A stretch of 64,000 nucleotides of DNA from Patescibacteria group bacterium. GTDB lineage: Bacteria > Patescibacteriota > Patescibacteriia > 2-12-FULL-57-11. The DNA lies in contig SCUL01000002.1 in the NCBI GenBank assembly GCA_004297205.1, forward strand, positions 722,893 through 786,892. Direction: 5' to 3'. Positions 1 through 64,000 of this stretch are shown piece by piece. Each line of letters opens with the position of its first letter. Positions within the stretch are counted from its first letter, which is position 1. Made by a program: the position numbers and the translations under genes. The notes under the pieces were generated by a model, which saw only the letters and a list, made by a program, of their open reading frames with translations, ran no database searches and was not told the DNA's origin.

Positions 1-285
1 GCCGCTGAGAAAGCCGAAGCGACGTTCGTCTCTGTCTTCCAGAAACGCGAAACTCCCGCGGACGTCGTTGAGATGCGCGCGAAGAACAATCAGTCCCTTG
101 TCGATCTCCTCATCGTCGCCAAACTCGCCGCCTCGAAGTCCGAGGCGCGTCGGCTGGTGGAACAGAACGGCGTGAAACTCGACGGTGCCGTCGCCGCAGA
201 CCCCACCGCCGTGATCACTCTGCCCAAGTCGGGCGTTCTGCTTCAGAAGGGCAAGCGTCACTTCGTCCGCGTCATCCCCTCGTAA
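1..285 (+). CDS. tyrS: tyrosyl-tRNA synthetase, C-terminal fragment; the 5' end lies outside the window
   Basis: The window opens inside an ORF in frame 1. The C-terminal residues (LVDLLIVAKLAASKSEARRLVEQNGVKLDG) fit the S4-like RNA-binding tail of bacterial TyrRS. Stop is at 283-285. Confidence 0.65.
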   Translation, partial: AAEKAEATFVSVFQKRETPADVVEMRAKNNQSLVDLLIVAKLAASKSEARRLVEQNGVKLDGAVAADPTAVITLPKSGVLLQKGKRHFVRVIPS

Positions 286-286
286 C

Positions 287-2035
287 ATGCTGCCGCCGCT
301 GCTCGTCACGGAGGCGCTCGCGCTCCTGCGCGGGACGCTGTCCCACGACATCGACCTGACCCCGGAACTGTTTTCCGCGCCGCCGGATCCCAAACTGGGC
401 GATCTGGCGTTCGGCTGTTTCCCCGTGGCCAAGGCCAGCGGCAAAAATCCGGTCCTCGTCGCCAAAGACCTGGTCGACGACCTGACGCCGCGCCTCGTGG
501 AGACCAAGGGGCTCATCGCGCGCGTCGCCGCCAGCGGTCCGTACCTGAATTTTTTCGTCGACGGGGAGAAGCTCGTCGCCGCGGCGCTGTCCGCCAAGGC
601 CAAGCCGCTCCCCGCGCCGTTGCCGAAAGGCGAGCGGCGGAAGATGCTCATCGAATACGCCAATCCCAACACGCACAAGGACGTCCACGTCGGGCATCTG
701 CGCAACTTCGTGCTCGGCGCGGCGGTCATCCGGCTGGAGCGAACCCTCGGCCACGAAGTCATCGGCGTGTCCTACATCAACGACCTCGGCAACAACGTCG
801 CCAAGTGTTTGTGGGCGGTGGTGCGCACGGCCGGCTGGGAGAAAACGCCGGCGCCGGAGCGCGTCCGCTTTTTGGACAAGGCCTACGTCGAAGCCACGGC
901 CGCGGCGGAAGCCGACACGGCGGTGCGCGCCGAGATTTCGCACATTCAGAAGACGCTCGAGCGCTTCCATGCCGAAGGACTCACGGCGATTCCGCCCAAA
1001 GACCGCGTCTGGATCAAAGTCTGGAAGACGACGCATGCCTGGTCCAAGGCCGCCTTGAACGCCGTCATCAAAGAACTTGGCTGGGAAATCGACAAGCAGT
1101 GGTTCGAGAGCGAACTGATCGCCGAGACGGTCAAGATCGTGGCCGATCTCGAGGCCAAAGGCATCGCCCGCGCTTCCGAAGGCGCGCTGATCGTGGATCT
1201 CGCCGACGAAAAGCTCGGCGTGAATTTGCTGCGTAAGACCGACGGCACGCTGCTCTATAATGCCAAGGACATCGCGCTCGCCTTGCGCAAGGAAGCGGCC
1301 TATCATCCCGACGAATCGGTCTACGTCATCGATGCGCGCCAGTCGCTGGCCATGAAACAGCTTTTCGCCACGCTGCGGCGCATGGGCCACGACTTGGCGC
1401 TGCGCCATTTGGCGTATGAATTCGTGACGCTGCCCGAGGGTGCCATGAGTTCGCGCAAAGGCAACGTCATCTACTACGCCGATTTTCGGAACGACGTCAT
1501 CACGCGCGCCAAAGAGGAGGTCGTGCAGCGCCACGAGGATTGGAGCGCTGCCAAGGCACAAAGCGCGGCGCGCGCCATGGCTATGGGCGGCATCGTCTTT
1601 GCGCTCTTGAAACAGGATCCGGACAAGCAGATCGTCTTTGATGTGGACGAGGCCGTCTCCTTCGACGGCTACACCGGTCCGTACATCCAGTACACGGCGG
1701 CGCGCATTTCGAGCCTGGCCCGCAAAGCCGGCGCGCAGAAGGCTTCCCGATCAAAAGGCACCGCGCCGGTCGTCGATGCCGAGCTGCGCCTGGCCTTCGC
1801 GCTCCTACAATTCCCGGCCGCGGTGCGCGCCGCGGCGGAGGGGTATCGGCCGAGCGTGCTCTGCCAGGAACTCTTCGAGCTTTGCAAAACGTTCGCCGTG
1901 TTTTACGAACAGGCGCCGATCCTCACGTCCGAACCGGCGGTCCGCTCGCGCCGGCTCGCGCTTTCCAAGAAAGTGCGCGAGACGCTCGTCGCGGGCTGTG
2001 CGCTCATCGGCCTGCCGCTCGTCGAGGAGATGTAG
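287..2035 (+). CDS. argS: arginyl-tRNA synthetase
   Basis: 582 aa with a class I HVGH motif (HVGHLRNFVLG), a KMSKS-like MSSRKG and a DALR-type anticodon-binding C-terminus. The ATG follows the tyrS stop by 1 nt. Confidence 0.9.
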   Translation: MLPPLLVTEALALLRGTLSHDIDLTPELFSAPPDPKLGDLAFGCFPVAKASGKNPVLVAKDLVDDLTPRLVETKGLIARVAASGPYLNFFVDGEKLVAAALSAKAKPLPAPLPKGERRKMLIEYANPNTHKDVHVGHLRNFVLGAAVIRLERTLGHEVIGVSYINDLGNNVAKCLWAVVRTAGWEKTPAPERVRFLDKAYVEATAAAEADTAVRAEISHIQKTLERFHAEGLTAIPPKDRVWIKVWKTTHAWSKAALNAVIKELGWEIDKQWFESELIAETVKIVADLEAKGIARASEGALIVDLADEKLGVNLLRKTDGTLLYNAKDIALALRKEAAYHPDESVYVIDARQSLAMKQLFATLRRMGHDLALRHLAYEFVTLPEGAMSSRKGNVIYYADFRNDVITRAKEEVVQRHEDWSAAKAQSAARAMAMGGIVFALLKQDPDKQIVFDVDEAVSFDGYTGPYIQYTAARISSLARKAGAQKASRSKGTAPVVDAELRLAFALLQFPAAVRAAAEGYRPSVLCQELFELCKTFAVFYEQAPILTSEPAVRSRRLALSKKVRETLVAGCALIGLPLVEEM

Positions 2036-2077
2036 TAGCATGTCGGCGGCGCTGACGGTCACGCGCCGGAGGAAACC

Positions 2078-2722
2078 ATGGAGAATCTCACGTACCGGCA
2101 CGCCACGCAGGCGGACGCCGAAGCCCTGGCCGCGCTCGACGCGCGCGTCTGGGGAGAGATGGCCGCACCGATCGACTGGATCCGCGCGCGCTTGCAGCGC
2201 TTCGCGGACGGCACGATCGTCGCCGAGCGGGACGGCGCGATCGTCGGTTCGGCCGTCACGGTCTGCATCAAGGGGTTCGACCCGGACGCGCCGGGCCTTA
2301 CCTGGATGCACTGCACGGGCAACGGCACGCTCGAGAACCACGATCCGGAGGGGGAGACCGTCTACGGCGTGAACTTCTCGGTGCCGGAGGACGAACCGCC
2401 GGGCGTCGGTTCGGAGATGCTGCGGATCATCCTGCGCGACCTGATCGTCGGCGGGAAGAAGCGCCGCGGCATGGTCGGCTGCCGGCTGCCGGGATTCGCC
2501 GCCGCGAAGTCGGCCAACCCCGAGCTCACGGCCGAGCAGTACTTCTTCGCGGACCGTGAGGACGGCAAGCCGCGCGATCCGCACGTCCGCCTCTTTCACG
2601 AGGTGACGTACGACGACGTGCGCTTCGAGCGCGTGCGGCCGCTGCCCGGGTACTTTGAGGATCCGGAGTCCCTCGACCACGGCGGACTCCTGATCTGGAA
2701 GAACCCGCACTGGCAGGAGTGA
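2078..2722 (+). CDS. GNAT-family N-acetyltransferase-like protein
   Basis: 214 aa with a GGAGG RBS upstream and an acetyl-CoA binding-like motif (VGSEMLRIIL). The overall fold assignment is inferred. Confidence 0.45.
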   Translation: MENLTYRHATQADAEALAALDARVWGEMAAPIDWIRARLQRFADGTIVAERDGAIVGSAVTVCIKGFDPDAPGLTWMHCTGNGTLENHDPEGETVYGVNFSVPEDEPPGVGSEMLRIILRDLIVGGKKRRGMVGCRLPGFAAAKSANPELTAEQYFFADREDGKPRDPHVRLFHEVTYDDVRFERVRPLPGYFEDPESLDHGGLLIWKNPHWQE

Positions 2723-2744
2723 GTCGGACGCGGCAGGTCGCCGC

Positions 2745-2805
2745 GGGACGCCACACGGCGTCCGCTTTTTTAAAAAAAGACGCCGCGTGGTGCGGCGCGG
2801 CGTGC
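2745..2805. terminator. bidirectional rho-independent terminator between convergent genes
   Basis: GGGACGCC-ACAC-GGCGTCC hairpin is followed by TTTTTT/AAAAAAA and then a second hairpin ACGCCGCG..CGCGGCGT. Confidence 0.5.
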
Positions 2806-2829
2806 ATACCGGCGATGTCCTCCGGCAAC

Positions 2830-4041
2830 CTACGCCATGCGGGAGTCCGGGGGGCGGCTGCGGTCAGCCGTCTCCCGTTCCCACGCCGTCCGGCATGCGC
2901 AGGAGGGGAGGGTCTCCGGCGCGAAGGCCGCGGGATCCAGGGTCGTGCGCCACCGGCCGATGCGCGCGAGGAGCTCCGCGCGGCATACCGGACAGTTCCG
3001 ATCGCTCGGGCTGCGCATGGGCGGCGGGATCTCCGTCTCCCAGGCGCCGAGCATCACCGGACCGAGCGGCGCGGTGTCGCGCAGGATCTCCGCGATGCTC
3101 CAGAGCGACGGCGGTTCGAAGCCCCGGTCGCGGTGCCATTCGTACATCAGGTTCTTGTCCCCCTTGGTGCCATCGGGGTCCGCGTTCACGATGTAGGTGG
3201 CCTGGAGCTGGATTTCGTCCGCGCCGGCGGCGAAGGCAAAGCGGATGGAGGCCTCGGCTTCCTCGATCCCCCAGCCCTCGGTGACGACGTGGTGCGGCTT
3301 GATCATCAGGTAGATCGAGACGCGTGCGCCGAGACGCTTGAGCAGGGTGATTTTCTCCTCCAGCCCGCGCTTGGACATGCCCTTGCGCAGCATCCGGCGG
3401 AGCTGATCGTCCTGGGTCTCGAATCCGATGACGACATCGAGCGTCTTGCCGCCGAGCGCGGCGATGACCGGCGCGACCGCCGTTTCTTCGATGTATTCGA
3501 GCCGCGATTCCACCCGCAGGATGCGGATGTTGTCTTGGGCTGCGACCGCCTTCGCGATGCCGCGCTGCGTCTCCTCCGGGATTTCCCCGGCGTTGAAGAA
3601 GCTGCCCGCCGTGAAGACGTTCAGCATCGTCACGCGGTCGCGGATCGTCTGGAAGCTGGCCCCGAACAGGCGGAGGAACTCGGCCGCGTCGAGCGGCAGG
3701 TTCCCCACGTACCGGTCCACGGCCCTCTGGAACGGACAGAAGGTGCAGCCCTCATGCTCTTCGAGCGCCCAGGCGCAGCCGCCGGGCAGGATCACGAAGC
3801 CGTAAGTGCCTACCCGTCCAAGCTGCGGGACGAGTCGGTCCTCGTGGAAGCAGAGCTGCTCGCCGGCCAGGCCGTTGAGCGTCTGCCGCGCACCCTCACT
3901 GCCGCGCAGGAGGCGAACCGCGGGGACGACCACGAGGTCGGCCGCGAGATTCACCAACCGCCGGTTCCAGAATTCCCCAAAGAACGCTGCGGACTTCTCG
4001 GGCACCGGGGCCCGCACCCCACGCTTGGACTGCTTGCTCAT
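2830..4041 (-). CDS. radical SAM protein, TIGR01212/YhcC-like family
   Basis: Cys motif GGCAWALEEHEGCTFCPF resembles the YhcC GGCTFC cluster. A second YhcC-like block is TQDDQLRRMLRKGMSKRG. Start chosen at MSKQSKRG (GGAGGA RBS) rather than the upstream M of the ORF track. Confidence 0.65.
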   Translation of the reverse strand: MSKQSKRGVRAPVPEKSAAFFGEFWNRRLVNLAADLVVVPAVRLLRGSEGARQTLNGLAGEQLCFHEDRLVPQLGRVGTYGFVILPGGCAWALEEHEGCTFCPFQRAVDRYVGNLPLDAAEFLRLFGASFQTIRDRVTMLNVFTAGSFFNAGEIPEETQRGIAKAVAAQDNIRILRVESRLEYIEETAVAPVIAALGGKTLDVVIGFETQDDQLRRMLRKGMSKRGLEEKITLLKRLGARVSIYLMIKPHHVVTEGWGIEEAEASIRFAFAAGADEIQLQATYIVNADPDGTKGDKNLMYEWHRDRGFEPPSLWSIAEILRDTAPLGPVMLGAWETEIPPPMRSPSDRNCPVCRAELLARIGRWRTTLDPAAFAPETLPSCACRTAWERETADRSRPPDSRMA

Positions 4042-4121
4042 CTGTTCCTCCGTGTTTCCTCCGTGTCCGCAGGCCACTGTAGCACGTTTGGGCGGAGGTC
4101 AAGATATGCTACCCTTGTGCC

Positions 4122-5741
4122 ATGAACATAGGGGGATACGTCAGTTTCGGCGCGCTCTGTTTTTTGATCGCCTGCCTCGGTGTCGTGATTTTGTTGCGGG
4201 GCAGGCACAGCAAGGTGCACCGGACGTTCTTTTTTTTCACGGCGGCGATCCTGACGTGGATGTTCAGCAACTTCTTCGAGAACGACCCCGTCGTTCCCGA
4301 ACCTCTGCGCATCTTCCTTCTGGAAGTCGACTTCGCCGCCGCACTCGTGTCCGGTTTTTTCTTCTGGGTGTTCAGCCGGAATTTTCCGCGGAAGCATCCG
4401 AACCAGCGGACGGAGCTCTACGCGTTTTTGCCCGTCATCGTCTTCGCCATCCTGGCCTTCACGCCGCTCGTCGCGTCACGCGTCACCTTTCCGAACGACG
4501 TCCTGAACTTCGAACTCGGCGCCGCGTTTCCGCTTTATGGCGCCGCGCTTTTTGGCTACTACGCGGCCGGTCTCTGGAACCTGTTGAAAAAATTCCGCCG
4601 CGCGGACGGGGTGGAACGACGGCAGCTCGCGTTCGTGCTCGGGGGGTTCAGCGTTTCCGTGGCGATCGGACTCACGATGAACTTGCTGCTGCAGAACGTC
4701 GTTCCCCTCGAAGTCTTCCGTCTGGGCGTGTACGGCATCATCTTCATCGTCCTGGGGATGGGATACGCCGTCGTCAAACATCACCTGTTCGACATCAAGA
4801 TCATCGCCGCCGAGGTCACGGCGTTCCTGATCACCGCCATCCTGTTCGGCCAGATCTTCTTCTCGACCGGGTTGTCGGAGGCGATCAACCGGACGGCGTT
4901 GTTCCTCGCGGTCTATGTCTTGATGGTCGCCTTCGTCCGCAGCGTCATTCTGGAAGTCCACCGCCGTGAAGACGTTCAGCGCCTGGCCGAAGACCTGCGG
5001 CTCGCCAACACCAAGCTCCAGGAGCTGACCGAGATGAAAACGAACTTCATCTCGGTCGCCAGCCATCAGCTGCGGGCGCCGATCGGCGGCGTGCGCGGCT
5101 ACCTCTCCATGCTGCGCGACGGCGACTTTGGCGAGCTGGGCAAGAAGATCGACGACCTGCTTGACCTGAACATCGACACGTTGAACCACCTGTTGCATGT
5201 CATTGAGACGTTCCTGAACGTCACCCGCATCGAAGCCGGAAAGATGGACCTGAACAAGGAGCCGGTTGATATGTGCGCCATGACCCGGGGCATCTACAAA
5301 GAGCTGGCGCTGACCGCGTCGCGCAAGAAGATCCGTCTCGTCTTGTCCTGCCCGCTGAAGAGCGCCACGGTCCGCGCCGACAAGGAGAAACTGCGCAACG
5401 TCATTTTCAACCTGGTGGAGAACGCCCTGAAGTACACCGAGCACGGCACCATCAAGACGATCATCGACGTCGGACCGAAACGCGTCGAGATGCGCGTCAC
5501 GGACACCGGCATCGGCATCGCGCCGAAGGAGGCGCCTCAGTTGTTCGCCAAGTTCGTCCGCGCCGGCGGCGGCCTCAAGATTTCTCACGGTTCCGGCCTC
5601 GGCCTCTATATTGTGAAGATGCTGATCGAAGCCCACGGCGGCGACGTGTTCGTGGAAAGTCCGGGTGCGGGCCTGGGTTCGACCTTCGGATTCCGGATGC
5701 CGGTCGGCAAAGCGCGCAGGGGGGATGGCGCGGCGTTTTGA
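4122..5741 (+). CDS. membrane sensor histidine kinase
   Basis: Multi-TM N-terminus, H-box SHQLRAPIGGVRGYL and HATPase_c motifs (NLVENALKYT, DTGIGI, GSGLGLYIV). No response regulator adjacent. Confidence 0.85.
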   Translation: MNIGGYVSFGALCFLIACLGVVILLRGRHSKVHRTFFFFTAAILTWMFSNFFENDPVVPEPLRIFLLEVDFAAALVSGFFFWVFSRNFPRKHPNQRTELYAFLPVIVFAILAFTPLVASRVTFPNDVLNFELGAAFPLYGAALFGYYAAGLWNLLKKFRRADGVERRQLAFVLGGFSVSVAIGLTMNLLLQNVVPLEVFRLGVYGIIFIVLGMGYAVVKHHLFDIKIIAAEVTAFLITAILFGQIFFSTGLSEAINRTALFLAVYVLMVAFVRSVILEVHRREDVQRLAEDLRLANTKLQELTEMKTNFISVASHQLRAPIGGVRGYLSMLRDGDFGELGKKIDDLLDLNIDTLNHLLHVIETFLNVTRIEAGKMDLNKEPVDMCAMTRGIYKELALTASRKKIRLVLSCPLKSATVRADKEKLRNVIFNLVENALKYTEHGTIKTIIDVGPKRVEMRVTDTGIGIAPKEAPQLFAKFVRAGGGLKISHGSGLGLYIVKMLIEAHGGDVFVESPGAGLGSTFGFRMPVGKARRGDGAAF

Positions 5742-5796
5742 CGCTGATTTTCCGGGACTGTTATACTGCGGGCGTATCCTTCGCGCCCGACCCCGT

Positions 5797-6207
5797 ATGT
5801 TCAAGCCTGCTGCACGCCCTGAATCCGCCAACAACGACACGGTTATTGCCGCCGGCGTCAAAGTCGAGGGTGATTTCACGTCGGCCGGCAACATCATCAT
5901 CGACGGCGAAGTCTCCGGTACGCTGCGCACCGACATGGATCTCGTGGTCGGCCCCGAAGCCAAGATCACGGCGAACGTCACGGCCCGCAATGCCCGCATC
6001 GCCGGCGAAGTCCACGGAAACCTGTCGGTCAGCGAGCGCGCCGAACTTTCGGCCACGGCCAAGATCTCCGGCGACATCCAGGCGCGCATCCTCGTGATGG
6101 AGGCGGGCGCGGTGTTGAACGGCCGCTGCGCCATGGGCGCCGAGGCGGCCCCGGTCCATATCCCGACCCCCGTTCTGCGCAATCGTCCCGTGAAAGCGGA
6201 ATCTTGA
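5797..6207 (+). CDS. bactofilin family cytoskeletal protein
   Basis: Repetitive beta-helical signature (IIIDGEVSGTL, ITANVTARNARIAGEVHGNLSV) typical of DUF583/bactofilin. Start moved to internal ATG 5797 because the longer ORF overlaps the kinase gene. Confidence 0.7.
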   Translation: MFKPAARPESANNDTVIAAGVKVEGDFTSAGNIIIDGEVSGTLRTDMDLVVGPEAKITANVTARNARIAGEVHGNLSVSERAELSATAKISGDIQARILVMEAGAVLNGRCAMGAEAAPVHIPTPVLRNRPVKAES

Positions 6208-6980
6208 TGTACCAATACGTCTACGACGCCGCACTCTCCGACAAGCGGCATCATCTGGCGCTGACGGCCATCGAGAACCGGCTCACCGACCTGGGCATCC
6301 AGGGAAGGATCGACCGGCTCTCCTTGTTTAAGAATGTCGCCGAGTCCATCGAGGAAGGCGTCCGGCGCGGCGTGACCACGGTCGTGGCGGTCGGCAACGA
6401 CGACACCGTGAAAAAGGTCATGGACGCCGTGCCGCAGTTCGCCGTGACGATGGGCGTGATTCCGATCGGCAAACCCAGCAAGATCGCCCGGCTCTTGGGC
6501 GTGCCCGAGGGCATCGCCGCCTGCGACGTGCTCAGCGCCCGGCTCACCCAGACGCTTGACATCGGGCGCGTGAACGGCCATCATTTCCTCGCCGCGCTGA
6601 GCGTGCCGGCCGGGGCGGTGACCTTGGACTGCGAAGGGCAGTACCGCGTCACGGCGCCGCCGCGCGGACCGGTGCACGTCTGCAACATGACGCCGCTCGA
6701 GACCCTGCTCGACGAAGACGCCGCGCCGATCCACCAGGCGGACCCCTCCGACGGCCTGCTGGAGGCGGTCATCCCGGCACGCCGGGGCATCTTCCGGAGT
6801 GGCGAGGGCGGCAGCAAGACCGTGCTCAACCTGCGGCGCCTCACGATCCGCGCCGAGCGGCCGTTCACCTACGTCGTGGACGGACGCAGTCACTCGGCAC
6901 AGCGCGCCGAAGTAGATGTCCTGCCGGGACGGCTGAAAGTCATCGTCGGGCGGAATCGATTGTTTCGAGTTCCTACGTAA
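6204..6980 (+). CDS. diacylglycerol-kinase-catalytic-domain family lipid kinase (YegS-like), possibly degenerate
   Basis: DAGK_cat-like N-terminus with VVAVGNDDTVKKVMDAV in place of the canonical GGDGT loop. Has an ATGA overlap with the bactofilin stop. Confidence 0.5.
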   Translation: MMYQYVYDAALSDKRHHLALTAIENRLTDLGIQGRIDRLSLFKNVAESIEEGVRRGVTTVVAVGNDDTVKKVMDAVPQFAVTMGVIPIGKPSKIARLLGVPEGIAACDVLSARLTQTLDIGRVNGHHFLAALSVPAGAVTLDCEGQYRVTAPPRGPVHVCNMTPLETLLDEDAAPIHQADPSDGLLEAVIPARRGIFRSGEGGSKTVLNLRRLTIRAERPFTYVVDGRSHSAQRAEVDVLPGRLKVIVGRNRLFRVPT

Positions 6981-6984
6981 ATAC

Positions 6985-7043
6985 GGGCCGGTGGCGGAAC
7001 TGGTATACCTGCCTGCCGGCAGGCAGGCGCGCACGTTTGAGGG
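6985..7043 (+). repeat. duplicated 5' half (nt 1 to about 38) of the downstream tRNA-Leu(GAG), interrupted by a 20-nt perfect palindrome
   Basis: GGGCCGGTGGCGGAACTGGTATAC + CCTGCCTGCCGGCAGGCAGG + CGCGCACGTTTGAGGG matches tRNA positions 1-24 and 25-38 of the intact gene at 7279-7363. The copy ends in the anticodon loop, 3 nt before the GIY-YIG ATG. Confidence 0.8.
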
Positions 7044-7046
7044 AAC

Positions 7047-7277
7047 ATGCCTTACTTCGTCTACGCCCTGCAAAGTGAGAAGGACGGCCGTCTCTATATC
7101 GGCATGACGAGAGACGTGCAGAAACGTTTGTCGCAGCACAATGCGGGTAAGACCCAATCGACTCGCTTCTATCGTCCCTACGTCCTTCTGCGTTTTGCCG
7201 AGGTTCCGAATCGCCTAGCGGCGCGGGCACTCGAAAAAGAGTGGAAGTCGGGGTCTGGGAGAGCGTCCATCAAATAA
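7047..7277 (+). CDS. small GIY-YIG nuclease family protein (YhbQ/COG2827-like)
   Basis: 76 aa with FVYAL...GRLYIGMTRDVQKRLSQHN matching the GIY...YIG...R...H(N) catalytic core. The stop codon is 1 nt before tRNA-Leu. Confidence 0.8.
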   Translation: MPYFVYALQSEKDGRLYIGMTRDVQKRLSQHNAGKTQSTRFYRPYVLLRFAEVPNRLAARALEKEWKSGSGRASIK

Positions 7278-7278
7278 T

Positions 7279-7363
7279 GGGCCGGTGGCGGAACTGGTAT
7301 ACGCGCACGTTTGAGGGGCGTGTGCCGCAAGGCTTGAGGGTTCGAGTCCCTCTCGGCCCACCA
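7279..7363 (+). tRNA. tRNA-Leu(GAG), type II with long variable arm, CCA encoded
   Basis: Manual fold: acceptor GGGCCGG/TCGGCCC, anticodon stem CACGT/GCGTG, loop TTGAGGG (anticodon GAG), variable arm GCC-GCAA-GGC, T-arm GAGGG-TTCGAGT-CCCTC. Length 85 nt. Confidence 0.85.
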
Positions 7364-7372
7364 GAAAAGGCG

Positions 7373-7402
7373 TCTCATGCGAGGCGTCTTTTCTTTTTGC
7401 GG
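7373..7402 (+). terminator. putative terminator after tRNA-Leu
   Basis: CGTCTC-ATGC-GAGGCG hairpin (one G:U pair) followed by TCTTTTCTTTTT. Confidence 0.35.
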
Positions 7403-7462
7403 CGTCCGGACGTTGCCTGAGGTGCGCCGCGGGAGTATCCTGAACGTGGAGGACGCGGGCCT

Positions 7463-7538
7463 GGGCTCGTAGCTCAGCGGTTAGAGCGTCTCGTTTACAC
7501 CGAGAAGGTCCTCCGTTCGAATCGGAGCGGGCCCACCA
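7463..7538 (+). tRNA. tRNA-Val(TAC), CCA encoded
   Basis: Manual fold: acceptor GGGCTCG/CGGGCCC, D-arm GCTC..GAGC, anticodon stem TCTCG/CGAGA, loop TTTACAC (anticodon TAC), T-arm CTCCG-TTCGAAT-CGGAG. Length 76 nt. Confidence 0.85.
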
Positions 7539-7553
7539 GAAACATTTCCTTTC

Positions 7554-7793
7554 ATGCGCTATCTCTTCGGCATCCTCGGCATCGTGCTCGGCATGATCCT
7601 CGTCATCAAGTCGGAGTGGTTCTTCACCTTCTTCGGCCGCATCGATTTCGCCGACAAATATCTCGGCACCGAGGGCGGGACGCGCCTCATGTATAAGCTG
7701 ATCGGCATCCTGTTCGTCCTCCTGTCGCTGCTCTACATGACCGGCGGCATCGAAAGTTTCCTGAAAGCGGTCTTCATCCCGGGCGGCGTGTGA
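7554..7793 (+). CDS. small hypothetical membrane protein (2 TM)
   Basis: 79 aa with two hydrophobic helices; no recognisable family. Confidence 0.4.
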   Translation: MRYLFGILGIVLGMILVIKSEWFFTFFGRIDFADKYLGTEGGTRLMYKLIGILFVLLSLLYMTGGIESFLKAVFIPGGV

Positions 7794-8335
7794 CGCCTAT
7801 GTACATCCCATCGGGCAGCGAGCTGCTGAATCCCGTCACCATCCTCACCGAGGCCGGCGTGCGCGAAGGCATGCACGTCGCGGATTTGGGCTGCGGCGCC
7901 ACGGGACACATCGTCTTTCCGGCATCGCACATGGTCGGCAAGAACGGCATCGTCTACGGCGTCGACATCCTGAAGTCGGCGCTCTCCGGCGTGGAGTCGC
8001 GCGCAAAACTTGAGGGCGTCGCCAACGTCCAGACCGTCTGGAGCGACATTGAAGTCTACGGCGCAACAAAGGTGCCGGAGGCCTCGCTCGACTTGGCCAC
8101 GCTCGTCAACAACCGCCCCAGCCCGGCGATGATGCGCGAGACGGTCCGTCTCATCAAACCCGGCGGCACGCTGGTGGTCGTCGACTGGGTCGTGACCGCC
8201 ACCCCGTTCGGTCCTGCCAGCAAGGAACGCATCGATACCGAGACGGTGAAGCGGATGGCTGCCGATTTGCGCCTGACGCTGACCAAGGAATTCCAGGCGG
8301 GGCAGTATCACTACGGGGTCATCTTTAAGAAATAG
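7790..8335 (+). CDS. class I SAM-dependent methyltransferase
   Basis: Motif I VADLGCGATG and a post-I acidic residue pattern. 181 aa; start overlaps the preceding stop. Confidence 0.7.
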   Translation: MTPMYIPSGSELLNPVTILTEAGVREGMHVADLGCGATGHIVFPASHMVGKNGIVYGVDILKSALSGVESRAKLEGVANVQTVWSDIEVYGATKVPEASLDLATLVNNRPSPAMMRETVRLIKPGGTLVVVDWVVTATPFGPASKERIDTETVKRMAADLRLTLTKEFQAGQYHYGVIFKK

Positions 8336-8420
8336 CGCCCCCTCGCGCTGCGTCGAAAATACGGGGCGTTGTGTGCCGTATTGACGGAAGTTCCCGATTT
8401 CCGGCACACTGCCCGTCGTT

Positions 8421-8840
8421 ATGTTCGATCTGGCACTCCTGCTCTCCCCGGCGTTCTGGTTCTCGATCCGCTGGAACCCCCTGCAACCGAACACGGCGAT
8501 CCTGATGGCCGTGGCCTTTGGCCTGCTCGCGGCCGTCGGCGCGCTGTTGCCCCGCATCGTGGCCCGCGGCCGGCAGATACCGAAGTTCGAGCGCAAGGCC
8601 TGGGCCGGCGTCGGCCGCCCGGCCGTGGCTGCCGGCGTCATGGGGATGTTCTTCACCTTCTGCGCGTACCAGCAGGTGGCGATCCTCTCGGCGCGGTTCT
8701 GGTTCCTGCTCGTCGCCGTCGCCTTCATCGCCGCCGAAGCGCGGGCCATCCGGACGCTGGTGCAGGAAACGCCGCGTCTCAAGGACGATGCCGCCACGCG
8801 CGCCGCGGCCGCCAAATATTTGCCGGGAAAAAACGCCTGA
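8421..8840 (+). CDS. hypothetical membrane protein
   Basis: 139 aa with about 4 hydrophobic helices; no family recognised. Confidence 0.4.
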   Translation: MFDLALLLSPAFWFSIRWNPLQPNTAILMAVAFGLLAAVGALLPRIVARGRQIPKFERKAWAGVGRPAVAAGVMGMFFTFCAYQQVAILSARFWFLLVAVAFIAAEARAIRTLVQETPRLKDDAATRAAAAKYLPGKNA

Positions 8841-8850
8841 CGCTTTGCCC

Positions 8851-9222
8851 ATGGAAGACGCGCGCCGCGCACGAGGCTCCTTTGGGGAATCGGTCGCGGC
8901 GCGTTTGTTTTTGGAGAAAGGCTTCACCATTCTTGAGCGCGGCTGGCGGACCCGCTACGGCGAGGTCGACCTGATCGTGCAGGACGCGCGGGGTGTGCGT
9001 TTCGTGGAAGTGAAGACGCGCGGGAGCGACACCTTCGGTCCGCCGGAGGAAGCGGTGACGCGCCTGAAACTCCGGAAGATCGCCCGCGTCGCCGAGGTGT
9101 ACCTGGAGAAGCGCGGCTGGCAGCACCTGGCGCGCCAGATCGACGTGGTGGCCATCCGCACGGACGCACCCGGAGCGCCGGAGGTCCGGCACATCGAGGA
9201 CGTGGGCGAGGGGTTCGGATAA
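8851..9222 (+). CDS. YraN/UPF0102 family endonuclease-like protein
   Basis: RLFLEKGFTILERGWRTRYGEVDLIV...FVEVKTR pattern is typical of YraN. Start set at the internal ATG 8851 (MEDARRAR) after the upstream membrane gene. Confidence 0.65.
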   Translation: MEDARRARGSFGESVAARLFLEKGFTILERGWRTRYGEVDLIVQDARGVRFVEVKTRGSDTFGPPEEAVTRLKLRKIARVAEVYLEKRGWQHLARQIDVVAIRTDAPGAPEVRHIEDVGEGFG

Positions 9223-9234
9223 AAAAGGAACCGC

Positions 9235-9603
9235 CTAGGGCGGGTCCTTCGACGCGGGAGATGAACCGATCTCCCGGTCGAGGTACTGGCGGATTTCCTC
9301 CTGCAGGCGGAAGAGGTCGGCCGTGATGTCCATGAACGCGTAGGTCGTCACGAAGGCGTAGGCGAAGTCCGAGAAGAAATCGCCGCGCGGCGGCCCCAGG
9401 GACGGCAACGCCATGAAGACGAGCGGCAGCGTCACCATCATCCCCACGCAGTAGGGGATGATGAACAGGCGCAGCCGGAACTCCCGTCGCATGCGGTGCT
9501 TCACGACCGGCATGATGATCTTGTAGGAAAGAGCGGCGATGAGGCCGAACAGGTAGGCCCAGCTGGTGTAAAACGGTCCGTCCACGACTACCTCCATGAC
9601 CAC
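9235..9603 (-). CDS. hypothetical membrane protein
   Basis: 122 aa with 3 hydrophobic helices. Confidence 0.4.
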   Translation of the reverse strand: MVMEVVVDGPFYTSWAYLFGLIAALSYKIIMPVVKHRMRREFRLRLFIIPYCVGMMVTLPLVFMALPSLGPPRGDFFSDFAYAFVTTYAFMDITADLFRLQEEIRQYLDREIGSSPASKDPP

Positions 9604-9666
9604 CTGAACACGCCGGAGGCACGATTGTCAATGCGCGCCCGCTTCGGTACGCTGGTCACGTTTTCT

Positions 9667-11094
9667 ATGCCGTTGCGCCTCCACAACACCGCCTCCGGGA
9701 AGAAAGAGGAGTACCGCTCCGCCAAGGCACGGGAGGTGACGATGTACACCTGCGGTCCGACGGTCTACAACGTCGCCCACATCGGCAACTTGTCGTCGTT
9801 TTTGGCCGCCGACGTGCTGCGCCGCTGGCTTGCCGCCTCCGGATACGCGGTGCGTCACGTCATGAACATCACGGACGTGGACGACAAGACGATCCGCGGC
9901 GCGCGGGAAGCCGGCAAGTCGCTCGGCGAATTCACCGCCCGGTACGAAGCGCTGTTTCGCACCGACCTGGAGCGGCTGAACGTGCTGGAGCCCGTCTTCG
10001 TGCACGCCACGAAGAATATCGAAGCCATGGTGGCGGATGTGCAGGCGCTGCTCAAAAAGGGCTTGGCGTATGAGAAGGACGGCTCCGTGTATTTCGCCAT
10101 CGAGAAGTTTCCCGGCTACGGCGCGCTCGCCGGCCTTGAGAAGCGGAACGCCGCTCCGGCCAAGCATCGTGTCGATGCGGACGACTACGACAAGGATGCG
10201 GCCGAAGACTTCGTGCTTTGGAAGGGCTGGAAGGAAGAGGACGGCGAGGTCTATTGGGAGACGCCGCTCGGCAAAGGCCGTCCCGGCTGGCACATCGAGT
10301 GCTCGGCCATGATCCGCCGGCACCTCGGCGACCAGATCGACGTCCACACCGGCGCCGCGGACCTGGTGTTCCCGCACCACACCAACGAGATCGCCCAGGC
10401 CGAAGGCGTCACGGGGAAGCGCCCCTTCGTCCGCTTCTGGTTCCATCGCGGCTTCCTGACGGTCGACAACGAAAAGATGGCCAAACGCATCGGCAACGTG
10501 CTCGCACTTTCAGACGTCGCGAAGAACGAGCTCGAAGCGCTGGCCTTCCGCTGGGCCATCGTCTCCTCGCACTACCGCACGCCGCTGAACTTCACCGATC
10601 AGTCGATGCCGGCCGCCAAGGCCGCGCTCGGCCGTCTGCTTGCCGCCGCCGACCGGCTGGAGGCGTGGGAAACGAAGAGCGCGGCTGCCGACAGCGCTGC
10701 CGTCGCGGTTGCCATCGACGCGGCGCGGAAAGATTTTTCCGCTGCCATGGACGACGACCTGAACACGCCCGCGGCCGCGGCCGCCATCTTCGACGCCGTG
10801 AAGCTGGCCGAACGGCCGGAACTTTCCAAAGGCGACGCGCTGCTCGTGTCCGAGTTTTTGGAGGAGGCGGACGCCGTGTTCGGCGTCGTTGCCGCGGGCC
10901 TGCCGTATTGGCGCGCTGCGGTGAAACGGCCGCTGTCCGCCGAGGAAGCGGCAACGCTCGAGAAATGGGAAGAAGCGCGCACCGCAAAAAGATATGAAGA
11001 AGCCGATGCCTTGCGCGTCGAATTGAAGGCGCAGGGAATCGACGTGCGCAACACGCCGGGCGGGACCGTCTGGCAGCGCGACCCCTGGGCTTGA
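9667..11094 (+). CDS. cysS: cysteinyl-tRNA synthetase
   Basis: MPLRLHNTASGKKEEY...MYTCGPTVYNVAHIGN (HIGH motif) and KMAKRIGN (KMSKS). Start chosen at ATG 9667 by alignment to the canonical CysRS N-terminus; ATG 9631 is the alternative. Confidence 0.9.
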   Translation: MPLRLHNTASGKKEEYRSAKAREVTMYTCGPTVYNVAHIGNLSSFLAADVLRRWLAASGYAVRHVMNITDVDDKTIRGAREAGKSLGEFTARYEALFRTDLERLNVLEPVFVHATKNIEAMVADVQALLKKGLAYEKDGSVYFAIEKFPGYGALAGLEKRNAAPAKHRVDADDYDKDAAEDFVLWKGWKEEDGEVYWETPLGKGRPGWHIECSAMIRRHLGDQIDVHTGAADLVFPHHTNEIAQAEGVTGKRPFVRFWFHRGFLTVDNEKMAKRIGNVLALSDVAKNELEALAFRWAIVSSHYRTPLNFTDQSMPAAKAALGRLLAAADRLEAWETKSAAADSAAVAVAIDAARKDFSAAMDDDLNTPAAAAAIFDAVKLAERPELSKGDALLVSEFLEEADAVFGVVAAGLPYWRAAVKRPLSAEEAATLEKWEEARTAKRYEEADALRVELKAQGIDVRNTPGGTVWQRDPWA

Positions 11095-11130
11095 CGCCGT
11101 CTTTTTCTCTTGATACCTTGCATGCGTACT

Positions 11131-11160
11131 GACTCGAGCTTTTAGGCTCGAGTCATTTTC
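11131..11160 (+). terminator. hairpin/terminator or attenuator between cysS and nusA
   Basis: Perfect 9-bp stem GACTCGAGC-TTTTAG-GCTCGAGTC followed by ATTTTC, 14 nt before the nusA ATG. Confidence 0.45.
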
Positions 11161-11173
11161 ATGAGACGCACGC

Positions 11174-12436
11174 ATGTCCAGCCCCATTGTCCAAGCCATC
11201 CAGCAGATCTGCGACGAAAAAGGCATCTCCTACGATGCCGTGATCGAGACGATCGAGGCCGCGCTCGCCGCCGCCTACCGCAAGGATTTCGGCCAAAAGA
11301 ATCAGAACATCAAAGTGACCTTCGAGCCCGAGATGGGCGGGTCGCGCGTCTTCGACGTGAAGACCGTGGTCTCCGACGAGTTCGTCGAGAAGGCGCTGAA
11401 GGAAATGGAAGAGAAGGCCGCTGCCGCCGCCGCGGCGCTGGCTGCGGGAGAACCGCTGCCGCTCGTCGAGCCGGAAATGGCAAAGGTGCCGGTCGGCGAA
11501 GTGGTCGCTTCCGGCGAGCCGACCGAGGAAGAGAAGTACAACCCCAAGCTGCATCTTTCGCTGACCGAAGCGCGGGCCATCAAGCCCGACGCCCAGATCG
11601 GCGACACGCTGACGATCGAGCTTGAGGTGCCGGCCGCCTACGGCCGCATGGCCGCCCAGACCGCCAAGCAGGTCATCACCCAGCGGCTGCGCGAAGCCGA
11701 GCGCTTCAAGCTGTTTGAAGAGTTCAAAGGCAAGGAAGGGGAGATGCTGGTCGGCGTCGTGCAGCGGCGCGAAGGCCGCGTCATGCTCGTCGACCTCGGC
11801 CGCGTCACCGGCGTCATGCTCTCCGAGGACCAGATGCCGACCGAACGCTACAACCCCGGCGACCGCGTGAAGGTGTTCGTGACCGCCGTGGCCATGACGA
11901 GCAAGGGCCCGGAGATCCGGCTGACCCGTACGCATCCGGAAATGGTCCGTAAGCTGTTCATGTTGGAAATTCCGGAAGTCGCCTCCGGCGCCGTGCTCAT
12001 CCACGCCATCGCCCGCGAACCGGGCAGCCGCACCAAGGTGGCCGTTTCTTCGACGCAGGAAAACGTCGATCCGATCGGCTCCTGCATCGGCCAGCGCGGC
12101 AGCCGCATCCAGACCATCATCTCGGAAATCGGCGGCGAAAAGATCGACATCATCGAGTGGAACGCCGACGCCGCGCCGTTCATCAAGAACGCCTTGTCGC
12201 CGGCGCGGGTGGAACGCGTCGAGCTCGACGAGCCGACGAAGACCGCCAAAGTCCTCGTGGCGCGCGACCAGCTGTCGCTTGCCATCGGCCGCGGCGGACA
12301 GAACGTGCGGCTTGCCGCGCGCCTGACCGGTTGGAAGATCAACGTCGTCGAAGCCGAAGCCCCGGCGGCGGAAGAAGCCGTCGCTGAAGCGCCCGCTGCA
12401 GAGGCACCGGCCGAAGAGGCTCCGAAAGCCGAGTAA
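11174..12436 (+). CDS. nusA: transcription termination/antitermination factor NusA
   Basis: N-terminal NusA domain, S1 and two KH motifs (IGQRGSRIQTI, IGRGGQNVRLA), acidic Ala/Glu-rich tail. 420 aa. Confidence 0.9.
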   Translation: MSSPIVQAIQQICDEKGISYDAVIETIEAALAAAYRKDFGQKNQNIKVTFEPEMGGSRVFDVKTVVSDEFVEKALKEMEEKAAAAAAALAAGEPLPLVEPEMAKVPVGEVVASGEPTEEEKYNPKLHLSLTEARAIKPDAQIGDTLTIELEVPAAYGRMAAQTAKQVITQRLREAERFKLFEEFKGKEGEMLVGVVQRREGRVMLVDLGRVTGVMLSEDQMPTERYNPGDRVKVFVTAVAMTSKGPEIRLTRTHPEMVRKLFMLEIPEVASGAVLIHAIAREPGSRTKVAVSSTQENVDPIGSCIGQRGSRIQTIISEIGGEKIDIIEWNADAAPFIKNALSPARVERVELDEPTKTAKVLVARDQLSLAIGRGGQNVRLAARLTGWKINVVEAEAPAAEEAVAEAPAAEAPAEEAPKAE

Positions 12437-12447
12437 CCGCATCTCCC

Positions 12448-13239
12448 ATGATCGCGCAGATCTACAACGCCGTCTTCTACCAGCCGATTTTCAACCTGCT
12501 GGTCTGGCTGTACGAGGTCGTGCCCGGTCAGGACATCGGTATCGCCATCATCCTGATCACGATCATCCTGAAGGTCGTACTCTTCCCGTTCTCGCTCCAG
12601 TCGCTCAAGAGCCAGCGCGCCATGAACGCGCTGCAACCGAGGTTGAAGGCGCTGCAGGACCAGTACAAGGACGACAAGGAGAAACAGGCCAAGGCCGTGA
12701 TGGAGCTGTACGCGTCCGAGAAGGTCAGTCCGTTCTCGTCCTGCTTGCCGCTCATCATCCAGCTGCCGTTCCTGTTCGCGCTCTATCATGCGCTCCAAAA
12801 GGGGCTCACAAACGGCGGTTTCGAGCAGCTCTATCCGTTCGTGGCCCATCCGGGGACGATCGACGCCATGTTCCTGGGCGTCGTCGACCTGGCCGCGCGT
12901 TCTTGGCCCCTGGCCCTGCTCGCCGGTCTGACCCAGCTCTGGCAGACGTTGATGCTCTCTCCGAAGCCCAACCCCGCCGCCAAAGTTCCGGGCTCCAAGG
13001 ACGAAGACACCATGGCCGCGGTCAACCGGCAGATGACCTATCTCATGCCGGTCATGACCTTCATCATCGGCCTGCAGTTCCCCGGCGGCCTCGCCCTGTA
13101 CTGGCTGGTCATGAACCTGCTGACCGTCGGCCAGCAGTGGCTGTTCTTCCAGAAGGAACCCAAGAAGCCGGATGCGCCGTCCCTGCCCACGCCGCCGACG
13201 CCGCCCTCCGGGCACGCCGCAGTGGGGCCGGTCGTGTAG
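12448..13239 (+). CDS. yidC: membrane protein insertase YidC (short form)
   Basis: 263 aa, 5 TM, with conserved YidC/Oxa1 stretches (LKSQRAMNALQPRLKALQDQYKDDKEKQ, LPLIIQLPFLFALY). Confidence 0.85.
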   Translation: MIAQIYNAVFYQPIFNLLVWLYEVVPGQDIGIAIILITIILKVVLFPFSLQSLKSQRAMNALQPRLKALQDQYKDDKEKQAKAVMELYASEKVSPFSSCLPLIIQLPFLFALYHALQKGLTNGGFEQLYPFVAHPGTIDAMFLGVVDLAARSWPLALLAGLTQLWQTLMLSPKPNPAAKVPGSKDEDTMAAVNRQMTYLMPVMTFIIGLQFPGGLALYWLVMNLLTVGQQWLFFQKEPKKPDAPSLPTPPTPPSGHAAVGPVV

Positions 13240-13281
13240 GAGGGTGTGGGGGGTCGGGCGTAGGGTGTAGGATGTTGCGGT

Positions 13282-14217
13282 ATGGATCCCGTTGCGCGCG
13301 CAGTTCTCGCCACCGTCGCCTACTTCGACCTGTTCCAGGTTCCGCTCACGGCTCTTGAAGTCTGGCGGAACCTGTTTTGGTCTGCGGGTGCCCCGCCCGG
13401 ACTCGGCGACGTCGAAGCGGCCATCGCCCGGCTCGTCGCCGAAGGAAAACTGACGTCGCAGGAAGGCTACGTCTCGCTGCCCGGCGGCGCGCCGGCGTCG
13501 CTGCGTTTGATGCGCGAGGCCGACGCGCTGCGCAAATGGCGTCGCCTGCGTTTCGGCGCGCGATTGCTTTCCGCCGTGCCGTTCCTGCAGGGGATCGCCG
13601 CCGTGAACACGTTGCCGATCGGCGCGTCGCGGCGGGAGTCCGACATCGACGTGCTGCTCGTGGCGCGCGCCGGCCGCCTGTATACGATGCGTTTCATCGC
13701 GGTGGTGGCGGCAACGCTCTTCGGCCTGTATCGCAGCGGGGAACACGTCGCCGATCAATTGTGCCTGTCGTTTTCCGTGAGCGAACGCGCCCTCGACGTC
13801 ATGCCGCTCGCCAAATCCGGCGGCGATCCGTATCTGCAGTTCTGGGTGGCCAACGTCCATGTCGTCGCCGAGCGGGACGGCGTGTTCGACGCCTTCTGGC
13901 GGACCAACGCGCCCCTCTTGGTGCAGCTGCCGAACGCCCGCTTGCGCCGCCTGCCGAAACTCGTCCGCGCGCCGCGTCTTCTTTCCGCGCTGCGCGATGC
14001 GTCCGAGCGTCTCCTTGTCGGCTCCTTCGGTGACCGTGTCGAAGCCTGGGCCAAGCGTTTCCAGATGCGCCGTTTCGCGGCAAACACGCAAAGCCGGGCG
14101 CGGCGCGGCGGCACCGACGTCGTCATCGCGGACGACATCCTGAAATTCCACGAGCGCGACCGACGCGAAGAAATCCGGACGCGTTGGGCAGAGCGGCGCG
14201 GCACGCTTGGCGTATGA
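13282..14217 (+). CDS. hypothetical protein with possible nucleotidyltransferase-fold motif
   Basis: 311 aa with GASRRESDIDVLLV resembling the GS...DxD motif of Pol-beta-type NTases. Otherwise unassigned. Confidence 0.4.
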   Translation: MDPVARAVLATVAYFDLFQVPLTALEVWRNLFWSAGAPPGLGDVEAAIARLVAEGKLTSQEGYVSLPGGAPASLRLMREADALRKWRRLRFGARLLSAVPFLQGIAAVNTLPIGASRRESDIDVLLVARAGRLYTMRFIAVVAATLFGLYRSGEHVADQLCLSFSVSERALDVMPLAKSGGDPYLQFWVANVHVVAERDGVFDAFWRTNAPLLVQLPNARLRRLPKLVRAPRLLSALRDASERLLVGSFGDRVEAWAKRFQMRRFAANTQSRARRGGTDVVIADDILKFHERDRREEIRTRWAERRGTLGV

Positions 14218-15443
14218 AAATGATCCGCGTTGTTCACACCTGGGCGCTGCCGGCCGTTGTCTTCCTGATCCCCTGGGGCGCGCGGGTGATCTTCCTCCAG
14301 CCGCAGGTGGACGGCGTGACGGTCGAAGCGTTGACGCTGTCGCTGTTCGCGGTCGAGCTGCTCGTCTATGTTGCCGCGGCAGTGAGCGTGCGCACGGTCC
14401 GACGACGGCCGTCGTCCGCGCCCCGCCGCGCCGAGTTCGTGCTGTTCGTGCTCGTGCTCTGGGCGCTGGCCTCCGCGCTGTGGTCGCCGGTCCCGGCGTT
14501 GGCCATGCAGGCCGCGGTACGCCTGCTTGCCGCCGCGCTCCTGTTGTATCTGCTGGCGCGCCAGGAAGACCTCGGCCGCGTCCGAGATGCGTTCCTGCTG
14601 TCTGCCGCGCTCCAGGCCGGGCTGGGACTGTGGCAGCTGTTCGCCCATGAGATCGGCGCATCGACCCTCTTGGGCGTGGCCGCCCAGCACGCCGCCGGTC
14701 CCTCGGCGGTGATCGAGAGCGCGGCCGGCCGTCTGCTGCGCGCCTACGGCACCTTCCCGCATCCCAACGTGCTCGGTGGGTTCCTGGCCGCCGCCCTCGT
14801 CGTCGCGCTCGCCGACTGGCGGCAGGGGAGGGCGGGGATCGTAGTGTCCGGGGCCGTGCCGCTCATCGCCGCCGGACTGCTGGCCTCGTTTTCCCGGAGT
14901 GCCTGGATCGCCGCCGCCGCGGGCGCGTTCGTCCTTGTGGCGTATCTGCGCCTCGATCATCGGCTGTGGCTGCGGCTGGTCGCAGTCGGCGTGGTCGGCA
15001 TCCTCTTTGCTATCCTGGTCCAGCCGTATCTCGTGGCCCGCGTCACCGCGGACGGCCGCCTCGAAGAACGCTCCATCAATGAACGTAAACTCGCCCTCAT
15101 CCAAGCGCGCGGCATCTTCCTCGCCGCGCCGCTGACCGGCGTGGGCATCGGGCAAACGGTGCCCGCGCTCATCCGCGCCGGGGAGCCGCTGCTCGAGCCG
15201 CCGCACCTGGTGCCGGCCGTGGTCATCACCGAACTCGGACCGGTCGGTTTGCTGCTTGCTGCCGCGTTTCTCCTGACGTTGTTTCCCCGCGGCCGTCGCG
15301 TCTCACCGGAGGCGGCGGCGCTGGCCGCCTGCGCGGCCGTCCTTTCCCTGTTTGATCACTATCTGTGGACCGCGGTGCCGGGCCTGCTGCTCGGTGCATT
15401 GATCTTTGCTTTGCTGCTTGACCATCCGCGTCAGACCCCGTAA
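14214..15443 (+). CDS. O-antigen ligase (Wzy_C) family membrane protein
   Basis: About 10 TM plus an LASFSRSAWIAAAAG segment typical of O-antigen ligase / WaaL-like proteins. ATGA overlap with the upstream gene. Confidence 0.6.
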   Translation: MKMIRVVHTWALPAVVFLIPWGARVIFLQPQVDGVTVEALTLSLFAVELLVYVAAAVSVRTVRRRPSSAPRRAEFVLFVLVLWALASALWSPVPALAMQAAVRLLAAALLLYLLARQEDLGRVRDAFLLSAALQAGLGLWQLFAHEIGASTLLGVAAQHAAGPSAVIESAAGRLLRAYGTFPHPNVLGGFLAAALVVALADWRQGRAGIVVSGAVPLIAAGLLASFSRSAWIAAAAGAFVLVAYLRLDHRLWLRLVAVGVVGILFAILVQPYLVARVTADGRLEERSINERKLALIQARGIFLAAPLTGVGIGQTVPALIRAGEPLLEPPHLVPAVVITELGPVGLLLAAAFLLTLFPRGRRVSPEAAALAACAAVLSLFDHYLWTAVPGLLLGALIFALLLDHPRQTP

Positions 15444-15465
15444 GAGAGGGGGAGGAGGACAGAAG

Positions 15466-16197
15466 ATGGACGTTGCAATCGACGACGCGCCGCAATCGGC
15501 GCCGACACACCCGCGCATCCTGCCGATCCTGCGTCGACTGGTGTCCGACCCGTGCCGCGAGTGGATCGACTCGCCGGACAGCAGCAGCGTTTTCGACTGG
15601 GGGGATTTCCGCTACTGCCGGCAACGCCGCGAGGACGGGCTGACCGTCTTCATCGGTCTGACGAGTCGGGAGATGCCGGACCGCTTCGCCGTCGAGAAGA
15701 TCGAGTGGTCGCCGGTCTGGCCGGCGGACGAGAGCAGGCCGACCACGGGGCGGAAGTTCGAACTGTGGTGCGCGGAGCTCCTCGCCCGCGGTCAGGCGCT
15801 TCCGTCGATCGACGGGCGCATTCCCGCGGTCGGCATCGATTCCTGGCGCGGTTGCAGCGGCGGTGGCGGGTCGCGGCCGTACCACATCCTCGTGGAGCGC
15901 GCCCAGGTGCTCGCCCATCTCGAGGAGCTGGACGGGCGACAAGGCGGATTACGGCACAAGCGCTGCGGCATCTCGCGCGGCAACGTCGTCTTGCTGTTCC
16001 CGCAGATCGACGAGAACGACTTCTCGCGCAGGCACGGTTTCAAGTTCCTGGTGGAGAACCGGGACGCCGCCGACGAGCTCTCGCGTCGCTGGACCGGGAT
16101 GAAGCCCGCCGACGCGCGTACGTTTGCCGCCGACATTCAGGCAATCAGCGCGCTGCTCGAGGATCCGGAGATCGCCGCCCTGGAGTGGCCCAAGTAA
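15466..16197 (+). CDS. hypothetical protein
   Basis: 243 aa. Start at ATG 15466 preceded by a GGAGGAGGA RBS. No family recognised. Confidence 0.4.
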   Translation: MDVAIDDAPQSAPTHPRILPILRRLVSDPCREWIDSPDSSSVFDWGDFRYCRQRREDGLTVFIGLTSREMPDRFAVEKIEWSPVWPADESRPTTGRKFELWCAELLARGQALPSIDGRIPAVGIDSWRGCSGGGGSRPYHILVERAQVLAHLEELDGRQGGLRHKRCGISRGNVVLLFPQIDENDFSRRHGFKFLVENRDAADELSRRWTGMKPADARTFAADIQAISALLEDPEIAALEWPK

Positions 16198-16214
16198 GGA
16201 GTAGCGTCTTCGGA

Positions 16215-16250
16215 CGCGGTCGCGAAAGCGGCCTTTTCTTTTTCCACCGC
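16215..16250 (+). terminator. weak terminator after the preceding operon
   Basis: Imperfect hairpin (GGTCGC-GAAA-GCGGCC) followed by TTTTCTTTTT. Confidence 0.3.
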
Positions 16251-16258
16251 GCGGGTTC

Positions 16259-16287
16259 TTGACGTTTTACCGGCTTTTTTCTACACT
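16259..16287 (+). promoter_or_regulatory. sigma70-like promoter of groESL
   Basis: TTGACG at 16259, an exact 17-nt spacer, then TACACT at 16282-16287. Confidence 0.6.
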
Positions 16288-16298
16288 ACCGCCCGAAA

Positions 16299-16324
16299 TA
16301 GCACTCTCCCGTTTTGAGTGCTAA
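16299..16324 (+). promoter_or_regulatory. CIRCE operator (HrcA binding site)
   Basis: TAGCACTC-N9-GAGTGCTAA is a near-perfect match to the CIRCE consensus TTAGCACTC-N9-GAGTGCTAA. It sits between the promoter and the groES ATG. Confidence 0.8.
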
Positions 16325-16354
16325 TCGGGAATTTTTAACCATTTCGGCACACCT

Positions 16355-18275
<1,921 letters not shown>

Positions 18276-18287
18276 AGGAGACGCACG

Positions 18288-18317
18288 CACCCCCGCCATT
18301 GGCGGGGGTGTTTCGTT
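18288..18317 (+). terminator. rho-independent terminator after groEL
   Basis: CACCCCCGCC-ATT-GGCGGGGGTG then TTTCGTT. Confidence 0.6.
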
Positions 18318-18354
18318 ATAAAAAAGAGGACCGCGGCGCGCCGGGGCGCAGCGG

Positions 18355-18726
18355 TCAGCGGGAGACGCAGATGTCGATCGCGTCGGCCCGGTCGGTCGGG
18401 TGCATGCCGAGCTGCAGATGGGGTTCCGCGTGCAGCTCGAGCGCGGCCTTGAGGTAGTGCGTCACGGCGGCCATGATCTGACCGAGCTCTTCGGTGACGA
18501 GCAGCCGTTCCTCATCCGTGACCGTGAGCGGCAGCGGTTTGCCCTCCTTGTGGGCGCGGAACGCCAGCGTCGCCAACCGGGAGACGAGGGTCTGGTAGCC
18601 GACGTCGTCGGGGGCGCGTTGCGCCGGCGGATTGGCTGCGAGCGCTGCTTCCATCAGCTCCGCCGCGGTCGGCGGACACTTGTGCTTTCCCGTGATGTGC
18701 CGGAAGACCGAGCCGATGCTGGGCAT
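18355..18726 (-). CDS. hypothetical protein
   Basis: Start at MPSIGSVFRH (ATG rc at 18726) with a GGAG RBS. 123 aa. No family. Confidence 0.4.
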   Translation of the reverse strand: MPSIGSVFRHITGKHKCPPTAAELMEAALAANPPAQRAPDDVGYQTLVSRLATLAFRAHKEGKPLPLTVTDEERLLVTEELGQIMAAVTHYLKAALELHAEPHLQLGMHPTDRADAIDICVSR

Positions 18727-18911
18727 CGAGCGTTTTCTCCTTGGATTCCGGGGGTCCCGGAGTCCGCAGCACAAGCTACTCCTGGTCCGGGCGGACGTCA
18801 AAGCGGCGTAGGGGATGGAAGGGGCCCGTCAACGGCCTGATTGCCGCACGGTACCGGGCGTGCTATCCTTTTCGTGCCTATTATACCTATTTCCTTTCGG
18901 GAAACGGACCT

Positions 18912-19256
18912 ATGGAAGAGATGCAGAAACCGATGCCGCAGGGCGGCGACAAAGACGTCGAAGAAAACAAGTTGATCGCGGCGATCAGCTACATTTCCGT
19001 GCTCTGCCTCGTGGGCTTGCTCGGGAAAAAGGACAGTCCGTACGTGCAGTATCACGCCAAACAGGGCTTTGTCCTGTTCATCGCCGCCATCGCCTTTATG
19101 GTCATCGGCATCGTGCCGATCCTGGGCTGGATCATCAGCTTCTTCGGTTCGATCGCGGTCCTCGTGCTGTCCATCATGGGCATCATCAACGCCATCGGCG
19201 GAAAGAAGACGGATCTGCCGCTCGTCGGCGAGTGGGCGAAGAAGGTCAACCTGTAA
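18912..19256 (+). CDS. DUF4870-like small membrane protein
   Basis: 114 aa: LIAAISYISVLCLVGLL...YVQYHAKQGFVLF with two further TM helices, a pattern typical of DUF4870. Start set at MEEMQK. Confidence 0.5.
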   Translation: MEEMQKPMPQGGDKDVEENKLIAAISYISVLCLVGLLGKKDSPYVQYHAKQGFVLFIAAIAFMVIGIVPILGWIISFFGSIAVLVLSIMGIINAIGGKKTDLPLVGEWAKKVNL

Positions 19257-19260
19257 AGTC

Positions 19261-20383
19261 ATGAAGGACTTGGTCGAACGCGCTGCTGCTCTTCAGGCGA
19301 AGATCGCCTCCGCATGGAGGTTACTTTGACCTGGAGAAACGAAAAACCGACATCGCCGCCCTCGAGGCGGACATGAACGCCCCCGGGTTCTGGCAGGACT
19401 CGGAACAGGCCCAGCGCGTTTCGGCCAAACACGCCGCGCTCGCCAAAGAGCTCGGCGCTTGGGATGCCTTGCGCCGCGAGACCGATGATCTCGCGGCGCT
19501 TGCCGTTGACGGGGATGAGTCGCTGCGCGAGGAGATCACGGCATCGCTTGCCGACGCCGAGAAGCGTTATGGGAAACTGGAATTCACGGTGTTGTTTTCC
19601 GGAAGCCACGATAGCGCCAACGTCATCATGGCCTTCCACGCCGGGACCGGCGGCACGGAGGCCATGGACTGGAGCGCCATGCTGCTGCGCATGGTCCTGC
19701 GTTATTGCGAGCGGAAAGGTTTCCGCGCCCGTATCATCGACGAGCACCGCGGCGCCGAAGCCGGCATCAAAAGCGCCACGGTCAGCATCGAAGGGCCCTA
19801 CGCCTACGGCACTCTCAAGAGCGAACATGGCGTGCACCGGCTGGTCCGCATTTCCCCGTTCGACGCCGAAAAGATGCGCCACACCTCCTTCGCGCTGATC
19901 GAAGTCATGCCCGAACTCGGCGACGTCGAGGAAGTGCCGATCGAGTCCAAGGACATCCGCGTCGATACCTACCTTTCGTCCGGCCATGGCGGCCAGAGCG
20001 TGCAGACGACGTATTCGGCGGTCCGCATCACCCATCTCCCGACCGGCATCGTCGTGACCTGCCAGAACGAGCGCAGCCAGCAGCAGAACCGGGAGACGGC
20101 CATGAAGATTCTGCGCGCCAAACTCGCGGCCCTGGCCGACCTGGAGCGCGAAAAGGAAAAGCAGGAGCTGCGCGGCGCCTACACGAGCGCCGAGTGGGGC
20201 AACCAGATCCGCTCCTACGTGCTGCAACCGTATCAGATGGTGAAAGACCACCGGACGGGCCATCAGACGTCGGATACCGACGGCGTGCTCGACGGCGATA
20301 TCGACGCCTTCATCGAGGCCTATCTGCGCTGGATCAAAGAAGGGCGGCCGAACCGGAAAACCGCAGCCAAAGACGAGTTGTAG
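19261..20383 (+). CDS. prfB: peptide chain release factor 2, requires programmed +1 frameshift at 19324-19330
   Basis: ORF1 (22 codons) ends at CTT TGA C (19324-19330) preceded by an SD-like GGAGG. The +1 frame continues DLEKRKTD...SPF...GGQ for 336 aa. Coding is join(19261..19326,19328..20383). Confidence 0.9.
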
Positions 20384-20424
20384 GGGCGCGGTTTTCGCGC
20401 CCTTCGTGATAGAATGCATCCGCT

Positions 20425-21354
20425 ATGAAGATTCTGGTCACCGGCGGCGCGGGATTCATCGGGTCGCATCTGGTGGACGCGCTCGTGGCACGCGGCCATC
20501 GCGTCACCGTGCTCGACAATTTGTCGACGGGTAACCGCGGCAACGTCCATTCCAAGGCGCGGTTCGTGCGTGCCGACGTGGCGAGCCCGGCAGCCGAACG
20601 GCTCGTGAAACGCCTGAAGCCGGACGTCATTTACCATCTCGCGGCCCAGAAGGACGTGCGGCTCTCCGTGAACGATCCGCTGGCCGACGCCCGCGTCAAC
20701 GTGCTCGGTCTGCTGACGCTGGTGCGCGGCGCCCTCGCCGCGGGCGGCGTGAAGCGCTTCATTTTCACCTCAACGGGCGGCGCCATTTACGGCGGTGCGG
20801 ACGTGCTGCCGACGCCCGAGGAATATCCGGCGCGGCCATTGTCGCCCTACGGCGCCTCGAAACTCGCCTCGGAACTCTACTTGTCTTCGTACCGGCTGAC
20901 GGGCCTGCTGCCGTTCGTCTCTTTGCGGCTCAGCAACGTCTACGGTCCGCGCCAGAGCCCGCAGTCCGAGGCCGGCGTCGTGGCCATCTGGACCGGCGCG
21001 CTCGCCGCGGGCAAGCGTCCCATCGTCTACGGTGACGGCAAGCAGACGCGGGATTTCGTCTACGTGTCCGACGTGGTGCGGGCGCTCCTGGCCGCATTGC
21101 GCAAAGGCGCCTACGGGACGTTCAATGTCGGCACCGGCGAGGAGACGTCCGTGAACACCCTGCTGCGCATGCTGCGCGCCGTGATGGGCAGCGATGTGAA
21201 ACCGGTGTACGCGCCGATGCGTTCCGGTGAGGAACGCCGCAGCGTGCTTGCCGTCGGTCGCGCCCGCCGCATGCTCGGTTGGAAGCCGCAGGTCTCGCTG
21301 GAGCGGGGGATCGCCAAGACGGTTGCCTGGCATGCGCGTGCTTCCGCTCGATAA
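20425..21354 (+). CDS. NAD-dependent epimerase/dehydratase (UDP-glucose 4-epimerase-like)
   Basis: MKILVTGGAGFIGSHLV Rossmann motif plus a YxxxK-type catalytic region. 309 aa. Confidence 0.85.
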   Translation: MKILVTGGAGFIGSHLVDALVARGHRVTVLDNLSTGNRGNVHSKARFVRADVASPAAERLVKRLKPDVIYHLAAQKDVRLSVNDPLADARVNVLGLLTLVRGALAAGGVKRFIFTSTGGAIYGGADVLPTPEEYPARPLSPYGASKLASELYLSSYRLTGLLPFVSLRLSNVYGPRQSPQSEAGVVAIWTGALAAGKRPIVYGDGKQTRDFVYVSDVVRALLAALRKGAYGTFNVGTGEETSVNTLLRMLRAVMGSDVKPVYAPMRSGEERRSVLAVGRARRMLGWKPQVSLERGIAKTVAWHARASAR

Positions 21355-21943
21355 GGCGCGGCGCGGCGCCTCGCTTGCCGCGGCCGTCCGCATCCTGAAG
21401 CGCGGCGGCGTGGTGGTCGTGCCCACCGAAACCTCCTACGGCCTGGCCGCCGACGCTCTTAACCCGCGCGCCGTGGCCCGGGTGCGCCGCCTCAAAGGCC
21501 GCGGCGACAAACCGATGGCGTTGATGGCTTCCTCCGCATCCATGGTCCGCTCTTTTTTCCACGTGGAAGCCCTTGCCGGGCGTCTGATGCGCCGTCACTG
21601 GCCGGGCCCGCTCACTCTGGTCCTCCCGGTCCGCAACCGACTGCTGTCCCGCGCCAAGTTGTCCCGCGACGGCGCCGTCGGCGTGCGGGTGCCGTCCGCC
21701 GCGCTGCCGCGCCTGCTGTCCCGCGCGTTGGGACGGCCCATCGTCGCCACGTCGGCGAACCGCTCCGGCGCGCCGGCCGCGCCCGGGCTTGCTGCATTCC
21801 TTCTGCAATTCCGTAACAAACGGCTGCCCGACGCGTTCCTCGATGCCGGCCGCCTCCCGGTCCGGCTGCCCTCGACGGTCGCCCGCATCATCGACGGCGG
21901 CATCCGCATCGTGCGTTCAGGATCCGTCATGCCCCGCGCCTAG
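21332..21943 (+). CDS. tsaC: L-threonylcarbamoyladenylate synthase TsaC/YrdC
   Basis: GGVVVVPTETSYGLAADALN and RLKGRGDKP are YrdC/Sua5 signatures. Start at ATG 21332 overlaps the epimerase stop by 23 nt; GTG 21338 is the alternative. Confidence 0.75.
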   Translation: MRVLPLDKARRGASLAAAVRILKRGGVVVVPTETSYGLAADALNPRAVARVRRLKGRGDKPMALMASSASMVRSFFHVEALAGRLMRRHWPGPLTLVLPVRNRLLSRAKLSRDGAVGVRVPSAALPRLLSRALGRPIVATSANRSGAPAAPGLAAFLLQFRNKRLPDAFLDAGRLPVRLPSTVARIIDGGIRIVRSGSVMPRA

Positions 21944-21945
21944 CT

Positions 21946-23121
21946 ATGCTCGACCGCTTCCGCCAATTCGCGGTGTCGCTGCTGGGCCTCGGCCGCAGCC
22001 AGCAGATGCGCGAACTGTACCTGTCCACGATCATCCTCCAGTTCGCCGCCTCGGCGATCGTGATTTTCGAGCCGATCTACCTGTGGTCGGCCGGCTTCTC
22101 CCTTCAGCGGATCATCCTGTTTTACGGGGCGATTTACGCCGTTTACTTCGCCATCCTGCCGCTCGGCGGCAAATTCGTGCGGGCCCGCGGCTACGAACAC
22201 GGCATCATGTATTCGACGCCGTTCTTGATCCTGTACTACCTTTCGCTGTTCGCCATCCCGTATTCTCCGGTTTTCATCGGCACGGCCGTCGTCTCGTACG
22301 CGCTCCAAAAAATGTTCTACTGGCCGGGCTACCACGCCGACTTCGCGCGTTTCGGCATTGCCCAGCAGACCGGACGCGAACTCTCGGTCCTGGTGATGCT
22401 CGCCTCGATCGCCGCGATCGCCGGACCCGCCGTCGGCGGCCTCGTGCTCGTGACGCTCGGCTATCCGGCGCTGTTCGTCCTGGTGTCGCTGCTCATCCTT
22501 CTTTCGAACGTACCGCTCTTGCTCACCCCGGAGGTGTTCACGCCGCGCGTGTTCTCTTATGAGGATGCCTGGAAACGTCTGTGGAAGCCGGAGAACCGGC
22601 GGAAACTCGTTTCTTACATGGGCTTCGGCGAGGAGTTCATCGTGATGATCATCTGGCCGCTCTTCATGTACACGGTGGTGAAGGAATACTTCAACCTGGG
22701 CGCGATCGTGTCCGTGGCCACGCTCGCCACTCTGCTCGTGGCCTTGGCCGTGGGCAGGCTGGCCGACACCGCGGGGCGCAAGCGGGTGCTCCGGCTCGGC
22801 GTCGTCTACACCATGCTGTCCTGGCTGATCCGCCTGGTCAGCGGGGGATTGGGCGGCGTCTTTCTGGCCGACACGTTGTACCGCAGCGCACGCACCGCGA
22901 TCGGCATTCCCTTGATCGCGAGCACCTATGACGGCGCCCGACGGTATTCCGTCACCAAAACCGCAGTCTTCCTGGAGGCGTCGGTGGTTGCCGGGAAGCT
23001 GCTGGCCGCGGTGCTCTGCCTGATCATCGTGACGTTTTTTGCGCCGGGCTGGGAGCTGATGTTCCTGCTGGCCGCCGCCTTCACCCTGCTCTACGGCTTC
23101 TATGAACCGGAGCGTGCGTGA
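21946..23121 (+). CDS. MFS transporter
   Basis: 391 aa with about 12 TM and an MFS-like loop GRLADTAGRKRVL between TM pairs. Confidence 0.7.
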   Translation: MLDRFRQFAVSLLGLGRSQQMRELYLSTIILQFAASAIVIFEPIYLWSAGFSLQRIILFYGAIYAVYFAILPLGGKFVRARGYEHGIMYSTPFLILYYLSLFAIPYSPVFIGTAVVSYALQKMFYWPGYHADFARFGIAQQTGRELSVLVMLASIAAIAGPAVGGLVLVTLGYPALFVLVSLLILLSNVPLLLTPEVFTPRVFSYEDAWKRLWKPENRRKLVSYMGFGEEFIVMIIWPLFMYTVVKEYFNLGAIVSVATLATLLVALAVGRLADTAGRKRVLRLGVVYTMLSWLIRLVSGGLGGVFLADTLYRSARTAIGIPLIASTYDGARRYSVTKTAVFLEASVVAGKLLAAVLCLIIVTFFAPGWELMFLLAAAFTLLYGFYEPERA

Positions 23122-23923
23122 GGAGACGGCGGCGCTGCTCGCCGCGCACGGCCTGCCGCTTTCGAAGTTGCGCGGACAGCACCTGCTGGTCGACGCGGCG
23201 CATCTTGCGCGCATCGTTGCGGCGGCCCGCCTGGGACGTGCTGACGCGGTGCTCGAGATCGGTCCGGGCACGGGCGTGCTGACGGAGAGGCTGCTCGCGA
23301 CCGGCGCGCGCGTCACGGCCGTCGAACTCGATCAGCGCATGGCGCACCTGCTCGCCGCGCGCTTCAGCGGCGAGCCGCGCTTCACGCTCGTGGTCGGTGA
23401 CGCGTTGCGGGAAGTGCCGCGCTTGTCGCTGCCGGCGGGCTACGCCGTCGTCGCCAACCTGCCGTACCAGATCACGACGCCGCTCCTCTGGGAGCTGGTC
23501 GGTCCGGATCGGCCGGCTGCCGCGCTGCCCACGGCCGTGACCGTGCTCGTACAGAAGGAAGTCGCCGACCGCATGTTGGCCCGGCCGCCGCGTCTGAACC
23601 TGCTGGCGCTGCTCATGCAGACCTATGGGGCAGGGGAGCGCATCGCCGTGGTGCCGCCCGGCGCGTTCCTGCCGCCGCCCAAAGTCACCTCGGCCTCCGT
23701 CCGGTTCGTGGCCGCGCCGGTCAAAGGCCGCGACCGCCTCCTTTCCCTGGCCCGGGCCGGTTTTTCCGCCCCGCGCCGCCTTCTGGCCGGGAATCTGGCC
23801 GCTGCCGGCATCGCCGACCGGGCTGCCGTCGAGGCCGCATTGACTGCGGCCGGACTGCCGGAAGACGTCCGGGCCGAGCGGCTTTCCCTGACCGATTGGC
23901 AAAGGGTCGCCGCCGCTTTATAA
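23102..23923 (+). CDS. rsmA: 16S rRNA (adenine1518/1519-N6)-dimethyltransferase RsmA/KsgA
   Basis: LRGQHLLVD, EIGPGTGVLT (SAM motif) and NLPYQITTP (the NLPY catalytic motif). Confidence 0.85.
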   Translation: MNRSVREETAALLAAHGLPLSKLRGQHLLVDAAHLARIVAAARLGRADAVLEIGPGTGVLTERLLATGARVTAVELDQRMAHLLAARFSGEPRFTLVVGDALREVPRLSLPAGYAVVANLPYQITTPLLWELVGPDRPAAALPTAVTVLVQKEVADRMLARPPRLNLLALLMQTYGAGERIAVVPPGAFLPPPKVTSASVRFVAAPVKGRDRLLSLARAGFSAPRRLLAGNLAAAGIADRAAVEAALTAAGLPEDVRAERLSLTDWQRVAAAL

Positions 23924-23945
23924 TGAAGGCACGTTTGGTGAAACG

Positions 23946-24596
23946 GTGGCTCTTCGTATGCAAACGGACCATGCGCCCTGGGCGGAAGAACATCGGACCG
24001 TGCTCGTGGGCCTCTTGCTCATCACGGTCGTGCTGTTCGTGCTCGGTGCGGCGCAGATCGTCCGTACCATCCGCGCTCCGTTCACCGCGCCGACCGGCGC
24101 CTACAAGACGACCGAACAGCTCCGGCAGGAAGAGGTCGCCGCGCTCAAAGCGCGCGACACGGACGGCGACGGCTTGTCCGACTACGACGAGCTGAACATC
24201 TACCTGACGAGTCCCTACCTTGAGGACACCGACTCGGACGGCGTTTCGGACGGAGACGAAGTGCGCGCCGGCGAGGATCCCAACTGCCCGCGCGGGCAGA
24301 ACTGCGGACCGGGTGCCAGCCAGGTCGGTCCCCGCGGCGCATCGCCGCAGGACCTGACATCGGCGCCGGGCAGCCGTCCGGGCGCGAACTCGCCGCTCTC
24401 CGGCAGCACCTTCGTCGGCCTCACGCCGGAGAACCTGGAGACGCTCGACGCGACGCAAGTCCGTTCGCTCCTGCGCGGCGCCGGCGTCCCGGAAGACGTG
24501 CTGAGCCAGTTCACCGATGAAGAGATCATGGCGCTGTTCCGGGAGACGCTCGCCAAAGAAGATCCGCTCGGCGCCGCCAGTTCGACGCCGCAGTAA
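23946..24596 (+). CDS. membrane-anchored protein with thrombospondin-type-3-like Ca-binding repeats
   Basis: N-terminal TM (VLVGLLLITVVLFVLGAA), then DTDGDGLSDYDE and DTDSDGVSDGDE (DxDxDGxxDxxE). GTG start at 23946 or ATG at 23958. The giant gene follows 15 nt downstream. Confidence 0.5.
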   Translation: MALRMQTDHAPWAEEHRTVLVGLLLITVVLFVLGAAQIVRTIRAPFTAPTGAYKTTEQLRQEEVAALKARDTDGDGLSDYDELNIYLTSPYLEDTDSDGVSDGDEVRAGEDPNCPRGQNCGPGASQVGPRGASPQDLTSAPGSRPGANSPLSGSTFVGLTPENLETLDATQVRSLLRGAGVPEDVLSQFTDEEIMALFRETLAKEDPLGAASSTPQ

Positions 24597-24611
24597 CCCG
24601 CCGCCCAGGCC

Positions 24612-27600
24612 ATGAAAGCGCGCGCGCGAAAAACATCGGCCGCCGTCCTGCTCTCGCTGACGCTCTTCGTCGGCGGGCTTGGCATAGCCGCGCCGCGGCC
24701 GGCGCACGCACAGCTCGCCGTCATCGACCCCGTGACCGGAGCCAACACCACGATCCGCAACTTCGAGGATTTCCTGGACAAGGTGCTCCTCGGCGGCGTG
24801 ACGATGGGCTTCATCAACGCCCTCAACTACTTTGCCCAAAAGATCGCCTACGATGCCGCGGTCTTCATCTCCGCCGGCGGCAAGGGGGAAGGGCCGCTCT
24901 TTCAATACAAGGACTTCGGTTCGTATCTGGGCGACGTGGCGCTCGGCGCCGCGGGCGAGGCCATCGGCACGTTCTCGGAAATCGGTTTTCTGGGTTTCAA
25001 TCTTTGCGAACCGGCCGGTCCGGACGCGCCGCGCATCAGTCTCGCCCTCCAGCTCGGCATCGCCTCGCAGTACGAGGCGCCGGAGCCGCGCTGCGAATGG
25101 AGCCGCATCAGCGAATCCTGGGACCAGTTCACGACGAGTTTCGAAACCGGCGAAGTGCTGCGCAACATCCAGCTGTCCGTCGGTCCGGGTCAGACCGGGC
25201 TGCACGGCCTTTTTCAGGCGCCGCTCAAGGTTGCGGAAAAAGTCAGCTCCGAAAAGCTGACCGGGGAGCTGGAACGCGAGGAGGGCCAAGGGTTCAAGTC
25301 GCTGACCGACGTCGTGACCGGCCGGCAGAAGACGCCGGCGGCGGTGGTCCGTGAAACGGCACTCGAGCAGACCGCCCGTTCGCCCGGCCAGCAGCAACAG
25401 TCCACGGCCTCGGTCATCGGTCCGGTGCTCTCCCAAGGCGTCCTCCAGGTGCTCTCGGTCGCCCTGGGTACCTTCGTGAACACGCTGGCCTCCCAGCTGC
25501 TGAACCGCGCCTTTGAAGAGGGAAGCTTCGACGTCACCGGCTTTGACCTGGCCTGCGCTTTCCGCGACGCCGTGCCGGGCTCGGCCGACGCGCTCTCCGG
25601 CCTGAACTGTCCGCCGGATCCGTCCGATCCCGAAGCGGTCACTCGCGGCGGCAAAGCCGCGGCGCGCGCCGCCTATTCGAGCTTGCTGGCGCCGCGCGTG
25701 CAGGAAGTCAACAGTTTTGACGCCGTGGCCGAGTTCACCGTCTGTCCGGATTCGTTCCGCGGTCCGCAGAACTGCGCCATGGATCCGGGATTCGCCGCCG
25801 GGGTCCGCGTCGCACTCCAGGGCGAGGCCATCACGATCCGCGACGCCCTGCAGCAGGGGTACTTGCATGCCGACTGGCCGCTCGTGCCGCCGACCGGCGA
25901 CGGGGCCTCGCGCAACGCCGATCCGTTCTGCTTCAACAACGGGTACTGCTACTCCAACTTGGTGAAGCTGCGCAAGGCGCGCATCATTCCGATCGGTTTC
26001 GAACTCGCCGCCGAAAAAGCGCTGCCGGACACGACGCTCGGCAAGGTGGTCGACGCATTCGACGATTGCAGCGGCGTGGACGGGCAGTTCTGCAAGCTGA
26101 TCGATCCGGACTGGCTCCTGAAATATCCGCTCACCCAGTGTCGCGCCAAAGTGTTCGGGCCGACGCTTTTGGCCGGCGACTCGGACATCCGCGGCGAAAC
26201 CTGCGTCGATGCGCCGACCTGCATCGCGGAGAACGCGGACGGCACGTGCGGCGCAGGCTTCGGCTACTGCACGCGGGAAAAGAACATCTGGCGGTTGGGC
26301 GGCGATGCCTGTCCCGCGCAATATGCCTCCTGCCAGGCCTACGCGGGGCCGGAGGGCCGCAACCTGTCCGTCCTGAAGAACGCGGTGGACAAGGCCATCT
26401 GCTCGTTCGAGAACGCCGGCTGCAACTGGTACGCCACGGAGCAGGATCCGGCGGACGGCCCGGGCGACTGGACGTATCAGCAGGGGCGCCTCTTCCTCGA
26501 CCGCGACGGCGGCACGTGCGAAGAGGAGCACGCCGGCTGCAGCGAATTCGTCGTCCGCGCCGGGCTGCAGGCCAACCTCGTCCGCAACCCGAGCTTTGAG
26601 TTGAACAATCAGACGGCGACCCGGCCCGACTTCTGGGAAGGCGTGCCGACCAGCTACGTGCGTGACATCGCGGCTGCGGACGGCACCGCGGCGGTCTCCA
26701 GCCTGACCGACGTCGCCCAGAGCATCGGCGTCGATCAGGGCGAAGCCTATGCGCTTTCGGCCACGGCCCGCCGCGCCACCGGCGCCGCAGGCGGCCGCGC
26801 GCTCGTCCGTCTGACCGTGACCGATGCCGCCGGCACTGCGCTTGGATTCGCGGCCGGAGATTCGACCTGCGCCATCAGCGGACCGGGCGGCACCGTGCTG
26901 ACGCTCACCGTCACGGCGGATACCGACGGCGCCTTCAGTCGCGATGCCTGTGCGTTCACCGTGCCATTCGGCGGCCAGGTCGTGCGTCTGACGGCCCGGA
27001 CCGAGGGCGGCGCGCTAGCCGACGCCATCCAGCTGGAATACGGCGCCACGGCGACCACCTTCCGTGGCAATACCTACCAAGGGGAGCAGCGCACCTACCT
27101 CAAACAGCCGCCGTCCTGGCTGGGCTGCACCGGCGAACTCAGCGATCCGCCGGAGTGCGACCAGTACGCCGGCGTCTGCCGGCCGGATGAAGTGGGCTGC
27201 GACGCCTACACGCCCGCTACCGGCGGCCTTTCGGTGCCGGGCATCGTCAGCCAGGAGAACCGCTGCGACGCGGCCTGCGCCGGCTACGCCACCTATAAAG
27301 AAGAAGCGTCGCCGCTGTCCTACGCCCGCTACCCGGTGCACCTCATTCCGACGCGCGGCCAGACCTGCTCCTTGGCCGCCGCGGGCTGCACGGAATTCAC
27401 CAATCTGGATGCCGCCGCCGCGGGCGGGGAAGCGCGCGAGTACTACGCCACGCTCCGAACCTGTGAAAAGCCGCGCCCGGGCGAAGTCGTGCCCGTGTAC
27501 TACACCTGGGAAGGCTCGGACACGACCGGCTTCCAGCTTAAGGAATGGCAGCTCAAGGCCGAAGTCGCTGCCGCGCCCGGCGGCGGACGTCCGCCGGCCT

Positions 27601-30600
27601 TGATCCGCGGCACGGATCCGGCCGGCTGTACGCGCGCCATCTACCTCGCCGGATCGAATCCCGACTGCCGCGAGTTCTTCGACGTCGCCGGCAACATTTC
27701 CTACCGTCTCTACTCCAAGACCATCGTCATTTCGCCGGACTGCCGCCCGCTGCGCATGACGGCGCTGCCGGTCGACGAGTCGGCAACGGCCGTCACCTGC
27801 GGCCTGCTCGGCGGACGGTTCGTGGACGGCTCCTGCAGCATTTGCGAAGGGCTGGGCGGCACCTGGAATGACCCGTCCGGCACGGACCTCGGCTGCACGT
27901 TTAACGCCTTTGCGCCGGAGTCGCGTTCTTGCACCGCCGCGGAATCGGGTTGCCGCCTGTACACCGGCAACGCCGGCGGGAACGTCCGCCGCGAGGGCTT
28001 CTGGGATTTCGAGAGCGGCGACCGCGAGGGTTGGGGGCCGTCGGACGCCACGACCGCCGTCTCCACGGAATCAACCGCCGTCGGCGGCCACTCCATCCGC
28101 GTCAATGCCGGCGGCACCCTGAGCCGCCCGGCGCCGGCCGCTGCCGCGAACAACACCTACTACCTGACGTTCTGGGGCAAGGGCCGCGGCGCCATCACCG
28201 CGCGTTTCTCCGGCGCACCGGCCGACCGCTCCTTCACGACCGGCGGGATCACGCTCGGCGCCACCTGGAACCGTTACTCGCTCGGGCCGGTCGTCGTCGA
28301 CTGGACGCCGGCCGCGGACGAGACGCTCGTCCTGACCGGTTTCAGCGACGTTTCCTTCGTCGACCGCATCGAGCTGACCCGCGTCGCGTCCAACATCGGC
28401 CTGGTCAAAGATTCTTGGACCATCCCCGCCATCTGCGATCAGAACGCCTCCGGCGCCTTCCTGCCGCAGGCCCAGCTCGGCTGCACCCAATACCGCGCAG
28501 CGCGCTCCGGCAACACGGAATATCTGACCGGCTTCTCCTCGCTCTGCCGGGAGAAGGCCGTGGGCTGCACCGCGTATGTCGCCACGCAGCAGTCGCCCTC
28601 GCCGGGCCGCGAAAGCTGGAACGCGCTGTGCGTGCTGCCGACGGCGGCCGCGGCGCCCACCCCCTGCAGCATCGACGGCCGCGAGGTTTGCACGGTCGGC
28701 GTCAACCGCCGTTCCTGCCGCTACCAGGCCGACGATCTGCCGTCGCCCGTGACCTTCGATATGTCCGCGGCCGGTGTCTGCCAGGTGGACGGCATCGTCA
28801 TCGTGGATGGCACCGGCACGCCGGTGCGCCGCGGCACCCCGGGGGAGTGCACCGGCCAGCCGCAGGACCTGGTGGTCGTGCCGGCCGACAAGAGCGTCTA
28901 TCTCGTCGATGACGAGAACAACCGGTGCGAACCGGAATTTGCCGGCTGCGCGCTGGTGGGCCGCTCCGACGGCCGCACCTGCACGCTCGCATCCGCCTGC
29001 ACCCCGGCCGCCGGCCGCGATACCTGCGACTGCTTGCAGGGCGGCGAGCTCCTGTGCCGGGTGAAAGCGGGGGAGACGGCCTGCCGCGCGCCGCTGCCGT
29101 TCCGCGAGCCGTTCGCTTCGACGACGCAGATCAGCTACGCCGAGACCACGGTCCTGAACGACCCCAAGCGCTACGACCAATCGCTTTGCTCGATCGAGGC
29201 GGTGGGCTGCCAGGAGTGGACCGAGATCGGCCCGACCACGGGCAAGGCCTACTTCAAGGATCCGGAAACGCGCACCTGCGAATACCGCGAGGACGTCCCG
29301 GACGGCAGCGGCCGCTCGCTCGACGGTTGGTACCGCACCGGCACGGACATTGCGTGCGACTCTACGCTGCTCGTCTCCGGCGAGACCTTCGGTATCTGGA
29401 AGAACGGCGACGAACAGTATCAGGGTTTCGTCGGCCAGTGCCCGGCCAGCTTCTCGACGTGTTCCGAGTTCCTCGATCCGGCGGACCGCGACACGCGCGC
29501 CCCGCTCGGACGGCCCTACTATTTCCTCAAGAACCAGAAAATCGACACGGCCAGCTGCCGCGGCCAGGTCAACCCGCTGAACGGCTGCGTGCTGTTCAAC
29601 GACACCACCGACCCGAACGTCACGGCCAACACGCTGGTCACGAACTCCGTCAGCGCCGAACGCGGCAACGCCTCGGTTGCGCCGGCGACCTGTCCGGGCC
29701 CGGGCTGCAGCCAGTGCATGTACCGGCGCTATGTCGGCCGCGTCGGTTCCGAGTTTGATGAGCTGTTCGAACGGACGGACGGCCAGGTTTGTGGCACGGT
29801 CAGCGACTGCACCGGCGCCCGCGACGACGAGGAGGCGACCTGCGTCACGGGAACCGGCGGCAACGCGGACTGTCCTGCTGGCGCGGCCTGCGCGGCGTAT
29901 TTCGTCAACGACCCGCGCGTCCATTTCATCGACGCATTCGGTTCCGAACACCCCACGGTCGACTCCTTCCTGGGCACCTTGGGGGTGCGGGGCAACGACG
30001 CCAACGTCGTTCTGAATGTCAGCCGCGACCGCGTCTGCGGCGAGTGGCTGGCCTGCCAGAGCTCGACGCCGGTCTGGGACCCGACGCGCAACCGTTTCAT
30101 CGAAATCTGCGATGCCATCGGCCGGTGCAACGAGTACCAGAAGAACGGCGACAGCACGGTCTGCGTCTCCTGGGTCAACCGTGAGCCGGAAATCCTGACC
30201 GAGGACACGTACACGCAGCGCAACGTGAGCTATGCGGGCCAGGATTACTCCGGTTACTCCATACCGCACCTCTTCGACGTCGAATCGCTGCGCCAGGTTC
30301 CGGTCGGCCGCTTCTGCACCGGAGACACCAGCCGTTCCTGCTCGAGCAACACTGACTGCGAATCGCCGGCCGCCGGCATCTGCAACCCGACGCCGGAGTT
30401 CCGCCTGTCTCGCGTCATCGGCAGCTGCCCCGTCACCGCAGAAGAGGGATCGACCTGCACCAACCCCGACTTCCCGGAGCGTGGCCAGGGCCGCTGCTGG
30501 CAGGGGACCTGCGCCCAGGCGCCGAACGGCAGTCCGGTGGAAACGGAAACGCTGCGTCGCGACGAACCGCAGCCGCTGCAGGCCTTCGGCGAGGCGCAAA

Positions 30601-33600
30601 ACGCCGAATCACCGGCCTGCCGTGCTTACCCGGAGCGCAGCTCGCCGTTCCCGAATGCCGTGGTCAAGGAGTGGAATCCGGCGGAATCAAGCGCCACTGC
30701 GCGCGCCGTGCCCGCCTCCACCCAGCCCGGTTTCAACCGTGCCGCGACCTGCGAGAAGGGGCAGGATTGCGAGTGCACCTATCGCAAGATCGAATACCGC
30801 GGCGGCCAGAACAAGCTCTACACCAGTCTTGACGACGTCGGGGTGCTCGCCCGCGTTCAGGGTCTGTGCTCCAGCGGTCCGCGCGACAAACAGCCTTGTG
30901 ATCCGCTGGCGGCCGCTGCAGCACCAATGGGGTGCGGCCAGGGCGGCACCTGCCAGACCATCGAGCGCAACAACATCGTCCAGGGGCTGAATGGCTACTG
31001 CTTGGAGCGCGACCTCGGATTCGCCATCAACGGCCGGCAGGAACACTCCTTCGCCGATCCGGCCCGCGCCTGCATCACCTGGCTGCCGGTGGACCGGCTG
31101 TCCGGCGCGGTGGACGTCTATAACAACTATCCGAACGCCGGCTTCAACATCGAGAACGCCGCCTTCTGCGCCGTGCCGGAAGCCTATAAGCGCGTGCGCC
31201 CCTTCAGCCGCGGCATCGACACCGGAGACGCCACGGTCACCATCGACGGGGAGGGCTATCCCTTCGGGTGGGGCTGCTTCGAAAGCACGAATTCGCCCGT
31301 GCAGGGGACCTCGTATCCGTTCCGCCGCGCGAGCGGTGGAAGTCCGCAGATCAACATCGCGAACAGCGGCGGCGGCAACATTCCCGAATACGCTTGTCCG
31401 ACGGAAGAAGGGTTCACGGTGATGTCGATGAACGAACATACCGATGCCGGACCGTTCGGGTGTTCGGGCGCCGACTGGGCGTCGGACGACGACTACCAGT
31501 TCCTCTGCGTTCCCCGCAATTCGCGACACATGGCGGATCCTTTGCAGCGACCCTGTCTTCCTCCGACCGGAGGCGTTCGTCTCGAGCGCTATAATCTGGA
31601 TGCCGGTCGCAACATGACCGAAGCCGAGATCCGTTCCCTGAACGGCGGGTACGCCGAGGTGTGGGGCATCCGGGGTTGGTTGAACAGCGCCGACAACAAC
31701 CTGCCGCGCCCTGACGGCATCACGCAAACGGACGGCACGGATCCCGTGCACACGGACAGCGCCATGTTCCACTATGCGGACTGCGTGGCCACGGACACGG
31801 TGGTTCCTGACGGCCCGGGCTCGCCGGGGACGCCGTTCCTGGGTTGCGAGGCGGCGGTCCGCGTCGCCACCTCCGGCCGCCCCGGCGAAAACAAGGTGAT
31901 GACCGGGCGCATCGGCAACGGCCGCGTCGTGCCGCCGGGGTCCCCCTTCACCGTCGCCACGGACGTCGCTTCCTTGCAGTACACATGGGCTGCCGAACCG
32001 GAACCGTTCGGGCGCGTGATTTCCACCGACGTGGACCTTCACACGGCCAGCTCTCCCGACTTTACGCCGGTTGAGATCAACACCTGCGTCAACGGCGGGG
32101 CGGACGGGTACTTCCTGTCAAACGCGTCGAATGCCTGCGAGACGGGCAGCCCGGTCACGAACATCCACAGCGAGACCCGGTCGTACGCCGAAATCAACGC
32201 GAGTCGCTCCGGCGCCGGAACAAGCTGCACGCCGGGCCGGTCCGGCGACCTCGACTGTTCAGAGCGCGCCGTCGCCGGGAGCCTCACCTGCTCCAAGGTG
32301 AGCGGCAGCAACCTCGGCTGCTTCGTCGGGTGCAACGACGCGGACCGCGACGACGCCTTCTGCGCGGACGGCAGCGCCGACGGCAACGGCACGGGCCAAA
32401 ACCTGGGCCGTTGCGACCGGATCGTCGGCGGATCGACTTTCTGCACGAACTCCCTCGCCGGCGATTGGGTTGATAATGAAGGCGCCTGTGAGAGCGATGC
32501 CAACCGTCAGATCGTCGGCACATGCCGTAACGCCGGGCCGAAGGATGGCAGCCAGTGCACGGACCAGTACGATTGCACGCATTTGAGATGTGAATCGCTC
32601 GGGCCGGAGAGCGGCGGAGGTGGATACTGCACCGGCGGAGGCGGCGGCGCCGCGATCTGCGACATCTCGAACCACTACTGCCGGTCGTACGCCTCCGATG
32701 GAGGAACGGTGCCGACGCTGTCGCGCGTCACCGACCGGTTGAAACAACTCTTCGCCCGAGTGTACGGCGCACTCCTCTACTCGCCGCAAAACGTTCAGGC
32801 CGTCTGTGATGCTGCGACCCGGCGCTGCAACAACAATCCGTTGCGCACCTGCACGCCCGGCATCGCCGGAGACGAGGAATGCAAGCTGCCCGATTACACG
32901 CCGGTGCGCGCCGGTCAGACGCTTGCCGGTGCCAACGTCGATGCCGCCGGCGACCTGCAATACAATACCGGTGACCTCGTCTACGACATCAGCAACACGA
33001 TCGGCGCGCCGCCGGTGGTTCGCTCGGTGGGCGACTGCAACACGCAGAACCAGTGTCTGGAGGGTCCCGAGGGGCAGGTGAGCGTGAACGGCGTCGACGA
33101 CGGCCAGGTCAAGGGCGGCAACGGCAACAAGAACATCACGCTGCGCTTCTTCGCCTACGCCCAGAACGACCAGATGCCGCTCCGGAACATCACCGTGGAC
33201 TGGGGCGACGGCACCAATCCGTCCGGCAACAACCCCGGTTCCTCCTACAAGAACCGCCGTGGTTATGAGTACCAGCGCGTGCCCCGTCCCGACGGCACGG
33301 AGGCGCTGGAGCTGACCTCGCTCTGTGACGGTGATACCTTCGGCACGTCGCCCGACGCCTGCGATGCCATCGCGCCGCTCGCCTTCAACCACGCCTACAT
33401 CTGTAACCGCGACGCCACGGCCCGCTGCTTCGATGGCACCAACGACTGCGTGGAGATCGTCGACGGCCGCCCGGCCTGCGTCTACAAGCCTCGCGTCCAG
33501 GCGCTCGACAACTGGGGTTTCTGCAACGGCACCTGCGCCGGCGGTGCGCCGACCACGGACTCGAACTTCTGCTACGACGGATCGACCAACCCGTCGCTCG

Positions 33601-33728
33601 CGCTCAGTGAAGGTCGCAATGAGTGCTTGATCTCAGCCACACCCGCAGCGGTTGAGGCCCTCCGAATCCGTGGCATCGACCCATTCACACCGTTCGCCGG
33701 AGAAGTCGTGGTCTTCCCGCGCGAGTAG
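24612..33728 (+). CDS. giant (3038 aa) secreted cysteine-rich surface protein
   Basis: Uninterrupted 9.1-kb ORF. Signal peptide MKARARKTSAAVLLSLTLFVGGLGIAAPRPAHA. Cys-poor first ~260 aa, then very Cys-rich throughout. No TM or sortase motif at the C-terminus. Confidence 0.8.
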   Translation: MKARARKTSAAVLLSLTLFVGGLGIAAPRPAHAQLAVIDPVTGANTTIRNFEDFLDKVLLGGVTMGFINALNYFAQKIAYDAAVFISAGGKGEGPLFQYKDFGSYLGDVALGAAGEAIGTFSEIGFLGFNLCEPAGPDAPRISLALQLGIASQYEAPEPRCEWSRISESWDQFTTSFETGEVLRNIQLSVGPGQTGLHGLFQAPLKVAEKVSSEKLTGELEREEGQGFKSLTDVVTGRQKTPAAVVRETALEQTARSPGQQQQSTASVIGPVLSQGVLQVLSVALGTFVNTLASQLLNRAFEEGSFDVTGFDLACAFRDAVPGSADALSGLNCPPDPSDPEAVTRGGKAAARAAYSSLLAPRVQEVNSFDAVAEFTVCPDSFRGPQNCAMDPGFAAGVRVALQGEAITIRDALQQGYLHADWPLVPPTGDGASRNADPFCFNNGYCYSNLVKLRKARIIPIGFELAAEKALPDTTLGKVVDAFDDCSGVDGQFCKLIDPDWLLKYPLTQCRAKVFGPTLLAGDSDIRGETCVDAPTCIAENADGTCGAGFGYCTREKNIWRLGGDACPAQYASCQAYAGPEGRNLSVLKNAVDKAICSFENAGCNWYATEQDPADGPGDWTYQQGRLFLDRDGGTCEEEHAGCSEFVVRAGLQANLVRNPSFELNNQTATRPDFWEGVPTSYVRDIAAADGTAAVSSLTDVAQSIGVDQGEAYALSATARRATGAAGGRALVRLTVTDAAGTALGFAAGDSTCAISGPGGTVLTLTVTADTDGAFSRDACAFTVPFGGQVVRLTARTEGGALADAIQLEYGATATTFRGNTYQGEQRTYLKQPPSWLGCTGELSDPPECDQYAGVCRPDEVGCDAYTPATGGLSVPGIVSQENRCDAACAGYATYKEEASPLSYARYPVHLIPTRGQTCSLAAAGCTEFTNLDAAAAGGEAREYYATLRTCEKPRPGEVVPVYYTWEGSDTTGFQLKEWQLKAEVAAAPGGGRPPALIRGTDPAGCTRAIYLAGSNPDCREFFDVAGNISYRLYSKTIVISPDCRPLRMTALPVDESATAVTCGLLGGRFVDGSCSICEGLGGTWNDPSGTDLGCTFNAFAPESRSCTAAESGCRLYTGNAGGNVRREGFWDFESGDREGWGPSDATTAVSTESTAVGGHSIRVNAGGTLSRPAPAAAANNTYYLTFWGKGRGAITARFSGAPADRSFTTGGITLGATWNRYSLGPVVVDWTPAADETLVLTGFSDVSFVDRIELTRVASNIGLVKDSWTIPAICDQNASGAFLPQAQLGCTQYRAARSGNTEYLTGFSSLCREKAVGCTAYVATQQSPSPGRESWNALCVLPTAAAAPTPCSIDGREVCTVGVNRRSCRYQADDLPSPVTFDMSAAGVCQVDGIVIVDGTGTPVRRGTPGECTGQPQDLVVVPADKSVYLVDDENNRCEPEFAGCALVGRSDGRTCTLASACTPAAGRDTCDCLQGGELLCRVKAGETACRAPLPFREPFASTTQISYAETTVLNDPKRYDQSLCSIEAVGCQEWTEIGPTTGKAYFKDPETRTCEYREDVPDGSGRSLDGWYRTGTDIACDSTLLVSGETFGIWKNGDEQYQGFVGQCPASFSTCSEFLDPADRDTRAPLGRPYYFLKNQKIDTASCRGQVNPLNGCVLFNDTTDPNVTANTLVTNSVSAERGNASVAPATCPGPGCSQCMYRRYVGRVGSEFDELFERTDGQVCGTVSDCTGARDDEEATCVTGTGGNADCPAGAACAAYFVNDPRVHFIDAFGSEHPTVDSFLGTLGVRGNDANVVLNVSRDRVCGEWLACQSSTPVWDPTRNRFIEICDAIGRCNEYQKNGDSTVCVSWVNREPEILTEDTYTQRNVSYAGQDYSGYSIPHLFDVESLRQVPVGRFCTGDTSRSCSSNTDCESPAAGICNPTPEFRLSRVIGSCPVTAEEGSTCTNPDFPERGQGRCWQGTCAQAPNGSPVETETLRRDEPQPLQAFGEAQNAESPACRAYPERSSPFPNAVVKEWNPAESSATARAVPASTQPGFNRAATCEKGQDCECTYRKIEYRGGQNKLYTSLDDVGVLARVQGLCSSGPRDKQPCDPLAAAAAPMGCGQGGTCQTIERNNIVQGLNGYCLERDLGFAINGRQEHSFADPARACITWLPVDRLSGAVDVYNNYPNAGFNIENAAFCAVPEAYKRVRPFSRGIDTGDATVTIDGEGYPFGWGCFESTNSPVQGTSYPFRRASGGSPQINIANSGGGNIPEYACPTEEGFTVMSMNEHTDAGPFGCSGADWASDDDYQFLCVPRNSRHMADPLQRPCLPPTGGVRLERYNLDAGRNMTEAEIRSLNGGYAEVWGIRGWLNSADNNLPRPDGITQTDGTDPVHTDSAMFHYADCVATDTVVPDGPGSPGTPFLGCEAAVRVATSGRPGENKVMTGRIGNGRVVPPGSPFTVATDVASLQYTWAAEPEPFGRVISTDVDLHTASSPDFTPVEINTCVNGGADGYFLSNASNACETGSPVTNIHSETRSYAEINASRSGAGTSCTPGRSGDLDCSERAVAGSLTCSKVSGSNLGCFVGCNDADRDDAFCADGSADGNGTGQNLGRCDRIVGGSTFCTNSLAGDWVDNEGACESDANRQIVGTCRNAGPKDGSQCTDQYDCTHLRCESLGPESGGGGYCTGGGGGAAICDISNHYCRSYASDGGTVPTLSRVTDRLKQLFARVYGALLYSPQNVQAVCDAATRRCNNNPLRTCTPGIAGDEECKLPDYTPVRAGQTLAGANVDAAGDLQYNTGDLVYDISNTIGAPPVVRSVGDCNTQNQCLEGPEGQVSVNGVDDGQVKGGNGNKNITLRFFAYAQNDQMPLRNITVDWGDGTNPSGNNPGSSYKNRRGYEYQRVPRPDGTEALELTSLCDGDTFGTSPDACDAIAPLAFNHAYICNRDATARCFDGTNDCVEIVDGRPACVYKPRVQALDNWGFCNGTCAGGAPTTDSNFCYDGSTNPSLALSEGRNECLISATPAAVEALRIRGIDPFTPFAGEVVVFPRE

Positions 33729-33740
33729 TTGAGGGACTGC

Positions 33741-33775
33741 AAAACACCCCCGCTTAGCGGGGGTGTTTTGAATAA
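33741..33775. terminator. bidirectional terminator between the giant gene and a convergent lipoprotein gene
   Basis: AAAA-CACCCCCGC-TTA-GCGGGGGTG-TTTT, then AATAAAAAAA. Confidence 0.65.
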
Positions 33776-33865
33776 AAAAAGAGCTAGTCGGTCTTCCAGC
33801 GGCTGTGGGCGAACCCACCTGCCGCTTTCAGACCTTCCAGCATGCGACGCCGTCTTTCGGCAGCG

Positions 33866-34687
33866 TCAGCGCGTACACCGTTCGGTGTAGGAACCACCGG
33901 GTCCGGTGAACGTGTACTCGAGGCTCTGGCCGTCGGCGCTGATCGTGCCGGAGATCATGCCGTCCGAAGACGACAGTCGATTTCCGTTCACGGCCAGATC
34001 TTCGACGATGTCGAGACCCTGAGCGGCCACGATGTTTCGGAACGTCGCGTCCATCACGACGACTCGGAATCCGCCGATCTCACAGCTCCAGGAGCCGCCG
34101 ATGTCGCGACCGACCGAGATCATGACCGCGGAGGTTTCCCCCCGAACGATCGTGACCTCGTCCCAGCTCGCCACGTGGCCGGGGACGGCCTGCACCTCGA
34201 TGCGGTGCATGCCCTCGGGGAGCATGACCGCCATGGGCATGGTGTCCATGGTGCCGCGCTCCGTGCCATCGACGACGAGCGTGCCGCCGCCGACGTCCGC
34301 GGAGACGTCGAGCGTCCCCATCGCCGAGGCCGTCGGCACGAGCGCCACGTCGTGGGACACGGCCGAACCGGACCGGAGGAGAACGTCCTCCATGTACGGC
34401 TCGTAGCCGTCGAGGGTGGCCTCGACCGTGACGGTGCCGAACGGGCCGCGCCAGTTCAGCGTCTCTCCGGGGAGCGTCGGCGTCGCGCCGAGCGCCATCC
34501 CGTCGACACGGACCGCCACGCCGCCGGGCATGCTCGTGAGCCGAAGCTCGCTGCAGCCCTCCCGGATGCCGTCCGGACCGAGCGTCTCGCAGTCCGCGGG
34601 CGGCGGCGTCATGTTGCCACCGTCGCCGCCGCAGGCCGAGACCAGGAACGCCGCCCCGAGGGCGGCCATCATCAGATGATTCCGCAT
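33866..34687 (-). CDS. lipoprotein with PEGA-like domain
   Basis: MRNHLMMAALGAAFLVSACGG lipobox. The LPEGMHRIEV segment resembles a PEGA domain. GGGAGGAAACG RBS before the ATG at 34687. Confidence 0.55.
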   Translation of the reverse strand: MRNHLMMAALGAAFLVSACGGDGGNMTPPPADCETLGPDGIREGCSELRLTSMPGGVAVRVDGMALGATPTLPGETLNWRGPFGTVTVEATLDGYEPYMEDVLLRSGSAVSHDVALVPTASAMGTLDVSADVGGGTLVVDGTERGTMDTMPMAVMLPEGMHRIEVQAVPGHVASWDEVTIVRGETSAVMISVGRDIGGSWSCEIGGFRVVVMDATFRNIVAAQGLDIVEDLAVNGNRLSSSDGMISGTISADGQSLEYTFTGPGGSYTERCTR

Positions 34688-34910
34688 CGTTTCCTCCCGA
34701 GGCGTGTGCCTCTCTGTTGCGTCTTCGGTAGGTTCCCAGGAGCGGGAACCCTGTCGATGACCTACCCCAGGAATACCTAGAAATTGCTCTTTTGTCAAGT
34801 AAGCGTGTAAAGAATGTCTATACAGTGGAGGATTATATTCGCGGGAAAGGTCCTTTTTTCCGGCGCGAAAAGAGAAAAGACGTCCGCTCGATGGCGGACA
34901 TCATTCAGCA

Positions 34911-34935
34911 TAAAAAAAGACCGGCCGATCTTCGA
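34911..34935 (-). terminator. putative terminator of the Cys-rich lipoprotein gene (minus strand)
   Basis: On the minus strand, a GATCGGCCGGTC near-palindrome is followed by TTTTTTT. Confidence 0.4.
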
Positions 34936-34991
34936 GCGACGCGCGGGCGGACCCACGGACGCTTGAAGACCGGCCGATTGTTCCAGATCGG

Positions 34992-36713
34992 TCAGTGGCA
35001 GTACTGCACCCCGGGCCAGCTCGTCAACCGCCCGGTGCATGCCTCGCCGGCTTCCGGACAGAAGCCATCGCACACCCACCGGCAGGTAGAGGTGGTCGCT
35101 CCGGCGTCGCGTACGCAGATCATGCTGTGGTCGCAGCTACCGCTGCTGCCACCGCAGGTTTCCCCGTGGAGGCGGCTTCCGGCGGGATGGCAGCCGGTGT
35201 AGTGCTCATCCGTCTCCAGGTTTGTCGCGAGCGTGCAGGTGTCGGCAGGATCCGGGCAGTCTTGCGCGTAGATGTCGCAACGCTCTGCCAGCGGACGACA
35301 GGCGCGCACGCAGGCGTCTCCGATGGAGCCGCTGCAGGCATCGCCGACCGCGCAGAAGCCGATCGATCCTTGCGGGCACAGCCGATGACAGCGGTATCCC
35401 ACGCCGTCGCTGAAGTCGAGACACTGCGTTCCGGCTTCGCAGTTGGCGACGGTCGAGCAGGCCCCGCCCTCCCGGACGGGCATTGCGGAGACAGGTCCGC
35501 ACGCGGTTCCCCCAGGCTCGGGCCGGCAAGCCCTCCCAGGTCCGCAGGACGTCGATTCGAACGGATCGCAGGCACCCGTCGCCATGCAGGGCATGGAAAC
35601 CGGACCGGCACCGACGCACATGCTGCCCATGCGGACGAACGCCGGGTCGCAGACAATGTCACATGCTCCCGCCGCGCAGGCCGCTCGACCATGATCAGGC
35701 GTCGGGCATACAGCGCACGAGTCGCCGCACGCCGTCGGATCGTCATCCGCGTAGCAGGCGTCCCCGCACAGGTGCCGGCCCGCGCCGCAGTCGCGTACGC
35801 AGAGACCGCCCTCGGCGATGAATCCGGCGTCGCAGACGATGCCACACGTGCCCGCGTCGCAGACCGCCACACCGTGGTCCGGCGTGGCGCACGACGCGCA
35901 GCTGGTGCCGCAATGCATCACGTCGTCGGTGACGCAGCCGTATCGGTCGCAGTACTGGCTGCCACCCGCACACTCACAGGTTCCTGCGACGCATGTGCCG
36001 AGGTCGCCGCAGTCGTTGCCGCAGCGGCCGCAGTTGGCGTTGTCGGTCATGAGCGTCGAGGGATCCGCGCAGGAGTCGCAGGCGATCTCGCCGGGCGCGC
36101 AGCCCGCGCGGCAACCCCCGAGCGTGGCCGACTCGATCGCACAGGCATTGTGATCGCACGGGTGGTTGGCTTCGCACGCGAAGTACGTGCCGACCTGCAT
36201 CACGCAACGAGTCAAGTCGCCATTGTAGTAGGCGGCGATGCAATTGCAGTCCCGGCGGCCTTCCGGCCCGTGCCCGTAGCCGCAACCTGCGGCGTTCGCG
36301 GCGCGGCAGGCCACGAAGCAGGGGTTCGTACTTCGCTCGAAGATGCATGCGGCGAGCGCGTCCTCTTCCGTCGAACAGCCCCCGCAGGTCCCGTCGAACC
36401 CGCAGGAGAAGTAGGTGTCACGCTCGGCTTCACAGCCCGCGACGAGATCGCTTTGGTAGGTGGCACAGAGCCGCCCGCAGTCGATCTCCGACCCCCCGCA
36501 GCGCATCTGCGTGTCGAGGCAGCGGGCGGTGCAGTCGTCCACCGGCCCGCCCGCATCGGAGCCGCCGTCCGGCCCGACCGGCACGTCGGCGACGGCCACA
36601 CCGGCATCGTTCGTGCGCCCGGCATCCGGCCCAGGGCCGTCCGGCACGCCAGCGTCGGTGCAGCCGGCAAGAAGCACCACCGCGAGGGCGGCCATCCAGA
36701 TCATGTGTTGCAC
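34992..36713 (-). CDS. cysteine-rich repeat lipoprotein (Myxococcus-type Cys-rich repeats)
   Basis: Signal/lipobox MIWMAALAVVLLAGCTD. Repeated units of the form CxxCxTPDHGxAxCxAGxCxIVCDxxF. About 80 Cys in 573 aa. GTG start at 36713 with a GGAGGAG RBS. Confidence 0.65.
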   Translation of the reverse strand: MQHMIWMAALAVVLLAGCTDAGVPDGPGPDAGRTNDAGVAVADVPVGPDGGSDAGGPVDDCTARCLDTQMRCGGSEIDCGRLCATYQSDLVAGCEAERDTYFSCGFDGTCGGCSTEEDALAACIFERSTNPCFVACRAANAAGCGYGHGPEGRRDCNCIAAYYNGDLTRCVMQVGTYFACEANHPCDHNACAIESATLGGCRAGCAPGEIACDSCADPSTLMTDNANCGRCGNDCGDLGTCVAGTCECAGGSQYCDRYGCVTDDVMHCGTSCASCATPDHGVAVCDAGTCGIVCDAGFIAEGGLCVRDCGAGRHLCGDACYADDDPTACGDSCAVCPTPDHGRAACAAGACDIVCDPAFVRMGSMCVGAGPVSMPCMATGACDPFESTSCGPGRACRPEPGGTACGPVSAMPVREGGACSTVANCEAGTQCLDFSDGVGYRCHRLCPQGSIGFCAVGDACSGSIGDACVRACRPLAERCDIYAQDCPDPADTCTLATNLETDEHYTGCHPAGSRLHGETCGGSSGSCDHSMICVRDAGATTSTCRWVCDGFCPEAGEACTGRLTSWPGVQYCH

Positions 36714-36832
36714 GTTTCTCTCCTCCGAGGCACGTATGCCTCACTTTTTCGGTACCCCGCCGATGGCGGAGCGGTTAATGTCTCTATGTGAGGGGTATCG
36801 TAAAAACAAAGAAAAGTCAAGCACACGGACTC

Positions 36833-37288
36833 CTATGACCCGCGGATCTTTTTCGCCAATTCCGCCAACGCCGCGTCGTCTGCGCGTTTGAAATCGTGCG
36901 AGGAGATGTATCCCTCGTACTGTTCAAAGAATTTTTGGATGTTCGATTTGACCGGCCGCCATTCCGGCAGCTTCGTCCCGTGCATCGGGAACAGCTTGAT
37001 ATGGGCGTGGTCGACGCCGAAGCCCTCGGCGATCATGCCGGTGCGGCCGACGTCCTCGAGCCGGGCGTCGATCAGTTTCCCAACCGTCCGCGCTGCCAGA
37101 ACGAGCGGGACCAGGACGTCATCGGGCAGATCGAAGACGTAGCTGGGCTGATGCGTCTTGGTGATGACCACGCTGAAGCCGGGCGTGTTCGGGAAAATCG
37201 ACAAGAAGGCGAGATGCCGCTCGTCTTCCCAGATGCGGTGTGCCGGTGCGTCGCCCGCGGCGATGGCACAGAAGATGCAGGAGGTCAT
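36833..37288 (-). CDS. HIT (histidine triad) family protein
   Basis: MTSCIFCAIAAGD N-terminus and the VDHAHIKLFP histidine triad. 151 aa. Confidence 0.7.
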   Translation of the reverse strand: MTSCIFCAIAAGDAPAHRIWEDERHLAFLSIFPNTPGFSVVITKTHQPSYVFDLPDDVLVPLVLAARTVGKLIDARLEDVGRTGMIAEGFGVDHAHIKLFPMHGTKLPEWRPVKSNIQKFFEQYEGYISSHDFKRADDAALAELAKKIRGS

Positions 37289-37838
37289 GGGGATAACTTT
37301 TTGAAGTGAAGACTCTTTTTCTTGTGGATAAAATAGCACGAAAATGCACACAGGATGTAAACGGTTTCTCGTCTCCGAACGAAAAGTAGGAGTCTTCGTG
37401 TTCACTCATCGTGTACAAACCGCCCTCCATTGACGCTGCATGACGGCACCGTACGCTGGATACAGAAGCAGGAGCGGCGCGCTCGGGTGACAGGTGCGAC
37501 CATCCGAGACCCGCGGCCGGGGAGACCGTCGCTTGCGACGGATAACGAACCGCCCGCGACGCGCCGCTGCCTGTTCGGACGATTCGGACGCGATGCTGTT
37601 CTCCGCGAGCGCTGCTGCCTCGCTCCGCACGTGCGCCTCCACCGCGCTTGCGCCCATGGATGGGCGCCGCGGCCGGCAACCACGGCGGTCGGCGGGACCG
37701 CGCTCGGGCCTTCGGCACGGACCGGCGGCAGTCCTGGGGTGTTTCGCCTGATCTTCTCCCAGTATTGCCGTCGGAGCATTGCGGGATCTTGTCCGATGGC
37801 GACGTCCGTGGTACGTCGAGGAGGAATCTTTTCACTGT

Positions 37839-38462
37839 ATGGATATGCGCAAACACTTCGGAATCGCTTTGGTCGGATTGATGCTGCTCGGCGCCGGCTG
37901 TGCCGCGTCTCAAATTTCTCCTCAAGGGATTGGCAATACGAATGTGCCGCCAGTCGTCGACGAAACAGCGGCTGGTCCTGGGTTGAATGAAATCATTTCG
38001 TGGAAACAGGCCAAGCTGGGCTTTCTCATCCGGCTCCCGGAAACGTGGCGTGTTAGCGAAGTAGATGCTGGTGGAGTGAGTTTGATCCGTATCATTGCTC
38101 CGGAAGGTTCGGAAAAGAACCCTGCTGCGGAGATCTTCGTTCAATTGTCGAAAGACATGGAAGGGAATGCCGTGAGCTCTTTTGAGCAGTGGATCGGTAA
38201 TGGAGGGCGCGTCAATGAACGGCTCATTTCGAAGTCCGTGGCTGGCGGTTCGATCGTCGTCGATGGAGTGACGCTGCAGAAGAGGATCGAAGACGATTCA
38301 ACGATTGCCTATTACGCTCAGCTTGAAACAAACAATGGGGTGTATTTCCGTTGCGCTTACGCTTCGAAGCATCCCCTCAAGAGCGATCTCGAAAGCATCA
38401 TCCGCCAGATGCGCTTCTCTCTTTCCGCAGATGAGTTTGGGCGGGCGCGAGTAATTCCGTAA
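37839..38462 (+). CDS. hypothetical lipoprotein, compositionally atypical (lower GC)
   Basis: MDMRKHFGIALVGLMLLGAGCAAS lipobox; GAGGAGG RBS. Visibly AT-richer codon usage than its neighbours. Confidence 0.5.
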   Translation: MDMRKHFGIALVGLMLLGAGCAASQISPQGIGNTNVPPVVDETAAGPGLNEIISWKQAKLGFLIRLPETWRVSEVDAGGVSLIRIIAPEGSEKNPAAEIFVQLSKDMEGNAVSSFEQWIGNGGRVNERLISKSVAGGSIVVDGVTLQKRIEDDSTIAYYAQLETNNGVYFRCAYASKHPLKSDLESIIRQMRFSLSADEFGRARVIP

Positions 38463-38551
38463 CGTCGGGAACCCAACTATCCCCGGAAGTACTACTGGGG
38501 ATACAGGATTCCAAGACGACAGATCATTGAAAATCTGCAAGGAGTGAGGTC

Positions 38552-40843
38552 ATGCGTGCGATCAGTGTCATTACGTTCTCGTTTGTTGTCGTTGGTTGTG
38601 TCACGGAGGAGGGACGCGGTGGAGCGCTCACCTCGATCACGAGTGACGATGCAGGAGTGTCCGAACACCCGCTGCTCCTCCTGCCGTTCCCGAACCGGAC
38701 CGCGTACCAGTGTGTCCAGGGAGCCGGAGGTTCCTATAGCCACTCTGGTCGGTCGACCCGGTACGATCTCGACTTCGATACTCCCAATGACAGGAACGAG
38801 GTCGTCGTCGCACCGGCAAGCGGGGTTGCCTACATCCACCGTTCCACGGTCGGATTCGGCAATCACGTCAACATCGACATCGGCGGCAACCTGTTCACGG
38901 TCGCGGCCCACCTCCGGAGTTTCCTCGTCGAGGATGGTCAGGAGGTGCTCGTCGGTCAGCCGATCGGGATCGAAGGTACGACCGGCAACTCGATGGGGGA
39001 CCACATCCACTTCGGACTCCACCGCGGTGACCCGAGGGAAGATGCGGCCCTGAGCGATTCGATCCCCGCCGAGAGGATCGTCGCGCGGGATACGTTCGGG
39101 AGCGGCGGGTTCCGCGAATTCCGTTCAGCGGACTTCATCTGTGACCTCGATTGGGGCCACTCGTACGAGTCCAACAACGGAGTGACGCGGCACCCGGTCG
39201 GGACGCTGATCAAGGAGCATGGCCGTCCGGAGATCTATCTCGTCTGCGCGGACGGGGCGATCTGCTGGATCACGAGCGAGGACAACTTCCTCTCGCGGAG
39301 GTTGTACTACTCGCACACCGACCAGTGGGCGCGCGTCGTCGAAGTCAGCCGCGAGGAGATCGACTGCTACGATCGTGGACCGGACTTGGACTACCCTGTG
39401 ACCATGCGGTTCCGGAGGTGCCGGGTTTCCGCATGGTCAAGCGAACGCGCGGTGTACCTCGCCGTCGACGACCGGGGCAACCGCTTCCGCCGGCGCGTTC
39501 CTGTCCCTGAGGGGACCGAGGAGTTCGTTGCCCTCCTTCGATCCTGGGGATTCTCCCCGGTCGAAATCGAAGAGGGGGGAGAGGCCTGCTCCTACGCCGA
39601 GGGAGAGACGCTGTACCTGCGTGACGGGACCGTCGTGCAGGAGGCGTCCGATCCGCGTTTCCGGATCATCTCCAACGACGGTCTGGCATACCGACTCGAT
39701 CCGTTGGATGCCTGGTCGATGCGTTTCCTGCCGCGTCATGTCCTGCAGGCACCGGACGGTGCAACCACTCTGTTGATCCAAGGCGTCGATCCCGACCACC
39801 GCTGGTGGACGAGGGAAGACTCAACGGCATGCCGGACGCCGAGTCCGCCCGGAACCCCGGGCGGCGGCGGAACGGGGGGCGACGGCTCCGATGCCGGCCC
39901 GCTGCCTATGCCCGACGCGGGGGTGCCCTCCGCGCCGGATGCCGGCACCGTCTGCACGCCGCGCGCCGAGACCTGCAACGGCCTCGACGACGACTGCGAC
40001 GGGAGCATCGACGAGGGTGACGCGTGCCGCGTCTGCGTCGCCGGGAGCGAACGCTCCTGCGTGACGTCGTGCGGCTCCGCCAGCGTCCAGGTCTGCTTCT
40101 CGGACGGTTCCGGTTGGAATCCCTGCCGCATCCCGGCGGAGACCTGCGGCAACGGCCGGGATGACAACTGCGACGGATACGTCGACGACGGCTGCTGCAG
40201 GCCCTCCACGGAGACCTGCGACGGCCGCGACAACGACTGCGACGGCGTCATCGACAACGGTGGCGTCTGCGCTCCGCCGCCCGCCTGCGTGGGCGGAAGC
40301 GACCGCGTCTGTACCACGTCCTGCGGATCGACCGGTTCGCAGCGCTGCTACAGCGACGGACACGGCTGGGCGTCGTGCCGGCCGCCGGACGAGATCTGCA
40401 ACGGTCTCGACGACGACTGCGACGGTCTCCGCGACGAAGTCTGCGCTCCGCCGCCGACGCCCGATGCGGGGCCGCCGTCCGTACCGGACGCGGGTCCCGC
40501 CTCGTGCGGACACGCGGTGCGGGTGCGCTTCTCGGCGTACGCCGGATCGTGGAGCTTCGGCTCCGGCTTCGGCACGCCGCACCCCTCCTACGAGGCGGTG
40601 GCGGGTGCCGTCGACCGGCTGTGGAGCTGTGCCGCCCCCGGTTGGCTGCTCCTGAACGGCAGCTTCCCGGGCGGCGCCTGGATGTGCGGCGAGTGGCCGG
40701 CGGGCACCTTCCAGGTGCCGTACGGCCTGCCGGAAGTCACGGTCGACGGGATTCCGGCCACCGTCACGCCCTGGCACAACCCGGAGATCCCGGGCGGGAT
40801 CGGCTGCGACCTGCGCGTCTGCGTGGGCGGCGGCTGCCCCTAG
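38552..40843 (+). CDS. M23 family peptidase lipoprotein with MopE-like Cys-rich repeats
   Basis: Lipobox VVVGCVT. LytM/M23 motifs HVNIDIGG...GTTGNSMGDHIHFGLH. Four CxGxDDDCDGxxDE repeats each followed by CxTSCGSxxxQxCxxDGxGW. AAGGAG RBS. Confidence 0.75.
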   Translation: MRAISVITFSFVVVGCVTEEGRGGALTSITSDDAGVSEHPLLLLPFPNRTAYQCVQGAGGSYSHSGRSTRYDLDFDTPNDRNEVVVAPASGVAYIHRSTVGFGNHVNIDIGGNLFTVAAHLRSFLVEDGQEVLVGQPIGIEGTTGNSMGDHIHFGLHRGDPREDAALSDSIPAERIVARDTFGSGGFREFRSADFICDLDWGHSYESNNGVTRHPVGTLIKEHGRPEIYLVCADGAICWITSEDNFLSRRLYYSHTDQWARVVEVSREEIDCYDRGPDLDYPVTMRFRRCRVSAWSSERAVYLAVDDRGNRFRRRVPVPEGTEEFVALLRSWGFSPVEIEEGGEACSYAEGETLYLRDGTVVQEASDPRFRIISNDGLAYRLDPLDAWSMRFLPRHVLQAPDGATTLLIQGVDPDHRWWTREDSTACRTPSPPGTPGGGGTGGDGSDAGPLPMPDAGVPSAPDAGTVCTPRAETCNGLDDDCDGSIDEGDACRVCVAGSERSCVTSCGSASVQVCFSDGSGWNPCRIPAETCGNGRDDNCDGYVDDGCCRPSTETCDGRDNDCDGVIDNGGVCAPPPACVGGSDRVCTTSCGSTGSQRCYSDGHGWASCRPPDEICNGLDDDCDGLRDEVCAPPPTPDAGPPSVPDAGPASCGHAVRVRFSAYAGSWSFGSGFGTPHPSYEAVAGAVDRLWSCAAPGWLLLNGSFPGGAWMCGEWPAGTFQVPYGLPEVTVDGIPATVTPWHNPEIPGGIGCDLRVCVGGGCP

Positions 40844-40847
40844 GCAA

Positions 40848-40896
40848 GGCCCGTATCACCGCGCTCCGCGCGGCTGGTACGGGCCTCTTTTCTTTT
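40848..40896 (+). terminator. rho-independent terminator
   Basis: GGCCCGTA...TACGGGCC stem followed by TCTTTTCTTTT. Confidence 0.6.
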
Positions 40897-40923
40897 GTAT
40901 ACTGCGAGCGTTGCATAAAGCCC

Positions 40924-43626
40924 ATGCGGAACGCATTTTCCCGTTTCATTGCCGCATTCCCGGGCCGGAGATTGGCGCTGCCAGTCGCGTTGTTGGTATT
41001 CGTCGGCGTGTTCGGACTGGCCGGCCACGTCCATGCGGAAGGGCCGCTCTCCGGGATCGAACTTGCCATCGCCAACATCATCGGCAGCATCGCCGTGTTG
41101 TTCGGCTGGGCGATGACGCAGATCCTCCTGTTCCTGACGGAGTTTTTGGTGGCCGTGGCCGGCTACAACGAGTTCGCCACCGCCGACGCCGTGGACCGCG
41201 GTTGGGTGATCGTGCGCGACCTCACGAACATGTTCTTCATCCTGGTGATGCTGATCATCGCCTTCGGCACGATCCTGGGGGTGGAGGAGTACAGCTACAA
41301 GCGCATGCTGCCCCGGCTCTTGATCATGGCCGTGGTCATCAACTTCTCCAAAGTCATTTGCGGTCTGCTGATCGATTTTTCGCAGGTCGTGATGCTGACC
41401 TTCGTGAACGGATTCTCCGCCATCGCCGGCGGCAACTTCGTCCGGATGTTCCAGGTTTCCGGCGCGTGGAACATGATCAACACGAGCAATGACGCATTGC
41501 TTGCCTCCGAAGCGAGTTTCACATGGGCAACGGTCGGCTCCCTGGTGTTGGGCGGCGTGCTGATGATGGTCGCGGCCGTGGCCGTCTTCATCATGACCCT
41601 GATGCTGGTCGGACGCATCGTCATGTTGTGGCTCCTGATCGTGATGTCGCCGCTGGCATTTTTCCTCTCCGCGTTTCCCAAAGGGAAAGCAGCGGAAATG
41701 TACGGCAAATGGTGGGGGATGTTCGGCAACTACGTGATCATCGGGCCGTTCATCGCCTTCTTTCTGTGGTTATCCCTGGCCGTGGCCGGATCCGGCGAGA
41801 TCGCCAGCTCCATGCAGATCGTCCGCGAAGGCGCGGGTGGCGCGGGGACCTCGTTGTTCGTCTCCGACCTCGGCGGCCAGCAGCAGTTCTACTCTTTCGT
41901 CATTGCTATCGCGCTTTTGATGGGCGGCATGTCCATGTCCGCGCAGTTCGGCGTGATGGGCGGCAGCATGATGTCCGGCGCGGCCAGCTACATCCAGAAC
42001 AAAGGCGTCGGCGCCGTGAAGGGGACGGGACGCCTCATCGGCCGGACGGCGCGGCTCGGTGATTCGTGGGTCGCGACGAAGACCGGAGGCGTCAGCGTCG
42101 CTTCGGTCCTTTCGATTCCGCGCCGTCTTGGTGAAGGCACGGAGGCTCGCATCAAGGACAACTACGAGAAAGGAAAGAAGGAAGCGCTCTTGGGTTTGCG
42201 CGAGGGCGGCATCAAGGGCCGCATCCAGGGCTTCGTAGGCGCCTCCGACGAGGTGGCACGGAAAACGGGCATCATTCAGTTCGCCGGCGGAGCCGTCGCC
42301 GCGACGGCACGCGCCATTCCGCAATGGGTGAAGAGGGAAGGATCGAACCGCAGCACCTATCTTCAAAAAGCGGAGGAGGCGCAAAAAGAGGCAGACACCG
42401 AGAAATCCAACAAGGAGGCGGCGGAGCGGGAGAAGGCGGCTGCGGAGGAAACGCTCAAAACGAAGCGCGCTGAGATGGATCGTCTGGACAGCGTCGATGT
42501 CCGTCCGCGGGATTTTGCCCAGCTTCAGTCGTTGCGTGACAGCGCCGAGAAGGCTGGTATGGCGAACCAAGTCTCGGCGTTGGACACCATCATCAACAAG
42601 GGGCGGACCGGGGCGGCGGTTACAGGTGGAGACATTGAGACCTTGCAGGGGACGGGCGTGGGCGGGCCGCTCATGAACCGTTTGGTCGAACAGGCAGAGA
42701 GCAAGCGTCGCTCGCTCGGCGCCACGTACGACGCAAAACGCGCGGAGATCGCGGCTGCCGCAGGGGCCGTTGCCACTGCGGAAGCGAACTTCAATTCGTC
42801 GTCGAGCGCGGAGGCGGCCGCAAAGGCCCGTGTCGAGAAGTGGACGAAGAGTGCGGACAAGACCGGCGTTTCCGGTTTCGGTCCGGAAGTGCCCAAGCAT
42901 GCCATGGATGCCACGGTCACCTCGGCGATGCTCGACGAGGCGCTCAAGGCCAAGGACTACACCTTGGCGCAGCAGCTCGTGGTTAAACTGGGTGAAGACG
43001 GTGAACTCGCCGAGGCCTTGAAGATGCGCAAGCATGGTGAAGGCCTGGAAGGCGTTAAAGCCTTCGCCAAGGAGCTCCAAGGCAAGGGCATGAGCCACAG
43101 CTCGACTATGACTGCGCTGTCCGAAGTCGACTCCAAGTACAAGGCCAAGGGCAATACGGAATATTCCGGCATGATCAAGGGTGGTCCGGGCGGTCGGCTG
43201 CGCTTCGTCAACAACGACGGCGACAGTCTTGAGTATGGGGCGGGCCGTCTCAAGTCCGGCAGCAAGGGGAGCATGGAAAGCAAGCTCCGGGAGGCCAACA
43301 AAACGTCGTTGTTCCAGGTGTCCGACGCAAAAGGCGGCAAGGTCATCGACGCAGCAGGCGCGGCGCTCATCGCCCAGAGCATCGGTGCCATCGTCAAAAC
43401 GGTGGAGAGCAACCGCATGTCCGGCGACATGATGCGCATGTTCGTCGATAAACAGAAGGAAGTCTTGCAGGCCGTTCAGGATGCCGGCATTGCTGCCAGT
43501 GACAAGCGGTTCGAGCAGCTCAAGGACGCCATCGGCAAGATGACGGAACAGATGAAGAGCGTGCCGCCGGACGTCGGCGACGCCATCCGCAAGGTCTACG
43601 CCGCCAAGAAAGCACGCGGCGCATAA
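40924..43626 (+). CDS. VirB6/TrbL-like multi-TM protein with long Ala/Lys/Glu-rich C-terminal extension
   Basis: Signal peptide, then about 8 TM helices with a TrbL-like organisation (aa 1-350), then a roughly 550-aa hydrophilic coiled-coil-like tail. Start moved to ATG 40924; the upstream extension overlaps the M23 gene and terminator. Confidence 0.65.
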   Translation: MRNAFSRFIAAFPGRRLALPVALLVFVGVFGLAGHVHAEGPLSGIELAIANIIGSIAVLFGWAMTQILLFLTEFLVAVAGYNEFATADAVDRGWVIVRDLTNMFFILVMLIIAFGTILGVEEYSYKRMLPRLLIMAVVINFSKVICGLLIDFSQVVMLTFVNGFSAIAGGNFVRMFQVSGAWNMINTSNDALLASEASFTWATVGSLVLGGVLMMVAAVAVFIMTLMLVGRIVMLWLLIVMSPLAFFLSAFPKGKAAEMYGKWWGMFGNYVIIGPFIAFFLWLSLAVAGSGEIASSMQIVREGAGGAGTSLFVSDLGGQQQFYSFVIAIALLMGGMSMSAQFGVMGGSMMSGAASYIQNKGVGAVKGTGRLIGRTARLGDSWVATKTGGVSVASVLSIPRRLGEGTEARIKDNYEKGKKEALLGLREGGIKGRIQGFVGASDEVARKTGIIQFAGGAVAATARAIPQWVKREGSNRSTYLQKAEEAQKEADTEKSNKEAAEREKAAAEETLKTKRAEMDRLDSVDVRPRDFAQLQSLRDSAEKAGMANQVSALDTIINKGRTGAAVTGGDIETLQGTGVGGPLMNRLVEQAESKRRSLGATYDAKRAEIAAAAGAVATAEANFNSSSSAEAAAKARVEKWTKSADKTGVSGFGPEVPKHAMDATVTSAMLDEALKAKDYTLAQQLVVKLGEDGELAEALKMRKHGEGLEGVKAFAKELQGKGMSHSSTMTALSEVDSKYKAKGNTEYSGMIKGGPGGRLRFVNNDGDSLEYGAGRLKSGSKGSMESKLREANKTSLFQVSDAKGGKVIDAAGAALIAQSIGAIVKTVESNRMSGDMMRMFVDKQKEVLQAVQDAGIAASDKRFEQLKDAIGKMTEQMKSVPPDVGDAIRKVYAAKKARGA

Positions 43627-43632
43627 CGCGAT

Positions 43633-44934
43633 ATGGCTTACACCTTCGACATCGACAACCAGCCGACGCTCAACGAGCTTTCCGCCTCGGTGCGTTATGC
43701 CGTGCAGACCAGGAACCGCAAAGGTGCGGACGAGTTCTGCGCCTTCTACGAGCAGTTCCTGCGCGAGAATCCCAAGTTCCGCACGGAGTCGCCACAATTC
43801 GCCGGTGCCTACGACGTGCTCTACGACCAGGCCCGCTGGGTGGCGCTGCCGCATCTGGCCGAGGAGAACGACGTCGTCCAGCTGTTCGAGCAGAAGGTGA
43901 ATGCGTTGAAATTGCAGCCGGAGGGATACGACCTCAAGGACTTGTTCCGTGAGCGGCTGTTGATCACTCCTCTCGAGCAGCGCAACGCCTTCAAGGCCCG
44001 CATCCGCGACGCCCTGCTGCGCAATAAGGAGCAGCTCACCAAACCGTTCCCGGCCATGGGCAGCACGGTGGAGCGGGCCGGTACGGTGTCGAACTGGGTC
44101 ACGGAGTATCTTTCCGTCGTCCGCGACGCCAAGAACGACGCCTTGCTTCAGGCGCGCTTCTTCAACGAGCATCCCGGTTTCCGCACCCTGCTGCCGGACG
44201 AACAGGCCGTTCTCAAAAACATTTTCGGCGTGTTGGAGATGACGCGGCTCGATTCCACCAAAGTGGAAGGCTTCGAGGGGTCGAAGCTCGTCGAGTTGGA
44301 CGGCAAGCTCATGGAATACGACGGCGGCGGATTCTCCGAAGTCGGGCGCGATCTGATGGAAGAGCTCAACAAGCTGCCCGCCTCCTACCGCCCGCCGACG
44401 CAGAAGGAAAAATTGCGCGACCGTTTCAACGATCCGGAACCCGAGCGCCTCGCGATCGCCGCGTCCATGGAGGCGCTGCGCGCCGAGGCCGGTTCCAATC
44501 CGCAGAAGCTGCGCGAACTGCTGGCGCGGGACCTCACGGTTCGGACGGGACAAGCCAAACCCAACGTGCCGCGCGCCGCCGCGGCGCTCCGGCTCTACGC
44601 CGCCGTCCACGACTTCAAGACGCTGCTCGCCGAACGCGCCCTGAACGACCTAATTCGGGCCTTCCTCGAAAAAGAAAAGCGCACCGTGGACCTCGACAGC
44701 TTCAAGGTGTTTCCGCAGGCGCCGCAGTTCCTGAAACTCTTCCTGCAGGTGGTCTTCGAGGACGCGCTTGGCCTGCCGGAAGCGGAAGCGGCGCGCCAGG
44801 CGCTGCAGGTGGCCAACGTGGCCCGCGAGCGGGGAGACGGCGCGCTCATGGACGTCGCTTTCTACGACGAGGAAGACGATGCCTTCCACTGGACCGTGCC
44901 GCTGCGCAAACCGGCCGCCGTCACTGTCCGATAA
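43633..44934 (+). CDS. hypothetical cytoplasmic protein
   Basis: 433 aa, no TM, no family recognised. Begins 7 nt after the VirB6-like stop. Confidence 0.45.
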   Translation: MAYTFDIDNQPTLNELSASVRYAVQTRNRKGADEFCAFYEQFLRENPKFRTESPQFAGAYDVLYDQARWVALPHLAEENDVVQLFEQKVNALKLQPEGYDLKDLFRERLLITPLEQRNAFKARIRDALLRNKEQLTKPFPAMGSTVERAGTVSNWVTEYLSVVRDAKNDALLQARFFNEHPGFRTLLPDEQAVLKNIFGVLEMTRLDSTKVEGFEGSKLVELDGKLMEYDGGGFSEVGRDLMEELNKLPASYRPPTQKEKLRDRFNDPEPERLAIAASMEALRAEAGSNPQKLRELLARDLTVRTGQAKPNVPRAAAALRLYAAVHDFKTLLAERALNDLIRAFLEKEKRTVDLDSFKVFPQAPQFLKLFLQVVFEDALGLPEAEAARQALQVANVARERGDGALMDVAFYDEEDDAFHWTVPLRKPAAVTVR

Positions 44935-44994
44935 AAAAAGAACGCCGGCAGCCGTGGGATGAAACTCCACGACTGCCGGCTCCGGCCCCTTGAG

Positions 44995-45483
44995 CTACCG
45001 CCGCATCTCCCTGATCGTGGCATTCGCGACGAGGAGGAGGATGACGACGAGCGGGATGGGCAGGATGATCGCCCAGCCGATGACGGGGAACCCGTTGTCG
45101 ATGAACCACTGGCCGAGCATCTCCATGAACGGAAACGTCATGAGGATGCCGGACAGCGTGATGAGGCCGAACGCCAGCATCACGCCGACCATGAAGGTCC
45201 AGACGGCTCCGCCGACGATCCACTTGTTGAACCACTTGCCGAATCCGGCGGTGGCGCACGCGGGGCAGGAGCGCCCCTCGTGCCAGCCGTGGCGGCTGCA
45301 CTTGCGGCAGCCGCGGGCGCACTTGCCGTCCTTGCGCCGGGCCTTGCAGCCCGGGCAGTCCGAGAACTGCGCGTTGTAGCCGTACACGCACCAGCGCTGC
45401 GTCGTCCCCGGGGGGACGAACACCGGCACGGTGCCGTGATTTCCGCCGCAGTTGCAGCGGGCATACTCGACGATGTCAGCCAT
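44995..45483 (-). CDS. zinc-ribbon membrane protein (hypothetical)
   Basis: N-terminal CxxC...CxxC...CxxC clusters, then 2 TM. AAGGAG RBS before the ATG at 45483. Confidence 0.45.
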   Translation of the reverse strand: MADIVEYARCNCGGNHGTVPVFVPPGTTQRWCVYGYNAQFSDCPGCKARRKDGKCARGCRKCSRHGWHEGRSCPACATAGFGKWFNKWIVGGAVWTFMVGVMLAFGLITLSGILMTFPFMEMLGQWFIDNGFPVIGWAIILPIPLVVILLLVANATIREMRR

Positions 45484-45602
45484 CGAAATGCTCCTTGCCG
45501 CGGTGCGGCGTCCAGACACGCTCCTGGCAGAATGAGGCGAATTCCTCCTTCTTCCAAGAACGCGCTACCATACTATAAATACGGGGTTTTGTCAAGGGGG
45601 AT

Positions 45603-47027
45603 ATGGCAGAAAACGGCCAAAAACAAGCCAAAAACGATGATGTCGTGATTCCGGTCAAATCCGGTGATCACGTCAGCCTGGTTTCCTTGGGAAACAAGGC
45701 TTTGGCGAAGTCCGTGCCGGCTGCAGCAGGGGACGTAGACAAGGCCGTCTCCCTGCTCGTCCATCCGGACTGGGATGAGGAAAAACGCGCCCGGCTGAAA
45801 CAGCTCGCGCTGTCCTTTTTTTCCGACGTCCGTGACCGCCTGGAACTGCGGGAGGACCTGCAATCGGCCTGGGAGCGGGGCGGCTTGGGCGTTGATGCCG
45901 ACGAGGCGGGGTATATGGTCGGCGTGCTTGGTGCGGTGCGCGACGGGGGATCTCTTCCGGTGCGCCCGGCATCGAAGGTTTCCATGATGCAGCAGCCTTC
46001 CGTGACGACGGCACCGGCCGCGCCTGCCATTGGAGTGAATATTGCCCCTTCAGCCCCAGCGCAGAAAGCGCCGGCTCCCGCCGCTCCGGCACAGATGGTG
46101 GTTGCCCGCTCCGAATTCGCTGGCAAGCGACGCGAGGAGATTTTTGCGGTGCTGGCCAAAGAGATCGTCGACGAGGTCAAACCGCAGCTGGCCGATCCGG
46201 CATTGCATTCCCGGCTGGAAGCGCTGATCGCCACGCGGTTCCGCGGCGTCCGGGATGCCAATGAGGTGCGCGCCCACATGAAGCGCGACGCGGCGCAGGG
46301 CGGCCTCAGCATGACGCCGGCAGAGATCGAGCGTGTCATGACCGTGGTCGAGGACCGCTTCGCCAAAATTTCGAAGGAGCTCCACGCCCAGGAGAAGGGA
46401 TTGGTGATGGAGGGGCTCAAACAGGAGTCCTCCGCCGGCCGCGCCCAGAAGCAGGGGGCGAGCAGCGATCTTCGGGAGTACGAATCCAATCAATGGTACG
46501 AGAAGCGTTTCGAGCGCCAGCCGCAGACGCCGCCTCCGCCCGCACCCAAAGCGCCGCCGGTGCAGGCACCCCCTCCCGCTCCCCCTTCTGCAAGCCTGCC
46601 TGCCGGCAGGCAGGGGGGAGGGAAGCCGCCTGCGGAAGTCGCGGTCGCCGCGCCGCCGGTGCAGGCACCCCGGCCGACCATGCAGGACGCCGAATACCGT
46701 CCCCGGCTGCTCGGCCCCGTTGAGGAGCTCCGCAGCATGACGCTCGACGACTTCCGACGCCTGGCGCGCGATCCTAAGGAAGCGGCGCGCCGCATCCAGG
46801 ATAAAATCCGGCTGCTCGAGGAGGAGGACTACACCCAGCGCGCTGCGGCCATCGCCGCCTGGCGGGGGTCCGTGCCGGTCAAAACGTATCTGGCCGTCAC
46901 GCGCACCATGTTCGACCAGGGAATCGGTCCGGAACAGGCCGTTGCGGCGCAAGGTACGGGCCCGGACGCGCTGACGCTCGAGGAATACAATGCTATAATG
47001 GAGTTGCAGAATTCCTTGAGATACTAG
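45603..47027 (+). CDS. hypothetical protein with Pro/Ala-rich low-complexity region; contains the 20-nt palindrome in-frame
   Basis: 474 aa. PPPPAPKAPPVQAPPPAPPSASLPAGRQGGGKPPAEVAVAAPPVQAPRP. The CCTGCCTGCCGGCAGGCAGG palindrome at 46595-46614 encodes LPAGRQ. Confidence 0.45.
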   Translation: MAENGQKQAKNDDVVIPVKSGDHVSLVSLGNKALAKSVPAAAGDVDKAVSLLVHPDWDEEKRARLKQLALSFFSDVRDRLELREDLQSAWERGGLGVDADEAGYMVGVLGAVRDGGSLPVRPASKVSMMQQPSVTTAPAAPAIGVNIAPSAPAQKAPAPAAPAQMVVARSEFAGKRREEIFAVLAKEIVDEVKPQLADPALHSRLEALIATRFRGVRDANEVRAHMKRDAAQGGLSMTPAEIERVMTVVEDRFAKISKELHAQEKGLVMEGLKQESSAGRAQKQGASSDLREYESNQWYEKRFERQPQTPPPPAPKAPPVQAPPPAPPSASLPAGRQGGGKPPAEVAVAAPPVQAPRPTMQDAEYRPRLLGPVEELRSMTLDDFRRLARDPKEAARRIQDKIRLLEEEDYTQRAAAIAAWRGSVPVKTYLAVTRTMFDQGIGPEQAVAAQGTGPDALTLEEYNAIMELQNSLRY

Positions 47028-47459
47028 ATGCCAGGACAGTACACGGTGCCGCAATTCATCGACGTCGAGGACAAGATTCTGGGTCCGCTGACGACCCGGC
47101 AGTTCGTGATCATCCTCGGCACCTTCGGCGTCGATTTCCTCCTGTACCGGCTGCTGCAATTCGGTTTCTTCCTGCTGATCGGCCTGCCGGTCTTCCTGGC
47201 GGGGATCACGCTGGCCTTTGCGCGCGTCAACGGGCAGCCGTTCCACTTTTTCCTGCTGAATCTGATTCAGACCTACCGCCGTCCGGACGTCCGCGTTTGG
47301 AACAAAGAGCTCTCCGAGGCGGAATTGCGGATGCTCATCAGCCGCCCGCCGCCGCCCGCGCCGCCCGTCAAAGTCCGCAAAGAAGCCCTTACCACCTCGA
47401 AGCTTTCCGAGCTCTCGCTCGTCGTGAACACGGGCGGCGTCTACCGCCCGGAAGACTAG
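47028..47459 (+). CDS. PrgI/VirB3-like small membrane protein
   Basis: YTVPQFIDVEDKILGPLTTRQFVIILG followed by two TM helices matches the PrgI family N-terminal pattern. The ATG abuts the upstream stop. Confidence 0.55.
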   Translation: MPGQYTVPQFIDVEDKILGPLTTRQFVIILGTFGVDFLLYRLLQFGFFLLIGLPVFLAGITLAFARVNGQPFHFFLLNLIQTYRRPDVRVWNKELSEAELRMLISRPPPPAPPVKVRKEALTTSKLSELSLVVNTGGVYRPED

Positions 47460-47592
47460 AACGTCCGCGTATGGCGCATTTCATCGTTAGCAGCTGCGGT
47501 GCTCCCTCAACGTACGCTTTGGTACGTTTCGGTTCGCTCCTCGCTGCTGCCTCGAACTGCGCGCATACCCGGCCGTTCTAGAATCGACTGAT

Positions 47593-48267
47593 ATGGCCAG
47601 CAAAGCCGCCAGCGCAAAGCGTCCCAGCACCCAGCAGTTTTTGGACATCGCCGAAATCAAGGAGGACGTCGTCATCATGAAGGACGGCACGCTCCGGGCG
47701 GTGCTGTTGTGTTCGTCCGTCAACTTCGCCCTGAAGTCGGAAGAGGAGCAGGAGGCCATCATCTCCGCCTACGTCGGCTTCCTGAACGCGCTCGAATACC
47801 CGCTCCAGATCGTGGTGCAGAGCCGGAAGCTGAACGTCGAGGAATACCTGAACCGTCTGTCCGAGGCGCAGCGTACCCAGACTAACGAACTGTTGAAGGC
47901 GCAGATCGCCGACTACCGGCAGTTCGTGTTCGAGCTGATTTCGCTCGGGCAGATCATGAGCAAGCGTTTCTACGTCGTGATTCCGTACGATCCCATGACC
48001 AACAAGCGCAAGGGGTTCTTCGCCCGGATGCGGGAAACGCTCGTGCCGGCGCTCTCGTTGCGGCTGCGCGAAGAGCAGTTCCGCCAGCGGCGCAAGGATT
48101 TGCTGTTGCGCGTCGACAGCGTCGCCTCGAATCTCGGCTCCATGAGCGTCTCCGCCGCCGTGCTCGACACCCAATCGTTGATCGAACTCTATTACACCGC
48201 CTACAACCCGGACGTCGCCGATTCGGAGAAGCTGACCGACGTCGGCAAAATGCGCATCGAAGCCTGA
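47593..48267 (+). CDS. virB4: VirB4/TraC-type N-terminal domain protein (split VirB4, part 1)
   Basis: QQFLDIAEIKEDVVIMKDGTLRAVLLCSSVNFALKSEEEQE matches the VirB4 N-terminal consensus. Stop TGA is 1 nt before the ATG of the ATPase ORF. Confidence 0.6.
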   Translation: MASKAASAKRPSTQQFLDIAEIKEDVVIMKDGTLRAVLLCSSVNFALKSEEEQEAIISAYVGFLNALEYPLQIVVQSRKLNVEEYLNRLSEAQRTQTNELLKAQIADYRQFVFELISLGQIMSKRFYVVIPYDPMTNKRKGFFARMRETLVPALSLRLREEQFRQRRKDLLLRVDSVASNLGSMSVSAAVLDTQSLIELYYTAYNPDVADSEKLTDVGKMRIEA

Positions 48268-48268
48268 T

Positions 48269-50173
48269 ATGGCCTTCCAACCCTTCAAAGCGCTCCGCGG
48301 CAAGCGCGCCCCGATCGATGTCGGCGGCACGCTGGTGACGGACACCGAAGCCAAGAAGAAGATCGCCGTCGAAAGGGAAGCGCTCGAGGAAGAGCGCGTG
48401 TATCGGCGCGGCACCGTCTCCATCAAGGATCTGATCGCTCCGGCGGCGATGAAGGTCGAACCGTCGCACGTGCTGCTCGGCGACATGTACGTGCGCACCA
48501 TCTTCGTCGTGACCTATCCGCGCTACGTTTCCGTGGGGTGGTTCACGCCGATCCTGAATTTGAACCTGATGCTCGACGTGGGCATGTTCTTCTACCCGGT
48601 GAAGGCCCACATCATCCTCAAACAGCTCAAGAACAAGGTCGGTACCATCGAGGCGCAGATCCTTTCGGACGCGGAAAAGGGCGCGCCGCGCGATCCCTTG
48701 CGCGAAACGGCGCTGCGCGACATCGAAAAGCTCCGCGACGACCTGACCCAGGGGATCGAGCATTTCTTCCAATACGCCCTCTACGTCACGATGTACGCCA
48801 AGAGCAAGGAAGAGCTCGACCGTTACACGCAGGATGTGGAGAACATTTTCGGCGGCAAGCTGATCTACAGCAAGAAAGTCTTCTACCAGGCGGAGCAGGG
48901 CTTCAACTCCACGCTCCCGCTCGGCAACGACGAGCTGCAGATCACCTTCAACATGAACAGCTCGCCGATCGCCTCGAGCTTCCCGTTCACCTCGGCCGAC
49001 CTGACGTCGGACAACGGCATTCTCTACGGCATCAACCGCCACAACAATTCACTGATCCTGTTCGACCGTTTCTCGCTGCAGAATGCCAACGCCGTGGTCT
49101 TCGCCACCTCCGGCGCCGGAAAATCGTACGCCGTGAAGCTCGAAGTGCTCCGCTCGCTGATGCTCGGCACCGACGTGCTGATCATCGACCCGGAAATGGA
49201 GTACAAGCATCTCTCGGACGCCGTCGGCGGCGCCTACATCAACATTTCGCTGGCTTCCGATTCCAAGATCAATCCGTTCGAGCTGCCGCGCCCGGTCGGG
49301 GAGCAGGTTTCGGTCGAGGACATCATCCGGAGCGCCGTCATTACATTGAAAGGCCTGATCCGCCTCATGCTCGGCGGCAAAATAACGACGGCCGAAGACT
49401 CGATCATCGACCGCGCGCTTCTTGAAACGTACGCCAAAAAAGACATCGTGCCGGGCGCGGACCTGTCGCGCGTCGAGCCGCCGATCTTCCAGGATTTCCA
49501 GGAAGTACTCCAGGGTATGGAAGGCGCGGGCGACCTGGTGGAGCGGCTCAAGAAATACACGGAAGGCACCTTCGCCGGTCTCATCAACTCGCCGACCACG
49601 GTCGACATCCGGAATTCCCTCGTCATCTTCTCGGTCCGCGACCTGGAAGACGAACTGCGGCCGATGGCCATCTACACCATCGTCAACTTCATCTGGAACG
49701 TGGTGCGCTCCGAGCGCAAGCGGCGCATCCTCGTCATCGACGAAGCCTGGTGGCTCATGCAGCATGAGGATTCGGCCAAGTTCATCTTCGCGCTGGTGAA
49801 GCGCTGCCGCAAATACTACCTGGGCGTCACCACCATCACCCAGGACGTCAACGACTTCCTGACGTCCCCCTACGGCCAGGCCATCGTCACCAACTCCTCG
49901 CTGCAGATGCTTTTGAAGCAGTCGCCGGCCTCGATCGAGCTGATCGCCAAAACCTTCCTGCTGACGCAAGGGGAGAAATATCTGCTGCTCGAGAGCGGGG
50001 TCGGTGAAGGCATTTTCTTCGCCGGACAGAAACACGCCGCCATCAAGATCGTGGCCTCGTACGCCGAAGACCAGGTCATCACCTCCGACCCGCGGCAGCT
50101 GCTCGAAATCGAGCAGGCCAAGAAGGAATTCCAACAGCAGTCCGCCGCCGCGGAAGGCGCTCCCGCCGTATGA
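48269..50173 (+). CDS. virB4: VirB4/TrbE-family type IV secretion ATPase (part 2, ATPase domain)
   Basis: Walker A VVFATSGAGKSYAV and Walker B RRILVIDEAWWLM. 634 aa. Confidence 0.85.
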   Translation: MAFQPFKALRGKRAPIDVGGTLVTDTEAKKKIAVEREALEEERVYRRGTVSIKDLIAPAAMKVEPSHVLLGDMYVRTIFVVTYPRYVSVGWFTPILNLNLMLDVGMFFYPVKAHIILKQLKNKVGTIEAQILSDAEKGAPRDPLRETALRDIEKLRDDLTQGIEHFFQYALYVTMYAKSKEELDRYTQDVENIFGGKLIYSKKVFYQAEQGFNSTLPLGNDELQITFNMNSSPIASSFPFTSADLTSDNGILYGINRHNNSLILFDRFSLQNANAVVFATSGAGKSYAVKLEVLRSLMLGTDVLIIDPEMEYKHLSDAVGGAYINISLASDSKINPFELPRPVGEQVSVEDIIRSAVITLKGLIRLMLGGKITTAEDSIIDRALLETYAKKDIVPGADLSRVEPPIFQDFQEVLQGMEGAGDLVERLKKYTEGTFAGLINSPTTVDIRNSLVIFSVRDLEDELRPMAIYTIVNFIWNVVRSERKRRILVIDEAWWLMQHEDSAKFIFALVKRCRKYYLGVTTITQDVNDFLTSPYGQAIVTNSSLQMLLKQSPASIELIAKTFLLTQGEKYLLLESGVGEGIFFAGQKHAAIKIVASYAEDQVITSDPRQLLEIEQAKKEFQQQSAAAEGAPAV

Positions 50174-50793
50174 CCCGCCGTCAGCGTCTGATCATCATCG
50201 GCGTGCTCGTCAGCCTCGTCGCGCTCGGTATCGCGGCGTTTCTGGTGCTGCGTCCCGCGCCTGCCGTGAACACGCCGGCCGAGCAGCCGGAAACGCCGGG
50301 CCTGCCGCTCGCGCCTTCCACGAACCAGCCCGTCAACGCGCCGGCTTCACCCGCGACGTCGACCCCTGCTCCGACGCCGACCTTCAGCCGCGCCTCGGCC
50401 CGGGAAATCCTCGAACAGCAACTGAAAACGAGCGGCGCGCAGTTCGCCGAACGCTTCGGCACCTACTCCAACCAAGGCGATTTTCAGAACCTGATCGACC
50501 TGTTTCCGCTCATGACGGAGCGCATGCAGCAGCAGACCCAGCGCACCATCGACGCCGCCAGCGCCGCAACATCGACCCCGAGCACGTACGTCGGCGTCAC
50601 GACGCGTCCGGTGACGACGACGGTCGTTTCCGTGGATGAGACAGGCGGCCGCGCCACGATCCGGGTCTCCGCCCAGCGAGCCACCCAGACCGGCGACGCC
50701 CAGCCCGTGACGCGCTACGAAACCCTGACCATCGAGTTCCGGAACCAGCAGAACGTATGGAAGGTCGACAGCGCCCGGTGGTCGACGCCCTGA
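50170..50793 (+). CDS. hypothetical membrane-anchored protein
   Basis: N-terminal TM (LIIIGVLVSLVALGIAAFLVL), a Pro/Thr-rich linker and a C-terminal globular domain. ATGA overlap with the VirB4 stop. Confidence 0.4.
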   Translation: MTRRQRLIIIGVLVSLVALGIAAFLVLRPAPAVNTPAEQPETPGLPLAPSTNQPVNAPASPATSTPAPTPTFSRASAREILEQQLKTSGAQFAERFGTYSNQGDFQNLIDLFPLMTERMQQQTQRTIDAASAATSTPSTYVGVTTRPVTTTVVSVDETGGRATIRVSAQRATQTGDAQPVTRYETLTIEFRNQQNVWKVDSARWSTP

Positions 50794-51419
50794 GGCGGCC
50801 GGTCCGGTGGTTGCTCGACGCCCTCTTTCCCGACGCCTGCGCCGGCTGCGGAGCCGAGCGGACGATCGTCTGCGACGCTTGCTGGGCCGCCATGCCGTTC
50901 ATGAGCGAACCGCAGCGGCTCGCCGAGCTCGACGTCTGGAGCGTGACTCGTTTCCAGGCACCGGTGGTCCGCGGCGTGGTCCATGCGCTCAAATACGGAC
51001 GACGTCCCGAGGCGGCGGCGCGCATCGCGGAAGCGCTGGCACGGCATCCGGCCGCGGACCTGCTGCGTGCGACACCCTGGCGCATCGTCCCCGTTCCGAT
51101 GCATGCGGCGCGCGAACGGCGGCGCGGCGCCAACCAGGCCCGCACCCTGGCGTGGCTGCTGGCAGAGGCCGGGTGCGGGACGGTCGACGATGTGCTGTTG
51201 CGCGTGCGGCGCACCGGGACGCAGACCGCGCTAGACCGCGCGCAGCGCGAGCGCAACGTCAAAGATGCCTTCCGTAGCCGCACTTTCGCGGATCCGCAGG
51301 CGGCATATCTGCTCGTCGACGACGTGGTGACGACCGGCGCGACCCTCACATCCGCAGCCCGCGCGCTCACGGATGCGGGCGCCACGCGGGTCGCGGCCTG
51401 GACGTTCGCCGCGGATTGA
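50757..51419 (+). CDS. comF: ComF-family protein (competence, phosphoribosyltransferase domain)
   Basis: N-terminal CxxC...CxxC zinc finger (CAGCG...CDAC). PRTase motif LLVDDVVTTGATL. Start at ATG 50757 or GTG 50778, overlapping the upstream gene. Confidence 0.75.
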   Translation: MEGRQRPVVDALRRPVRWLLDALFPDACAGCGAERTIVCDACWAAMPFMSEPQRLAELDVWSVTRFQAPVVRGVVHALKYGRRPEAAARIAEALARHPAADLLRATPWRIVPVPMHAARERRRGANQARTLAWLLAEAGCGTVDDVLLRVRRTGTQTALDRAQRERNVKDAFRSRTFADPQAAYLLVDDVVTTGATLTSAARALTDAGATRVAAWTFAAD

Positions 51420-51454
51420 CACCCTTCTTCCGTGCCGCTACAGTGGCACCGCCT

Positions 51455-51548
51455 GGAGAGGTACCCAAGTGGTTGAAGGGGGGAGATTGCTAATCTCCTA
51501 GGTCGGGGTCTTCCCGGCGCGAGGGTTCGAATCCCTCCCTCTCCGCCA
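51455..51548 (+). tRNA. tRNA-Ser(GCT), type II, CCA encoded
   Basis: Acceptor GGAGAGG/CCTCTCC, anticodon stem GGAGA/TCTCC, loop TTGCTAA (anticodon GCT), long variable arm, T-arm GAGGG-TTCGAAT-CCCTC. Confidence 0.85.
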
Positions 51549-51549
51549 C

Positions 51550-51639
51550 GGAGAGGTGCCCGAGTGGTTGAAGGGAACGGTCTTGAAAACCGTAAGGCCA
51601 GCAATGGCCTCGTGGGTTCGAATCCTACCCTCTCCGCCA
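51550..51639 (+). tRNA. tRNA-Ser(TGA), type II, CCA encoded
   Basis: Acceptor GGAGAGG/CCTCTCC, anticodon stem ACGGT/ACCGT, loop CTTGAAA (anticodon TGA), variable arm GGCCAGCAATGGCC. Separated from the previous tRNA by 1 nt. Confidence 0.85.
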
Positions 51640-51655
51640 AAGGTAATTCCATTCT

Positions 51656-52159
51656 ATGGAGGACACGCAGAACACGTTCCGCGGCCCGCACGGCGAGGTG
51701 CATTTCGCCTGGATGGTCGACGAGTATCCCGTCTACCGTCGCGGCTGGGCCTGGTACCTTGTCGCCGACATCATCGGCGCGGGCATGGTGCTGTACGCGT
51801 TGGTGACGCTGAACTTCCTGTTCGCGCTCATCGTCGTCATCTTCGGCATCGTGCTGACGCTGTCCGCCGCGCGCCGTCCGGTGCGGCTCCGGTTCGCGGT
51901 CACGGAGGACGGCCTTGAAATGGGACACCGGTTCGTTCCTTGGAAGGACCTGTCGCGGTTCTCCGTGGTGTACGATCCGCCGGCCGTGAAGACGTTGTAC
52001 TTCGACTTCAAGAGCGCGATGGTGCCAGATTTGGCCGTGCCGCTCGAACAGATGAATCCGAACGTCGTGCGCAAAGCGTTGCTCACCTACATCGACGAAG
52101 ACCTGACGCGCGACTCCGAGCCAGTCACCGACTACCTGGCACGCGTGCTGAAGTTTTAA
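51656..52159 (+). CDS. hypothetical membrane protein
   Basis: 167 aa with two TM helices. No family. Confidence 0.4.
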   Translation: MEDTQNTFRGPHGEVHFAWMVDEYPVYRRGWAWYLVADIIGAGMVLYALVTLNFLFALIVVIFGIVLTLSAARRPVRLRFAVTEDGLEMGHRFVPWKDLSRFSVVYDPPAVKTLYFDFKSAMVPDLAVPLEQMNPNVVRKALLTYIDEDLTRDSEPVTDYLARVLKF

Positions 52160-52170
52160 GAAGAAGGAAC

Positions 52171-52247
52171 GCAGCCATAGCTCAGCTGGATAGAGCGTCA
52201 GCTTGCGGAGCTGAAGGTCGTTGGTTCGACTCCAACTGGCTGCACCA
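52171..52247 (+). tRNA. tRNA-Arg(GCG), CCA encoded
   Basis: Acceptor GCAGCCA/TGGCTGC, D-arm GCTC..GAGC, anticodon stem TCAGC/GCTGA, loop TTGCGGA (anticodon GCG), T-arm GTTGG-TTCGACT-CCAAC. Confidence 0.75.
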
Positions 52248-52251
52248 GAAA

Positions 52252-52283
52252 AAGCGTCCCGTCTCCGGGGCGCTTTTTCTTTG
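52252..52283 (+). terminator. terminator after tRNA-Arg
   Basis: AGCGTCCCG-TCTC-CGGGGCGCT followed by TTTTCTTTG. Confidence 0.6.
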
Positions 52284-52284
52284 C

Positions 52285-52325
52285 ATAAAAAAAGAGGCCT
52301 CGGTCCGCGCACGGGCGAACCGAGG
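52285..52325 (-). terminator. terminator of the convergent minus-strand gene
   Basis: On the minus strand, a CCTCGGT...ACCGAGG hairpin is followed by CTTTTTTT. Confidence 0.5.
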
Positions 52326-52331
52326 GTGCCG

Positions 52332-53267
52332 CTAGAAGCGGCCGGAGAGCGAGAGCGAGGCGCGGTCGGGGCCGAGGGAGGGCGTGATGCTCACCGCCGG
52401 ATGTTCCGTGCCGGGCTCCAACAGCAGGAACGCCGTGCCGAGGCCGGCGAAGGCGGCCGCTGCGCCCAGGAAGACGAACTGCAGGACTTCGAGGGTCGCG
52501 GCTTCGTCGCAGAGCGACCGGACCGCGGCTTCGTCGTACGTCCAGCCGTTCCCTTCACCCGCCTCCGTGCAGATGTTGGTCGTTCCCGGCGGGACGCGCT
52601 CCCGGTACGTGGCGTACGCCGGATCGTGCTGGATGTCGTTGATGCGGACGGCCGAAGCGACCGTGGCGACGAGCCAGGCTGCTCCGATCGCGAACGAGCC
52701 GATCCCCAGTCCGATGTACAGGCCGCGGTCGGGCGCGGCGTGCACGACCGGCTGCTGCGCTTCGGCAGCGGGCCGCGGCATGCGGGTCCGGATGTCCAGG
52801 TCCTCTGCCCCGAGCAGCGTCTGGAGCCGGGCGGTGAGCTCGGCCTCGCTGCCGTCAGTTCGGATGGACCGGTAGGCGCTCCCCGCGTATCTGCCCGCAG
52901 CCACGTCGTAATGCTGCAGGGCGATGGTGAACGGGTTGGACTCGACCGCATTGTGCTCCCGGAGCGTTCCGAACACGATGTGGCCGACGCCGGTCGCCTG
53001 GGCGATGCGCGGCAGGCACTCGCGGTCCGACTGCTGCTCGTCGCATCCGTGCGCGACGCGCGCCGCGGGGAACGTCAACCGCGCCGGGTTGACCTCCCAT
53101 CCCTGCACGGCCGCGATCTCCGCCCGCAGCCGCTCGGTCAGGAGCGCCGCCGTGTCGCGGTGCGCCTCGCTCGACGCCAGCTCGAGCACGAGTACCGATT
53201 CCTGCGCCAGCGCGGCGCCGGGGAACGCGGCGAGGGCCGCGAGAAGGACGGAAAAGAACACTCTCAT
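52332..53267 (-). CDS. hypothetical secreted protein
   Basis: Signal peptide MRVFFSVLLAALAAFPGAALAQE and a C-terminal hydrophobic segment. 311 aa. Confidence 0.45.
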   Translation of the reverse strand: MRVFFSVLLAALAAFPGAALAQESVLVLELASSEAHRDTAALLTERLRAEIAAVQGWEVNPARLTFPAARVAHGCDEQQSDRECLPRIAQATGVGHIVFGTLREHNAVESNPFTIALQHYDVAAGRYAGSAYRSIRTDGSEAELTARLQTLLGAEDLDIRTRMPRPAAEAQQPVVHAAPDRGLYIGLGIGSFAIGAAWLVATVASAVRINDIQHDPAYATYRERVPPGTTNICTEAGEGNGWTYDEAAVRSLCDEAATLEVLQFVFLGAAAAFAGLGTAFLLLEPGTEHPAVSITPSLGPDRASLSLSGRF

Positions 53268-53354
53268 GTGACTTCCTCCGCAGGCACCCTAGTCAAAAAA
53301 TGGCCGAATGTCAAGGATCTTCCCTTGATTCGTACCGGCCGTTACAATCCGCCC

Positions 53355-55397
53355 ATGCCGCTTGAGACGCCCATCATTGCCGCCGTCCCGCTGTTGAAGC
53401 GCCACGCCAAAGCGTTCGAGGCGCTGGGGCTTGCCACGCTCGGAGACATGCTCGGCCACTACCCGTTCCGCTACGAGGACTACTCGCGGACGGTGCCGTT
53501 GTCCTCCGTCGTGCCGGGGGAGGACGTCACGGTGCGGGTCCGGCTGGAGCAGATCCGCAACCGCCGGAGTTTCTTCGGTCCGCGTCGGATCATCACCGAG
53601 GGGCTCGTTGCCGACGGGAGCGGCAAGGCACGGGTCCTGTGGTTCGGCCAGTTTTATCTGACGAAGACGCATCTCCCGGGCAGCGAGGTGTTTCTGGCCG
53701 GCCGGGCGCGACGCACTGCAGCGGGGCTCCAGTTCATCTCGCCGACCATCGAAGCCGTGCGCGCCGAGCAGATGCACACCGGGCGCATCGTGCCGGTCTA
53801 CCCGACCTCCGGCACGCTGTCCGTGAAACATTTGCGTCTGGCAGCCAAGGCGGCGCTCCCTGCCTGCGAGGAGCTGCGTGAGTGGCTGCCGACGGGCGTC
53901 CGGCATCGCCTGCATCTGACCGACCTGCGGCGCGCGACGCGCGCCGCGCATTTCCCGCCGGACCAGCCGACGCTCGACGCCGCGCAGGAGCGCATTGCCG
54001 CGGGGGAGTTGTTCCTGCGGGTGCTTGTCGCCGAACGGGCGCGGGCAGAACTGGCGCAAACCCGTGCCGTGCCGGTGCCGTTTCCGGAAGCCGTGATCAA
54101 AGCGTTCGTAGCCGGTCTGCCGTTTGCGATCACCGACGGCCAACGCCGTGCCGCGTGGGACGCGCTTCGGGATATGGCGAAGGAGCGCCCGATGCACCGG
54201 CTTTTGAACGGCGATGTCGGTTCCGGAAAAACCGCGGTCGCCGCCATCGCCGCCCGGGCCGTGGCCGCGTCCGGCGGCCAGACCGCCGTGCTCGTGCCGA
54301 CCGAGGTCCTGGCTGTGCAGCACGGGCGCACGTTTTCCGCATGGTTCGCTCCGGCGGGGGTCTCCGTGATGACGCTTACCGCCGGGATGCGCGCGGCGGA
54401 AAAAGAAGCGGCGAAGTCCGCCATCGCTTCCGGCGCCGCGCAAGTGGTGATCGGCACGCAGGCGTTGCTCGAAGACGCCGTGGCCTTCCGTGACCTGCGC
54501 CTGGCCGTGGTCGACGAACAGCATCGCTTCGGCGTGCGCCAGCGCCAGGCGCTGCACCGCAAGCGCGCGGACGGTGCCCTGCCGCACCTGCTCTCGCTTA
54601 CCGCAACGCCCATTCCGCGGACGCTGTCGCTCGCCGTGTTCGGCGACCTCGACGTGTCCGTCATTCCGACCCGTCCCGCCGGGCGCACAGCGATCGCGAC
54701 CGAGATTGTCGGTGCGGGAACGGCACCGGCCGATCGGGGTATTGCCGCCGCCATTGCCGCAGGGGAGCAGGTCTTCGTCATTTGCCCGGCCATCGACGAG
54801 CGGCCGGAAAGCGGCCGCGAGGCGGTCGTTGCCGAACATCGCCGTTTGCAAAAACTCCTTCCGGACGCCCACGTCGCACTGATGCACGGCAAACTCACGT
54901 CCGCCCGGAAACGAGAGATCATGGAGCGGTTCGCTTCCGGCGCGCCGGGCGTCCTGGTGTCGACGACGGTCATCGAAGTCGGTATCGATCTGCCGCGCGC
55001 GACCCTCATGGTGGTCCGCTCCGCCGAACGCTTCGGCCTGGCCCAGCTCCACCAGCTTCGCGGCCGGGTCGGACGCGGCGTGCTGCCGGGCCGCTGTTTG
55101 CTCCTCACCGAATCCGAGGCGCCCGCGGCCATGGCCAGGTTGAACGCACTGGTCTCATCCGCGGATGGCTTCGCCTTGGCGGAAGAGGACCTTCGTTTGC
55201 GGGGACCGGGGGATCTGCTCGGCACCATGCAGTCCGGCATGCAGGCGGCCTGGCAACCCGCCCTGCTGGACCCGAAAAAGATCGCCGTTCTTCAAGAAGA
55301 GTCCCGGGCGCTGCTCGCCGAGGACCCCGAGTTTGCCGCGCATGAGGAGCTCGCGGCCGTGTTTTCCCGCTTCGAGCGGACCATCCACCGCGAATAG
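53355..55397 (+). CDS. recG: ATP-dependent DNA helicase RecG
   Basis: Wedge-domain N-terminus, Walker A GDVGSGKT, a DEQH box, and helicase C motifs. Start set at ATG 53355 (MPLETPII); the ORF-track extension to 52221 overlaps other genes. Confidence 0.9.
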   Translation: MPLETPIIAAVPLLKRHAKAFEALGLATLGDMLGHYPFRYEDYSRTVPLSSVVPGEDVTVRVRLEQIRNRRSFFGPRRIITEGLVADGSGKARVLWFGQFYLTKTHLPGSEVFLAGRARRTAAGLQFISPTIEAVRAEQMHTGRIVPVYPTSGTLSVKHLRLAAKAALPACEELREWLPTGVRHRLHLTDLRRATRAAHFPPDQPTLDAAQERIAAGELFLRVLVAERARAELAQTRAVPVPFPEAVIKAFVAGLPFAITDGQRRAAWDALRDMAKERPMHRLLNGDVGSGKTAVAAIAARAVAASGGQTAVLVPTEVLAVQHGRTFSAWFAPAGVSVMTLTAGMRAAEKEAAKSAIASGAAQVVIGTQALLEDAVAFRDLRLAVVDEQHRFGVRQRQALHRKRADGALPHLLSLTATPIPRTLSLAVFGDLDVSVIPTRPAGRTAIATEIVGAGTAPADRGIAAAIAAGEQVFVICPAIDERPESGREAVVAEHRRLQKLLPDAHVALMHGKLTSARKREIMERFASGAPGVLVSTTVIEVGIDLPRATLMVVRSAERFGLAQLHQLRGRVGRGVLPGRCLLLTESEAPAAMARLNALVSSADGFALAEEDLRLRGPGDLLGTMQSGMQAAWQPALLDPKKIAVLQEESRALLAEDPEFAAHEELAAVFSRFERTIHRE

Positions 55398-55473
55398 GCT
55401 TGACGGCAGCCATTTTTTCCTATAAGGTCCTGGCCTCCTTGCCGGGCTCGCCGTCAGGAGAGAAGGAGAATTC

Positions 55474-55971
55474 GTGAGGAACGGACGAATGCAGCCGATC
55501 GCCTGCGCACAATGCGCCGGCGTGGAACGCGAAGACCCGGACGAGGAGATGATTCTCCTGCTGCATCCGGTGCACGGCCTGATTTGGGCCGTGCACGGTG
55601 GCAGCTGCGCGCGGGACTTCTTCCGCATTCAGCGGGGACGGCTGACGCCGATGCTCGAGAAGATGCAGGCCTACGACGCTGCGACCTGGATCAAGCTCCA
55701 GGTCCGCATCGGGTCCGCGGCTTGGTTCGACCCGGCAACGGTCAATCCGCACCGCTTCGTGTGCGCGGTCCAGGACGCGCTCCAGACGCTCGGGCTCACC
55801 CCGATGCGAGCGGCCTGCAACGCAGCGGACGTGAGCAGCGATACGTGCTTCCTCTGGTACGAGGATCTGGCCGACGTGCTGCGGGCGTTCAACATGACGC
55901 CGCCGGAGCCGGTAAGCGATCCTGTCGGTCCGCAGCTGCGGCTCATCTCGAGCACGCCGCCGCCGGCCTGA
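55474..55971 (+). CDS. hypothetical protein
   Basis: GTG start with an AAGGAGA RBS. 165 aa. No family. Confidence 0.4.
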   Translation: MRNGRMQPIACAQCAGVEREDPDEEMILLLHPVHGLIWAVHGGSCARDFFRIQRGRLTPMLEKMQAYDAATWIKLQVRIGSAAWFDPATVNPHRFVCAVQDALQTLGLTPMRAACNAADVSSDTCFLWYEDLADVLRAFNMTPPEPVSDPVGPQLRLISSTPPPA

Positions 55972-55981
55972 TCCGCGCGTC

Positions 55982-57343
55982 TCACGACGCCGCGGAACGC
56001 TGCTCACGCGGCGTTTCTTTTTTTACCTGAAGGAGGGAAAGGGCGGCGCGCACGTCGGACACGGCCCTGAGCTGCGCGTGTTTTCCGGTCGGCCCGATCA
56101 GTTCCTTGGTGCCGAGACGGACGGCATCGCTGATGCGGGTTTGCGCGTCGGGCGCGGCACGGACTTCGCCGGTGAGCCCCAGTTCCCCGAATACCGCGCT
56201 TTTGGCGGGCAGGGGAGCACCGGAGAGCGCCGAGGCTACGGCCAGGACGACGGCGAGGTCCGCGGCGGGTTCGTCGAGGGTGATACCGCCGGCCACGCTC
56301 ACATAGACGTCGTGGTTGGCGAGCGACACGCCGCCGCGGCGTTCCAGGACGGCCAGCAAAACGTTCAGCCGATTGGTGTCGAAACCGGTGGCACGCCGTA
56401 CCGGGTAGCCGAAGACCGTTTTGTTGGTGAGCGCCTGGACTTCGACGAGCAGCGTCCGGCTGCCTTCGCGGATGACGGCAACCGCGGTGCCGGGGAGGGG
56501 AACGGCCCGCTCGGAAAAGAGTGCGGCCTGCGCGGCCGAGGCGTCCGTCAGCCCTTTTTCCGTCATTTCCAGAAGGCCGACTTCCCGGCTTGAACCGAAG
56601 CGGTTTTTGGTCGCGCGCAAGATACGCACCGGCCGCGACTCGTCGCCTTCGAGCGACAGGACGACGTCGACGAGGTGTTCGAGCGTCTTGGGACCGGCCA
56701 CGCCGCCGTCTTTCGTCACTTGGCCGATCACGACCGTGGTGATGCCGTCTTTCTTGGCGACGCCGGCCAGTGTCGCGATGGCCGCGCGCATTTCGCCGAT
56801 GCCACCGGACTCGGATCCGGAAGCGGCCGCGCGCAGCGTTTGCACTGAGTCGACGATCAGGAGCGCCGGCCGGGCGGCGCGCGCCGCGGCGACCACGGCG
56901 TCGGCATCCGTATCGCTTGAAAACGAGAGCTGCGCGCCGGCGCAACCCAGCCGGCGCATGCGCAGGGCAATCTGTTCGGGTGATTCTTCGCCGCAGACGT
57001 AAAGCACGGGACCGCCGATGCGTTCGGCAAGGGAGAGGATGAGCGTCGATTTGCCGACGCCCGGTTCGCCGGCCAGCAGGATGAGCGAGCCGGGAACAAA
57101 GCCGCCGCCCAAAACGCGGTCGACCTCCGCCGAGCCGGTCGTGGTGCGCGCAGGCAGGGCGTCGCGCACATCGGCGGCGCGGACGGTCTTGGCGGGCGCG
57201 ACGGCCGCCGCCTGCGTTGCGGGCGCGCTGCCGCCCTCGATTTCAAGGACCGTGCCCCAGCGACCGCAGTCAAAACAACGCCCGCTCCACTTGGGAAACT
57301 GGGCGTCGCAATTCGAGCAACGGTACAGAGGGCCGCTCTTCAT
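55982..57343 (-). CDS. radA: DNA repair protein RadA/Sms
   Basis: N-terminal zinc finger CSNCDAQFPKWSGRCFDCGRWGT, Walker A GEPGVGKST, the KNRFG motif, and a Lon-like C-terminal domain. Confidence 0.9.
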   Translation of the reverse strand: MKSGPLYRCSNCDAQFPKWSGRCFDCGRWGTVLEIEGGSAPATQAAAVAPAKTVRAADVRDALPARTTTGSAEVDRVLGGGFVPGSLILLAGEPGVGKSTLILSLAERIGGPVLYVCGEESPEQIALRMRRLGCAGAQLSFSSDTDADAVVAAARAARPALLIVDSVQTLRAAASGSESGGIGEMRAAIATLAGVAKKDGITTVVIGQVTKDGGVAGPKTLEHLVDVVLSLEGDESRPVRILRATKNRFGSSREVGLLEMTEKGLTDASAAQAALFSERAVPLPGTAVAVIREGSRTLLVEVQALTNKTVFGYPVRRATGFDTNRLNVLLAVLERRGGVSLANHDVYVSVAGGITLDEPAADLAVVLAVASALSGAPLPAKSAVFGELGLTGEVRAAPDAQTRISDAVRLGTKELIGPTGKHAQLRAVSDVRAALSLLQVKKETPREQRSAAS

Positions 57344-57359
57344 GCCCTGAGCCTATCAC

Positions 57360-58586
57360 CTAATACACGCTGACGTGAATATGGTCGTAATGGCCGCACA
57401 TGGTGCGGGCGCCGATGGTGGCGTTGAAGCGGCCCTCGTTCATGAGCAGCGGTCCCGTGGCCGTGCCGGTACGGGTCGAGCCCTCGCAGATAACCTCGTC
57501 GCGGCTCAGTTCGTAGTGGCCGAAGACGTCCTTGATGCGCACGAGTCCCGGACGCGCGATCGTCTCCACGATGTAGCGTTGCAGCGCGGCGTTGTTGGCG
57601 AAGTCGATGCCGCGACCGTCCCAGTGGTTGGACTCTCCCTCATGGCCGCCCGATCGCGCGCTTTCCATGCATGCCGCGCAGCGCACGCGGCCTTCCGCGG
57701 TGTCGGCGCGGCCGGACGCGCAGCGGCTGTGGTTGCCGATCAAGGTCGCAACGCGCAGCGGGCCGCTCAGATCGCCGCGCGCCTTGGCCTCGCCCAGCAG
57801 GACGAGGAAGCGGCAGGTGTTCGGGGAGAGTTGGACCCCGGCGGCGTCGCCTTCGTCGAAACAGGCACCGCTCGAACTGCGGTCATTGCTGCCGTTATAG
57901 CACCAGATGCAGGCGTTGCGGGTGATGGTTCCTCCCGCGAGAATGCCGGCCCGGTCGTTTGGGCGCGAGATGCCGATGGTGCCGTCGGTCACCAGTTCCG
58001 CGAGACGCGTGCAATCGGCGCTCGTCGCTTCCGCGCCCCCTCCCGCACCTCCGGCGGGCGGCGTATACGTTCCCGGATCGATGTCCGCTTCCGATGCCGC
58101 GGGGTCTTCCACCCGCCGCACCAGGTCGACGCGGATGCTGCGGAAATTCACGAGCTCGGGGTTGATCAGGTAGAGGATGGTGTAGCTCCCGAGCGCGAGC
58201 AGGAGCCCCATGATCGCGCGGATGATGGTGTCCCTGGCGGCGCCGATCGTCGAAGCGTTCCCGGCCGCCGTGACCCAGCGGATGCCGCCGATCACGATCA
58301 TGACCATGGCGAACGTCACGATGACGCCGATCGAGAAGCGGTAGATGGCGAGGATGTATTCGGCGACGAAGGGGATGTCCACGTACCGGTTGCCGCCTTC
58401 GCCCTGCACCACGAGCGTGGAAAAGGAAGGGAGCGTCGGGATGGGCAGCTGGAGGGTGGGTACCGCCGGCGTGAACGGGAGATTGGCGTTCTCGTTCACG
58501 GTCGCGGCCTGCGCCAAGGACGGAAAAAGCAGGCAGGTGAGCGCGGCAACCAGGACGCGTTTGGTGAGCTCGTGCATAGCCGTCAT
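57360..58586 (-). CDS. membrane-anchored cell-wall hydrolase-like protein (paralog A; M15-like C-terminal domain)
   Basis: Signal peptide MTAMHELTKRVLVAALTCLLFPSLAQA. Conserved N-terminal module with two hydrophobic helices shared with paralog B. C-terminus SNHWDGRGIDF...GHYDHIHVSV resembles the zinc D,D-peptidase (M15/VanY-like) HxxxxxxD...HxH arrangement. ATGA overlap with paralog B. Confidence 0.55.
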   Translation of the reverse strand: MTAMHELTKRVLVAALTCLLFPSLAQAATVNENANLPFTPAVPTLQLPIPTLPSFSTLVVQGEGGNRYVDIPFVAEYILAIYRFSIGVIVTFAMVMIVIGGIRWVTAAGNASTIGAARDTIIRAIMGLLLALGSYTILYLINPELVNFRSIRVDLVRRVEDPAASEADIDPGTYTPPAGGAGGGAEATSADCTRLAELVTDGTIGISRPNDRAGILAGGTITRNACIWCYNGSNDRSSSGACFDEGDAAGVQLSPNTCRFLVLLGEAKARGDLSGPLRVATLIGNHSRCASGRADTAEGRVRCAACMESARSGGHEGESNHWDGRGIDFANNAALQRYIVETIARPGLVRIKDVFGHYELSRDEVICEGSTRTGTATGPLLMNEGRFNATIGARTMCGHYDHIHVSVY

Positions 58587-59776
58587 TCCACCTGGATTAT
58601 TCTGGTCAGCAGCCCGCCGCAGCTGCTCCTGATGCAGATCGTACCAGCGCTGACGAAGTTCCCATAGCCGCCGTTCACGACGTTGGCGCGCCCGCCGCCG
58701 GCAGGGCTCACGAAGATCGCGGAATGCTGGCCGGCCACACTGCCACTCGTGAGTCCGTTGGCGTTGTAGATCCAAAAGACGTCTCCCGGCCGGAGCGTGT
58801 CCGCCCAGGTATCGGGCCAGACGCTTTCGCCGAAGTGGCTGCGCAGCGCGACATACGCCGCCTCCTGGGAGGTTCTCGCGCATTCGGACACGCTTTTTCC
58901 CGAGGAAACGCAGGCACGCCCGGCTTCTTGATGGGGCCGGAGCAGGGAAGAGTTCGTTTCCATGCCGGACGGATAGACGAGGCGCGCATGCGCGATGTCC
59001 CGGACGATGGTTTCCCAGGTGTTCCCGCAGGAGCCCATGTGGACGCCGCACTTCACGGCGGCGTCGGCGATGTGCAGCACGCGCGTCCGTGCCGGTTCCG
59101 ACGCATACCGCGCCGAGGCGGCCTCGATGAACTGGCGCGTCCGTTCTTCCCTGTCGGGTGCACCGCATCTCACGGCCGCGCTGAGCGTGAACGGGCATTC
59201 CGGAAACGAGGGAAGCGGTTCTTCGTCGCACGCCCGCAGCCCGAGGCTGCCGCGTTCCCCCGGCGCCCAGGTCGGCTCGCGCGTGGTACGCATCTCGCTG
59301 GCGACATCCACCGTTCGCACCAGGTCGACGCGCAGCGCCCGAAAGTTCACGAGTTCGGGATTGATGATGAAGAGAATGGTGTAGCTGCCGAAGGCGAGCA
59401 GGAGTCCCATCACGGCGTTGGTGATGCGCGTCTTGGCCGTCTGGATGGTTCCGGCGTTGCCGGCGGCCGTCATCCATTGGATGCCCGCGACGACGATCAT
59501 GACCATGGCGAGCGTCACCATGATGCCGAGCGCGTAGCGGAAGATGAGGACGACGTACTCGGCAATGAAGGGGACGTCGACGTAGCGGTTTCCTCCTTCG
59601 CCCTGCACCTGGAGCTTCGAGAATCCCGTATAGCCCGGGATGTAGACCGCCGGCTCCGGCACGGCCGGCGTGAACGGCACATTTTCATTGACCTCCGCGG
59701 CCGCCGCCGGAGAGGCGGCCAACGCACAAAAAAACACGACAAGAACCAACAGGGACGCGCGCGTCGGGAACCGCAT
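58583..59776 (-). CDS. membrane-anchored cell-wall hydrolase-like protein (paralog B; Cys/His amidase-like C-terminal domain)
   Basis: Signal peptide MRFPTRASLLVLVVFFCALAASPAAAA. N-terminal ~160 aa closely similar to paralog A (QGEGGNRYVD, LINPELVNFR). The C-terminal domain has Cys/His residues suggestive of a CHAP/NlpC-P60-type fold. Confidence 0.5.
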   Translation of the reverse strand: MRFPTRASLLVLVVFFCALAASPAAAAEVNENVPFTPAVPEPAVYIPGYTGFSKLQVQGEGGNRYVDVPFIAEYVVLIFRYALGIMVTLAMVMIVVAGIQWMTAAGNAGTIQTAKTRITNAVMGLLLAFGSYTILFIINPELVNFRALRVDLVRTVDVASEMRTTREPTWAPGERGSLGLRACDEEPLPSFPECPFTLSAAVRCGAPDREERTRQFIEAASARYASEPARTRVLHIADAAVKCGVHMGSCGNTWETIVRDIAHARLVYPSGMETNSSLLRPHQEAGRACVSSGKSVSECARTSQEAAYVALRSHFGESVWPDTWADTLRPGDVFWIYNANGLTSGSVAGQHSAIFVSPAGGGRANVVNGGYGNFVSAGTICIRSSCGGLLTRIIQVE

Positions 59777-59826
59777 ACGGCCCCATGATATCAGAAAACC
59801 GGCCTGTGGGGGCCGGTCTTCGGCGT

Positions 59827-60456
59827 TCAGGGCAAGGCGTTCAGGATCTCATTCGCGGAGACGAAGCCGGAGAAACGGCGGTCACCGACGAAGAGAGAGG
59901 GGACGCCGTCGAGGCCGAGCGCGAGGGCCTCATCCACCGTGCGGTCGACGAGCGGCTTCATCGCGCCGGAGTCGATGCAGGCGAGCAAGGTGTCGGCGTC
60001 CACGCCCGCCTCGTCGGCGAGCGGACCGTAGAGCGAGACGTCGGCCGGGGGGCCCGAACGCATCAGCACGTCGTGCATCTCGAAGTAGCGTCCCTGCCGG
60101 CCGGCGCACAGCGCCGCTTCGGCCGCGGTCTGGGCGAACGGATGCTGGTTTCGGAAGGGCAGGTTCTTCCAGACGAGGCGCACCTCCGGCCGGGCGGCCA
60201 TGACCGCCGCAAGTTCGGGCTCGAGCGCGCGGCAGTAGGAGCATTGGTAGTCGCCGAAGACGACGATCGTCGGGCCGGTGCCGCCGCGCATCGGGTCGGC
60301 GATGGTGACCTCCGGCGCCGTGCGCGCCGCCGGCAGGTTCCGGTTGCCGTTGGTCGTGCCGCGTGAGGTGTTTTCCAGGACGAGCGTGCCGAAGATGACG
60401 AGGAGCAGCGCCGACAGGGCGAAGAGAAAGATGACCGGAAGCGGCGGGCGCTGCAT
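59827..60456 (-). CDS. DsbA-family thiol:disulfide oxidoreductase
   Basis: N-terminal TM anchor and a CSYC active site inside a thioredoxin-like fold (IVVFGDYQCSYCRALEP). Confidence 0.7.
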   Translation of the reverse strand: MQRPPLPVIFLFALSALLLVIFGTLVLENTSRGTTNGNRNLPAARTAPEVTIADPMRGGTGPTIVVFGDYQCSYCRALEPELAAVMAARPEVRLVWKNLPFRNQHPFAQTAAEAALCAGRQGRYFEMHDVLMRSGPPADVSLYGPLADEAGVDADTLLACIDSGAMKPLVDRTVDEALALGLDGVPSLFVGDRRFSGFVSANEILNALP

Positions 60457-60460
60457 AGCC

Positions 60461-61690
60461 CTAGGGCGCCAACCGGATCTGGCGCAGCAAGTTGCTGCCG
60501 GACTCCACGAAGGTCAGGTTTCTGCCGTCCTCGGACAGGATCAGGTTTTTCATGGTGGAGTTCGAGTCCGGCCGGGCCACGAGTTTGCGGGCGCCGGTCG
60601 AGATGTCGACGCTGTAGAGGTCGTCCGGCACGTTGTCGGCGAGGCGCCGCTCCAGCCCGACGCCGCGCTCCAGCGTCCGCGGTACGGCGCAGTACACCGT
60701 GGTGCCGCTGCCGAAGGCGCATTTGTCGGCCCAGGTGTTCAGGTTCAGTTTCCGCCGGCCGGCGCCGATGCTGTCTCCGTAGCCCTCGACGATCCAGAGC
60801 ATCGGACGGTAGTCGTCGTTCGGTGAGACGGCGCTGTAGAGGAGCCGCTTGCCGTCCGGCGTCCACTTCGACGTGAAGTTCAAGCCTTCGACGATCAACC
60901 CCTTGAAGTTTTCCTTGTTCTGGCCGATGGGGATGATTTCCTGGCGGCCGAATCCCTGCGCGTCGCCGGTGCGCGACAGCGCGATGACCTGGCCGGTCGG
61001 CGAAACGTTCACCGCGACCTTGGATTCGTTGTTGCCGAGTTCCTGCACCGGCCGCGCGCTCGAGCCGTCGGCGTTCGAGACGACCAGCCAGCGGTTCGAG
61101 GGGTCGATGCCGAGACTCTTGCTCACCAGCTGGCTGGAGTCGCTGGTGAATTCAAACTCCTCCCAGTGGCGGGGGAGCGTGACCTGCCGCTGGCTGCCGA
61201 AGTCGAACAGGATGTTGGAACCGTCCGGGAATTCCAGCACGGCCTTGTCTTCGGTCGGCGCCCAGGCCACGGTGTCGACGTTGGCGAAGCGTTTGTCGGA
61301 CAGGGCGATCTTTTCGCCGGTCTCCGGGTCGATGCGGTAGAACTTGCCGTCATCCTGGTCGTAGTAGCGCACGGCGTCGCCCTCGGGGCTGGCCGAGGCG
61401 GCGGACACGGAGACGGGCGTCAGCGACGGGGTTGCCGTCAGCCCGCCGTTGGCGATCGGCGCGGCACGTTCGGCCGGAGCGATGCCGCCCGCCGGCGCGT
61501 TCGTGGGGGGAACGAAGCCGCCGCCGGCACCGGCAGGCGCGAGCCCGCCGCCGGCACCCGGCGCATTCGCGTTCGTCACGACCGCGGGCGGGGGAGCGGT
61601 CGGCGGACGGAAGAAGAAAAACCAGAGCGCGAAGCCGACGCCGAAGGTCACGGCGAGGAACGCGATGACGGGCAACATCCTCCTGAGCAT
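60461..61690 (-). CDS. membrane-anchored beta-propeller protein (TolB-like)
   Basis: N-terminal TM, a Gly/Pro/Ala-rich linker, then repetitive propeller-like blades (LSRTGDAQGFGRQ, LYSAVSPNDDYRPMLWIVEG). Confidence 0.45.
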   Translation of the reverse strand: MLRRMLPVIAFLAVTFGVGFALWFFFFRPPTAPPPAVVTNANAPGAGGGLAPAGAGGGFVPPTNAPAGGIAPAERAAPIANGGLTATPSLTPVSVSAASASPEGDAVRYYDQDDGKFYRIDPETGEKIALSDKRFANVDTVAWAPTEDKAVLEFPDGSNILFDFGSQRQVTLPRHWEEFEFTSDSSQLVSKSLGIDPSNRWLVVSNADGSSARPVQELGNNESKVAVNVSPTGQVIALSRTGDAQGFGRQEIIPIGQNKENFKGLIVEGLNFTSKWTPDGKRLLYSAVSPNDDYRPMLWIVEGYGDSIGAGRRKLNLNTWADKCAFGSGTTVYCAVPRTLERGVGLERRLADNVPDDLYSVDISTGARKLVARPDSNSTMKNLILSEDGRNLTFVESGSNLLRQIRLAP

Positions 61691-61693
61691 ACG

Positions 61694-62560
61694 TTAACTG
61701 GTGAAATAGGTGACGAGGGCCTCAAGGCTGCTGCCGACCGAGGAACAGACGTCCGGGTAGGTGAGACAGAAGCCGACGAGGGTGCCGCCGATAGCCGCCG
61801 CGATGATCAGCGGCACGGCGATCATGATAAGGAAGTTTACCATGACGACGAGCGCCAGCAGAATATCGACCACGACGAGGACGAAGATCTGCCAAATCGC
61901 CAGCTTTTTGACCTCGAACGGGTCGCCGCCGGAGGAGGCTTGGGACGGTCCGGACTCGGTGCGCGGAGCCTGCGTCCGGGTTCCCGCGCCGCCGCCAAAG
62001 TCGCCGCCGCCGAACGATCCGACGCTTTTCCCGCCCGCGCCTGCGGCGGACGACCCGGCGGATTTTGCGGTGGCGGAACCGGCGGCTTTGCCTGCGGTTT
62101 TGGCGCCGGCACCCGCCACCTCCATGCACTTGTCGAGGAACAGGGAGAGCGGACCGCCTGCCTCGGGAAGGACACCGATGTTTCCGCTCAGGAACCGGAC
62201 GTGGTAGTTGGCGAGCAGGATGAGCGGCACGATGATCGTTTCGATCTCGATGGCCGCGGTCAGCAGGTCCATGATCTCTCCGGCCGTGTCCGTGACGAGC
62301 GCAATGTCGTTTCCTCCGCCGCCCTCGCCTTTGCCGCGCGCGGCGCTGCGTTGGCTGGCGGAGAGGGCGCGGGCGGCCTGCGCCTCTTCTTCCTGGGATT
62401 CCAGTTCGGCGATTTCTTCTTCCTCGGCTTGGATCACGGCGGCCTGCACCTGTTGTCGACGCGCCGCCTCGCGTTGGGCCGCAGCCAATTCGCGCGCGGC
62501 ATTCGCCTCGGCGAATCCGCCGTATGAGCCGCCGCTGGGAAACTGCAGTGCCTCCGCCAT
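61694..62560 (-). CDS. hypothetical membrane protein
   Basis: Acidic coiled-coil N-terminus, a Gly/Ala/Ser-rich middle, and a C-terminal pair of TM helices. 288 aa. Confidence 0.4.
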   Translation of the reverse strand: MAEALQFPSGGSYGGFAEANAARELAAAQREAARRQQVQAAVIQAEEEEIAELESQEEEAQAARALSASQRSAARGKGEGGGGNDIALVTDTAGEIMDLLTAAIEIETIIVPLILLANYHVRFLSGNIGVLPEAGGPLSLFLDKCMEVAGAGAKTAGKAAGSATAKSAGSSAAGAGGKSVGSFGGGDFGGGAGTRTQAPRTESGPSQASSGGDPFEVKKLAIWQIFVLVVVDILLALVVMVNFLIMIAVPLIIAAAIGGTLVGFCLTYPDVCSSVGSSLEALVTYFTS

Positions 62561-62564
62561 ACGG

Positions 62565-64000
62565 TCAGGCGCGGCGCGACGTGAGGCGCGGCGCGCGGGT
62601 GACGAGCGCGAGCCCGTCGCCGCGCTTCTCCAGGATCAGGTTGCGGACGCGGGTTCCTCCGGCGGCGATGAGCGCGCGGGCGGCCGGACCTTCGACGTGT
62701 TCCTGGACGAGCGCACGCACGGCGCGGGCGCCCTTCTCCGGCGCGTCGGCCAACCCCGCCAGGTGCCGCACGGCTTCCGGGGTGGCATGGAGCGCCACGC
62801 GTTTCGCTTCGAGGCGCGCGGCGAGCGTGCGGATTTCCTTGTCGGCGATGGCCGTGAGGTGTTCGGAGGAGAGCGGACGGAAGACGAAGACGCGGTCGAT
62901 GCGGTTCACGAGCTCCGGCCGGAAATGGGTCAACGCTTCACGGCGCAGGTCGTCTTCGATCTGGGCCCCGCCAACGGCGGGGTCGCCGAAACCGAACGGG
63001 CCGCGGAGCCAGCGCTCATGTCCGACGTTCGAGGTCAGCACCACGATGGTCTGGCGGAAGGAAACGGTCTTACCGGCGGCATCCGTGACCTGCCCTTCGT
63101 CGAGAATTTGCAGGAGCAGGTTCAGGACGTCGGGGTGCGCCTTCTCGACCTCGTCGAACAAGACGACGCTGTAGGGGCGGCGCTTCACGGCGTCGGTCAG
63201 CTTGTTGCCTTCACGGTAGCCGACGTAGCCGGCCGGCGCGCCCAGGAGTTTTGAGACCGTGAACGACTCGCCGAATTCCGACATGTCGAGGCGGATCAGG
63301 GCCTTCGGATCGTGGAAGACCGTTTCCGCGAGCGCCTTGGCGAGCTCCGTTTTTCCGACGCCGGAGGGGCCCATGAACAGGAACGAGGCCAGCGGCCGGC
63401 CGGGATGGGCGAGTCCGGCGCGGGCGCGACGGATCGCTTCCGCCACGCCGGCGAGCACCGGCGCCTGGCCGACGACGCGTTGGCCGAGATCGTCTTCGAG
63501 CGTCAGCAACCCCGCGGCATCCGCGAGCGTCAGATCCGGAACGGGGATGCCGGTGATGCGGGAGACGACGGCCACGATGTCGGCGCGGGTGACGGTGCCG
63601 ACCGGCGTGCGGTTGCGGCGCGCGTGGTGTTCCTGCGCGTCGGCGAGCTTCGCCCGCAGGCGGTTCTCGCGCTCCTTCCACTCCAGCGCCTCGACGTACT
63701 TTTCGGCGGCGACGGCATCCTGCTTGCGCTTGCTGGCCTGGTCGATGGCCGCCTCGAGCGCGCGCAGCTCCTGCTGCTGCGGTTCGCTTCCCGCGCGCAC
63801 TTTGACGGCGGCCGCGGCTTCGTCGAGCAGGTCGAGCGCCTTGTCCGGGAAATGCCGCTCCGGCAGGTAGCGCTCGGCGAGCATCACGGCGTCGGCGCAG
63901 GCCGCCTCCTGGATTTTCACGTTGTGGAACTTTTCGTAGTTGCCCTTCACGCCGGCCAGGATGGCGCGCGTCTCCTCGGGCGACGGTTCGCGCACGTCGA
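62565..64000 (-). CDS. clpC: Clp/Hsp100 AAA+ ATPase (ClpC-like), C-terminal part; the 5' end lies outside the window
   Basis: D2 AAA+ module: Walker A FMGPSGVGKTELAKALA, Walker B VVLFDEVEKAH, sensor/arginine-finger regions, and a short UVR-like linker (ClpC-type rather than the long ClpB M-domain). The ORF runs to the window edge. Confidence 0.85.
   Translation of the reverse strand, partial: DVREPSPEETRAILAGVKGNYEKFHNVKIQEAACADAVMLAERYLPERHFPDKALDLLDEAAAAVKVRAGSEPQQQELRALEAAIDQASKRKQDAVAAEKYVEALEWKERENRLRAKLADAQEHHARRNRTPVGTVTRADIVAVVSRITGIPVPDLTLADAAGLLTLEDDLGQRVVGQAPVLAGVAEAIRRARAGLAHPGRPLASFLFMGPSGVGKTELAKALAETVFHDPKALIRLDMSEFGESFTVSKLLGAPAGYVGYREGNKLTDAVKRRPYSVVLFDEVEKAHPDVLNLLLQILDEGQVTDAAGKTVSFRQTIVVLTSNVGHERWLRGPFGFGDPAVGGAQIEDDLRREALTHFRPELVNRIDRVFVFRPLSSEHLTAIADKEIRTLAARLEAKRVALHATPEAVRHLAGLADAPEKGARAVRALVQEHVEGPAARALIAAGGTRVRNLILEKRGDGLALVTRAPRLTSRRA

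Follow-up and report, generated by a model that had tools for sequence, protein, structure and literature searches.

Among characterised nucleases, the Ssn family (CDD cd10448, GIY-YIG_unchar_3) offers the closest analogy to the cassette nuclease considered here. Ssn nucleases are single-domain GIY-YIG enzymes of ~94 aa with catalytic residues Y6, Y17, and E64, the positions mutated in SsnA, and they bind a hairpin repeat solely as single-stranded DNA (ssDNA), cutting a few nucleotides upstream (PMC11893778). The repeat flanks the Ssn gene in 71% of cases, and an IS-like nature has been proposed (Chenal et al. 2025, PMC11893778). A second point of reference is SegB, a free-standing GIY-YIG homing endonuclease from the tRNA gene cluster of phages T4 and T6. 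Its cleavage of tRNA genes drives recombination-dependent duplication of nuclease and tRNA (PMC13096335), with preferential inheritance and tandem amplification, and its homologues are statistically tied to tRNAs (PMC2330249, PMC13096335). Standalone Slx1-like/UPF0213 proteins (COG2827, YhbQ; PDB 1zg2, 1ywl) have been assigned no function, repeat, or tRNA link. A very recent insertion of a GIY-YIG domain has also been described in an HsdR gene, MCA0838 (Dunin-Horkawicz et al. 2006, PMC1564403).

The locus analysed here belongs to a Patescibacteria (Uhrbacteria-related) genome and lies within a 64-kb stretch of DNA, hereafter the window. With somewhat better than even confidence, we take it to be a 294-bp selfish cassette inserted into a resident tRNA-Leu(GAG) gene. 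Its architecture combines a tRNA half, a hairpin (PAL), and a GIY-YIG gene, and a literature search found no description of such an arrangement. The likeness to Ssn (SsnA of Neisseria meningitidis, with NTS/SRM repeats) lies in a single-domain GIY-YIG protein of <100 aa with Tyr6, Tyr17, and Glu63/64, and in a gene that adjoins a conserved hairpin repeat with constant stem and variable loop, dispersed elsewhere in the genome. The present repeat, however, is a perfect 20-bp palindrome that falls outside the SRM consensus and is invariant across phyla rather than lineage-specific. PAL usually occurs on one side of the gene, in contrast to the NTS-ssnA-NTS arrangement, and the present cassette resides inside tRNA genes with dead and live copies, whereas the term "tRNA" occurs 0 times in PMC11893778.

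Other systems share single elements of this design. SegB likewise places a GIY-YIG gene among tRNA genes (PMC2330249, PMC13096335), but it is larger, belongs to the I-TevI/Seg homing lineage, acts on double-stranded DNA, and is a phage gene rather than a chromosomal one; a hairpin repeat, a split pseudo-tRNA, and a regenerated copy have not been described for it. Presence/absence polymorphism at a conserved target gene, typical of Seg/I-TevI homing, is also seen here, whereas the C-terminal DNA-binding region of that type is lacking. The standalone Slx1-like/UPF0213 proteins are the best sequence and structure matches and share the minimal domain; eukaryotic Slx1 differs in requiring Slx4 and a RING domain and in cutting branched double-stranded DNA. 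REP/REPIN elements with their RAYT proteins and the IS200/IS605 peel-and-paste elements resemble the present case in having a dispersed short hairpin, one putative ssDNA-hairpin enzyme, and solo repeats that far outnumber linked ones, yet their enzyme is an HUH/Y1 transposase with covalent intermediates, and PAL is just 20 bp long. Finally, integrative elements, and group I introns of tRNA anticodon loops, also target tRNA genes and restore function after insertion, but the present cassette contains neither integrase nor ribozyme, and it relies on gene duplication instead of att overlap or splicing.

Organization of the Locus

Table 1. Features of the cassette locus and of the second PAL copy, in window coordinates.
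Feature	Position	Strand	Remarks
Dead tRNA-Leu(GAG) half with PAL	6985–7043	+	tRNA positions 1–39, PAL within D-loop
Fragment A, dead copy of tRNA-Leu(GAG) positions 1–23	6985–7007	+	exact repeat of 7279–7302
PAL, perfect 20-bp palindrome CCTGCCTGCCGGCAGGCAGG	7008–7027	.	in D-loop of dead copy
Fragment B, dead copy of tRNA positions 24–39	7028–7043	+	exact repeat of 7302–7317
GIY-YIG nuclease gene, 76 aa, ATG start	7047–7277	+	Pfam PF01541
Intact tRNA-Leu(GAG), regenerated	7279–7363	+	ARAGORN; Rfam tRNA, 46.3 bits
Second PAL copy, solo	46595–46614	.	in Pro-rich linker of ORF 45603–47027

A previous sequence-only reading of this DNA had proposed that a 5′ half of the tRNA of ~38 nt recurs 294 nt upstream of the intact gene. 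That proposal is correct to the base, with the repeat covering positions 1–39 in two exact blocks split by PAL (6985–7008 = 7279–7302, 24 nt; 7028–7043 = 7302–7317, 16 nt). The match of 39/39 positions between half-copy and tRNA cannot be chance. The same reading had placed a 20-nt palindrome insertion in the half-copy and an ORF 3 nt beyond it, with a stop codon ending 1 nt short of the tRNA; the coordinates in Table 1 agree, and the palindrome is perfect. ARAGORN and Rfam both identify the downstream gene as tRNA-Leu(GAG), as that reading had supposed, and neither calls the half-copy a tRNA. Independent assemblies (loci L001, L002, and dozens more) show the same architecture, which excludes an artefact of assembly.

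Fragment A contains the acceptor 5′ strand, the D-stem, and most of the D-loop. It occupies the native 5′ position of the tRNA gene, 4 nt after the stop codon of the upstream DAGK gene, and its upstream flank matches that of the cassette-free sites L207, L213, and L211 discussed below. Fragment B comprises the 3′ strand of the D-stem, the 5′ strand of the anticodon stem, and the entire anticodon loop. It ends in GAGGG, 3 nt ahead of the ATG, a possible Shine-Dalgarno-like element judging by its sequence and position. An Rfam scan of positions 6500–7900 at E ≤ 1 returned two tRNAs only, with no intron, riboswitch, or other family over the half-copy. A scan of positions 6600–7650 for sigma-70 promoters and intrinsic terminators, which is uninformative for Patescibacteria, found none.

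The Nuclease

Sequence and modelled fold place the encoded protein among the minimal nucleases of the Slx1/UPF0213 (COG2827, YhbQ-like) lineage. Residues 3–71 match the PF01541 profile (E = 8.5e-15, 55.3 bits vs a cut-off of 22.6), and Y6, Y17, G19, R27, H31, N32, and E63 are invariant in a seven-sequence alignment, so that the catalytic set of the superfamily (the tyrosines of the GIY and YIG motifs, the conserved Arg, and the metal-binding Glu) is complete. This is the only Pfam domain in the 76 aa; the protein ends five residues past it, with no C-terminal DNA-binding region, and the median length among homologues is 80 aa. A phmmer search of the PDB matched 1zg2 (5e-5), 1ywl (5e-3), and then SLX1, with UPF0213 BH0048 among the matches and neither UvrC nor I-TevI recovered. 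The AlphaFold2 model (pLDDT 91.8) has the element order β-β-α-α-β-α-α of the GIY-YIG fold, in which helices flank a three-stranded sheet. Foldseek places BH0048 and Slx1 at the top (probability 1.00, TMq 0.70–0.74, 30–34% identity for Slx1), ahead of I-TevI and UvrC (TMq 0.52–0.58, 15–18% identity). Neither set of PDB hits contained a solved Ssn structure. The assignment to this Ssn-like lineage, and not to the classical homing endonucleases, goes beyond the sequence-only reading. Searches of NCBIfam, PADLOC, and PHROGs gave weak partial GIY-YIG matches only (16.4 bits vs a cut-off of 56 for NCBIfam grpIintron_endo), and tblastn of the protein against PLSDB plasmids gave no match. The minimal GIY-YIG family is very large, with 15,069 clusters at 50% identity recovered by the homology search.

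Both protein and leader are under constraint. Comparison with L001 and L002 gives dN/dS of 0.08–0.15 at dS of about 0.7, revealing purifying selection on the protein, and the leader differs from that of L001 at 3/56 positions while the dS of the two genes is ~0.7. This conservation lends some support to the earlier suggestion of a leader or promoter role of the tRNA half for the nuclease mRNA, which is compatible with the locus.

The lineage of the protein bears directly on whether the cassette could follow the logic of a classical free-standing homing endonuclease such as SegB or I-TevI. Such an enzyme would cut the intact double-stranded tRNA gene in the D-loop and be copied by donor repair, and PAL would do no more than confer immunity, by disrupting the cleavage site in the 5′ fragment left behind. 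Empty and filled alleles both exist, and conserved tRNA genes would be ideal homing sites. The position of PAL, 14–21 bp upstream of the ORF insertion point, resembles the offset between the cleavage and insertion sites of I-TevI. SegB does cleave tRNA genes (PMC2330249, PMC13096335). The protein, however, consists of a catalytic domain alone, lacking a DNA-binding module, and its fold is much nearer to Slx1/UPF0213 than to I-TevI/UvrC (TMq about 0.55). Moreover, the regenerated tRNA is identical to that of empty sites, so a homing donor would stay cleavable, and solo PAL copies at hundreds of non-tRNA sites are left unexplained. We consider homing of this kind, with PAL as its immunity patch, unlikely.

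The PAL Hairpin

PAL represents a net insertion of exactly 20 nt, with no target duplication. At other tRNAs too, the identical 20-mer occupies this D-loop site ahead of homologous GIY-YIG genes, and at least 120 exact copies are present in genome contigs from about ten phyla, in addition to 35 viral contig stretches; some contigs carry multiple copies. Cultured isolates with exact copies are Winogradskyella echinorum KCTC 22026, Flagellimonas yonaguniensis 334s03, Longitalea luteola, Aquiflexum lacus, and Agriterribacter humi. The sequence is invariant across phyla. Approximately 90% of exact genomic copies have no adjoining GIY-YIG gene of the present family. A full-text search of the literature for the 20-mer found no paper. 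The published SRM consensus of Ssn repeats (HGTCWY...RNCYNB) does not fit PAL and has 0 matches on either strand of the window, where ~1 is expected by chance.

The predicted hairpin has an 8-bp stem and a CCGG loop. Variants keep the outer arms while the centre is varied or expanded, and this pattern of constant arms and changing centre fits a hairpin. Leader folding, as DNA or RNA, yields energies no better than those of shuffled sequences in this GC-rich context (z of −0.2 and −0.9). Compared with control positions, PAL falls ~3-fold more often within loops of inverted repeats that were already present. Its other sites include a 5S rRNA fragment, coding linkers, terminator-like hairpins, and nested positions inside PAL itself. 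The solo copy at 46595 lies within 36 nt of in-frame sequence that an orthologue lacks; DNA-level comparison with orthologues shows an insertion in a region too variable for exact ends. No target-site duplication for PAL is seen in tRNA contexts. A perfect 7-bp direct repeat is present at 4/125 PAL sites, every one of them in already repetitive DNA. A transposon with 10-bp inverted ends around the gene is ruled out, as the two halves of PAL are joined to each other on the upstream side of the ORF.

Recurrence at Other tRNA Genes

The cassette is one instance of a widespread hairpin-nuclease-tRNA module. In a census of 80 homologous genes from metagenomes, a PAL-type hairpin lies ≤130 nt upstream in 55 loci, lodged in a tRNA 5′ fragment, and a matching intact tRNA follows downstream in 50 of these 55, covering 13 isoacceptors. 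The distal flanks contain two PAL-type hairpins in 161 kb (0.012 per kb), corresponding to a roughly 400-fold enrichment in the 130 nt upstream of homologues. A tRNA is located 5–150 nt downstream of 58/80 homologues and just upstream of 12/80, so the earlier statement that YhbQ/COG2827-type genes are often near tRNAs holds for the present subfamily. The arrangement is mirrored in 12/80 loci, nine of them with a PAL-type hairpin in the downstream pseudo-copy. The tripartite architecture recurs at ≥13 tRNA isoacceptors as well as in mirror orientation. PAL interrupts the tRNA at D-loop 21|22, at an earlier D-loop site in class II tRNAs, or otherwise in the anticodon or T loops, and its distance to the start of the protein match is nearly constant at 17–42 nt. 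Clade-specific targeting of tRNAs is ruled out by the occurrence of proteins 60–72% identical at different isoacceptors. Decayed copies are frequent and include truncated ORFs (L089) and tandem and mirror rearrangements, and several tRNA pseudo-copies carry PAL with no remaining GIY-YIG ORF (L010, L036). The status of PAL as an invariant cross-phylum part of the module, and its recurrence at many tRNAs and in mirror form, extend the sequence-only reading.

This distribution can be weighed against the idea that PAL is an independent miniature mobile palindrome served by another enzyme. The GIY-YIG gene would then be an unrelated, tRNA-targeting selfish gene, and the two would co-occur because the nuclease cassette leaves a redundant dead tRNA copy, whose hairpin loops PAL can enter without harm. 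The preponderance of solo copies means that another enzyme could move PAL, and the non-tRNA sites listed above and the pseudo-tRNAs with PAL and no ORF point the same way. Against this stand the strong enrichment of hairpins upstream of homologues, their near-fixed spacing from the protein match, and the same geometry at a non-tRNA target, an HsdS gene (L066). In addition, no other recurrent candidate enzyme was noticed, in a survey that was unsystematic. An independent palindrome is, on balance, quite unlikely.

Empty Sites and Insertion Polymorphism

Cassette-free orthologous loci (L207–L210, L211, L213, L215) have the DAGK gene followed by an intact tRNA-Leu. These empty-site relatives, which come from the Patescibacteria of Hainich groundwater, represent three lineages, with DAGK proteins 94, 84, and 81% identical to that of the window. 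DNA alignment reveals a single clean 294-nt gap, the window having exactly 294 extra bases, and the intact tRNA of the window is identical to those of L207 and L213. The 294-bp cassette is an insertion polymorphism and is mobile. The sequence-only reading had interpreted the locus as a footprint left in a tRNA gene, at the site of the anticodon loop, by insertion or copy-repair and had pointed to orthologous loci for comparison; the empty sites, in which the same tRNA-Leu comes straight after DAGK, support that interpretation.

Several loci retain traces of the resident gene, in favour of the intact tRNA as cargo of the cassette. The intact tRNA of L005 is enclosed by an upstream half and a downstream 3′ half that both derive from a different tRNA-Arg(TCT) allele, and in L002, a GGTCC-type tRNA-Leu adjoins what is left of the 3′ end of a resident gene of the GGGCC type. 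Remnants of this kind, or additional copies disrupted by PAL, are found in 7/51 loci. In L066, PAL, 21 nt of host sequence, and the ORF all lie inside the HsdS gene as an in-frame insertion with no duplication, and duplication is therefore not intrinsic to insertion. This case parallels the GIY-YIG insertion in the HsdR gene MCA0838. A single contiguous PAL-B-ORF-A insertion is contradicted by L005 and L066, where the PAL-to-ORF segment belongs to the resident gene.

The polymorphism also speaks to a possible domesticated role, in which nuclease and hairpin would restrict or modulate recombination of incoming ssDNA and the tRNA half would be a fossil that supplies promoter and leader. The strong purifying selection on the protein and the conserved leader would suit such a host function, for which the role proposed for SsnA/NTS in Neisseria is a precedent (PMC11893778). 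An active selfish element, however, is equally expected to show selection on its protein. Presence and absence among relatives that share 94% identity in the neighbouring DAGK protein argue against domestication, and the decayed copies, truncated ORFs, and rearrangements resemble selfish turnover, making this explanation very unlikely.

Tandem duplication by chance, assembly artefact, att duplication by an integrase, and a group I intron are effectively refuted: tRNA genes commonly serve as integration sites, tRNA fragments are common, and many contigs break at the present locus, but independent assemblies are concordant, the insert is only 294 bp with a single 76-aa ORF and no integrase, the duplication involves the 5′ and not the 3′ part of the tRNA, and Rfam finds no ribozyme core at 6500–7900 next to a contiguous, uninterrupted downstream tRNA.

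Proposed Mechanism

The preferred explanation is a selfish tRNA-gene cassette with three linked parts: the PAL hairpin in the D-loop of a dead tRNA 5′ fragment, the 76-aa nuclease gene beginning at the end of the anticodon loop, and a full tRNA copy right behind its stop codon. Because this downstream copy is complete, the host retains a working gene. We infer both the specificity of the nuclease and the mechanism of transfer. Like the Ssn nucleases, the enzyme may bind its own PAL hairpin in ssDNA and nick close by. When a tRNA gene folds into a single-stranded cloverleaf, its D, anticodon, and T loops would be the sites that receive PAL and ORF; these loop positions hint indirectly at an ssDNA substrate. 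The resulting breaks would stimulate recombination, for which the flanking tRNA sequence could serve as portable homology, with fragment A on the left and the whole tRNA on the right. With these arms, a copy of the PAL-B-ORF-A unit could enter the corresponding tRNA gene, which is highly conserved, on a chromosome that lacks the cassette. Transcription probably starts at the host tRNA promoter and would yield an RNA with A-PAL-B as its 5′ leader, from which normal tRNA processing would free the downstream tRNA.

Several observations weigh against this scheme. The putative pairing of nuclease with PAL follows the Ssn model, yet PAL is unlike the SRM consensus. An empty tRNA gene contains no PAL and would escape a nuclease that depends on PAL for binding, and the model does not account for how invasion begins. 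Fragment A provides a left homology arm of only 21–24 nt, and leader folding and the sigma-70 scan contribute neither a structure better than shuffles nor a promoter.

A bolder extension of the cassette model, which we offer tentatively as a possibility, holds that PAL and the 76-aa nuclease form the smallest two-part bacterial mobile system so far, with PAL as a 20-bp non-autonomous "nano-element" moved in trans. PAL would enter ssDNA hairpin loops, including those of the tRNA cloverleaf, 5S rRNA, terminators, other repeats, and coding linkers. A GIY-YIG hydrolase cannot religate, and any transposition would therefore need host repair; the mover would thus be the hydrolytic single-domain enzyme together with that repair. 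In its autonomous form, the system would spare the host by bringing along, or rebuilding, the tRNA gene that it splits. If so, the 100% identity of PAL over about ten phyla implies ongoing inter-phylum transfer, possibly via phages.

Implications

If the cassette model is true, it adds a third route by which selfish DNA can enter an essential conserved gene, namely to split it and rebuild a copy next door, alongside splicing (introns, inteins) and att-site overlap (integrases). It would also provide a biological context, in tRNA genes and cross-phylum mobility, for the very large and almost uncharacterised minimal GIY-YIG family, and extend the nuclease-plus-hairpin principle of Ssn to a different, invariant 20-bp hairpin. 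The pair could be a ready-made sequence-specific nuclease and target for ssDNA tools. At a practical level, cassette loci are break points in metagenome assemblies, and the pseudo-tRNA fragments that they contain confuse tRNA annotation. Gene callers also read across PAL, giving rise to false N-terminal extensions that contain the peptides LPAGRQ, PACRQA, and CLPAGR.

Locus structure and empty orthologous sites

The sequence-only reading of this locus described the 5' half of a tRNA, a GIY-YIG nuclease gene and an intact tRNA in succession, a layout borne out by exact repeats, by ARAGORN and Rfam detection of the tRNA and by a PF01541 match to the ORF. Jointly, the two repeats span positions 1-39 of tRNA-Leu(GAG), the anticodon loop included, and each is displaced by 294 nt from its counterpart in the intact gene. 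Between them lies a 20-nt perfect palindrome (PAL), flanked by the dead tRNA fragments A (left) and B (right). Relative to the intact gene, the D-loop of the half-copy shows a net gain of exactly 20 nt with no target duplication. The nuclease ORF starts 3 nt past the half-copy and ends 1 nt ahead of the intact tRNA. The PAL-bearing half-copy and the nuclease gene are together termed the cassette.

Features of the window and the evidence for them
Feature	Position	Evidence or detail
DAGK-family kinase gene, upstream neighbour	6204-6980	
Direct repeat 1 of tRNA 5' part	6985-7008 = 7279-7302	exact, repeat search
PAL, CCTGCCTGCCGGCAGGCAGG, between the repeat blocks	7008-7027	perfect palindrome
Direct repeat 2 of tRNA 5' part	7028-7043 = 7302-7317	exact, repeat search
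GIY-YIG ORF, 76 aa	7047-7277	PF01541, E=8.5e-15
Intact tRNA-Leu(GAG)	7279-7363	ARAGORN; Rfam 46.3 bits
Interval lacking the CHASE4 gene	7364-7462	
ORF with Pro-rich linker, 474 aa	45603-47027	
Second PAL, in the linker	46595-46614	exact
22-nt direct repeat flanking the second PAL	46552 and 46651	

The DAGK protein places the organism among the Patescibacteria, close to Uhrbacteria. Relatives with DAGK proteins 94%, 84% and 81% identical supply the same locus (L207-L210, L211, L213, L215). In each, an intact tRNA-Leu(GAG) follows the DAGK stop codon by 4-12 nt, and the locus holds no half-tRNA, PAL or nuclease gene; multiple alignment with these empty sites opens one clean 294-nt gap. The window tRNA is identical to those of L207 and L213. 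The dead fragment stands where the native gene has its 5' end, and it is the intact copy that is followed by the native 3' flank. By the comparison of relatives that the sequence-only reading had asked for, the empty orthologous sites establish an insertion by presence and absence, not a duplication fixed in an ancestor. Together with the 294-nt gap, they support its main interpretation, the footprint of an insertion in a tRNA gene, and it is highly probable that the cassette is mobile. In L207 (3361-5569) and L213 (3369-5603), a 2.1-kb CHASE4 histidine-kinase gene separates tRNA-Leu from tRNA-Val; this gene is wholly absent from the window, where the sequence just 5' of tRNA-Val is conserved.

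The GIY-YIG protein and its leader

The 76-aa protein is a GIY-YIG protein of the Slx1/UPF0213 lineage. A PDB sequence search places the UPF0213 proteins BH0048 and EF2693 first and SLX1 next, and a confident AlphaFold model (pLDDT 91.8) resembles BH0048 and the nuclease domain of Slx1 (TMq 0.70-0.74, 30-34% identity), with I-TevI and UvrC far poorer structural matches. Residues Y6, Y17, G19, R27, H31, N32 and E63 are invariant. Codon comparison with the two closest homologues (L001, L002) gives dN/dS values of 0.08 and 0.15 at a dS of ~0.7, which shows purifying selection and hence a functional protein. The family is large, and clustering at 50% identity gives 15,069 clusters for E<=1e-3, 3,194 of them with E<=1e-10. 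Gene calls run through PAL in 22 of the top 149 representatives, yielding the peptides LPAGRQ, PACRQA or CLPAGR. At the divergence given above (dS ~0.7), only 3 positions of the 56-nt leader (A, PAL, B and spacer) differ, and fragment A changes together with the allele of the adjacent tRNA. Either constraint acts on the leader, or gene conversion keeps it matched to the tRNA.

Recurrence at other tRNA genes

In L001 and L002 (93% and 86% aa identity), tRNA-Leu(GAG) is again the site of this arrangement, in different genomic contexts. Three loci from low-GC genomes (L003-L005, 54-59% identity) are built in the same way around other tRNAs, and the D-loop of their upstream tRNA fragment holds the identical 20-mer. 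Among 80 homologue loci from metagenomes, 55 have a PAL-type hairpin <=130 nt upstream of the gene, and in 50 of these an intact tRNA follows it. A mirror arrangement, intact tRNA and then gene, is found at 12 of the 80, nine of them with PAL-type hairpins in D, anticodon or T loops of a downstream pseudo-copy; four loci have neither hairpin nor tRNA. The background is two PAL-type hairpins in 161 kb of distal flanks.

The intact downstream tRNAs represent 13 isoacceptors, mostly Arg, with Asn, Ser, Lys, Leu and Pro also present; other fetched loci add Leu(GAG) (the window and L124), Gly(TCC) (L112) and Val(TAC) (L036). The element changes targets over time, as proteins 60-72% identical are found at different isoacceptors. 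To the left of PAL, upstream fragments usually reproduce positions 1-21/22 of the adjacent tRNA gene, often at 22/22 identities. PAL comes after GG(A/T)TA in the D-loop or, in class II tRNAs, lies nearer the start of that loop. Its right flank runs on along the tRNA to about positions 31-40, with the ATG 5-15 nt further. The geometry of PAL, 11-21 nt of host sequence and ORF is recurrent. Assembly contigs end within the tRNA half, at PAL or just past the nuclease gene in L001, L002, L003, L004, L006, L212 and L214, which suggests that strain heterogeneity or repeat structure breaks independent assemblies at these loci.

The intact tRNA is regenerated or imported. In L005 and L002 it does not share the allele of the split resident gene, a 3' remnant of which is found further downstream; a whole tRNA gene can therefore travel as cargo of the cassette. 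Such remnants, or additional PAL-disrupted copies, occur at 7 of 51 loci. In L001 (289-372), the acceptor strand CCTGCCC of the "intact" tRNA-Leu pairs poorly with the 5' strand GGTCCGG, and this tRNA may be degenerate. A decayed cassette is seen in a Saccharibacteria MAG (L089, 4330-4480), where a tRNA-Ser fragment with PAL and the first 24 nt only of a GIY-YIG ORF (ATGTTCTATGTTTATATTCAATGG) precede an intact tRNA-Ser; just upstream, another GIY-YIG-like ORF ends.

Insertion also reaches a protein-coding gene. In a Thermodesulfobacteriota MAG (L066, 3861-4145), a type I restriction HsdS gene carries, within its conserved central repeat, an in-frame insertion of PAL and a GIY-YIG domain with 21 nt of host sequence between them; a 713-codon frame remains open, and there is no duplication. 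A comparable GIY-YIG insertion in an HsdR gene was reported in 2006 (PMC1564403).

Spread and solo copies of the palindrome

A scan of one genome per species returned exact PAL in at least 120 genome stretches, and 35 viral stretches also carry it. Hosts among the matches listed are Patescibacteria, Bacteroidota (cultured isolates included), Omnitrophota, Planctomycetota, Gamma- and Deltaproteobacteria, Bdellovibrionales, Thermodesulfovibrionales, Chloroflexi, Verrucomicrobia, Elusimicrobia and Ignavibacteria. A nuclease gene of the cassette family adjoins only about one-tenth of the genomic copies among these matches, and the others are solo. One 29.5-kb viral contig (L236, L243, L244) has six exact copies, two (L217, L240) have PAL within a tRNA-Met-like gene, and L247 carries a full tRNA half, PAL and a GIY-YIG gene. 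Phages could provide transfer from one phylum to another.

PAL is more than a passenger, and its solo positions are non-random. For solo copies, placement in the loop of an already present inverted repeat is about three times as frequent as for control positions (stems >=6 bp, 15% vs 5%), and placement between short direct repeats is also more frequent. Some copies are nested within others, and about one-fifth of solo copies have a PAL-free copy of their flanks nearby. In a Saccharibacteria MAG (L099, 850-1150), the 3' part of 5S rRNA is duplicated next to the intact 5S gene and terminator; the duplicate holds PAL, and a family GIY-YIG gene is ~4 kb away. In PAL variants the outer arms CCTGCCTG/CAGGCAGG stay the same and the centre varies or gains 10-17 bases, a sequence pattern more in keeping with a hairpin than with a double-stranded dimer site. 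Another conserved hairpin, gcctgtctaccgacaggtagag, occupies tRNA D-loops beside PAL (L132, L165/L166, L137), upstream of or beside GIY-YIG genes, and the T-loop in L177 carries the PAL variant CCCTGCCTGTCGGCAGACAGGG.

Proposed mechanism and comparison with known systems

In its way of working, the cassette most resembles the Ssn family, single-domain GIY-YIG ssDNA nucleases with hairpin repeats. PAL does not match the published consensus of those repeats (SRM). Some copies lie within GTCATCCC...GGGAT hairpins (L097 1744, L025 3515, L037 2251 and 2328, L073 1854) that resemble the SRM/dRS3 repeats recognised by Ssn nucleases. By analogy with that family (PMC11893778), the nuclease would recognise PAL as a hairpin in single-stranded DNA and cut nearby, which would explain insertions in the loops of a tRNA gene folded as a cloverleaf. 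The breaks would provoke recombination, as shown in phage T6 for segB plus tRNA (PMC13096335); SegB shares the cassette's relation to tRNA genes. Flanking tRNA sequences could then serve as portable homology arms for copying into the same tRNA gene of another genome. Expression would probably come from the tRNA promoter, the downstream tRNA being freed by normal processing. We place this specific mechanism slightly above even. Its weak points are the initial attack, which would have to take place on a tRNA gene that lacks PAL, the short left homology arm, 21-24 nt, and the presence of the 20-bp PAL at sites without flanking homology.

Features that define other kinds of element are absent: the DNA-binding module of Seg or I-TevI homing enzymes, the integrase of integrase islands and the ribozyme of tRNA group I introns. 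No description of PAL or of the pseudo-tRNA, hairpin, nuclease gene and intact tRNA architecture was found in the literature searched, whose coverage excludes subscription journals. The locus is an example of a cross-phylum variant, apparently undescribed, of the theme of a hairpin with a minimal GIY-YIG protein.

A second palindrome in the window

Comparison with L251 shows the second exact PAL to lie within an in-frame insertion of 36 nt. Orthologues of the host ORF (P0128-P0131, alignment A3) carry other short insertions in the same linkers, e.g. the peptides SPPSQGG...SLPL(A/V)K(G/R)E(P/L)EGV. These look like other palindromic mini-insertions in translation, and several hairpin families may therefore colonise coding linkers in these genomes.

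Follow-up and report, generated by a model that had tools for sequence, protein, structure and literature searches.

The window, by which we mean the whole 64,000-nt stretch of DNA analyzed here, carries two identical copies of a perfect 20-nt palindrome, CCTGCCTGCCGGCAGGCAGG, hereafter referred to as PAL. Copy 1 (7008–7027) lies in a partial copy of a tRNA gene. Directly after the stop codon of a DAGK-like open reading frame (ORF; 6204–6980), a 5′ pseudo-copy of tRNA-Leu(GAG) begins on the forward strand with tRNA positions 1–23 (6985–7007), is interrupted by PAL, continues with positions 24–39 (7028–7043), and ends in the anticodon loop, 3 nt ahead of the start codon of a forward-strand gene for a 76-aa GIY-YIG nuclease (7047–7277). 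The intact tRNA-Leu(GAG) (7279–7363, forward strand; identified by ARAGORN, 46 bits with the Rfam tRNA model) begins 1 nt after the stop codon of the nuclease gene. The pseudo-tRNA keeps the ancestral upstream flank and matches positions 1–39 of the intact tRNA with zero mismatches, including 16/16 bases downstream of PAL, and the 20-nt insert is the sole interruption, with neither target duplication nor base loss. The first-pass annotation had correctly named the insert as the only difference between the half-tRNA and the intact gene but had placed it between the D-arm and the anticodon stem. PAL in fact separates tRNA position 23 from position 24, where the D-loop ends and the 3′ strand of the D-stem is about to begin, and so sits inside the D-arm, at the D-loop/D-stem junction. 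Rfam models applied across 6800–7600 returned two tRNAs only and left the pseudo-tRNA/PAL region uncovered, and a search of the surroundings of copy 1 for promoter-like and terminator-like sites was negative.

Relatives of this locus were located through the upstream DAGK-like gene, whose proteins are 94%, 84%, and 81% identical to that of the window. All three relatives (loci L240, L242, L244, and L246) have a single intact tRNA-Leu(GAG) right after the DAGK-like gene, and both PAL and the GIY-YIG gene are absent from their tRNA-Leu locus. The tRNA of L246 and that of the closest relatives (L240/L242) are identical to that of the window, and the L244 copy differs at a few bases. Compared with these cassette-free relatives, the window lineage has therefore gained 294 nt. 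PAL accounts for 20 nt of this, and the remaining 274 nt comprise the GIY-YIG gene together with the repeated tRNA positions 1–39.

Both copies of PAL, at 7008–7027 and 46595–46614, are exact, as the first-pass annotation had reported, and no third match was found in the window when up to 3 mismatches were allowed. As the window has a GC content of 65.6% and perfect 20-nt palindromes arise at 0.38 per Markov shuffle, a single one is unremarkable; two identical ones are rare, and 0/100 dinucleotide shuffles of the window contained two PAL matches, in agreement with the annotation's view that the pair exceeds chance. A check for longer duplicated segments, which the annotation had also raised, found no similarity between the flanks of the two copies (60 nt on each side, both orientations), so the pair does not stem from a segmental duplication. 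Both copies were also recovered in independently assembled Logan contigs from run SRR8426588. Read from the sequence, PAL contains no stop codon in any frame, and the predicted fold of its single-stranded form is a hairpin of −8 kcal/mol with 8 bp in the stem and 4 nt in the loop.

Copy 2 is an orphan and lies, as already noted in the first-pass annotation, about 39 kb away within an unrelated coding sequence. There it encodes (S)LPAGRQ(G), in frame, within a Pro/Ala-rich linker of a 474-aa protein with no known domain, the product of a forward-strand ORF (45603–47027). The nearest homologs of this protein lack about 7 codons at the PAL linker; because they are just 70–72% identical, the DNA alignment gives a gap of ~18–21 nt at the expected empty site and not a clean junction. 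Copy 2 thus fits with the in-frame orphan PALs described below. It is bracketed by a 22-bp exact direct repeat, GCGCCGCCGGTGCAGGCACCCC (encoding APPVQAP), at 46551–46572 and 46650–46671, with a 99-nt period, and the codons for "PVQ" in the second repeat copy are missing in the homologs. The gene lies upstream of PrgI-like, TraC-like, and VirB4/TraG-type ATPase genes (47028–50173); Patescibacteria typically have such a type IV secretion or competence-like cluster.

The ortholog of this ORF in a cassette-free relative (L248, GCA_964355835.1) contains an in-frame repeat of ~80 nt twice, at aa 149 and aa 328, and one of these two copies occupies the same linker that holds PAL in the window. The repeat forms two hairpins (ccccccctt-CAC-aaggggggg and ctccctctt-GYG-aagagggag) and encodes the peptide LPPSPPSQGG.KPE.SLPL.KREPEGV. 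It represents a second element family in these Patescibacteria, resembling the Rickettsia palindromic elements (RPEs).

We scanned one genome per GTDB species and found exact PAL in at least 120 species genomes. Carriers within the Patescibacteria include Parcu-, Sacchari-, Uhr-, Davies-, Doudna-, Wolfe-, and Peregrinibacteria as well as WWE3. Others belong to the Bacteroidota, Omnitrophota, Planctomycetota, Thermodesulfovibrionales, Bdellovibrio-like and "delta" lineages, and uncultured Gammaproteobacteria, and among the Bacteroidota are cultured isolates; the cultured carriers include Winogradskyella echinorum KCTC 22026, Flagellimonas yonaguniensis, and Longitalea luteola. Many of the loci have a GC content of 30–45%; by base-composition arithmetic, chance would give ~3 or fewer matches across the whole GTDB collection, nearly all of them in high-GC genomes. 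In IMG/VR, PAL was present in 35 viral-contig stretches, compared to 0 and 0 for two composition-matched control palindromes (one with the halves swapped, the other a CCGT/ACGG version). A BLAST search for exact PAL returned no match in 7.3 Gb of plasmid records and none in 2.3 Gb of phage records.

Among the GTDB loci, no conserved flanks surround PAL, so the 20-mer itself is the unit. PAL thus belongs to a family of tiny hairpin DNA insertions that are identical across many phyla, which bears out the short palindromic repeat family proposed in the first-pass annotation on a scale beyond what the window alone could show. We found no description of the PAL sequence or of its association with GIY-YIG genes in the openly searchable literature, and the family is apparently undescribed.

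To sample from the side of the nuclease, we chose 80 metagenomic loci by similarity of the GIY-YIG protein alone, of which 77 could be evaluated. Within 200 nt upstream of the GIY-YIG gene, an exact PAL was found at 38/77 loci and a copy with up to 3 edits at 14/77; a PAL was present downstream only at 3/77, and the other 22/77 had none. The tie to the adjacent GIY-YIG gene that the first-pass annotation had suggested is therefore tight (52/77 loci), and PAL is associated with GIY-YIG cassettes. Their PALs lie within a partial tRNA copy with an intact tRNA just downstream, and the layout is constant: a 5′ partial tRNA with PAL, the GIY-YIG gene, and the intact tRNA, the tRNAs being those for Arg, Met, Leu, Lys, Asn, Phe, Gly, and His. 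Mirror cassettes, in which a tRNA and the GIY-YIG gene are followed by a 3′ partial tRNA with PAL in the T-loop, also exist. A survey that started from PAL placed at least 14 of ~125 copies in or beside partial tRNA copies and a GIY-YIG gene within 150 nt at 6 loci, and all-against-all clustering of 2863 ORFs within 2.5 kb showed GIY-YIG to be the sole protein family that recurs near PAL.

At each of the 31 cassettes that could be resolved, the left tRNA match ends at position n and the right match resumes at n+1, meaning that PAL is inserted exactly and without target-site duplication; neither duplication nor deletion was seen in any of the 31. Most insertions are at the 3′ junction of the D-loop, and the remainder are on the 5′ side of the D-loop, at the junction of the anticodon stem and loop, or in the T-loop of 3′-partial copies. 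Depending on the lineage, tRNA-Leu(GAG) carries PAL at 14/15, 15/16, or 23/24, which indicates more than one independent insertion event. The GIY-YIG ORFs beside exact PALs have a median identity of 61% (nt) and 53% (aa), and PAL next to them is invariant; it must then be either strongly constrained or repeatedly recopied.

Several cassettes depart from this simple layout. At four loci (L134, L152, L159, and L148), 2–3 tandem units of pseudo-tRNA, PAL, and GIY-YIG gene precede the intact tRNA, an arrangement that unequal recombination between tRNA-derived repeats could produce. One IMG/VR contig (L229, 2239–2330) contains a full-length initiator-like tRNA-Met with PAL in its variable loop, which ARAGORN calls as a 92-nt tRNA and which may be a functional tRNA with an extra arm or a pseudogene; a truncated version of it is found at L206. 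At L041 (860–900), a longer GC-rich palindrome, cccgcccgtaccgaacgggtacgttcgggcgggg, sits at D-loop position 21/22 of a tRNA-Val pseudo-copy with a GIY-YIG remnant adjoining.

The 76-aa protein of the window matches the Pfam GIY-YIG domain (PF01541, E = 8.5e-15) and consists of the bare catalytic domain, of the UPF0213/SLX1-like type, without a DNA-binding domain. Profile matches were obtained to PDB 1zg2 (3e-10) and also to 1ywl (UPF0213), and to SLX1 at 8e-6; the closest solved relatives are thus the UPF0213 proteins BH0048 and EF2693, followed by the SLX1 structure-specific endonucleases. Its catalytic residues are intact, and in an alignment of six cassette proteins, Y6, Y17, R27, H31, and E63 are invariant. 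SLX1 cleaves branched and stem-loop DNA near the junction. An NCBIfam search gave no match over the cutoff, and a role as a defense-system component was rejected, as the only matches, to PDC-S14, are partial and N-terminal.

Members of the GIY-YIG family also occur in other settings. At L095 (4700–5250), an ORF of the same family lies within an insertion in a 23S rRNA gene that contains no PAL, indicating that the family also invades rRNA genes. A subgroup (L155, L173, L174, L178, L189, L193, L200, and L202) has neither tRNA nor PAL; its members share the motif ccccgttagag, which falls at the 3′ end of the preceding ORF, ~15 nt ahead of the GIY-YIG start codon, and they represent another type of insertion context.

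PAL is not the only insert in the pseudo-tRNAs. Others of 19–20 nt were found at such sites, e.g., CCTGTCTACCGACAGGTAGA, TCCGCCAGAGGCGGACAGG, and TTTACCTCCCGAAGGGAGG. For comparison, 14 distinct insert types were picked from the aligner output, three of them oriented by reverse complement. All 14 consist of a perfect 6-bp stem, a 3–4-nt loop, and a 4-nt tail (CAGG, TAAA, TAGA, or CAAG; consensus YARR), and compensatory changes, counted by script across these types, are present at 4 of the 6 stem pairs. PAL is the commonest member of this hairpin-plus-tail family of 19–20 nt, with a GC-rich 6-bp stem, and a special case in that its loop and tail prolong the stem into a perfect palindrome.

Orphan PALs are dispersed well beyond tRNA genes, and most have no GIY-YIG gene within 8 kb. 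Some are nested within another PAL (L020, L044, and L147), and others occupy the center or the junction of pre-existing inverted repeats. Compared to control sites, orphan sites are more often in the loops of hairpins with stems of at least 5 bp (18% vs 8%, p = 9e-5), an enrichment of ~2.5-fold, and the insertion is often exactly at the junction. PAL is therefore a discrete unit that is inserted exactly and that favors loops and stem-loop junctions. A fixed target motif was rejected, since no more than a weak A-N-A| bias is seen in the flanking sequence. The idea that PAL represents two abutted transposon ends with the cargo elsewhere was likewise rejected, as half-sites are rare and unpaired, and no cargo was found between PAL halves.

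Some orphans are flanked by identical direct repeats of 7–14 nt, unlike the duplication-free insertions in tRNA copies. Many orphans lie inside tandem-repeat arrays with 7–14-nt units (L047, L082, L084, L103, L207, L213, and L223; also L052, L060, L205, and L228). On one 29.5-kb IMG/VR contig (L225, L232, and L233), PAL is present at least 6 times, and the ~28 kb examined contain no GIY-YIG gene. Some PALs on this contig are found within a larger unit, ccatcctcgcggttttTG-PAL-CGAGGGTGGG, in both orientations, and here another repeat seems to have picked up PAL, the two then being amplified as one.

In coding sequences, PAL lands in frame inside essential proteins. The hosts include FtsK, an RmlB-like dehydratase, S6, ScpB, GatB, and a PMT-family protein, and the Pfam matches of these proteins span the insert. 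The LPAGRQ frame is used in 8/8 coding-sequence examples examined and in copy 2 of the window. One extra G/C flanks the in-frame PALs, giving an insert of 21 nt in coding sequence; the class with G-PAL-G or C-PAL-C accounts for 34/125 copies. The first-pass annotation had considered in-frame insertions of the kind known from Rickettsia palindromic elements, and FtsK, S6, GatB, ScpB, and others now provide examples. For the PMT-like proteins of CPR genomes at L045 and L073, a shared ancestral insertion was rejected, since no homology was detectable around PAL.

Taken together, these data suggest that PAL is probably an independently mobile unit. Somewhat less firmly, and with the balance only just in its favor, we read the hairpin-plus-tail units in general as miniature non-autonomous mobile insertions tied to the SLX1/UPF0213-type GIY-YIG cassettes in tRNA genes. 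That the GIY-YIG nuclease is the mobilizing enzyme is a credible idea to which we give slightly less than even chances.

We hypothesize that the unit would move as a discrete hairpin, probably single-stranded, and that its targets would be transiently single-stranded loops and stem-loop junctions such as those in the arms of tRNA genes, in terminators, and in PAL's own loop. A structure-specific GIY-YIG nuclease would supply the nicks, host repair or ligation would seal them, and insertion of a hairpin in this way would leave no target duplication. GIY-YIG enzymes cleave DNA by hydrolysis and are not known to transfer or join strands, which counts against this scheme unless ligation by the host completes the insertion. 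Insertions would be retained only where they are harmless, in redundant tRNA copies, intergenic DNA, or disordered linkers. Copy 1 would be an example of the hallmark insertion of these cassettes, which is located in their redundant pseudo-tRNA arm. There, PAL may both kill the surplus tRNA copy and split a direct repeat through which the nuclease gene would otherwise be lost; we propose that PAL-bearing cassettes persist for these reasons. Copy 2, in turn, may have survived because ~21 nt add a harmless LPAGRQG-type peptide to a disordered linker.

The specific route of single-strand hairpin cutting and insertion is doubtful, and we put it forward as one candidate scheme. Slightly better placed, if still tentative, is the broader proposal of a new mode of DNA mobility, in which tRNA-housed SLX1/UPF0213-like GIY-YIG nucleases would, in many phyla, drive hairpin-plus-tail units of 19–20 nt into stem-loop junctions without duplicating the target. 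No smaller transposable unit would then be known, and the process would reshape tRNA loci and leave LPAGRQG insertions of 7 residues in essential proteins. Several observations weigh against the favored reading. The enrichment of orphans in hairpin loops is modest, at ~2.5-fold. Most orphans are farther than 8 kb from any GIY-YIG gene, and 22/77 cassettes are without PAL. A 76-aa domain conserved at ~50% identity would be an odd sole reader of an invariant 20-mer shared across phyla. The 7–14-nt repeats flanking some orphans are not explained by a mechanism without duplication. Finally, the viral contig of 29.5 kb bears at least 6 PALs with no GIY-YIG gene in the ~28 kb examined. PAL may also spread by gene conversion.

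Of the alternatives, the one that best survives is that PAL is not independently mobile and is a cis-acting part of the cassette, traveling by recombination through tRNA homology. It could then serve as a spacer that inactivates the pseudo-tRNA, as a break in the direct repeat, as a 5′-UTR hairpin of the nuclease mRNA, or as a binding site, and orphans would be relics of decayed cassettes or by-products of gene conversion. Such a role would suit the location of PAL 18–51 nt upstream of the GIY-YIG start codon in most cassettes, the tandem arrays at L134 and L152 that repeat pseudo-tRNA, PAL, and nuclease gene as one unit, and the less decayed appearance of cassette PALs compared to secondary orphan copies. 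However, the same tRNA species carries PAL at different positions by lineage, orphans are found in coding sequences, tandem repeats, and hairpins without tRNA-derived flanks, and PALs are nested in PALs. Moreover, a generic hairpin or spacer requires no invariant sequence, and other hairpin types fill the same place. On this evidence, we judge the cis-acting explanation unlikely.

Independent mobility must also be weighed against classical homing, in which the nuclease would cut the cassette-free tRNA allele and PAL would be its recognition site or a repair scar that marks or immunizes the cut site. A precedent is T4 SegB (PMC2330249), a homing enzyme of the GIY-YIG type found among clustered tRNA genes, and both the presence or absence of the cassette at a conserved tRNA locus and the recurrent structural position of PAL in the tRNA gene would be expected from homing. 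The intact tRNA beside the nuclease gene, however, is identical to the tRNA of the cassette-free relatives L240/L242 and L246. This leaves the invaded allele with a target that is not interrupted and argues against a simple homing-site scar; the suggestion in the first-pass annotation that PAL is a recognition or repair footprint of the GIY-YIG nuclease is not borne out. A bare catalytic domain of 76 aa with no DNA-binding domain is not the expected homing enzyme either, repair scars in different phyla would not all consist of a single invariant 20-mer, and orphans are found far from any tRNA. We therefore regard homing as improbable.

Less probable still is that PAL is a REP-like motif that selection maintains because it benefits the host, either as a hairpin that stabilizes or terminates transcripts or as a site bound by a conserved host protein. 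The invariance of PAL amid divergent surroundings would be in line with selection, as would the placement of some copies next to tRNA 3′ ends or terminators (L104). Yet copies are found in pseudo-tRNAs, in frame in coding sequences, and nested in each other, copy 1 has no terminator-like or promoter-like site around it, the copy number per genome appears low, and decayed copies are common; the lack of any exact match in the plasmid and phage records further indicates that PAL is not a general bacterial signal. Chance, segmental duplication, or an assembly or adapter artifact, which could be entertained given that palindromes are commoner at high GC and that carriers are mostly metagenome-assembled genomes, is already refuted as the source of the two copies by the shuffles and the zero matches of the control palindromes, the unrelated flanks, the second assembly that reproduces both copies, the cultured isolates, the structured positions that PAL takes up in tRNA copies, and its in-frame location in conserved genes.

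If the association with the nuclease is functional, it would assign a testable role and a defined DNA substrate to the widespread, uncharacterized bacterial GIY-YIG proteins of the UPF0213/YhbQ type, and it would represent a nuclease-linked analog of REP/RAYT that works across phyla. We know of no solved mechanism for the in-frame insertion of palindromes, either for RPEs or for mitochondrial GC clusters. With cultured carriers among Flavobacteriia and Chitinophagia isolates and a substrate of 20 nt, the system is experimentally tractable. For annotation, the 20-mer is a precise marker of the pseudo-tRNA/GIY-YIG cassettes, which pipelines probably miscall as tRNA fragments or, as at L229, as unusually long tRNAs.

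Finally, we compared PAL with known systems. The first-pass annotation had likened PAL to REP, dRS3-type, and Rickettsia palindromic elements; membership in these families is not supported, as PAL differs from them in length, sequence, associated gene, and copy behavior. With the REP/RAYT system (REPtrons), it shares a short hairpin with an adjacent conserved tetranucleotide, dispersed copies, a nuclease-type gene flanked by hairpins, and a suspected pairing of non-autonomous and autonomous elements. The partner of PAL, however, is a GIY-YIG protein of the SLX1/UPF0213-like type and that of REP is an HUH Y1 enzyme; no HUH Y1 (RAYT) gene flanked by PALs was present among the recurrent families in the clustering of 2863 ORFs. 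REP carries GTAG, whereas PAL and its relatives have the YARR tail and no GTAG, and PAL also occurs inside genes and pseudo-tRNAs and is identical across phyla, whereas REP is species-specific. REP elements are high-copy and extragenic within a genome; for PAL, few copies per locus were seen, with 2 in the 64 kb of the window and at least 6 in the 29.5-kb contig, and several copies are intragenic. Unlike MITEs, PAL leaves no target duplication (31/31 cassettes), has no cargo between its halves, and no parent IS was found for it.

Rickettsia palindromic elements resemble PAL in being stop-free palindromes that insert in frame in conserved genes and add a short tolerated peptide. They are ~100–150 bp long, confined to Rickettsia, and have no nuclease gene, whereas PAL measures 20 nt (21 in coding sequence), is unrelated in sequence, is tied to tRNA-gene cassettes, and has its hosts among CPR, Bacteroidota, PVC, and other bacteria. 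The "peel-and-paste" elements of the IS200/IS605 family and their PATE derivatives likewise leave no target-site duplication, prefer single-stranded or hairpin targets, and have hairpins recognized together with a neighboring tetranucleotide. For PAL, in contrast, neither TnpA (HUH) nor TnpB was found nearby and no fixed target tetranucleotide was found, and PAL is one hairpin of 19–20 nt where IS200/IS605 elements have two different structured ends.

Free-standing GIY-YIG homing genes (T4 segB) and SLX1 have in common with the cassettes the GIY-YIG domain, an association with tRNA gene regions, and presence/absence polymorphism, the last of which is seen here in the three relatives with an uninterrupted tRNA-Leu locus. 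The cassette protein differs in having just 76 aa and no DNA-binding module. The cassette also duplicates part of the tRNA and keeps an unaltered copy of the target: the destruction of the target in the invaded allele that is typical of homing is not seen, and the pseudo-copy alone is interrupted. We know of no homing enzyme that is accompanied by an invariant 20-nt hairpin. The mobile GC clusters and double-hairpin palindromes of fungal mitochondria are GC-rich, scattered in AT-rich genomes, and sometimes intragenic, and the genomes that carry them also have GIY-YIG homing genes. They are organellar, longer, and more variable than PAL, some have target duplications, and they have no known fixed partnership with a tRNA-embedded nuclease gene.

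PAL thus works most like the REP/RAYT or IS200/IS605 hairpin elements and, in its in-frame insertion, like RPEs, yet it lacks the defining features of each of these families. We regard it as a nuclease-associated miniature palindromic repeat, and there is a real chance that it moves by a new mechanism.

Follow-up and report, generated by a model that had tools for sequence, protein, structure and literature searches.

The 64,000-nt stretch of DNA analyzed here (in the following, the window) carries a conserved two-gene operon in which a small membrane protein (the partner) is encoded directly upstream of a 3038-aa, predicted Sec-exported and disulfide-rich giant protein. From genomic inference, we give roughly even odds (about 50%) to the reading that the two proteins build a membrane-tethered, glycan-binding host-contact structure that is possibly an accessory of the T4SS encoded nearby. 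A CPR-like origin of this DNA had been suspected and is borne out by a match at 100% identity, EPO33_05145 of a Patescibacteria group bacterium. The GC content of the window (65%) is unusual for CPR.

The gene pair and the promoter-like site in front of it are arranged as follows:

23896..23924, plus strand: promoter-like TTGGCA-17-TATAAT (11/12 matches), 22 nt upstream of the partner gene
23946-24596, plus strand: partner gene, GTG start, 216 aa (ORF list)
24612-33728, plus strand: giant gene, ATG start, 3038 aa (ORF list)

The stop codon of the partner gene ends at 24596, exactly 15 nt before the giant gene, which comprises 9117 nt or 14.2% of the window; the ORF list thus agrees with the original prediction in the two reading frames, their spacing and a window share of about 14%. 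The promoter-like site is the sole one between 23000 and 35200, where shuffling predicts 0.8 so that the count is not above expectation, and we regard it as a suggestive candidate promoter. Among all loci that include the upstream flank, a partner gene with TSP3 repeats and a TM helix lies directly upstream of the giant gene and co-oriented with it (62/62), and the gaps between the two have a median of 6 nt (at most 50 nt in 57/63, with an overlap in five pairs). The pair therefore forms an operon, as the prediction of a two-gene unit had it. This operon is kept across the Uhrbacteria/Magasanikbacteria/Falkowbacteria part of the Patescibacteria, which is probably the GTDB class ABY1.

The partner counts 212 aa in the NCBI annotation, where it starts from the ATG at 23958, compared to 216 aa from the GTG at 23946. 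An N-terminal TM segment and two TSP3-like repeats had been read from its sequence, and both are found: It has a single N-terminal TM helix (aa ~18-40) and matches Pfam TSP3_bac (PF18884; 36.1 bits against a cut-off of 25, E = 5.6e-9) in two stretches. The two DxDxDGxxDxxE calcium-binding repeats span aa ~71-110, and their aspartates are invariant in an alignment across four lineages. Other features are a conserved APF motif, the loop CxxGxxCG with C114/C120, a linker of Pro/Gly/Ser and, at the C-terminus, a helical tail that is also conserved. The partner is a signal-anchored membrane protein that exposes its TSP3 repeats, the small loop with its disulfide and the helical tail outside the cell, and its family of at least 1227 proteins is confined to Patescibacteria. 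TSP3 repeats are shared with Myxococcus CglD/MtsD, which are surface adhesion/cohesion proteins according to their NCBIfam names. However, the partner has only two repeats in a 212-aa signal-anchored protein, its APF motif and helical tail are specific to its own family, and its NCBIfam scores stay far under the equivalog cut-offs (24 vs 400 bits). Because the two genes consistently co-occur, we infer that the partner plausibly serves as a tether or binding partner of the giant protein.

The N-terminus of the giant protein, MKARARKTSAAVLLSLTLFVGGLGIAAPRPAHA followed by QLAV, shows by eye the n-region, h-region and AxA site of a Sec signal peptide (KARARK, then AAVLLSLTLFVGGLGIAA, then AHA before Q):

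24612..24710, plus strand: signal peptide, aa 1-33, predicted from sequence reading to be cleaved between AHA and Q

A33 and the AxA-Q site are kept in the family consensus, and an AxA-like site is present in 77/80 homologs, which speaks for the signal peptide that had been claimed. Also as described before, a Cys-poor N-terminus precedes a Cys-dense remainder: The protein contains 140 Cys (4.6%), of which the first 300 residues hold two (C132 and C161). About 70 of these Cys are at least 96% conserved, and the Cys count is even in 69/80 homologs, which speaks for structural disulfides. The spacing C-x6-C occurs 15 times compared to 6.9 ± 2.4 times in shuffles, and a short hairpin, C-x5-[GAST]-C-x-[FYW], recurs nine times. 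This hairpin is all that repeats, since the internal periodicity that had been worth checking did not appear in self-BLAST, and the giant protein is therefore not a repetitive adhesin. Tandem Cys repeats of the Myxococcus cysteine-rich or MopE type were also looked for and rejected (none by Pfam, NCBIfam or self-BLAST). Pfam returned no family at E ≤ 1 and NCBIfam no match for the protein as a whole.

The lack of a TM or sortase anchor in the giant protein holds up as well. Its hydrophobicity profile has no TM-grade stretch besides a weak one at aa 267-286, which we rejected as a TM helix because ca. 2700 disulfide-rich residues would then end up in the cytoplasm, and its C-terminus (...FAGEVVVFPRE) has neither an LPXTG motif nor a hydrophobic tail, similar to the C-termini of homologs. 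A phage origin was rejected given that no relative was found in IMG/VR viral contigs; matches to tailspikes and tail fibers in the fold search stem from the CBM-like receptor-binding domains of those proteins.

Downstream of the signal peptide, the giant protein can be divided into the following parts:

24711..25721, plus strand: Cys-poor N-terminal module, aa 34-370, predicted all-helical at low confidence, with the conserved Cys pair C132/C161
25725..26558, plus strand: most conserved block, aa 372-649, with YCYSNLVKLRKARIIPIGxELAA and four C-x6-C hairpin motifs
26559..27101, plus strand: CBM-type jelly-roll module 1 (lectin fold), aa ~650-830
27114..27953, plus strand: conserved Cys-rich beta region, aa 835-1114, confident model, no fold match
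27954..28421, plus strand: CBM-type jelly-roll module 2, aa ~1115-1270, family-profile match to 4xup (CBM22) at E = 5.4e-5
28422..31211, plus strand: central disulfide-rich, almost all-beta scaffold, aa 1271-2200, conserved blocks and variable inserts
31212..32993, plus strand: hypervariable region, aa ~2200-2794, heavy indels
32994..33725, plus strand: conserved C-terminal domain, aa 2795-3038, with FFAxAxxDQMPIRxVxVDWGDG (PKD-like) and DNWG[WF]CNG

Two CBM-type lectin modules and a hypervariable stretch at aa 2200-2800 had been missed in the original prediction. The CBM-type modules have a beta-jelly-roll (galactose-binding-like) fold, and the best 50-60 matches listed by the fold search are all jelly-roll or jelly-roll-containing proteins, with none for the Cys-rich beta region at aa 835-1114. 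PF02018 (CBM_4_9) is matched in 11/15 homologs at E ≤ 0.01 (best 6.9e-10), whereas the window protein's own copies stay below the Pfam gathering threshold. Different from typical CBM4/CBM9/CBM16/CBM22 modules, those of the giant protein form part of a giant, apparently non-enzymatic scaffold and are not joined to a glycoside hydrolase. Fast evolution is seen at aa 700-800 within module 1, variable inserts occupy aa ~1350-1500, 1700-1800 and 1900-2000 of the central scaffold, and identity in the hypervariable region is 26-70% even in relatives that are 80-95% identical elsewhere. In the central scaffold, no catalytic or other known fold was detected.

The N-terminal module is modelled at a pLDDT below 50 (structure model 1) and had no sequence match at E ≤ 10 in a profile search against the PDB. 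A VirB5/TrbJ-like or other helical T4SS module, at first suspected from the sequence, thus gained no support from search or model. The module is restricted to the N-termini of this family's giant proteins, falls into at least 2384 clusters when grouped at 50% identity and, among complete top hits, is always N-terminal in proteins of 2500-3900 aa. The fold of the most conserved block found no match (pLDDT 61-88 at aa ~372-507), and most of aa 892-1119 is modelled at pLDDT 74-91. The C-terminal domain, matched in 324 species, ends in a conserved beta-strand-like tail and gave no PDB sequence match and a weak PKD_4 match (E = 0.003) in only 1/12 members. In total, ca. 60% of the giant protein is without a confident model or fold assignment.

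Further downstream in the window, a T4SS gene cluster is encoded on the same strand:

38552..51419, plus strand: monoderm-type T4SS cluster, co-oriented with the giant gene
38552-40843, plus strand: M23 peptidase with MopE repeats
40375-43626, plus strand: polytopic protein of ca. 1000 aa, start uncertain, eight predicted TM segments, no Pfam match
43633-44934 and 45603-47027, plus strand: two unassigned cluster proteins
47028-47459, plus strand: PrgI/VirB3 (PF12666, 44.1 bits, cut-off 27)
47593-48267, plus strand: TraC-like protein
48269-50173, plus strand: VirB4 (PF19044/AAA_10)
50170-50793, plus strand: NTF2-like protein (NTF2/SnoaL-like, just below cut-off)
50757-51419, plus strand: ComFC

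The VirB4 ATPase and PrgI/VirB3 are encoded together in this cluster, as in MPF-FATA-like systems, and its assignment is also based on homology to the cluster adjoining the giant gene in locus L004. Of the 51 loci whose downstream flank reaches 9 kb or more, 43 have co-oriented homologs of the cluster in the same order within 10 kb downstream, counting the window's M23, polytopic, PrgI, TraC-like or VirB4 proteins by tblastn (jackhmmer on locus ORFs fared worse and lost ORFs cut by locus ends). The polytopic protein is found in 29/51 loci at 0.8-8.5 kb from the stop codon of the giant gene, the cluster abuts the giant gene in three loci (L004, L062 and L070), and 7/51 have no cluster gene within 10 kb. 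This conserved position of the giant gene immediately upstream of a T4SS cluster had also escaped the original prediction. In agreement with such a neighborhood, a published survey independently reports an enrichment of KsgA near virB4 (PMC12102498). In the window itself, ca. 4.8 kb including two minus-strand genes lie between the giant gene and the first cluster gene, which therefore do not share one transcript. The synteny block also holds the housekeeping genes groESL, prfA, sua5 and ksgA, so that the T4SS adjacency may be inherited gene order without a functional link.

Disulfide formation had been linked to a dedicated DsbA, and a candidate enzyme is indeed encoded in the window:

59827-60456, minus strand: DsbA-like thiol-disulfide oxidoreductase (PF01323, E = 1.2e-18)

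However, a dedicated role is not supported: The enzyme is encoded on the opposite strand at a distance of 26 kb, other exported Cys-rich proteins such as the M23/MopE protein (5.1% Cys) are present, and nothing was found to tie it specifically to the giant gene. This DsbA could oxidize exported Cys-rich proteins in general, and its presence agrees with a disulfide-bonded giant protein.

In our preferred reading, the giant protein of ca. 330 kDa would leave the cell by Sec, be cut after AHA33 and adopt, once outside, a mostly beta and non-repetitive structure that ca. 70 disulfides lock and keep rigid. By docking onto the membrane partner, its Cys-poor helical N-terminal module would keep the protein surface-bound, while the conserved disulfide scaffold would project the two lectin-type CBM jelly-rolls and the fast-evolving region of ca. 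600 aa outward, where their ligands may be glycans or other structures on the surface of a host or partner cell. The whole unit might then act as a contact or adhesin accessory of the T4SS in the way of PrgA/B/C for the T4SS of pCF10, a role that we propose because, in most species, T4SS genes follow shortly downstream of the unit in the same orientation.

PrgB (aggregation substance), PrgA and PrgC are Sec-exported surface proteins of the Enterococcus faecalis pCF10 T4SS, and their genes are located upstream of and co-oriented with the channel genes for PrgH/VirB6, PrgI/VirB3 and PrgJ/VirB4. PrgB provides cell-cell contact for this T4SS, carries a polymer-binding lectin-like module, is Cys-poor and is wall-anchored via LPXTG. 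The giant/partner unit resembles these proteins in Sec export, in gene position before a monoderm-type T4SS and in its lectin-like module. However, the giant protein resembles PrgB in neither sequence nor fold, is ca. 2.3 times larger, lacks an LPXTG sortase anchor, would contain ca. 70 disulfides and would have wall anchoring replaced by a dedicated membrane partner, and its gene in the window lies outside the transcription unit of the channel genes.

It is possible, though doubtful, that the pair is the missing extracellular arm of the T4SS of ABY1 Patescibacteria, a disulfide-locked and lectin-bearing contact device. If so, the fast-evolving region would recognize the host surface and the device would place the channel of the T4SS against the host cell. 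This would also supply, with a protein that has no homolog outside the phylum, the adhesin missing from a 2025 survey of Patescibacteria T4SS that detected no PrgB-like adhesin in the phylum (PMC12102498). The T4SS is essential in the one species tested genetically, where its role was called "completely unknown" (PMC11665869).

Alternatively, the giant protein could be a constitutive envelope or wall scaffold, e.g., an S-layer-like coat or a shape or spacer protein, that is unrelated to host contact or T4SS and sits where it does by inherited gene order near the origin. The giant gene is part of a housekeeping block (groESL, RF, epimerase, sua5, ksgA) common to the same genomes and occurs in one copy of conserved length per locus examined, and the literature ascribes T4SS location to origin proximity (PMC12102498). 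However, fast-evolving regions on a conserved scaffold and lectin modules better suit a changing external ligand. Furthermore, 4.6% Cys and 330 kDa are atypical of S-layer proteins, and neither SLH, CWB2 nor other wall- or membrane-anchoring domains were found in the giant protein with Pfam and NCBIfam, which goes against the S-layer factor originally considered and makes an envelope scaffold unlikely overall.

An enzyme that degrades polysaccharides or cell walls, secreted or at the surface, with CBMs that target a so far unrecognized catalytic domain to host wall glycans for nutrients, is a quite improbable reading. CBM4/9/16/22-type modules are classically joined to glycoside hydrolases (as in the PDB matches), an M23 peptidoglycan peptidase is a conserved neighbor, and a catalytic domain might hide in the large share of the protein without domain assignment.

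Giant exported proteins with a suggested role in attachment have been described in other CPR bacteria, and the fast evolution of aa 2200-2800 could point to a similarly diversifying, antigenic-variation-type adhesin. In Ca. Peribacter riflensis, extracellular proteins of 1655 ± 751 aa with 7.2 ± 2.4% Cys, mostly with signal peptides, form a strain-variable multi-gene cluster, some with FG-GAP or weak similarity to Myxococcus Cys repeats (PMC4736985). Patescibacterium danicum (ABY1) encodes exoproteins of >5000 aa with shuffled FhaB domains and a proposed role in host adhesion, for which a set of 2.1 million Patescibacteria proteins contained no full-length homolog (PMC11809585). By description, the giant protein is likewise a large, Cys-rich, exported CPR protein and, like those of P. 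danicum, a giant one from the same bacterial class. In contrast to both, it belongs to a length-conserved orthologous family and is not a fast-evolving, lineage-unique giant adhesin. The family spans the genomes of at least 324 species (mostly Uhrbacteria, plus Magasanikbacteria and Falkowbacteria), is orthologous across orders with collinear domain order, invariant Cys and strictly conserved architecture, and has its own partner and a place beside the T4SS, while FhaB, repeat or shuffled-domain features are absent. These observations largely refute a variable adhesin, which we consider very unlikely. That the ORF is chimeric by assembly or joins several genes through sequencing errors, the outcome that would have undone the original prediction, is already refuted because uninterrupted giant ORFs of 2375-3482 codons (median 3106) exist in 62 other species with independent assemblies, and the window protein aligns collinearly end to end with P0002-P0008 at 60-79% identity, with a uniform coding signal (GC3 0.85, fitting real coding sequence) and smooth composition along the gene.

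Patescibacteria account for much of bacterial diversity, and those few that have been cultivated are attached to host cells; to our knowledge, little has been learned about their mode of attachment or about what is exchanged. With its own partner, lectin modules, a fast-evolving region, presence in hundreds of species and T4SS adjacency, the giant/partner pair is therefore a concrete, testable host-contact candidate in the Uhrbacteria/Magasanikbacteria/Falkowbacteria lineages. Our literature search found no description of the giant-protein family, which is very large (2384 or more clusters at 50% identity) and unannotated, with no Pfam or NCBIfam entry and no solved relative. Structural biology would therefore meet mostly new folds in it. 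In addition, the giant gene would serve as a marker of the clade.

The two ORFs of the original prediction were borne out in coordinates and spacing: the ORF list holds an upstream gene at 23946-24596 (+), encoding 216 aa from a GTG start (212 aa from the NCBI start, ATG 23958), and, after a gap of exactly 15 nt, a giant gene at 24612-33728 (+), encoding 3038 aa from an ATG start. A sigma-70-like site with 11/12 matches (23896-23924) lies 22 nt upstream of the pair and is no more than suggestive of a promoter. The giant protein does carry the clean signal peptide ascribed to it, which by eye is of a textbook Sec type (MKARARKTSAAVLLSLTLFVGGLGIAAPRPAHA followed by QLAV), and its Cys-poor N-terminus and Cys-dense remainder are equally evident, with C132 and C161 as the sole cysteines within the first 300 residues and 140 (4.6%) in total. 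In line with the predicted lack of a TM segment or sortase anchor, no stretch beyond the signal peptide reaches the hydrophobicity of a TM helix, and neither an LPXTG motif nor a hydrophobic tail was present at the C-terminus. The upstream protein indeed has one N-terminal TM helix and, with its two thrombospondin-type-3-like repeats, scores above the Pfam TSP3_bac threshold. With 65% GC overall (60-69% along its whole length), the window is unusually GC-rich for CPR; high-GC Uhrbacteria bins such as FULL_63_20 and FULL_57_19 are among the closest named relatives. Despite this GC content, the attribution to a CPR-like organism is right because EPO33_05145 of a 'Patescibacteria group bacterium' matches the giant protein at 100% identity.

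An initial homology search with the giant protein returned 82 homologs, nearly all of 2600-3300 aa, and scanning one genome per GTDB species for the C-terminal motif DNWG[WF]C[NTA]G revealed relatives encoded in 324 species, the majority titled Uhrbacteria alongside Magasanikbacteria, Falkowbacteria, and unclassified Patescibacteria. When 1.84 billion representatives of clusters at 50% identity were searched with a profile built on the first 372 residues, 2384 clusters matched, 882 with E<=1e-30. Wherever the top 150 matches are complete proteins, they are 2500-3900 aa long and always carry this module at their N-terminus. No Pfam or NCBIfam model matches the window protein, and the family is nowhere described in the literature that we searched; its architecture, TSP3 partner, mosaic evolution, and position beside a type IV secretion system (T4SS) appear to be new to these sources. 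Earlier work had noted, in general terms, that CPR genomes encode giant exported proteins rich in cysteine (PMC4736985). In a bulk submission of TPA assemblies, many operon-bearing contigs (e.g., loci L005, L007, L013, and L016) have the title 'uncultured Gammaproteobacteria bacterium', evidently wrongly for an operon specific to Patescibacteria. At loci L011 and L039, the ORF with the giant C-terminal part starts farther downstream of the partner than elsewhere (in L011, a stop-to-stop ORF at 3572-10699 starts ca. 2.3 kb downstream of the partner at 681-1277) and is shorter (2376 and 2656 codons, respectively), for which misassembly, a frameshift, or a genuine N-terminal loss could account.

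That the two genes form one unit was confirmed across species: a partner homolog lies directly upstream of the giant gene on the same strand in 62/62 loci with flanking sequence, and the partner stop is separated from the giant start by a median of 6 nt (<=50 nt in 57/63, with five overlapping pairs). The upstream gene is thus a true partner. At least 1227 proteins, all from Patescibacteria, belong to its family; the TM helix and the two TSP3 repeats are common to four divergent lineages, as are an APF motif, a CxxGxxCG loop, and a helical tail. Based on this obligatory co-occurrence and topology, it is reasonable to propose that the partner tethers the giant protein. In L004, a further TSP3_bac protein of only 118 aa (18229-18585) is encoded directly downstream of the giant gene, before the T4SS cluster.

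Across the family, the architecture is collinear and ca. 70 of the 140 cysteines are conserved at >=96%, while 69/80 homologs have an even number of them. Cysteines spaced i,i+7 occur 15 times in the giant protein versus 6.9+-2.4 in shuffles, and nine of these pairs, on invariant cysteines, fit the motif C-x5-[GAST]-C-x-[FYW]. These features and the signal peptide together indicate an extracellular protein with structural disulfides. The suspected S-layer role is disfavored by the Cys content and the absence of anchoring domains. Domain parsing and structure prediction, as had been proposed, yielded only two recognizable modules, jelly-roll folds at aa ~650-830 (CBM 1) and ~1115-1270 (CBM 2); the family profile matches CBM22 and CBM16 structures, and PF02018 (CBM_4_9) is present in 11/15 homologs. 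Modelled with AlphaFold, aa 33-1130 and 1115-2230 reached a mean pLDDT of 60 and 62, respectively, with individual domains confident; nothing else in either model matched a solved structure better than the two modules did, and neither showed a catalytic fold. For the Cys-poor N-terminal ~340 residues, a helical structure is predicted at low confidence and the PDB contains no sequence relative, while the conserved C-terminal 244 residues bear a PKD-like VDWGDG motif with a weak PKD match in one member only. A check for internal repeat periodicity found no repeats. Comparison of close relatives revealed a mosaic with a scaffold 80-95% identical and drops to 26-66% at aa ~700-800 (inside CBM 1), ~1700-1800, and above all ~2200-2800.

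We favor, with a probability of about 0.5, a reading grounded in comparative genomics and partial structure prediction in which giant protein and partner would form a membrane-tethered surface structure, stiffened by disulfides, that would expose its lectin modules and its fast-evolving region to a changing ligand outside the cell, for which the surface of the host cell is the most plausible candidate. The most credible rival, an envelope scaffold without any host or T4SS role, appears doubtful. An enzyme that is targeted by the CBM modules and whose catalytic domain escaped detection is unlikely. Unlike the FhaB giants of P. danicum, the giant family here is strictly orthologous, which contradicts a variable, antigenic-variation-type adhesin and makes it quite improbable. 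An artefact is scarcely conceivable, and the chimera or internal frameshift raised by the original prediction is ruled out, because the ORF is unbroken at 2375-3482 codons (median 3106) in the 62 loci with the 5' end present.

What the original prediction had overlooked is that the strand of the giant gene also carries a monoderm-type T4SS cluster. This cluster (38552-51419 (+)) looks complete, running from the M23/MopE and 8-TM proteins over two unassigned proteins to PrgI through ComFC:

38552-40843 (+), M23 peptidase with MopE repeats
40375-43626 (+), polytopic ~1000-aa protein, 8 TM
47028-47459 (+), PrgI/VirB3
47593-48267 (+), TraC-like
48269-50173 (+), VirB4
50170-50793 (+), NTF2-like protein, possibly VirB8-like
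50757-51419 (+), ComFC
55982-57343 (-), radA, beyond the cluster

The last 469 nt of the M23 gene (40375-40843) are shared with the 1083-aa ORF that begins at GTG 40375; as this ORF has its first TM segment at aa 192, it probably starts further downstream in reality. The M23 peptidase is fused to Cys-rich Cu-binding_MopE repeats (5.1% Cys) and so is another exported protein of the window with heavy disulfide bonding. Also within the cluster is a 174-aa ORF (44995-45519 (-)) with 10 Cys (5.7%), two hydrophobic segments, and no Pfam match. Between giant gene and cluster lie a convergent PEGA-domain gene directly downstream of the former (33866-34798 (-)), also found downstream in L001, and a 598-aa ORF (34995-36791 (+)) of doubtful coding status that did not pass the GC3 filter and has no family match. 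A DsbA-like gene does lie at 59827-60456 (-), but calling it dedicated is not supported because it lies 26 kb away and the window encodes several other Cys-rich exported proteins. Directly beside it on the same strand, a 409-aa protein without Pfam match (60461-61690 (-)) could be its DsbB/VKOR-type re-oxidant partner.

Among the 51 species loci with >=9 kb of downstream flank, cluster genes follow in the same order and orientation in 43, including the polytopic protein in 29 (0.8-8.5 kb beyond the stop codon of the giant gene), while seven have none within 10 kb of the giant gene. M23/MopE homologs recur between giant and T4SS genes in 37/51, and in L004, the most distant locus fetched, the cluster directly follows the giant gene. 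By rough estimate, a gene picked at random from a genome of ~0.9 Mb would have the cluster <=10 kb downstream in ~1-2% of cases. Inherited gene order stays a live alternative because the loci are phylogenetically related and because upstream housekeeping genes (ksgA, sua5, RF, groESL) are also syntenic. In pCF10, PrgA/B/C are encoded upstream of prgH-I-J, much as the pair lies upstream of the T4SS genes here. By this analogy, functional coupling of the pair to the adjacent T4SS can tentatively be proposed. A previous study reported that KsgA is enriched near virB4, that ABY1 T4SS loci contain radA and comF, a pattern that the window matches, and that no PrgB-like adhesin was detected in Patescibacteria; it does not mention the giant family (PMC12102498). 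Another notes that a cultivated Saccharibacterium cannot do without its T4SS, the role of which is unknown (PMC11665869). The giant protein, built almost wholly from unassigned folds, would be a host-contact protein of the cell surface and possibly an accessory of the T4SS.
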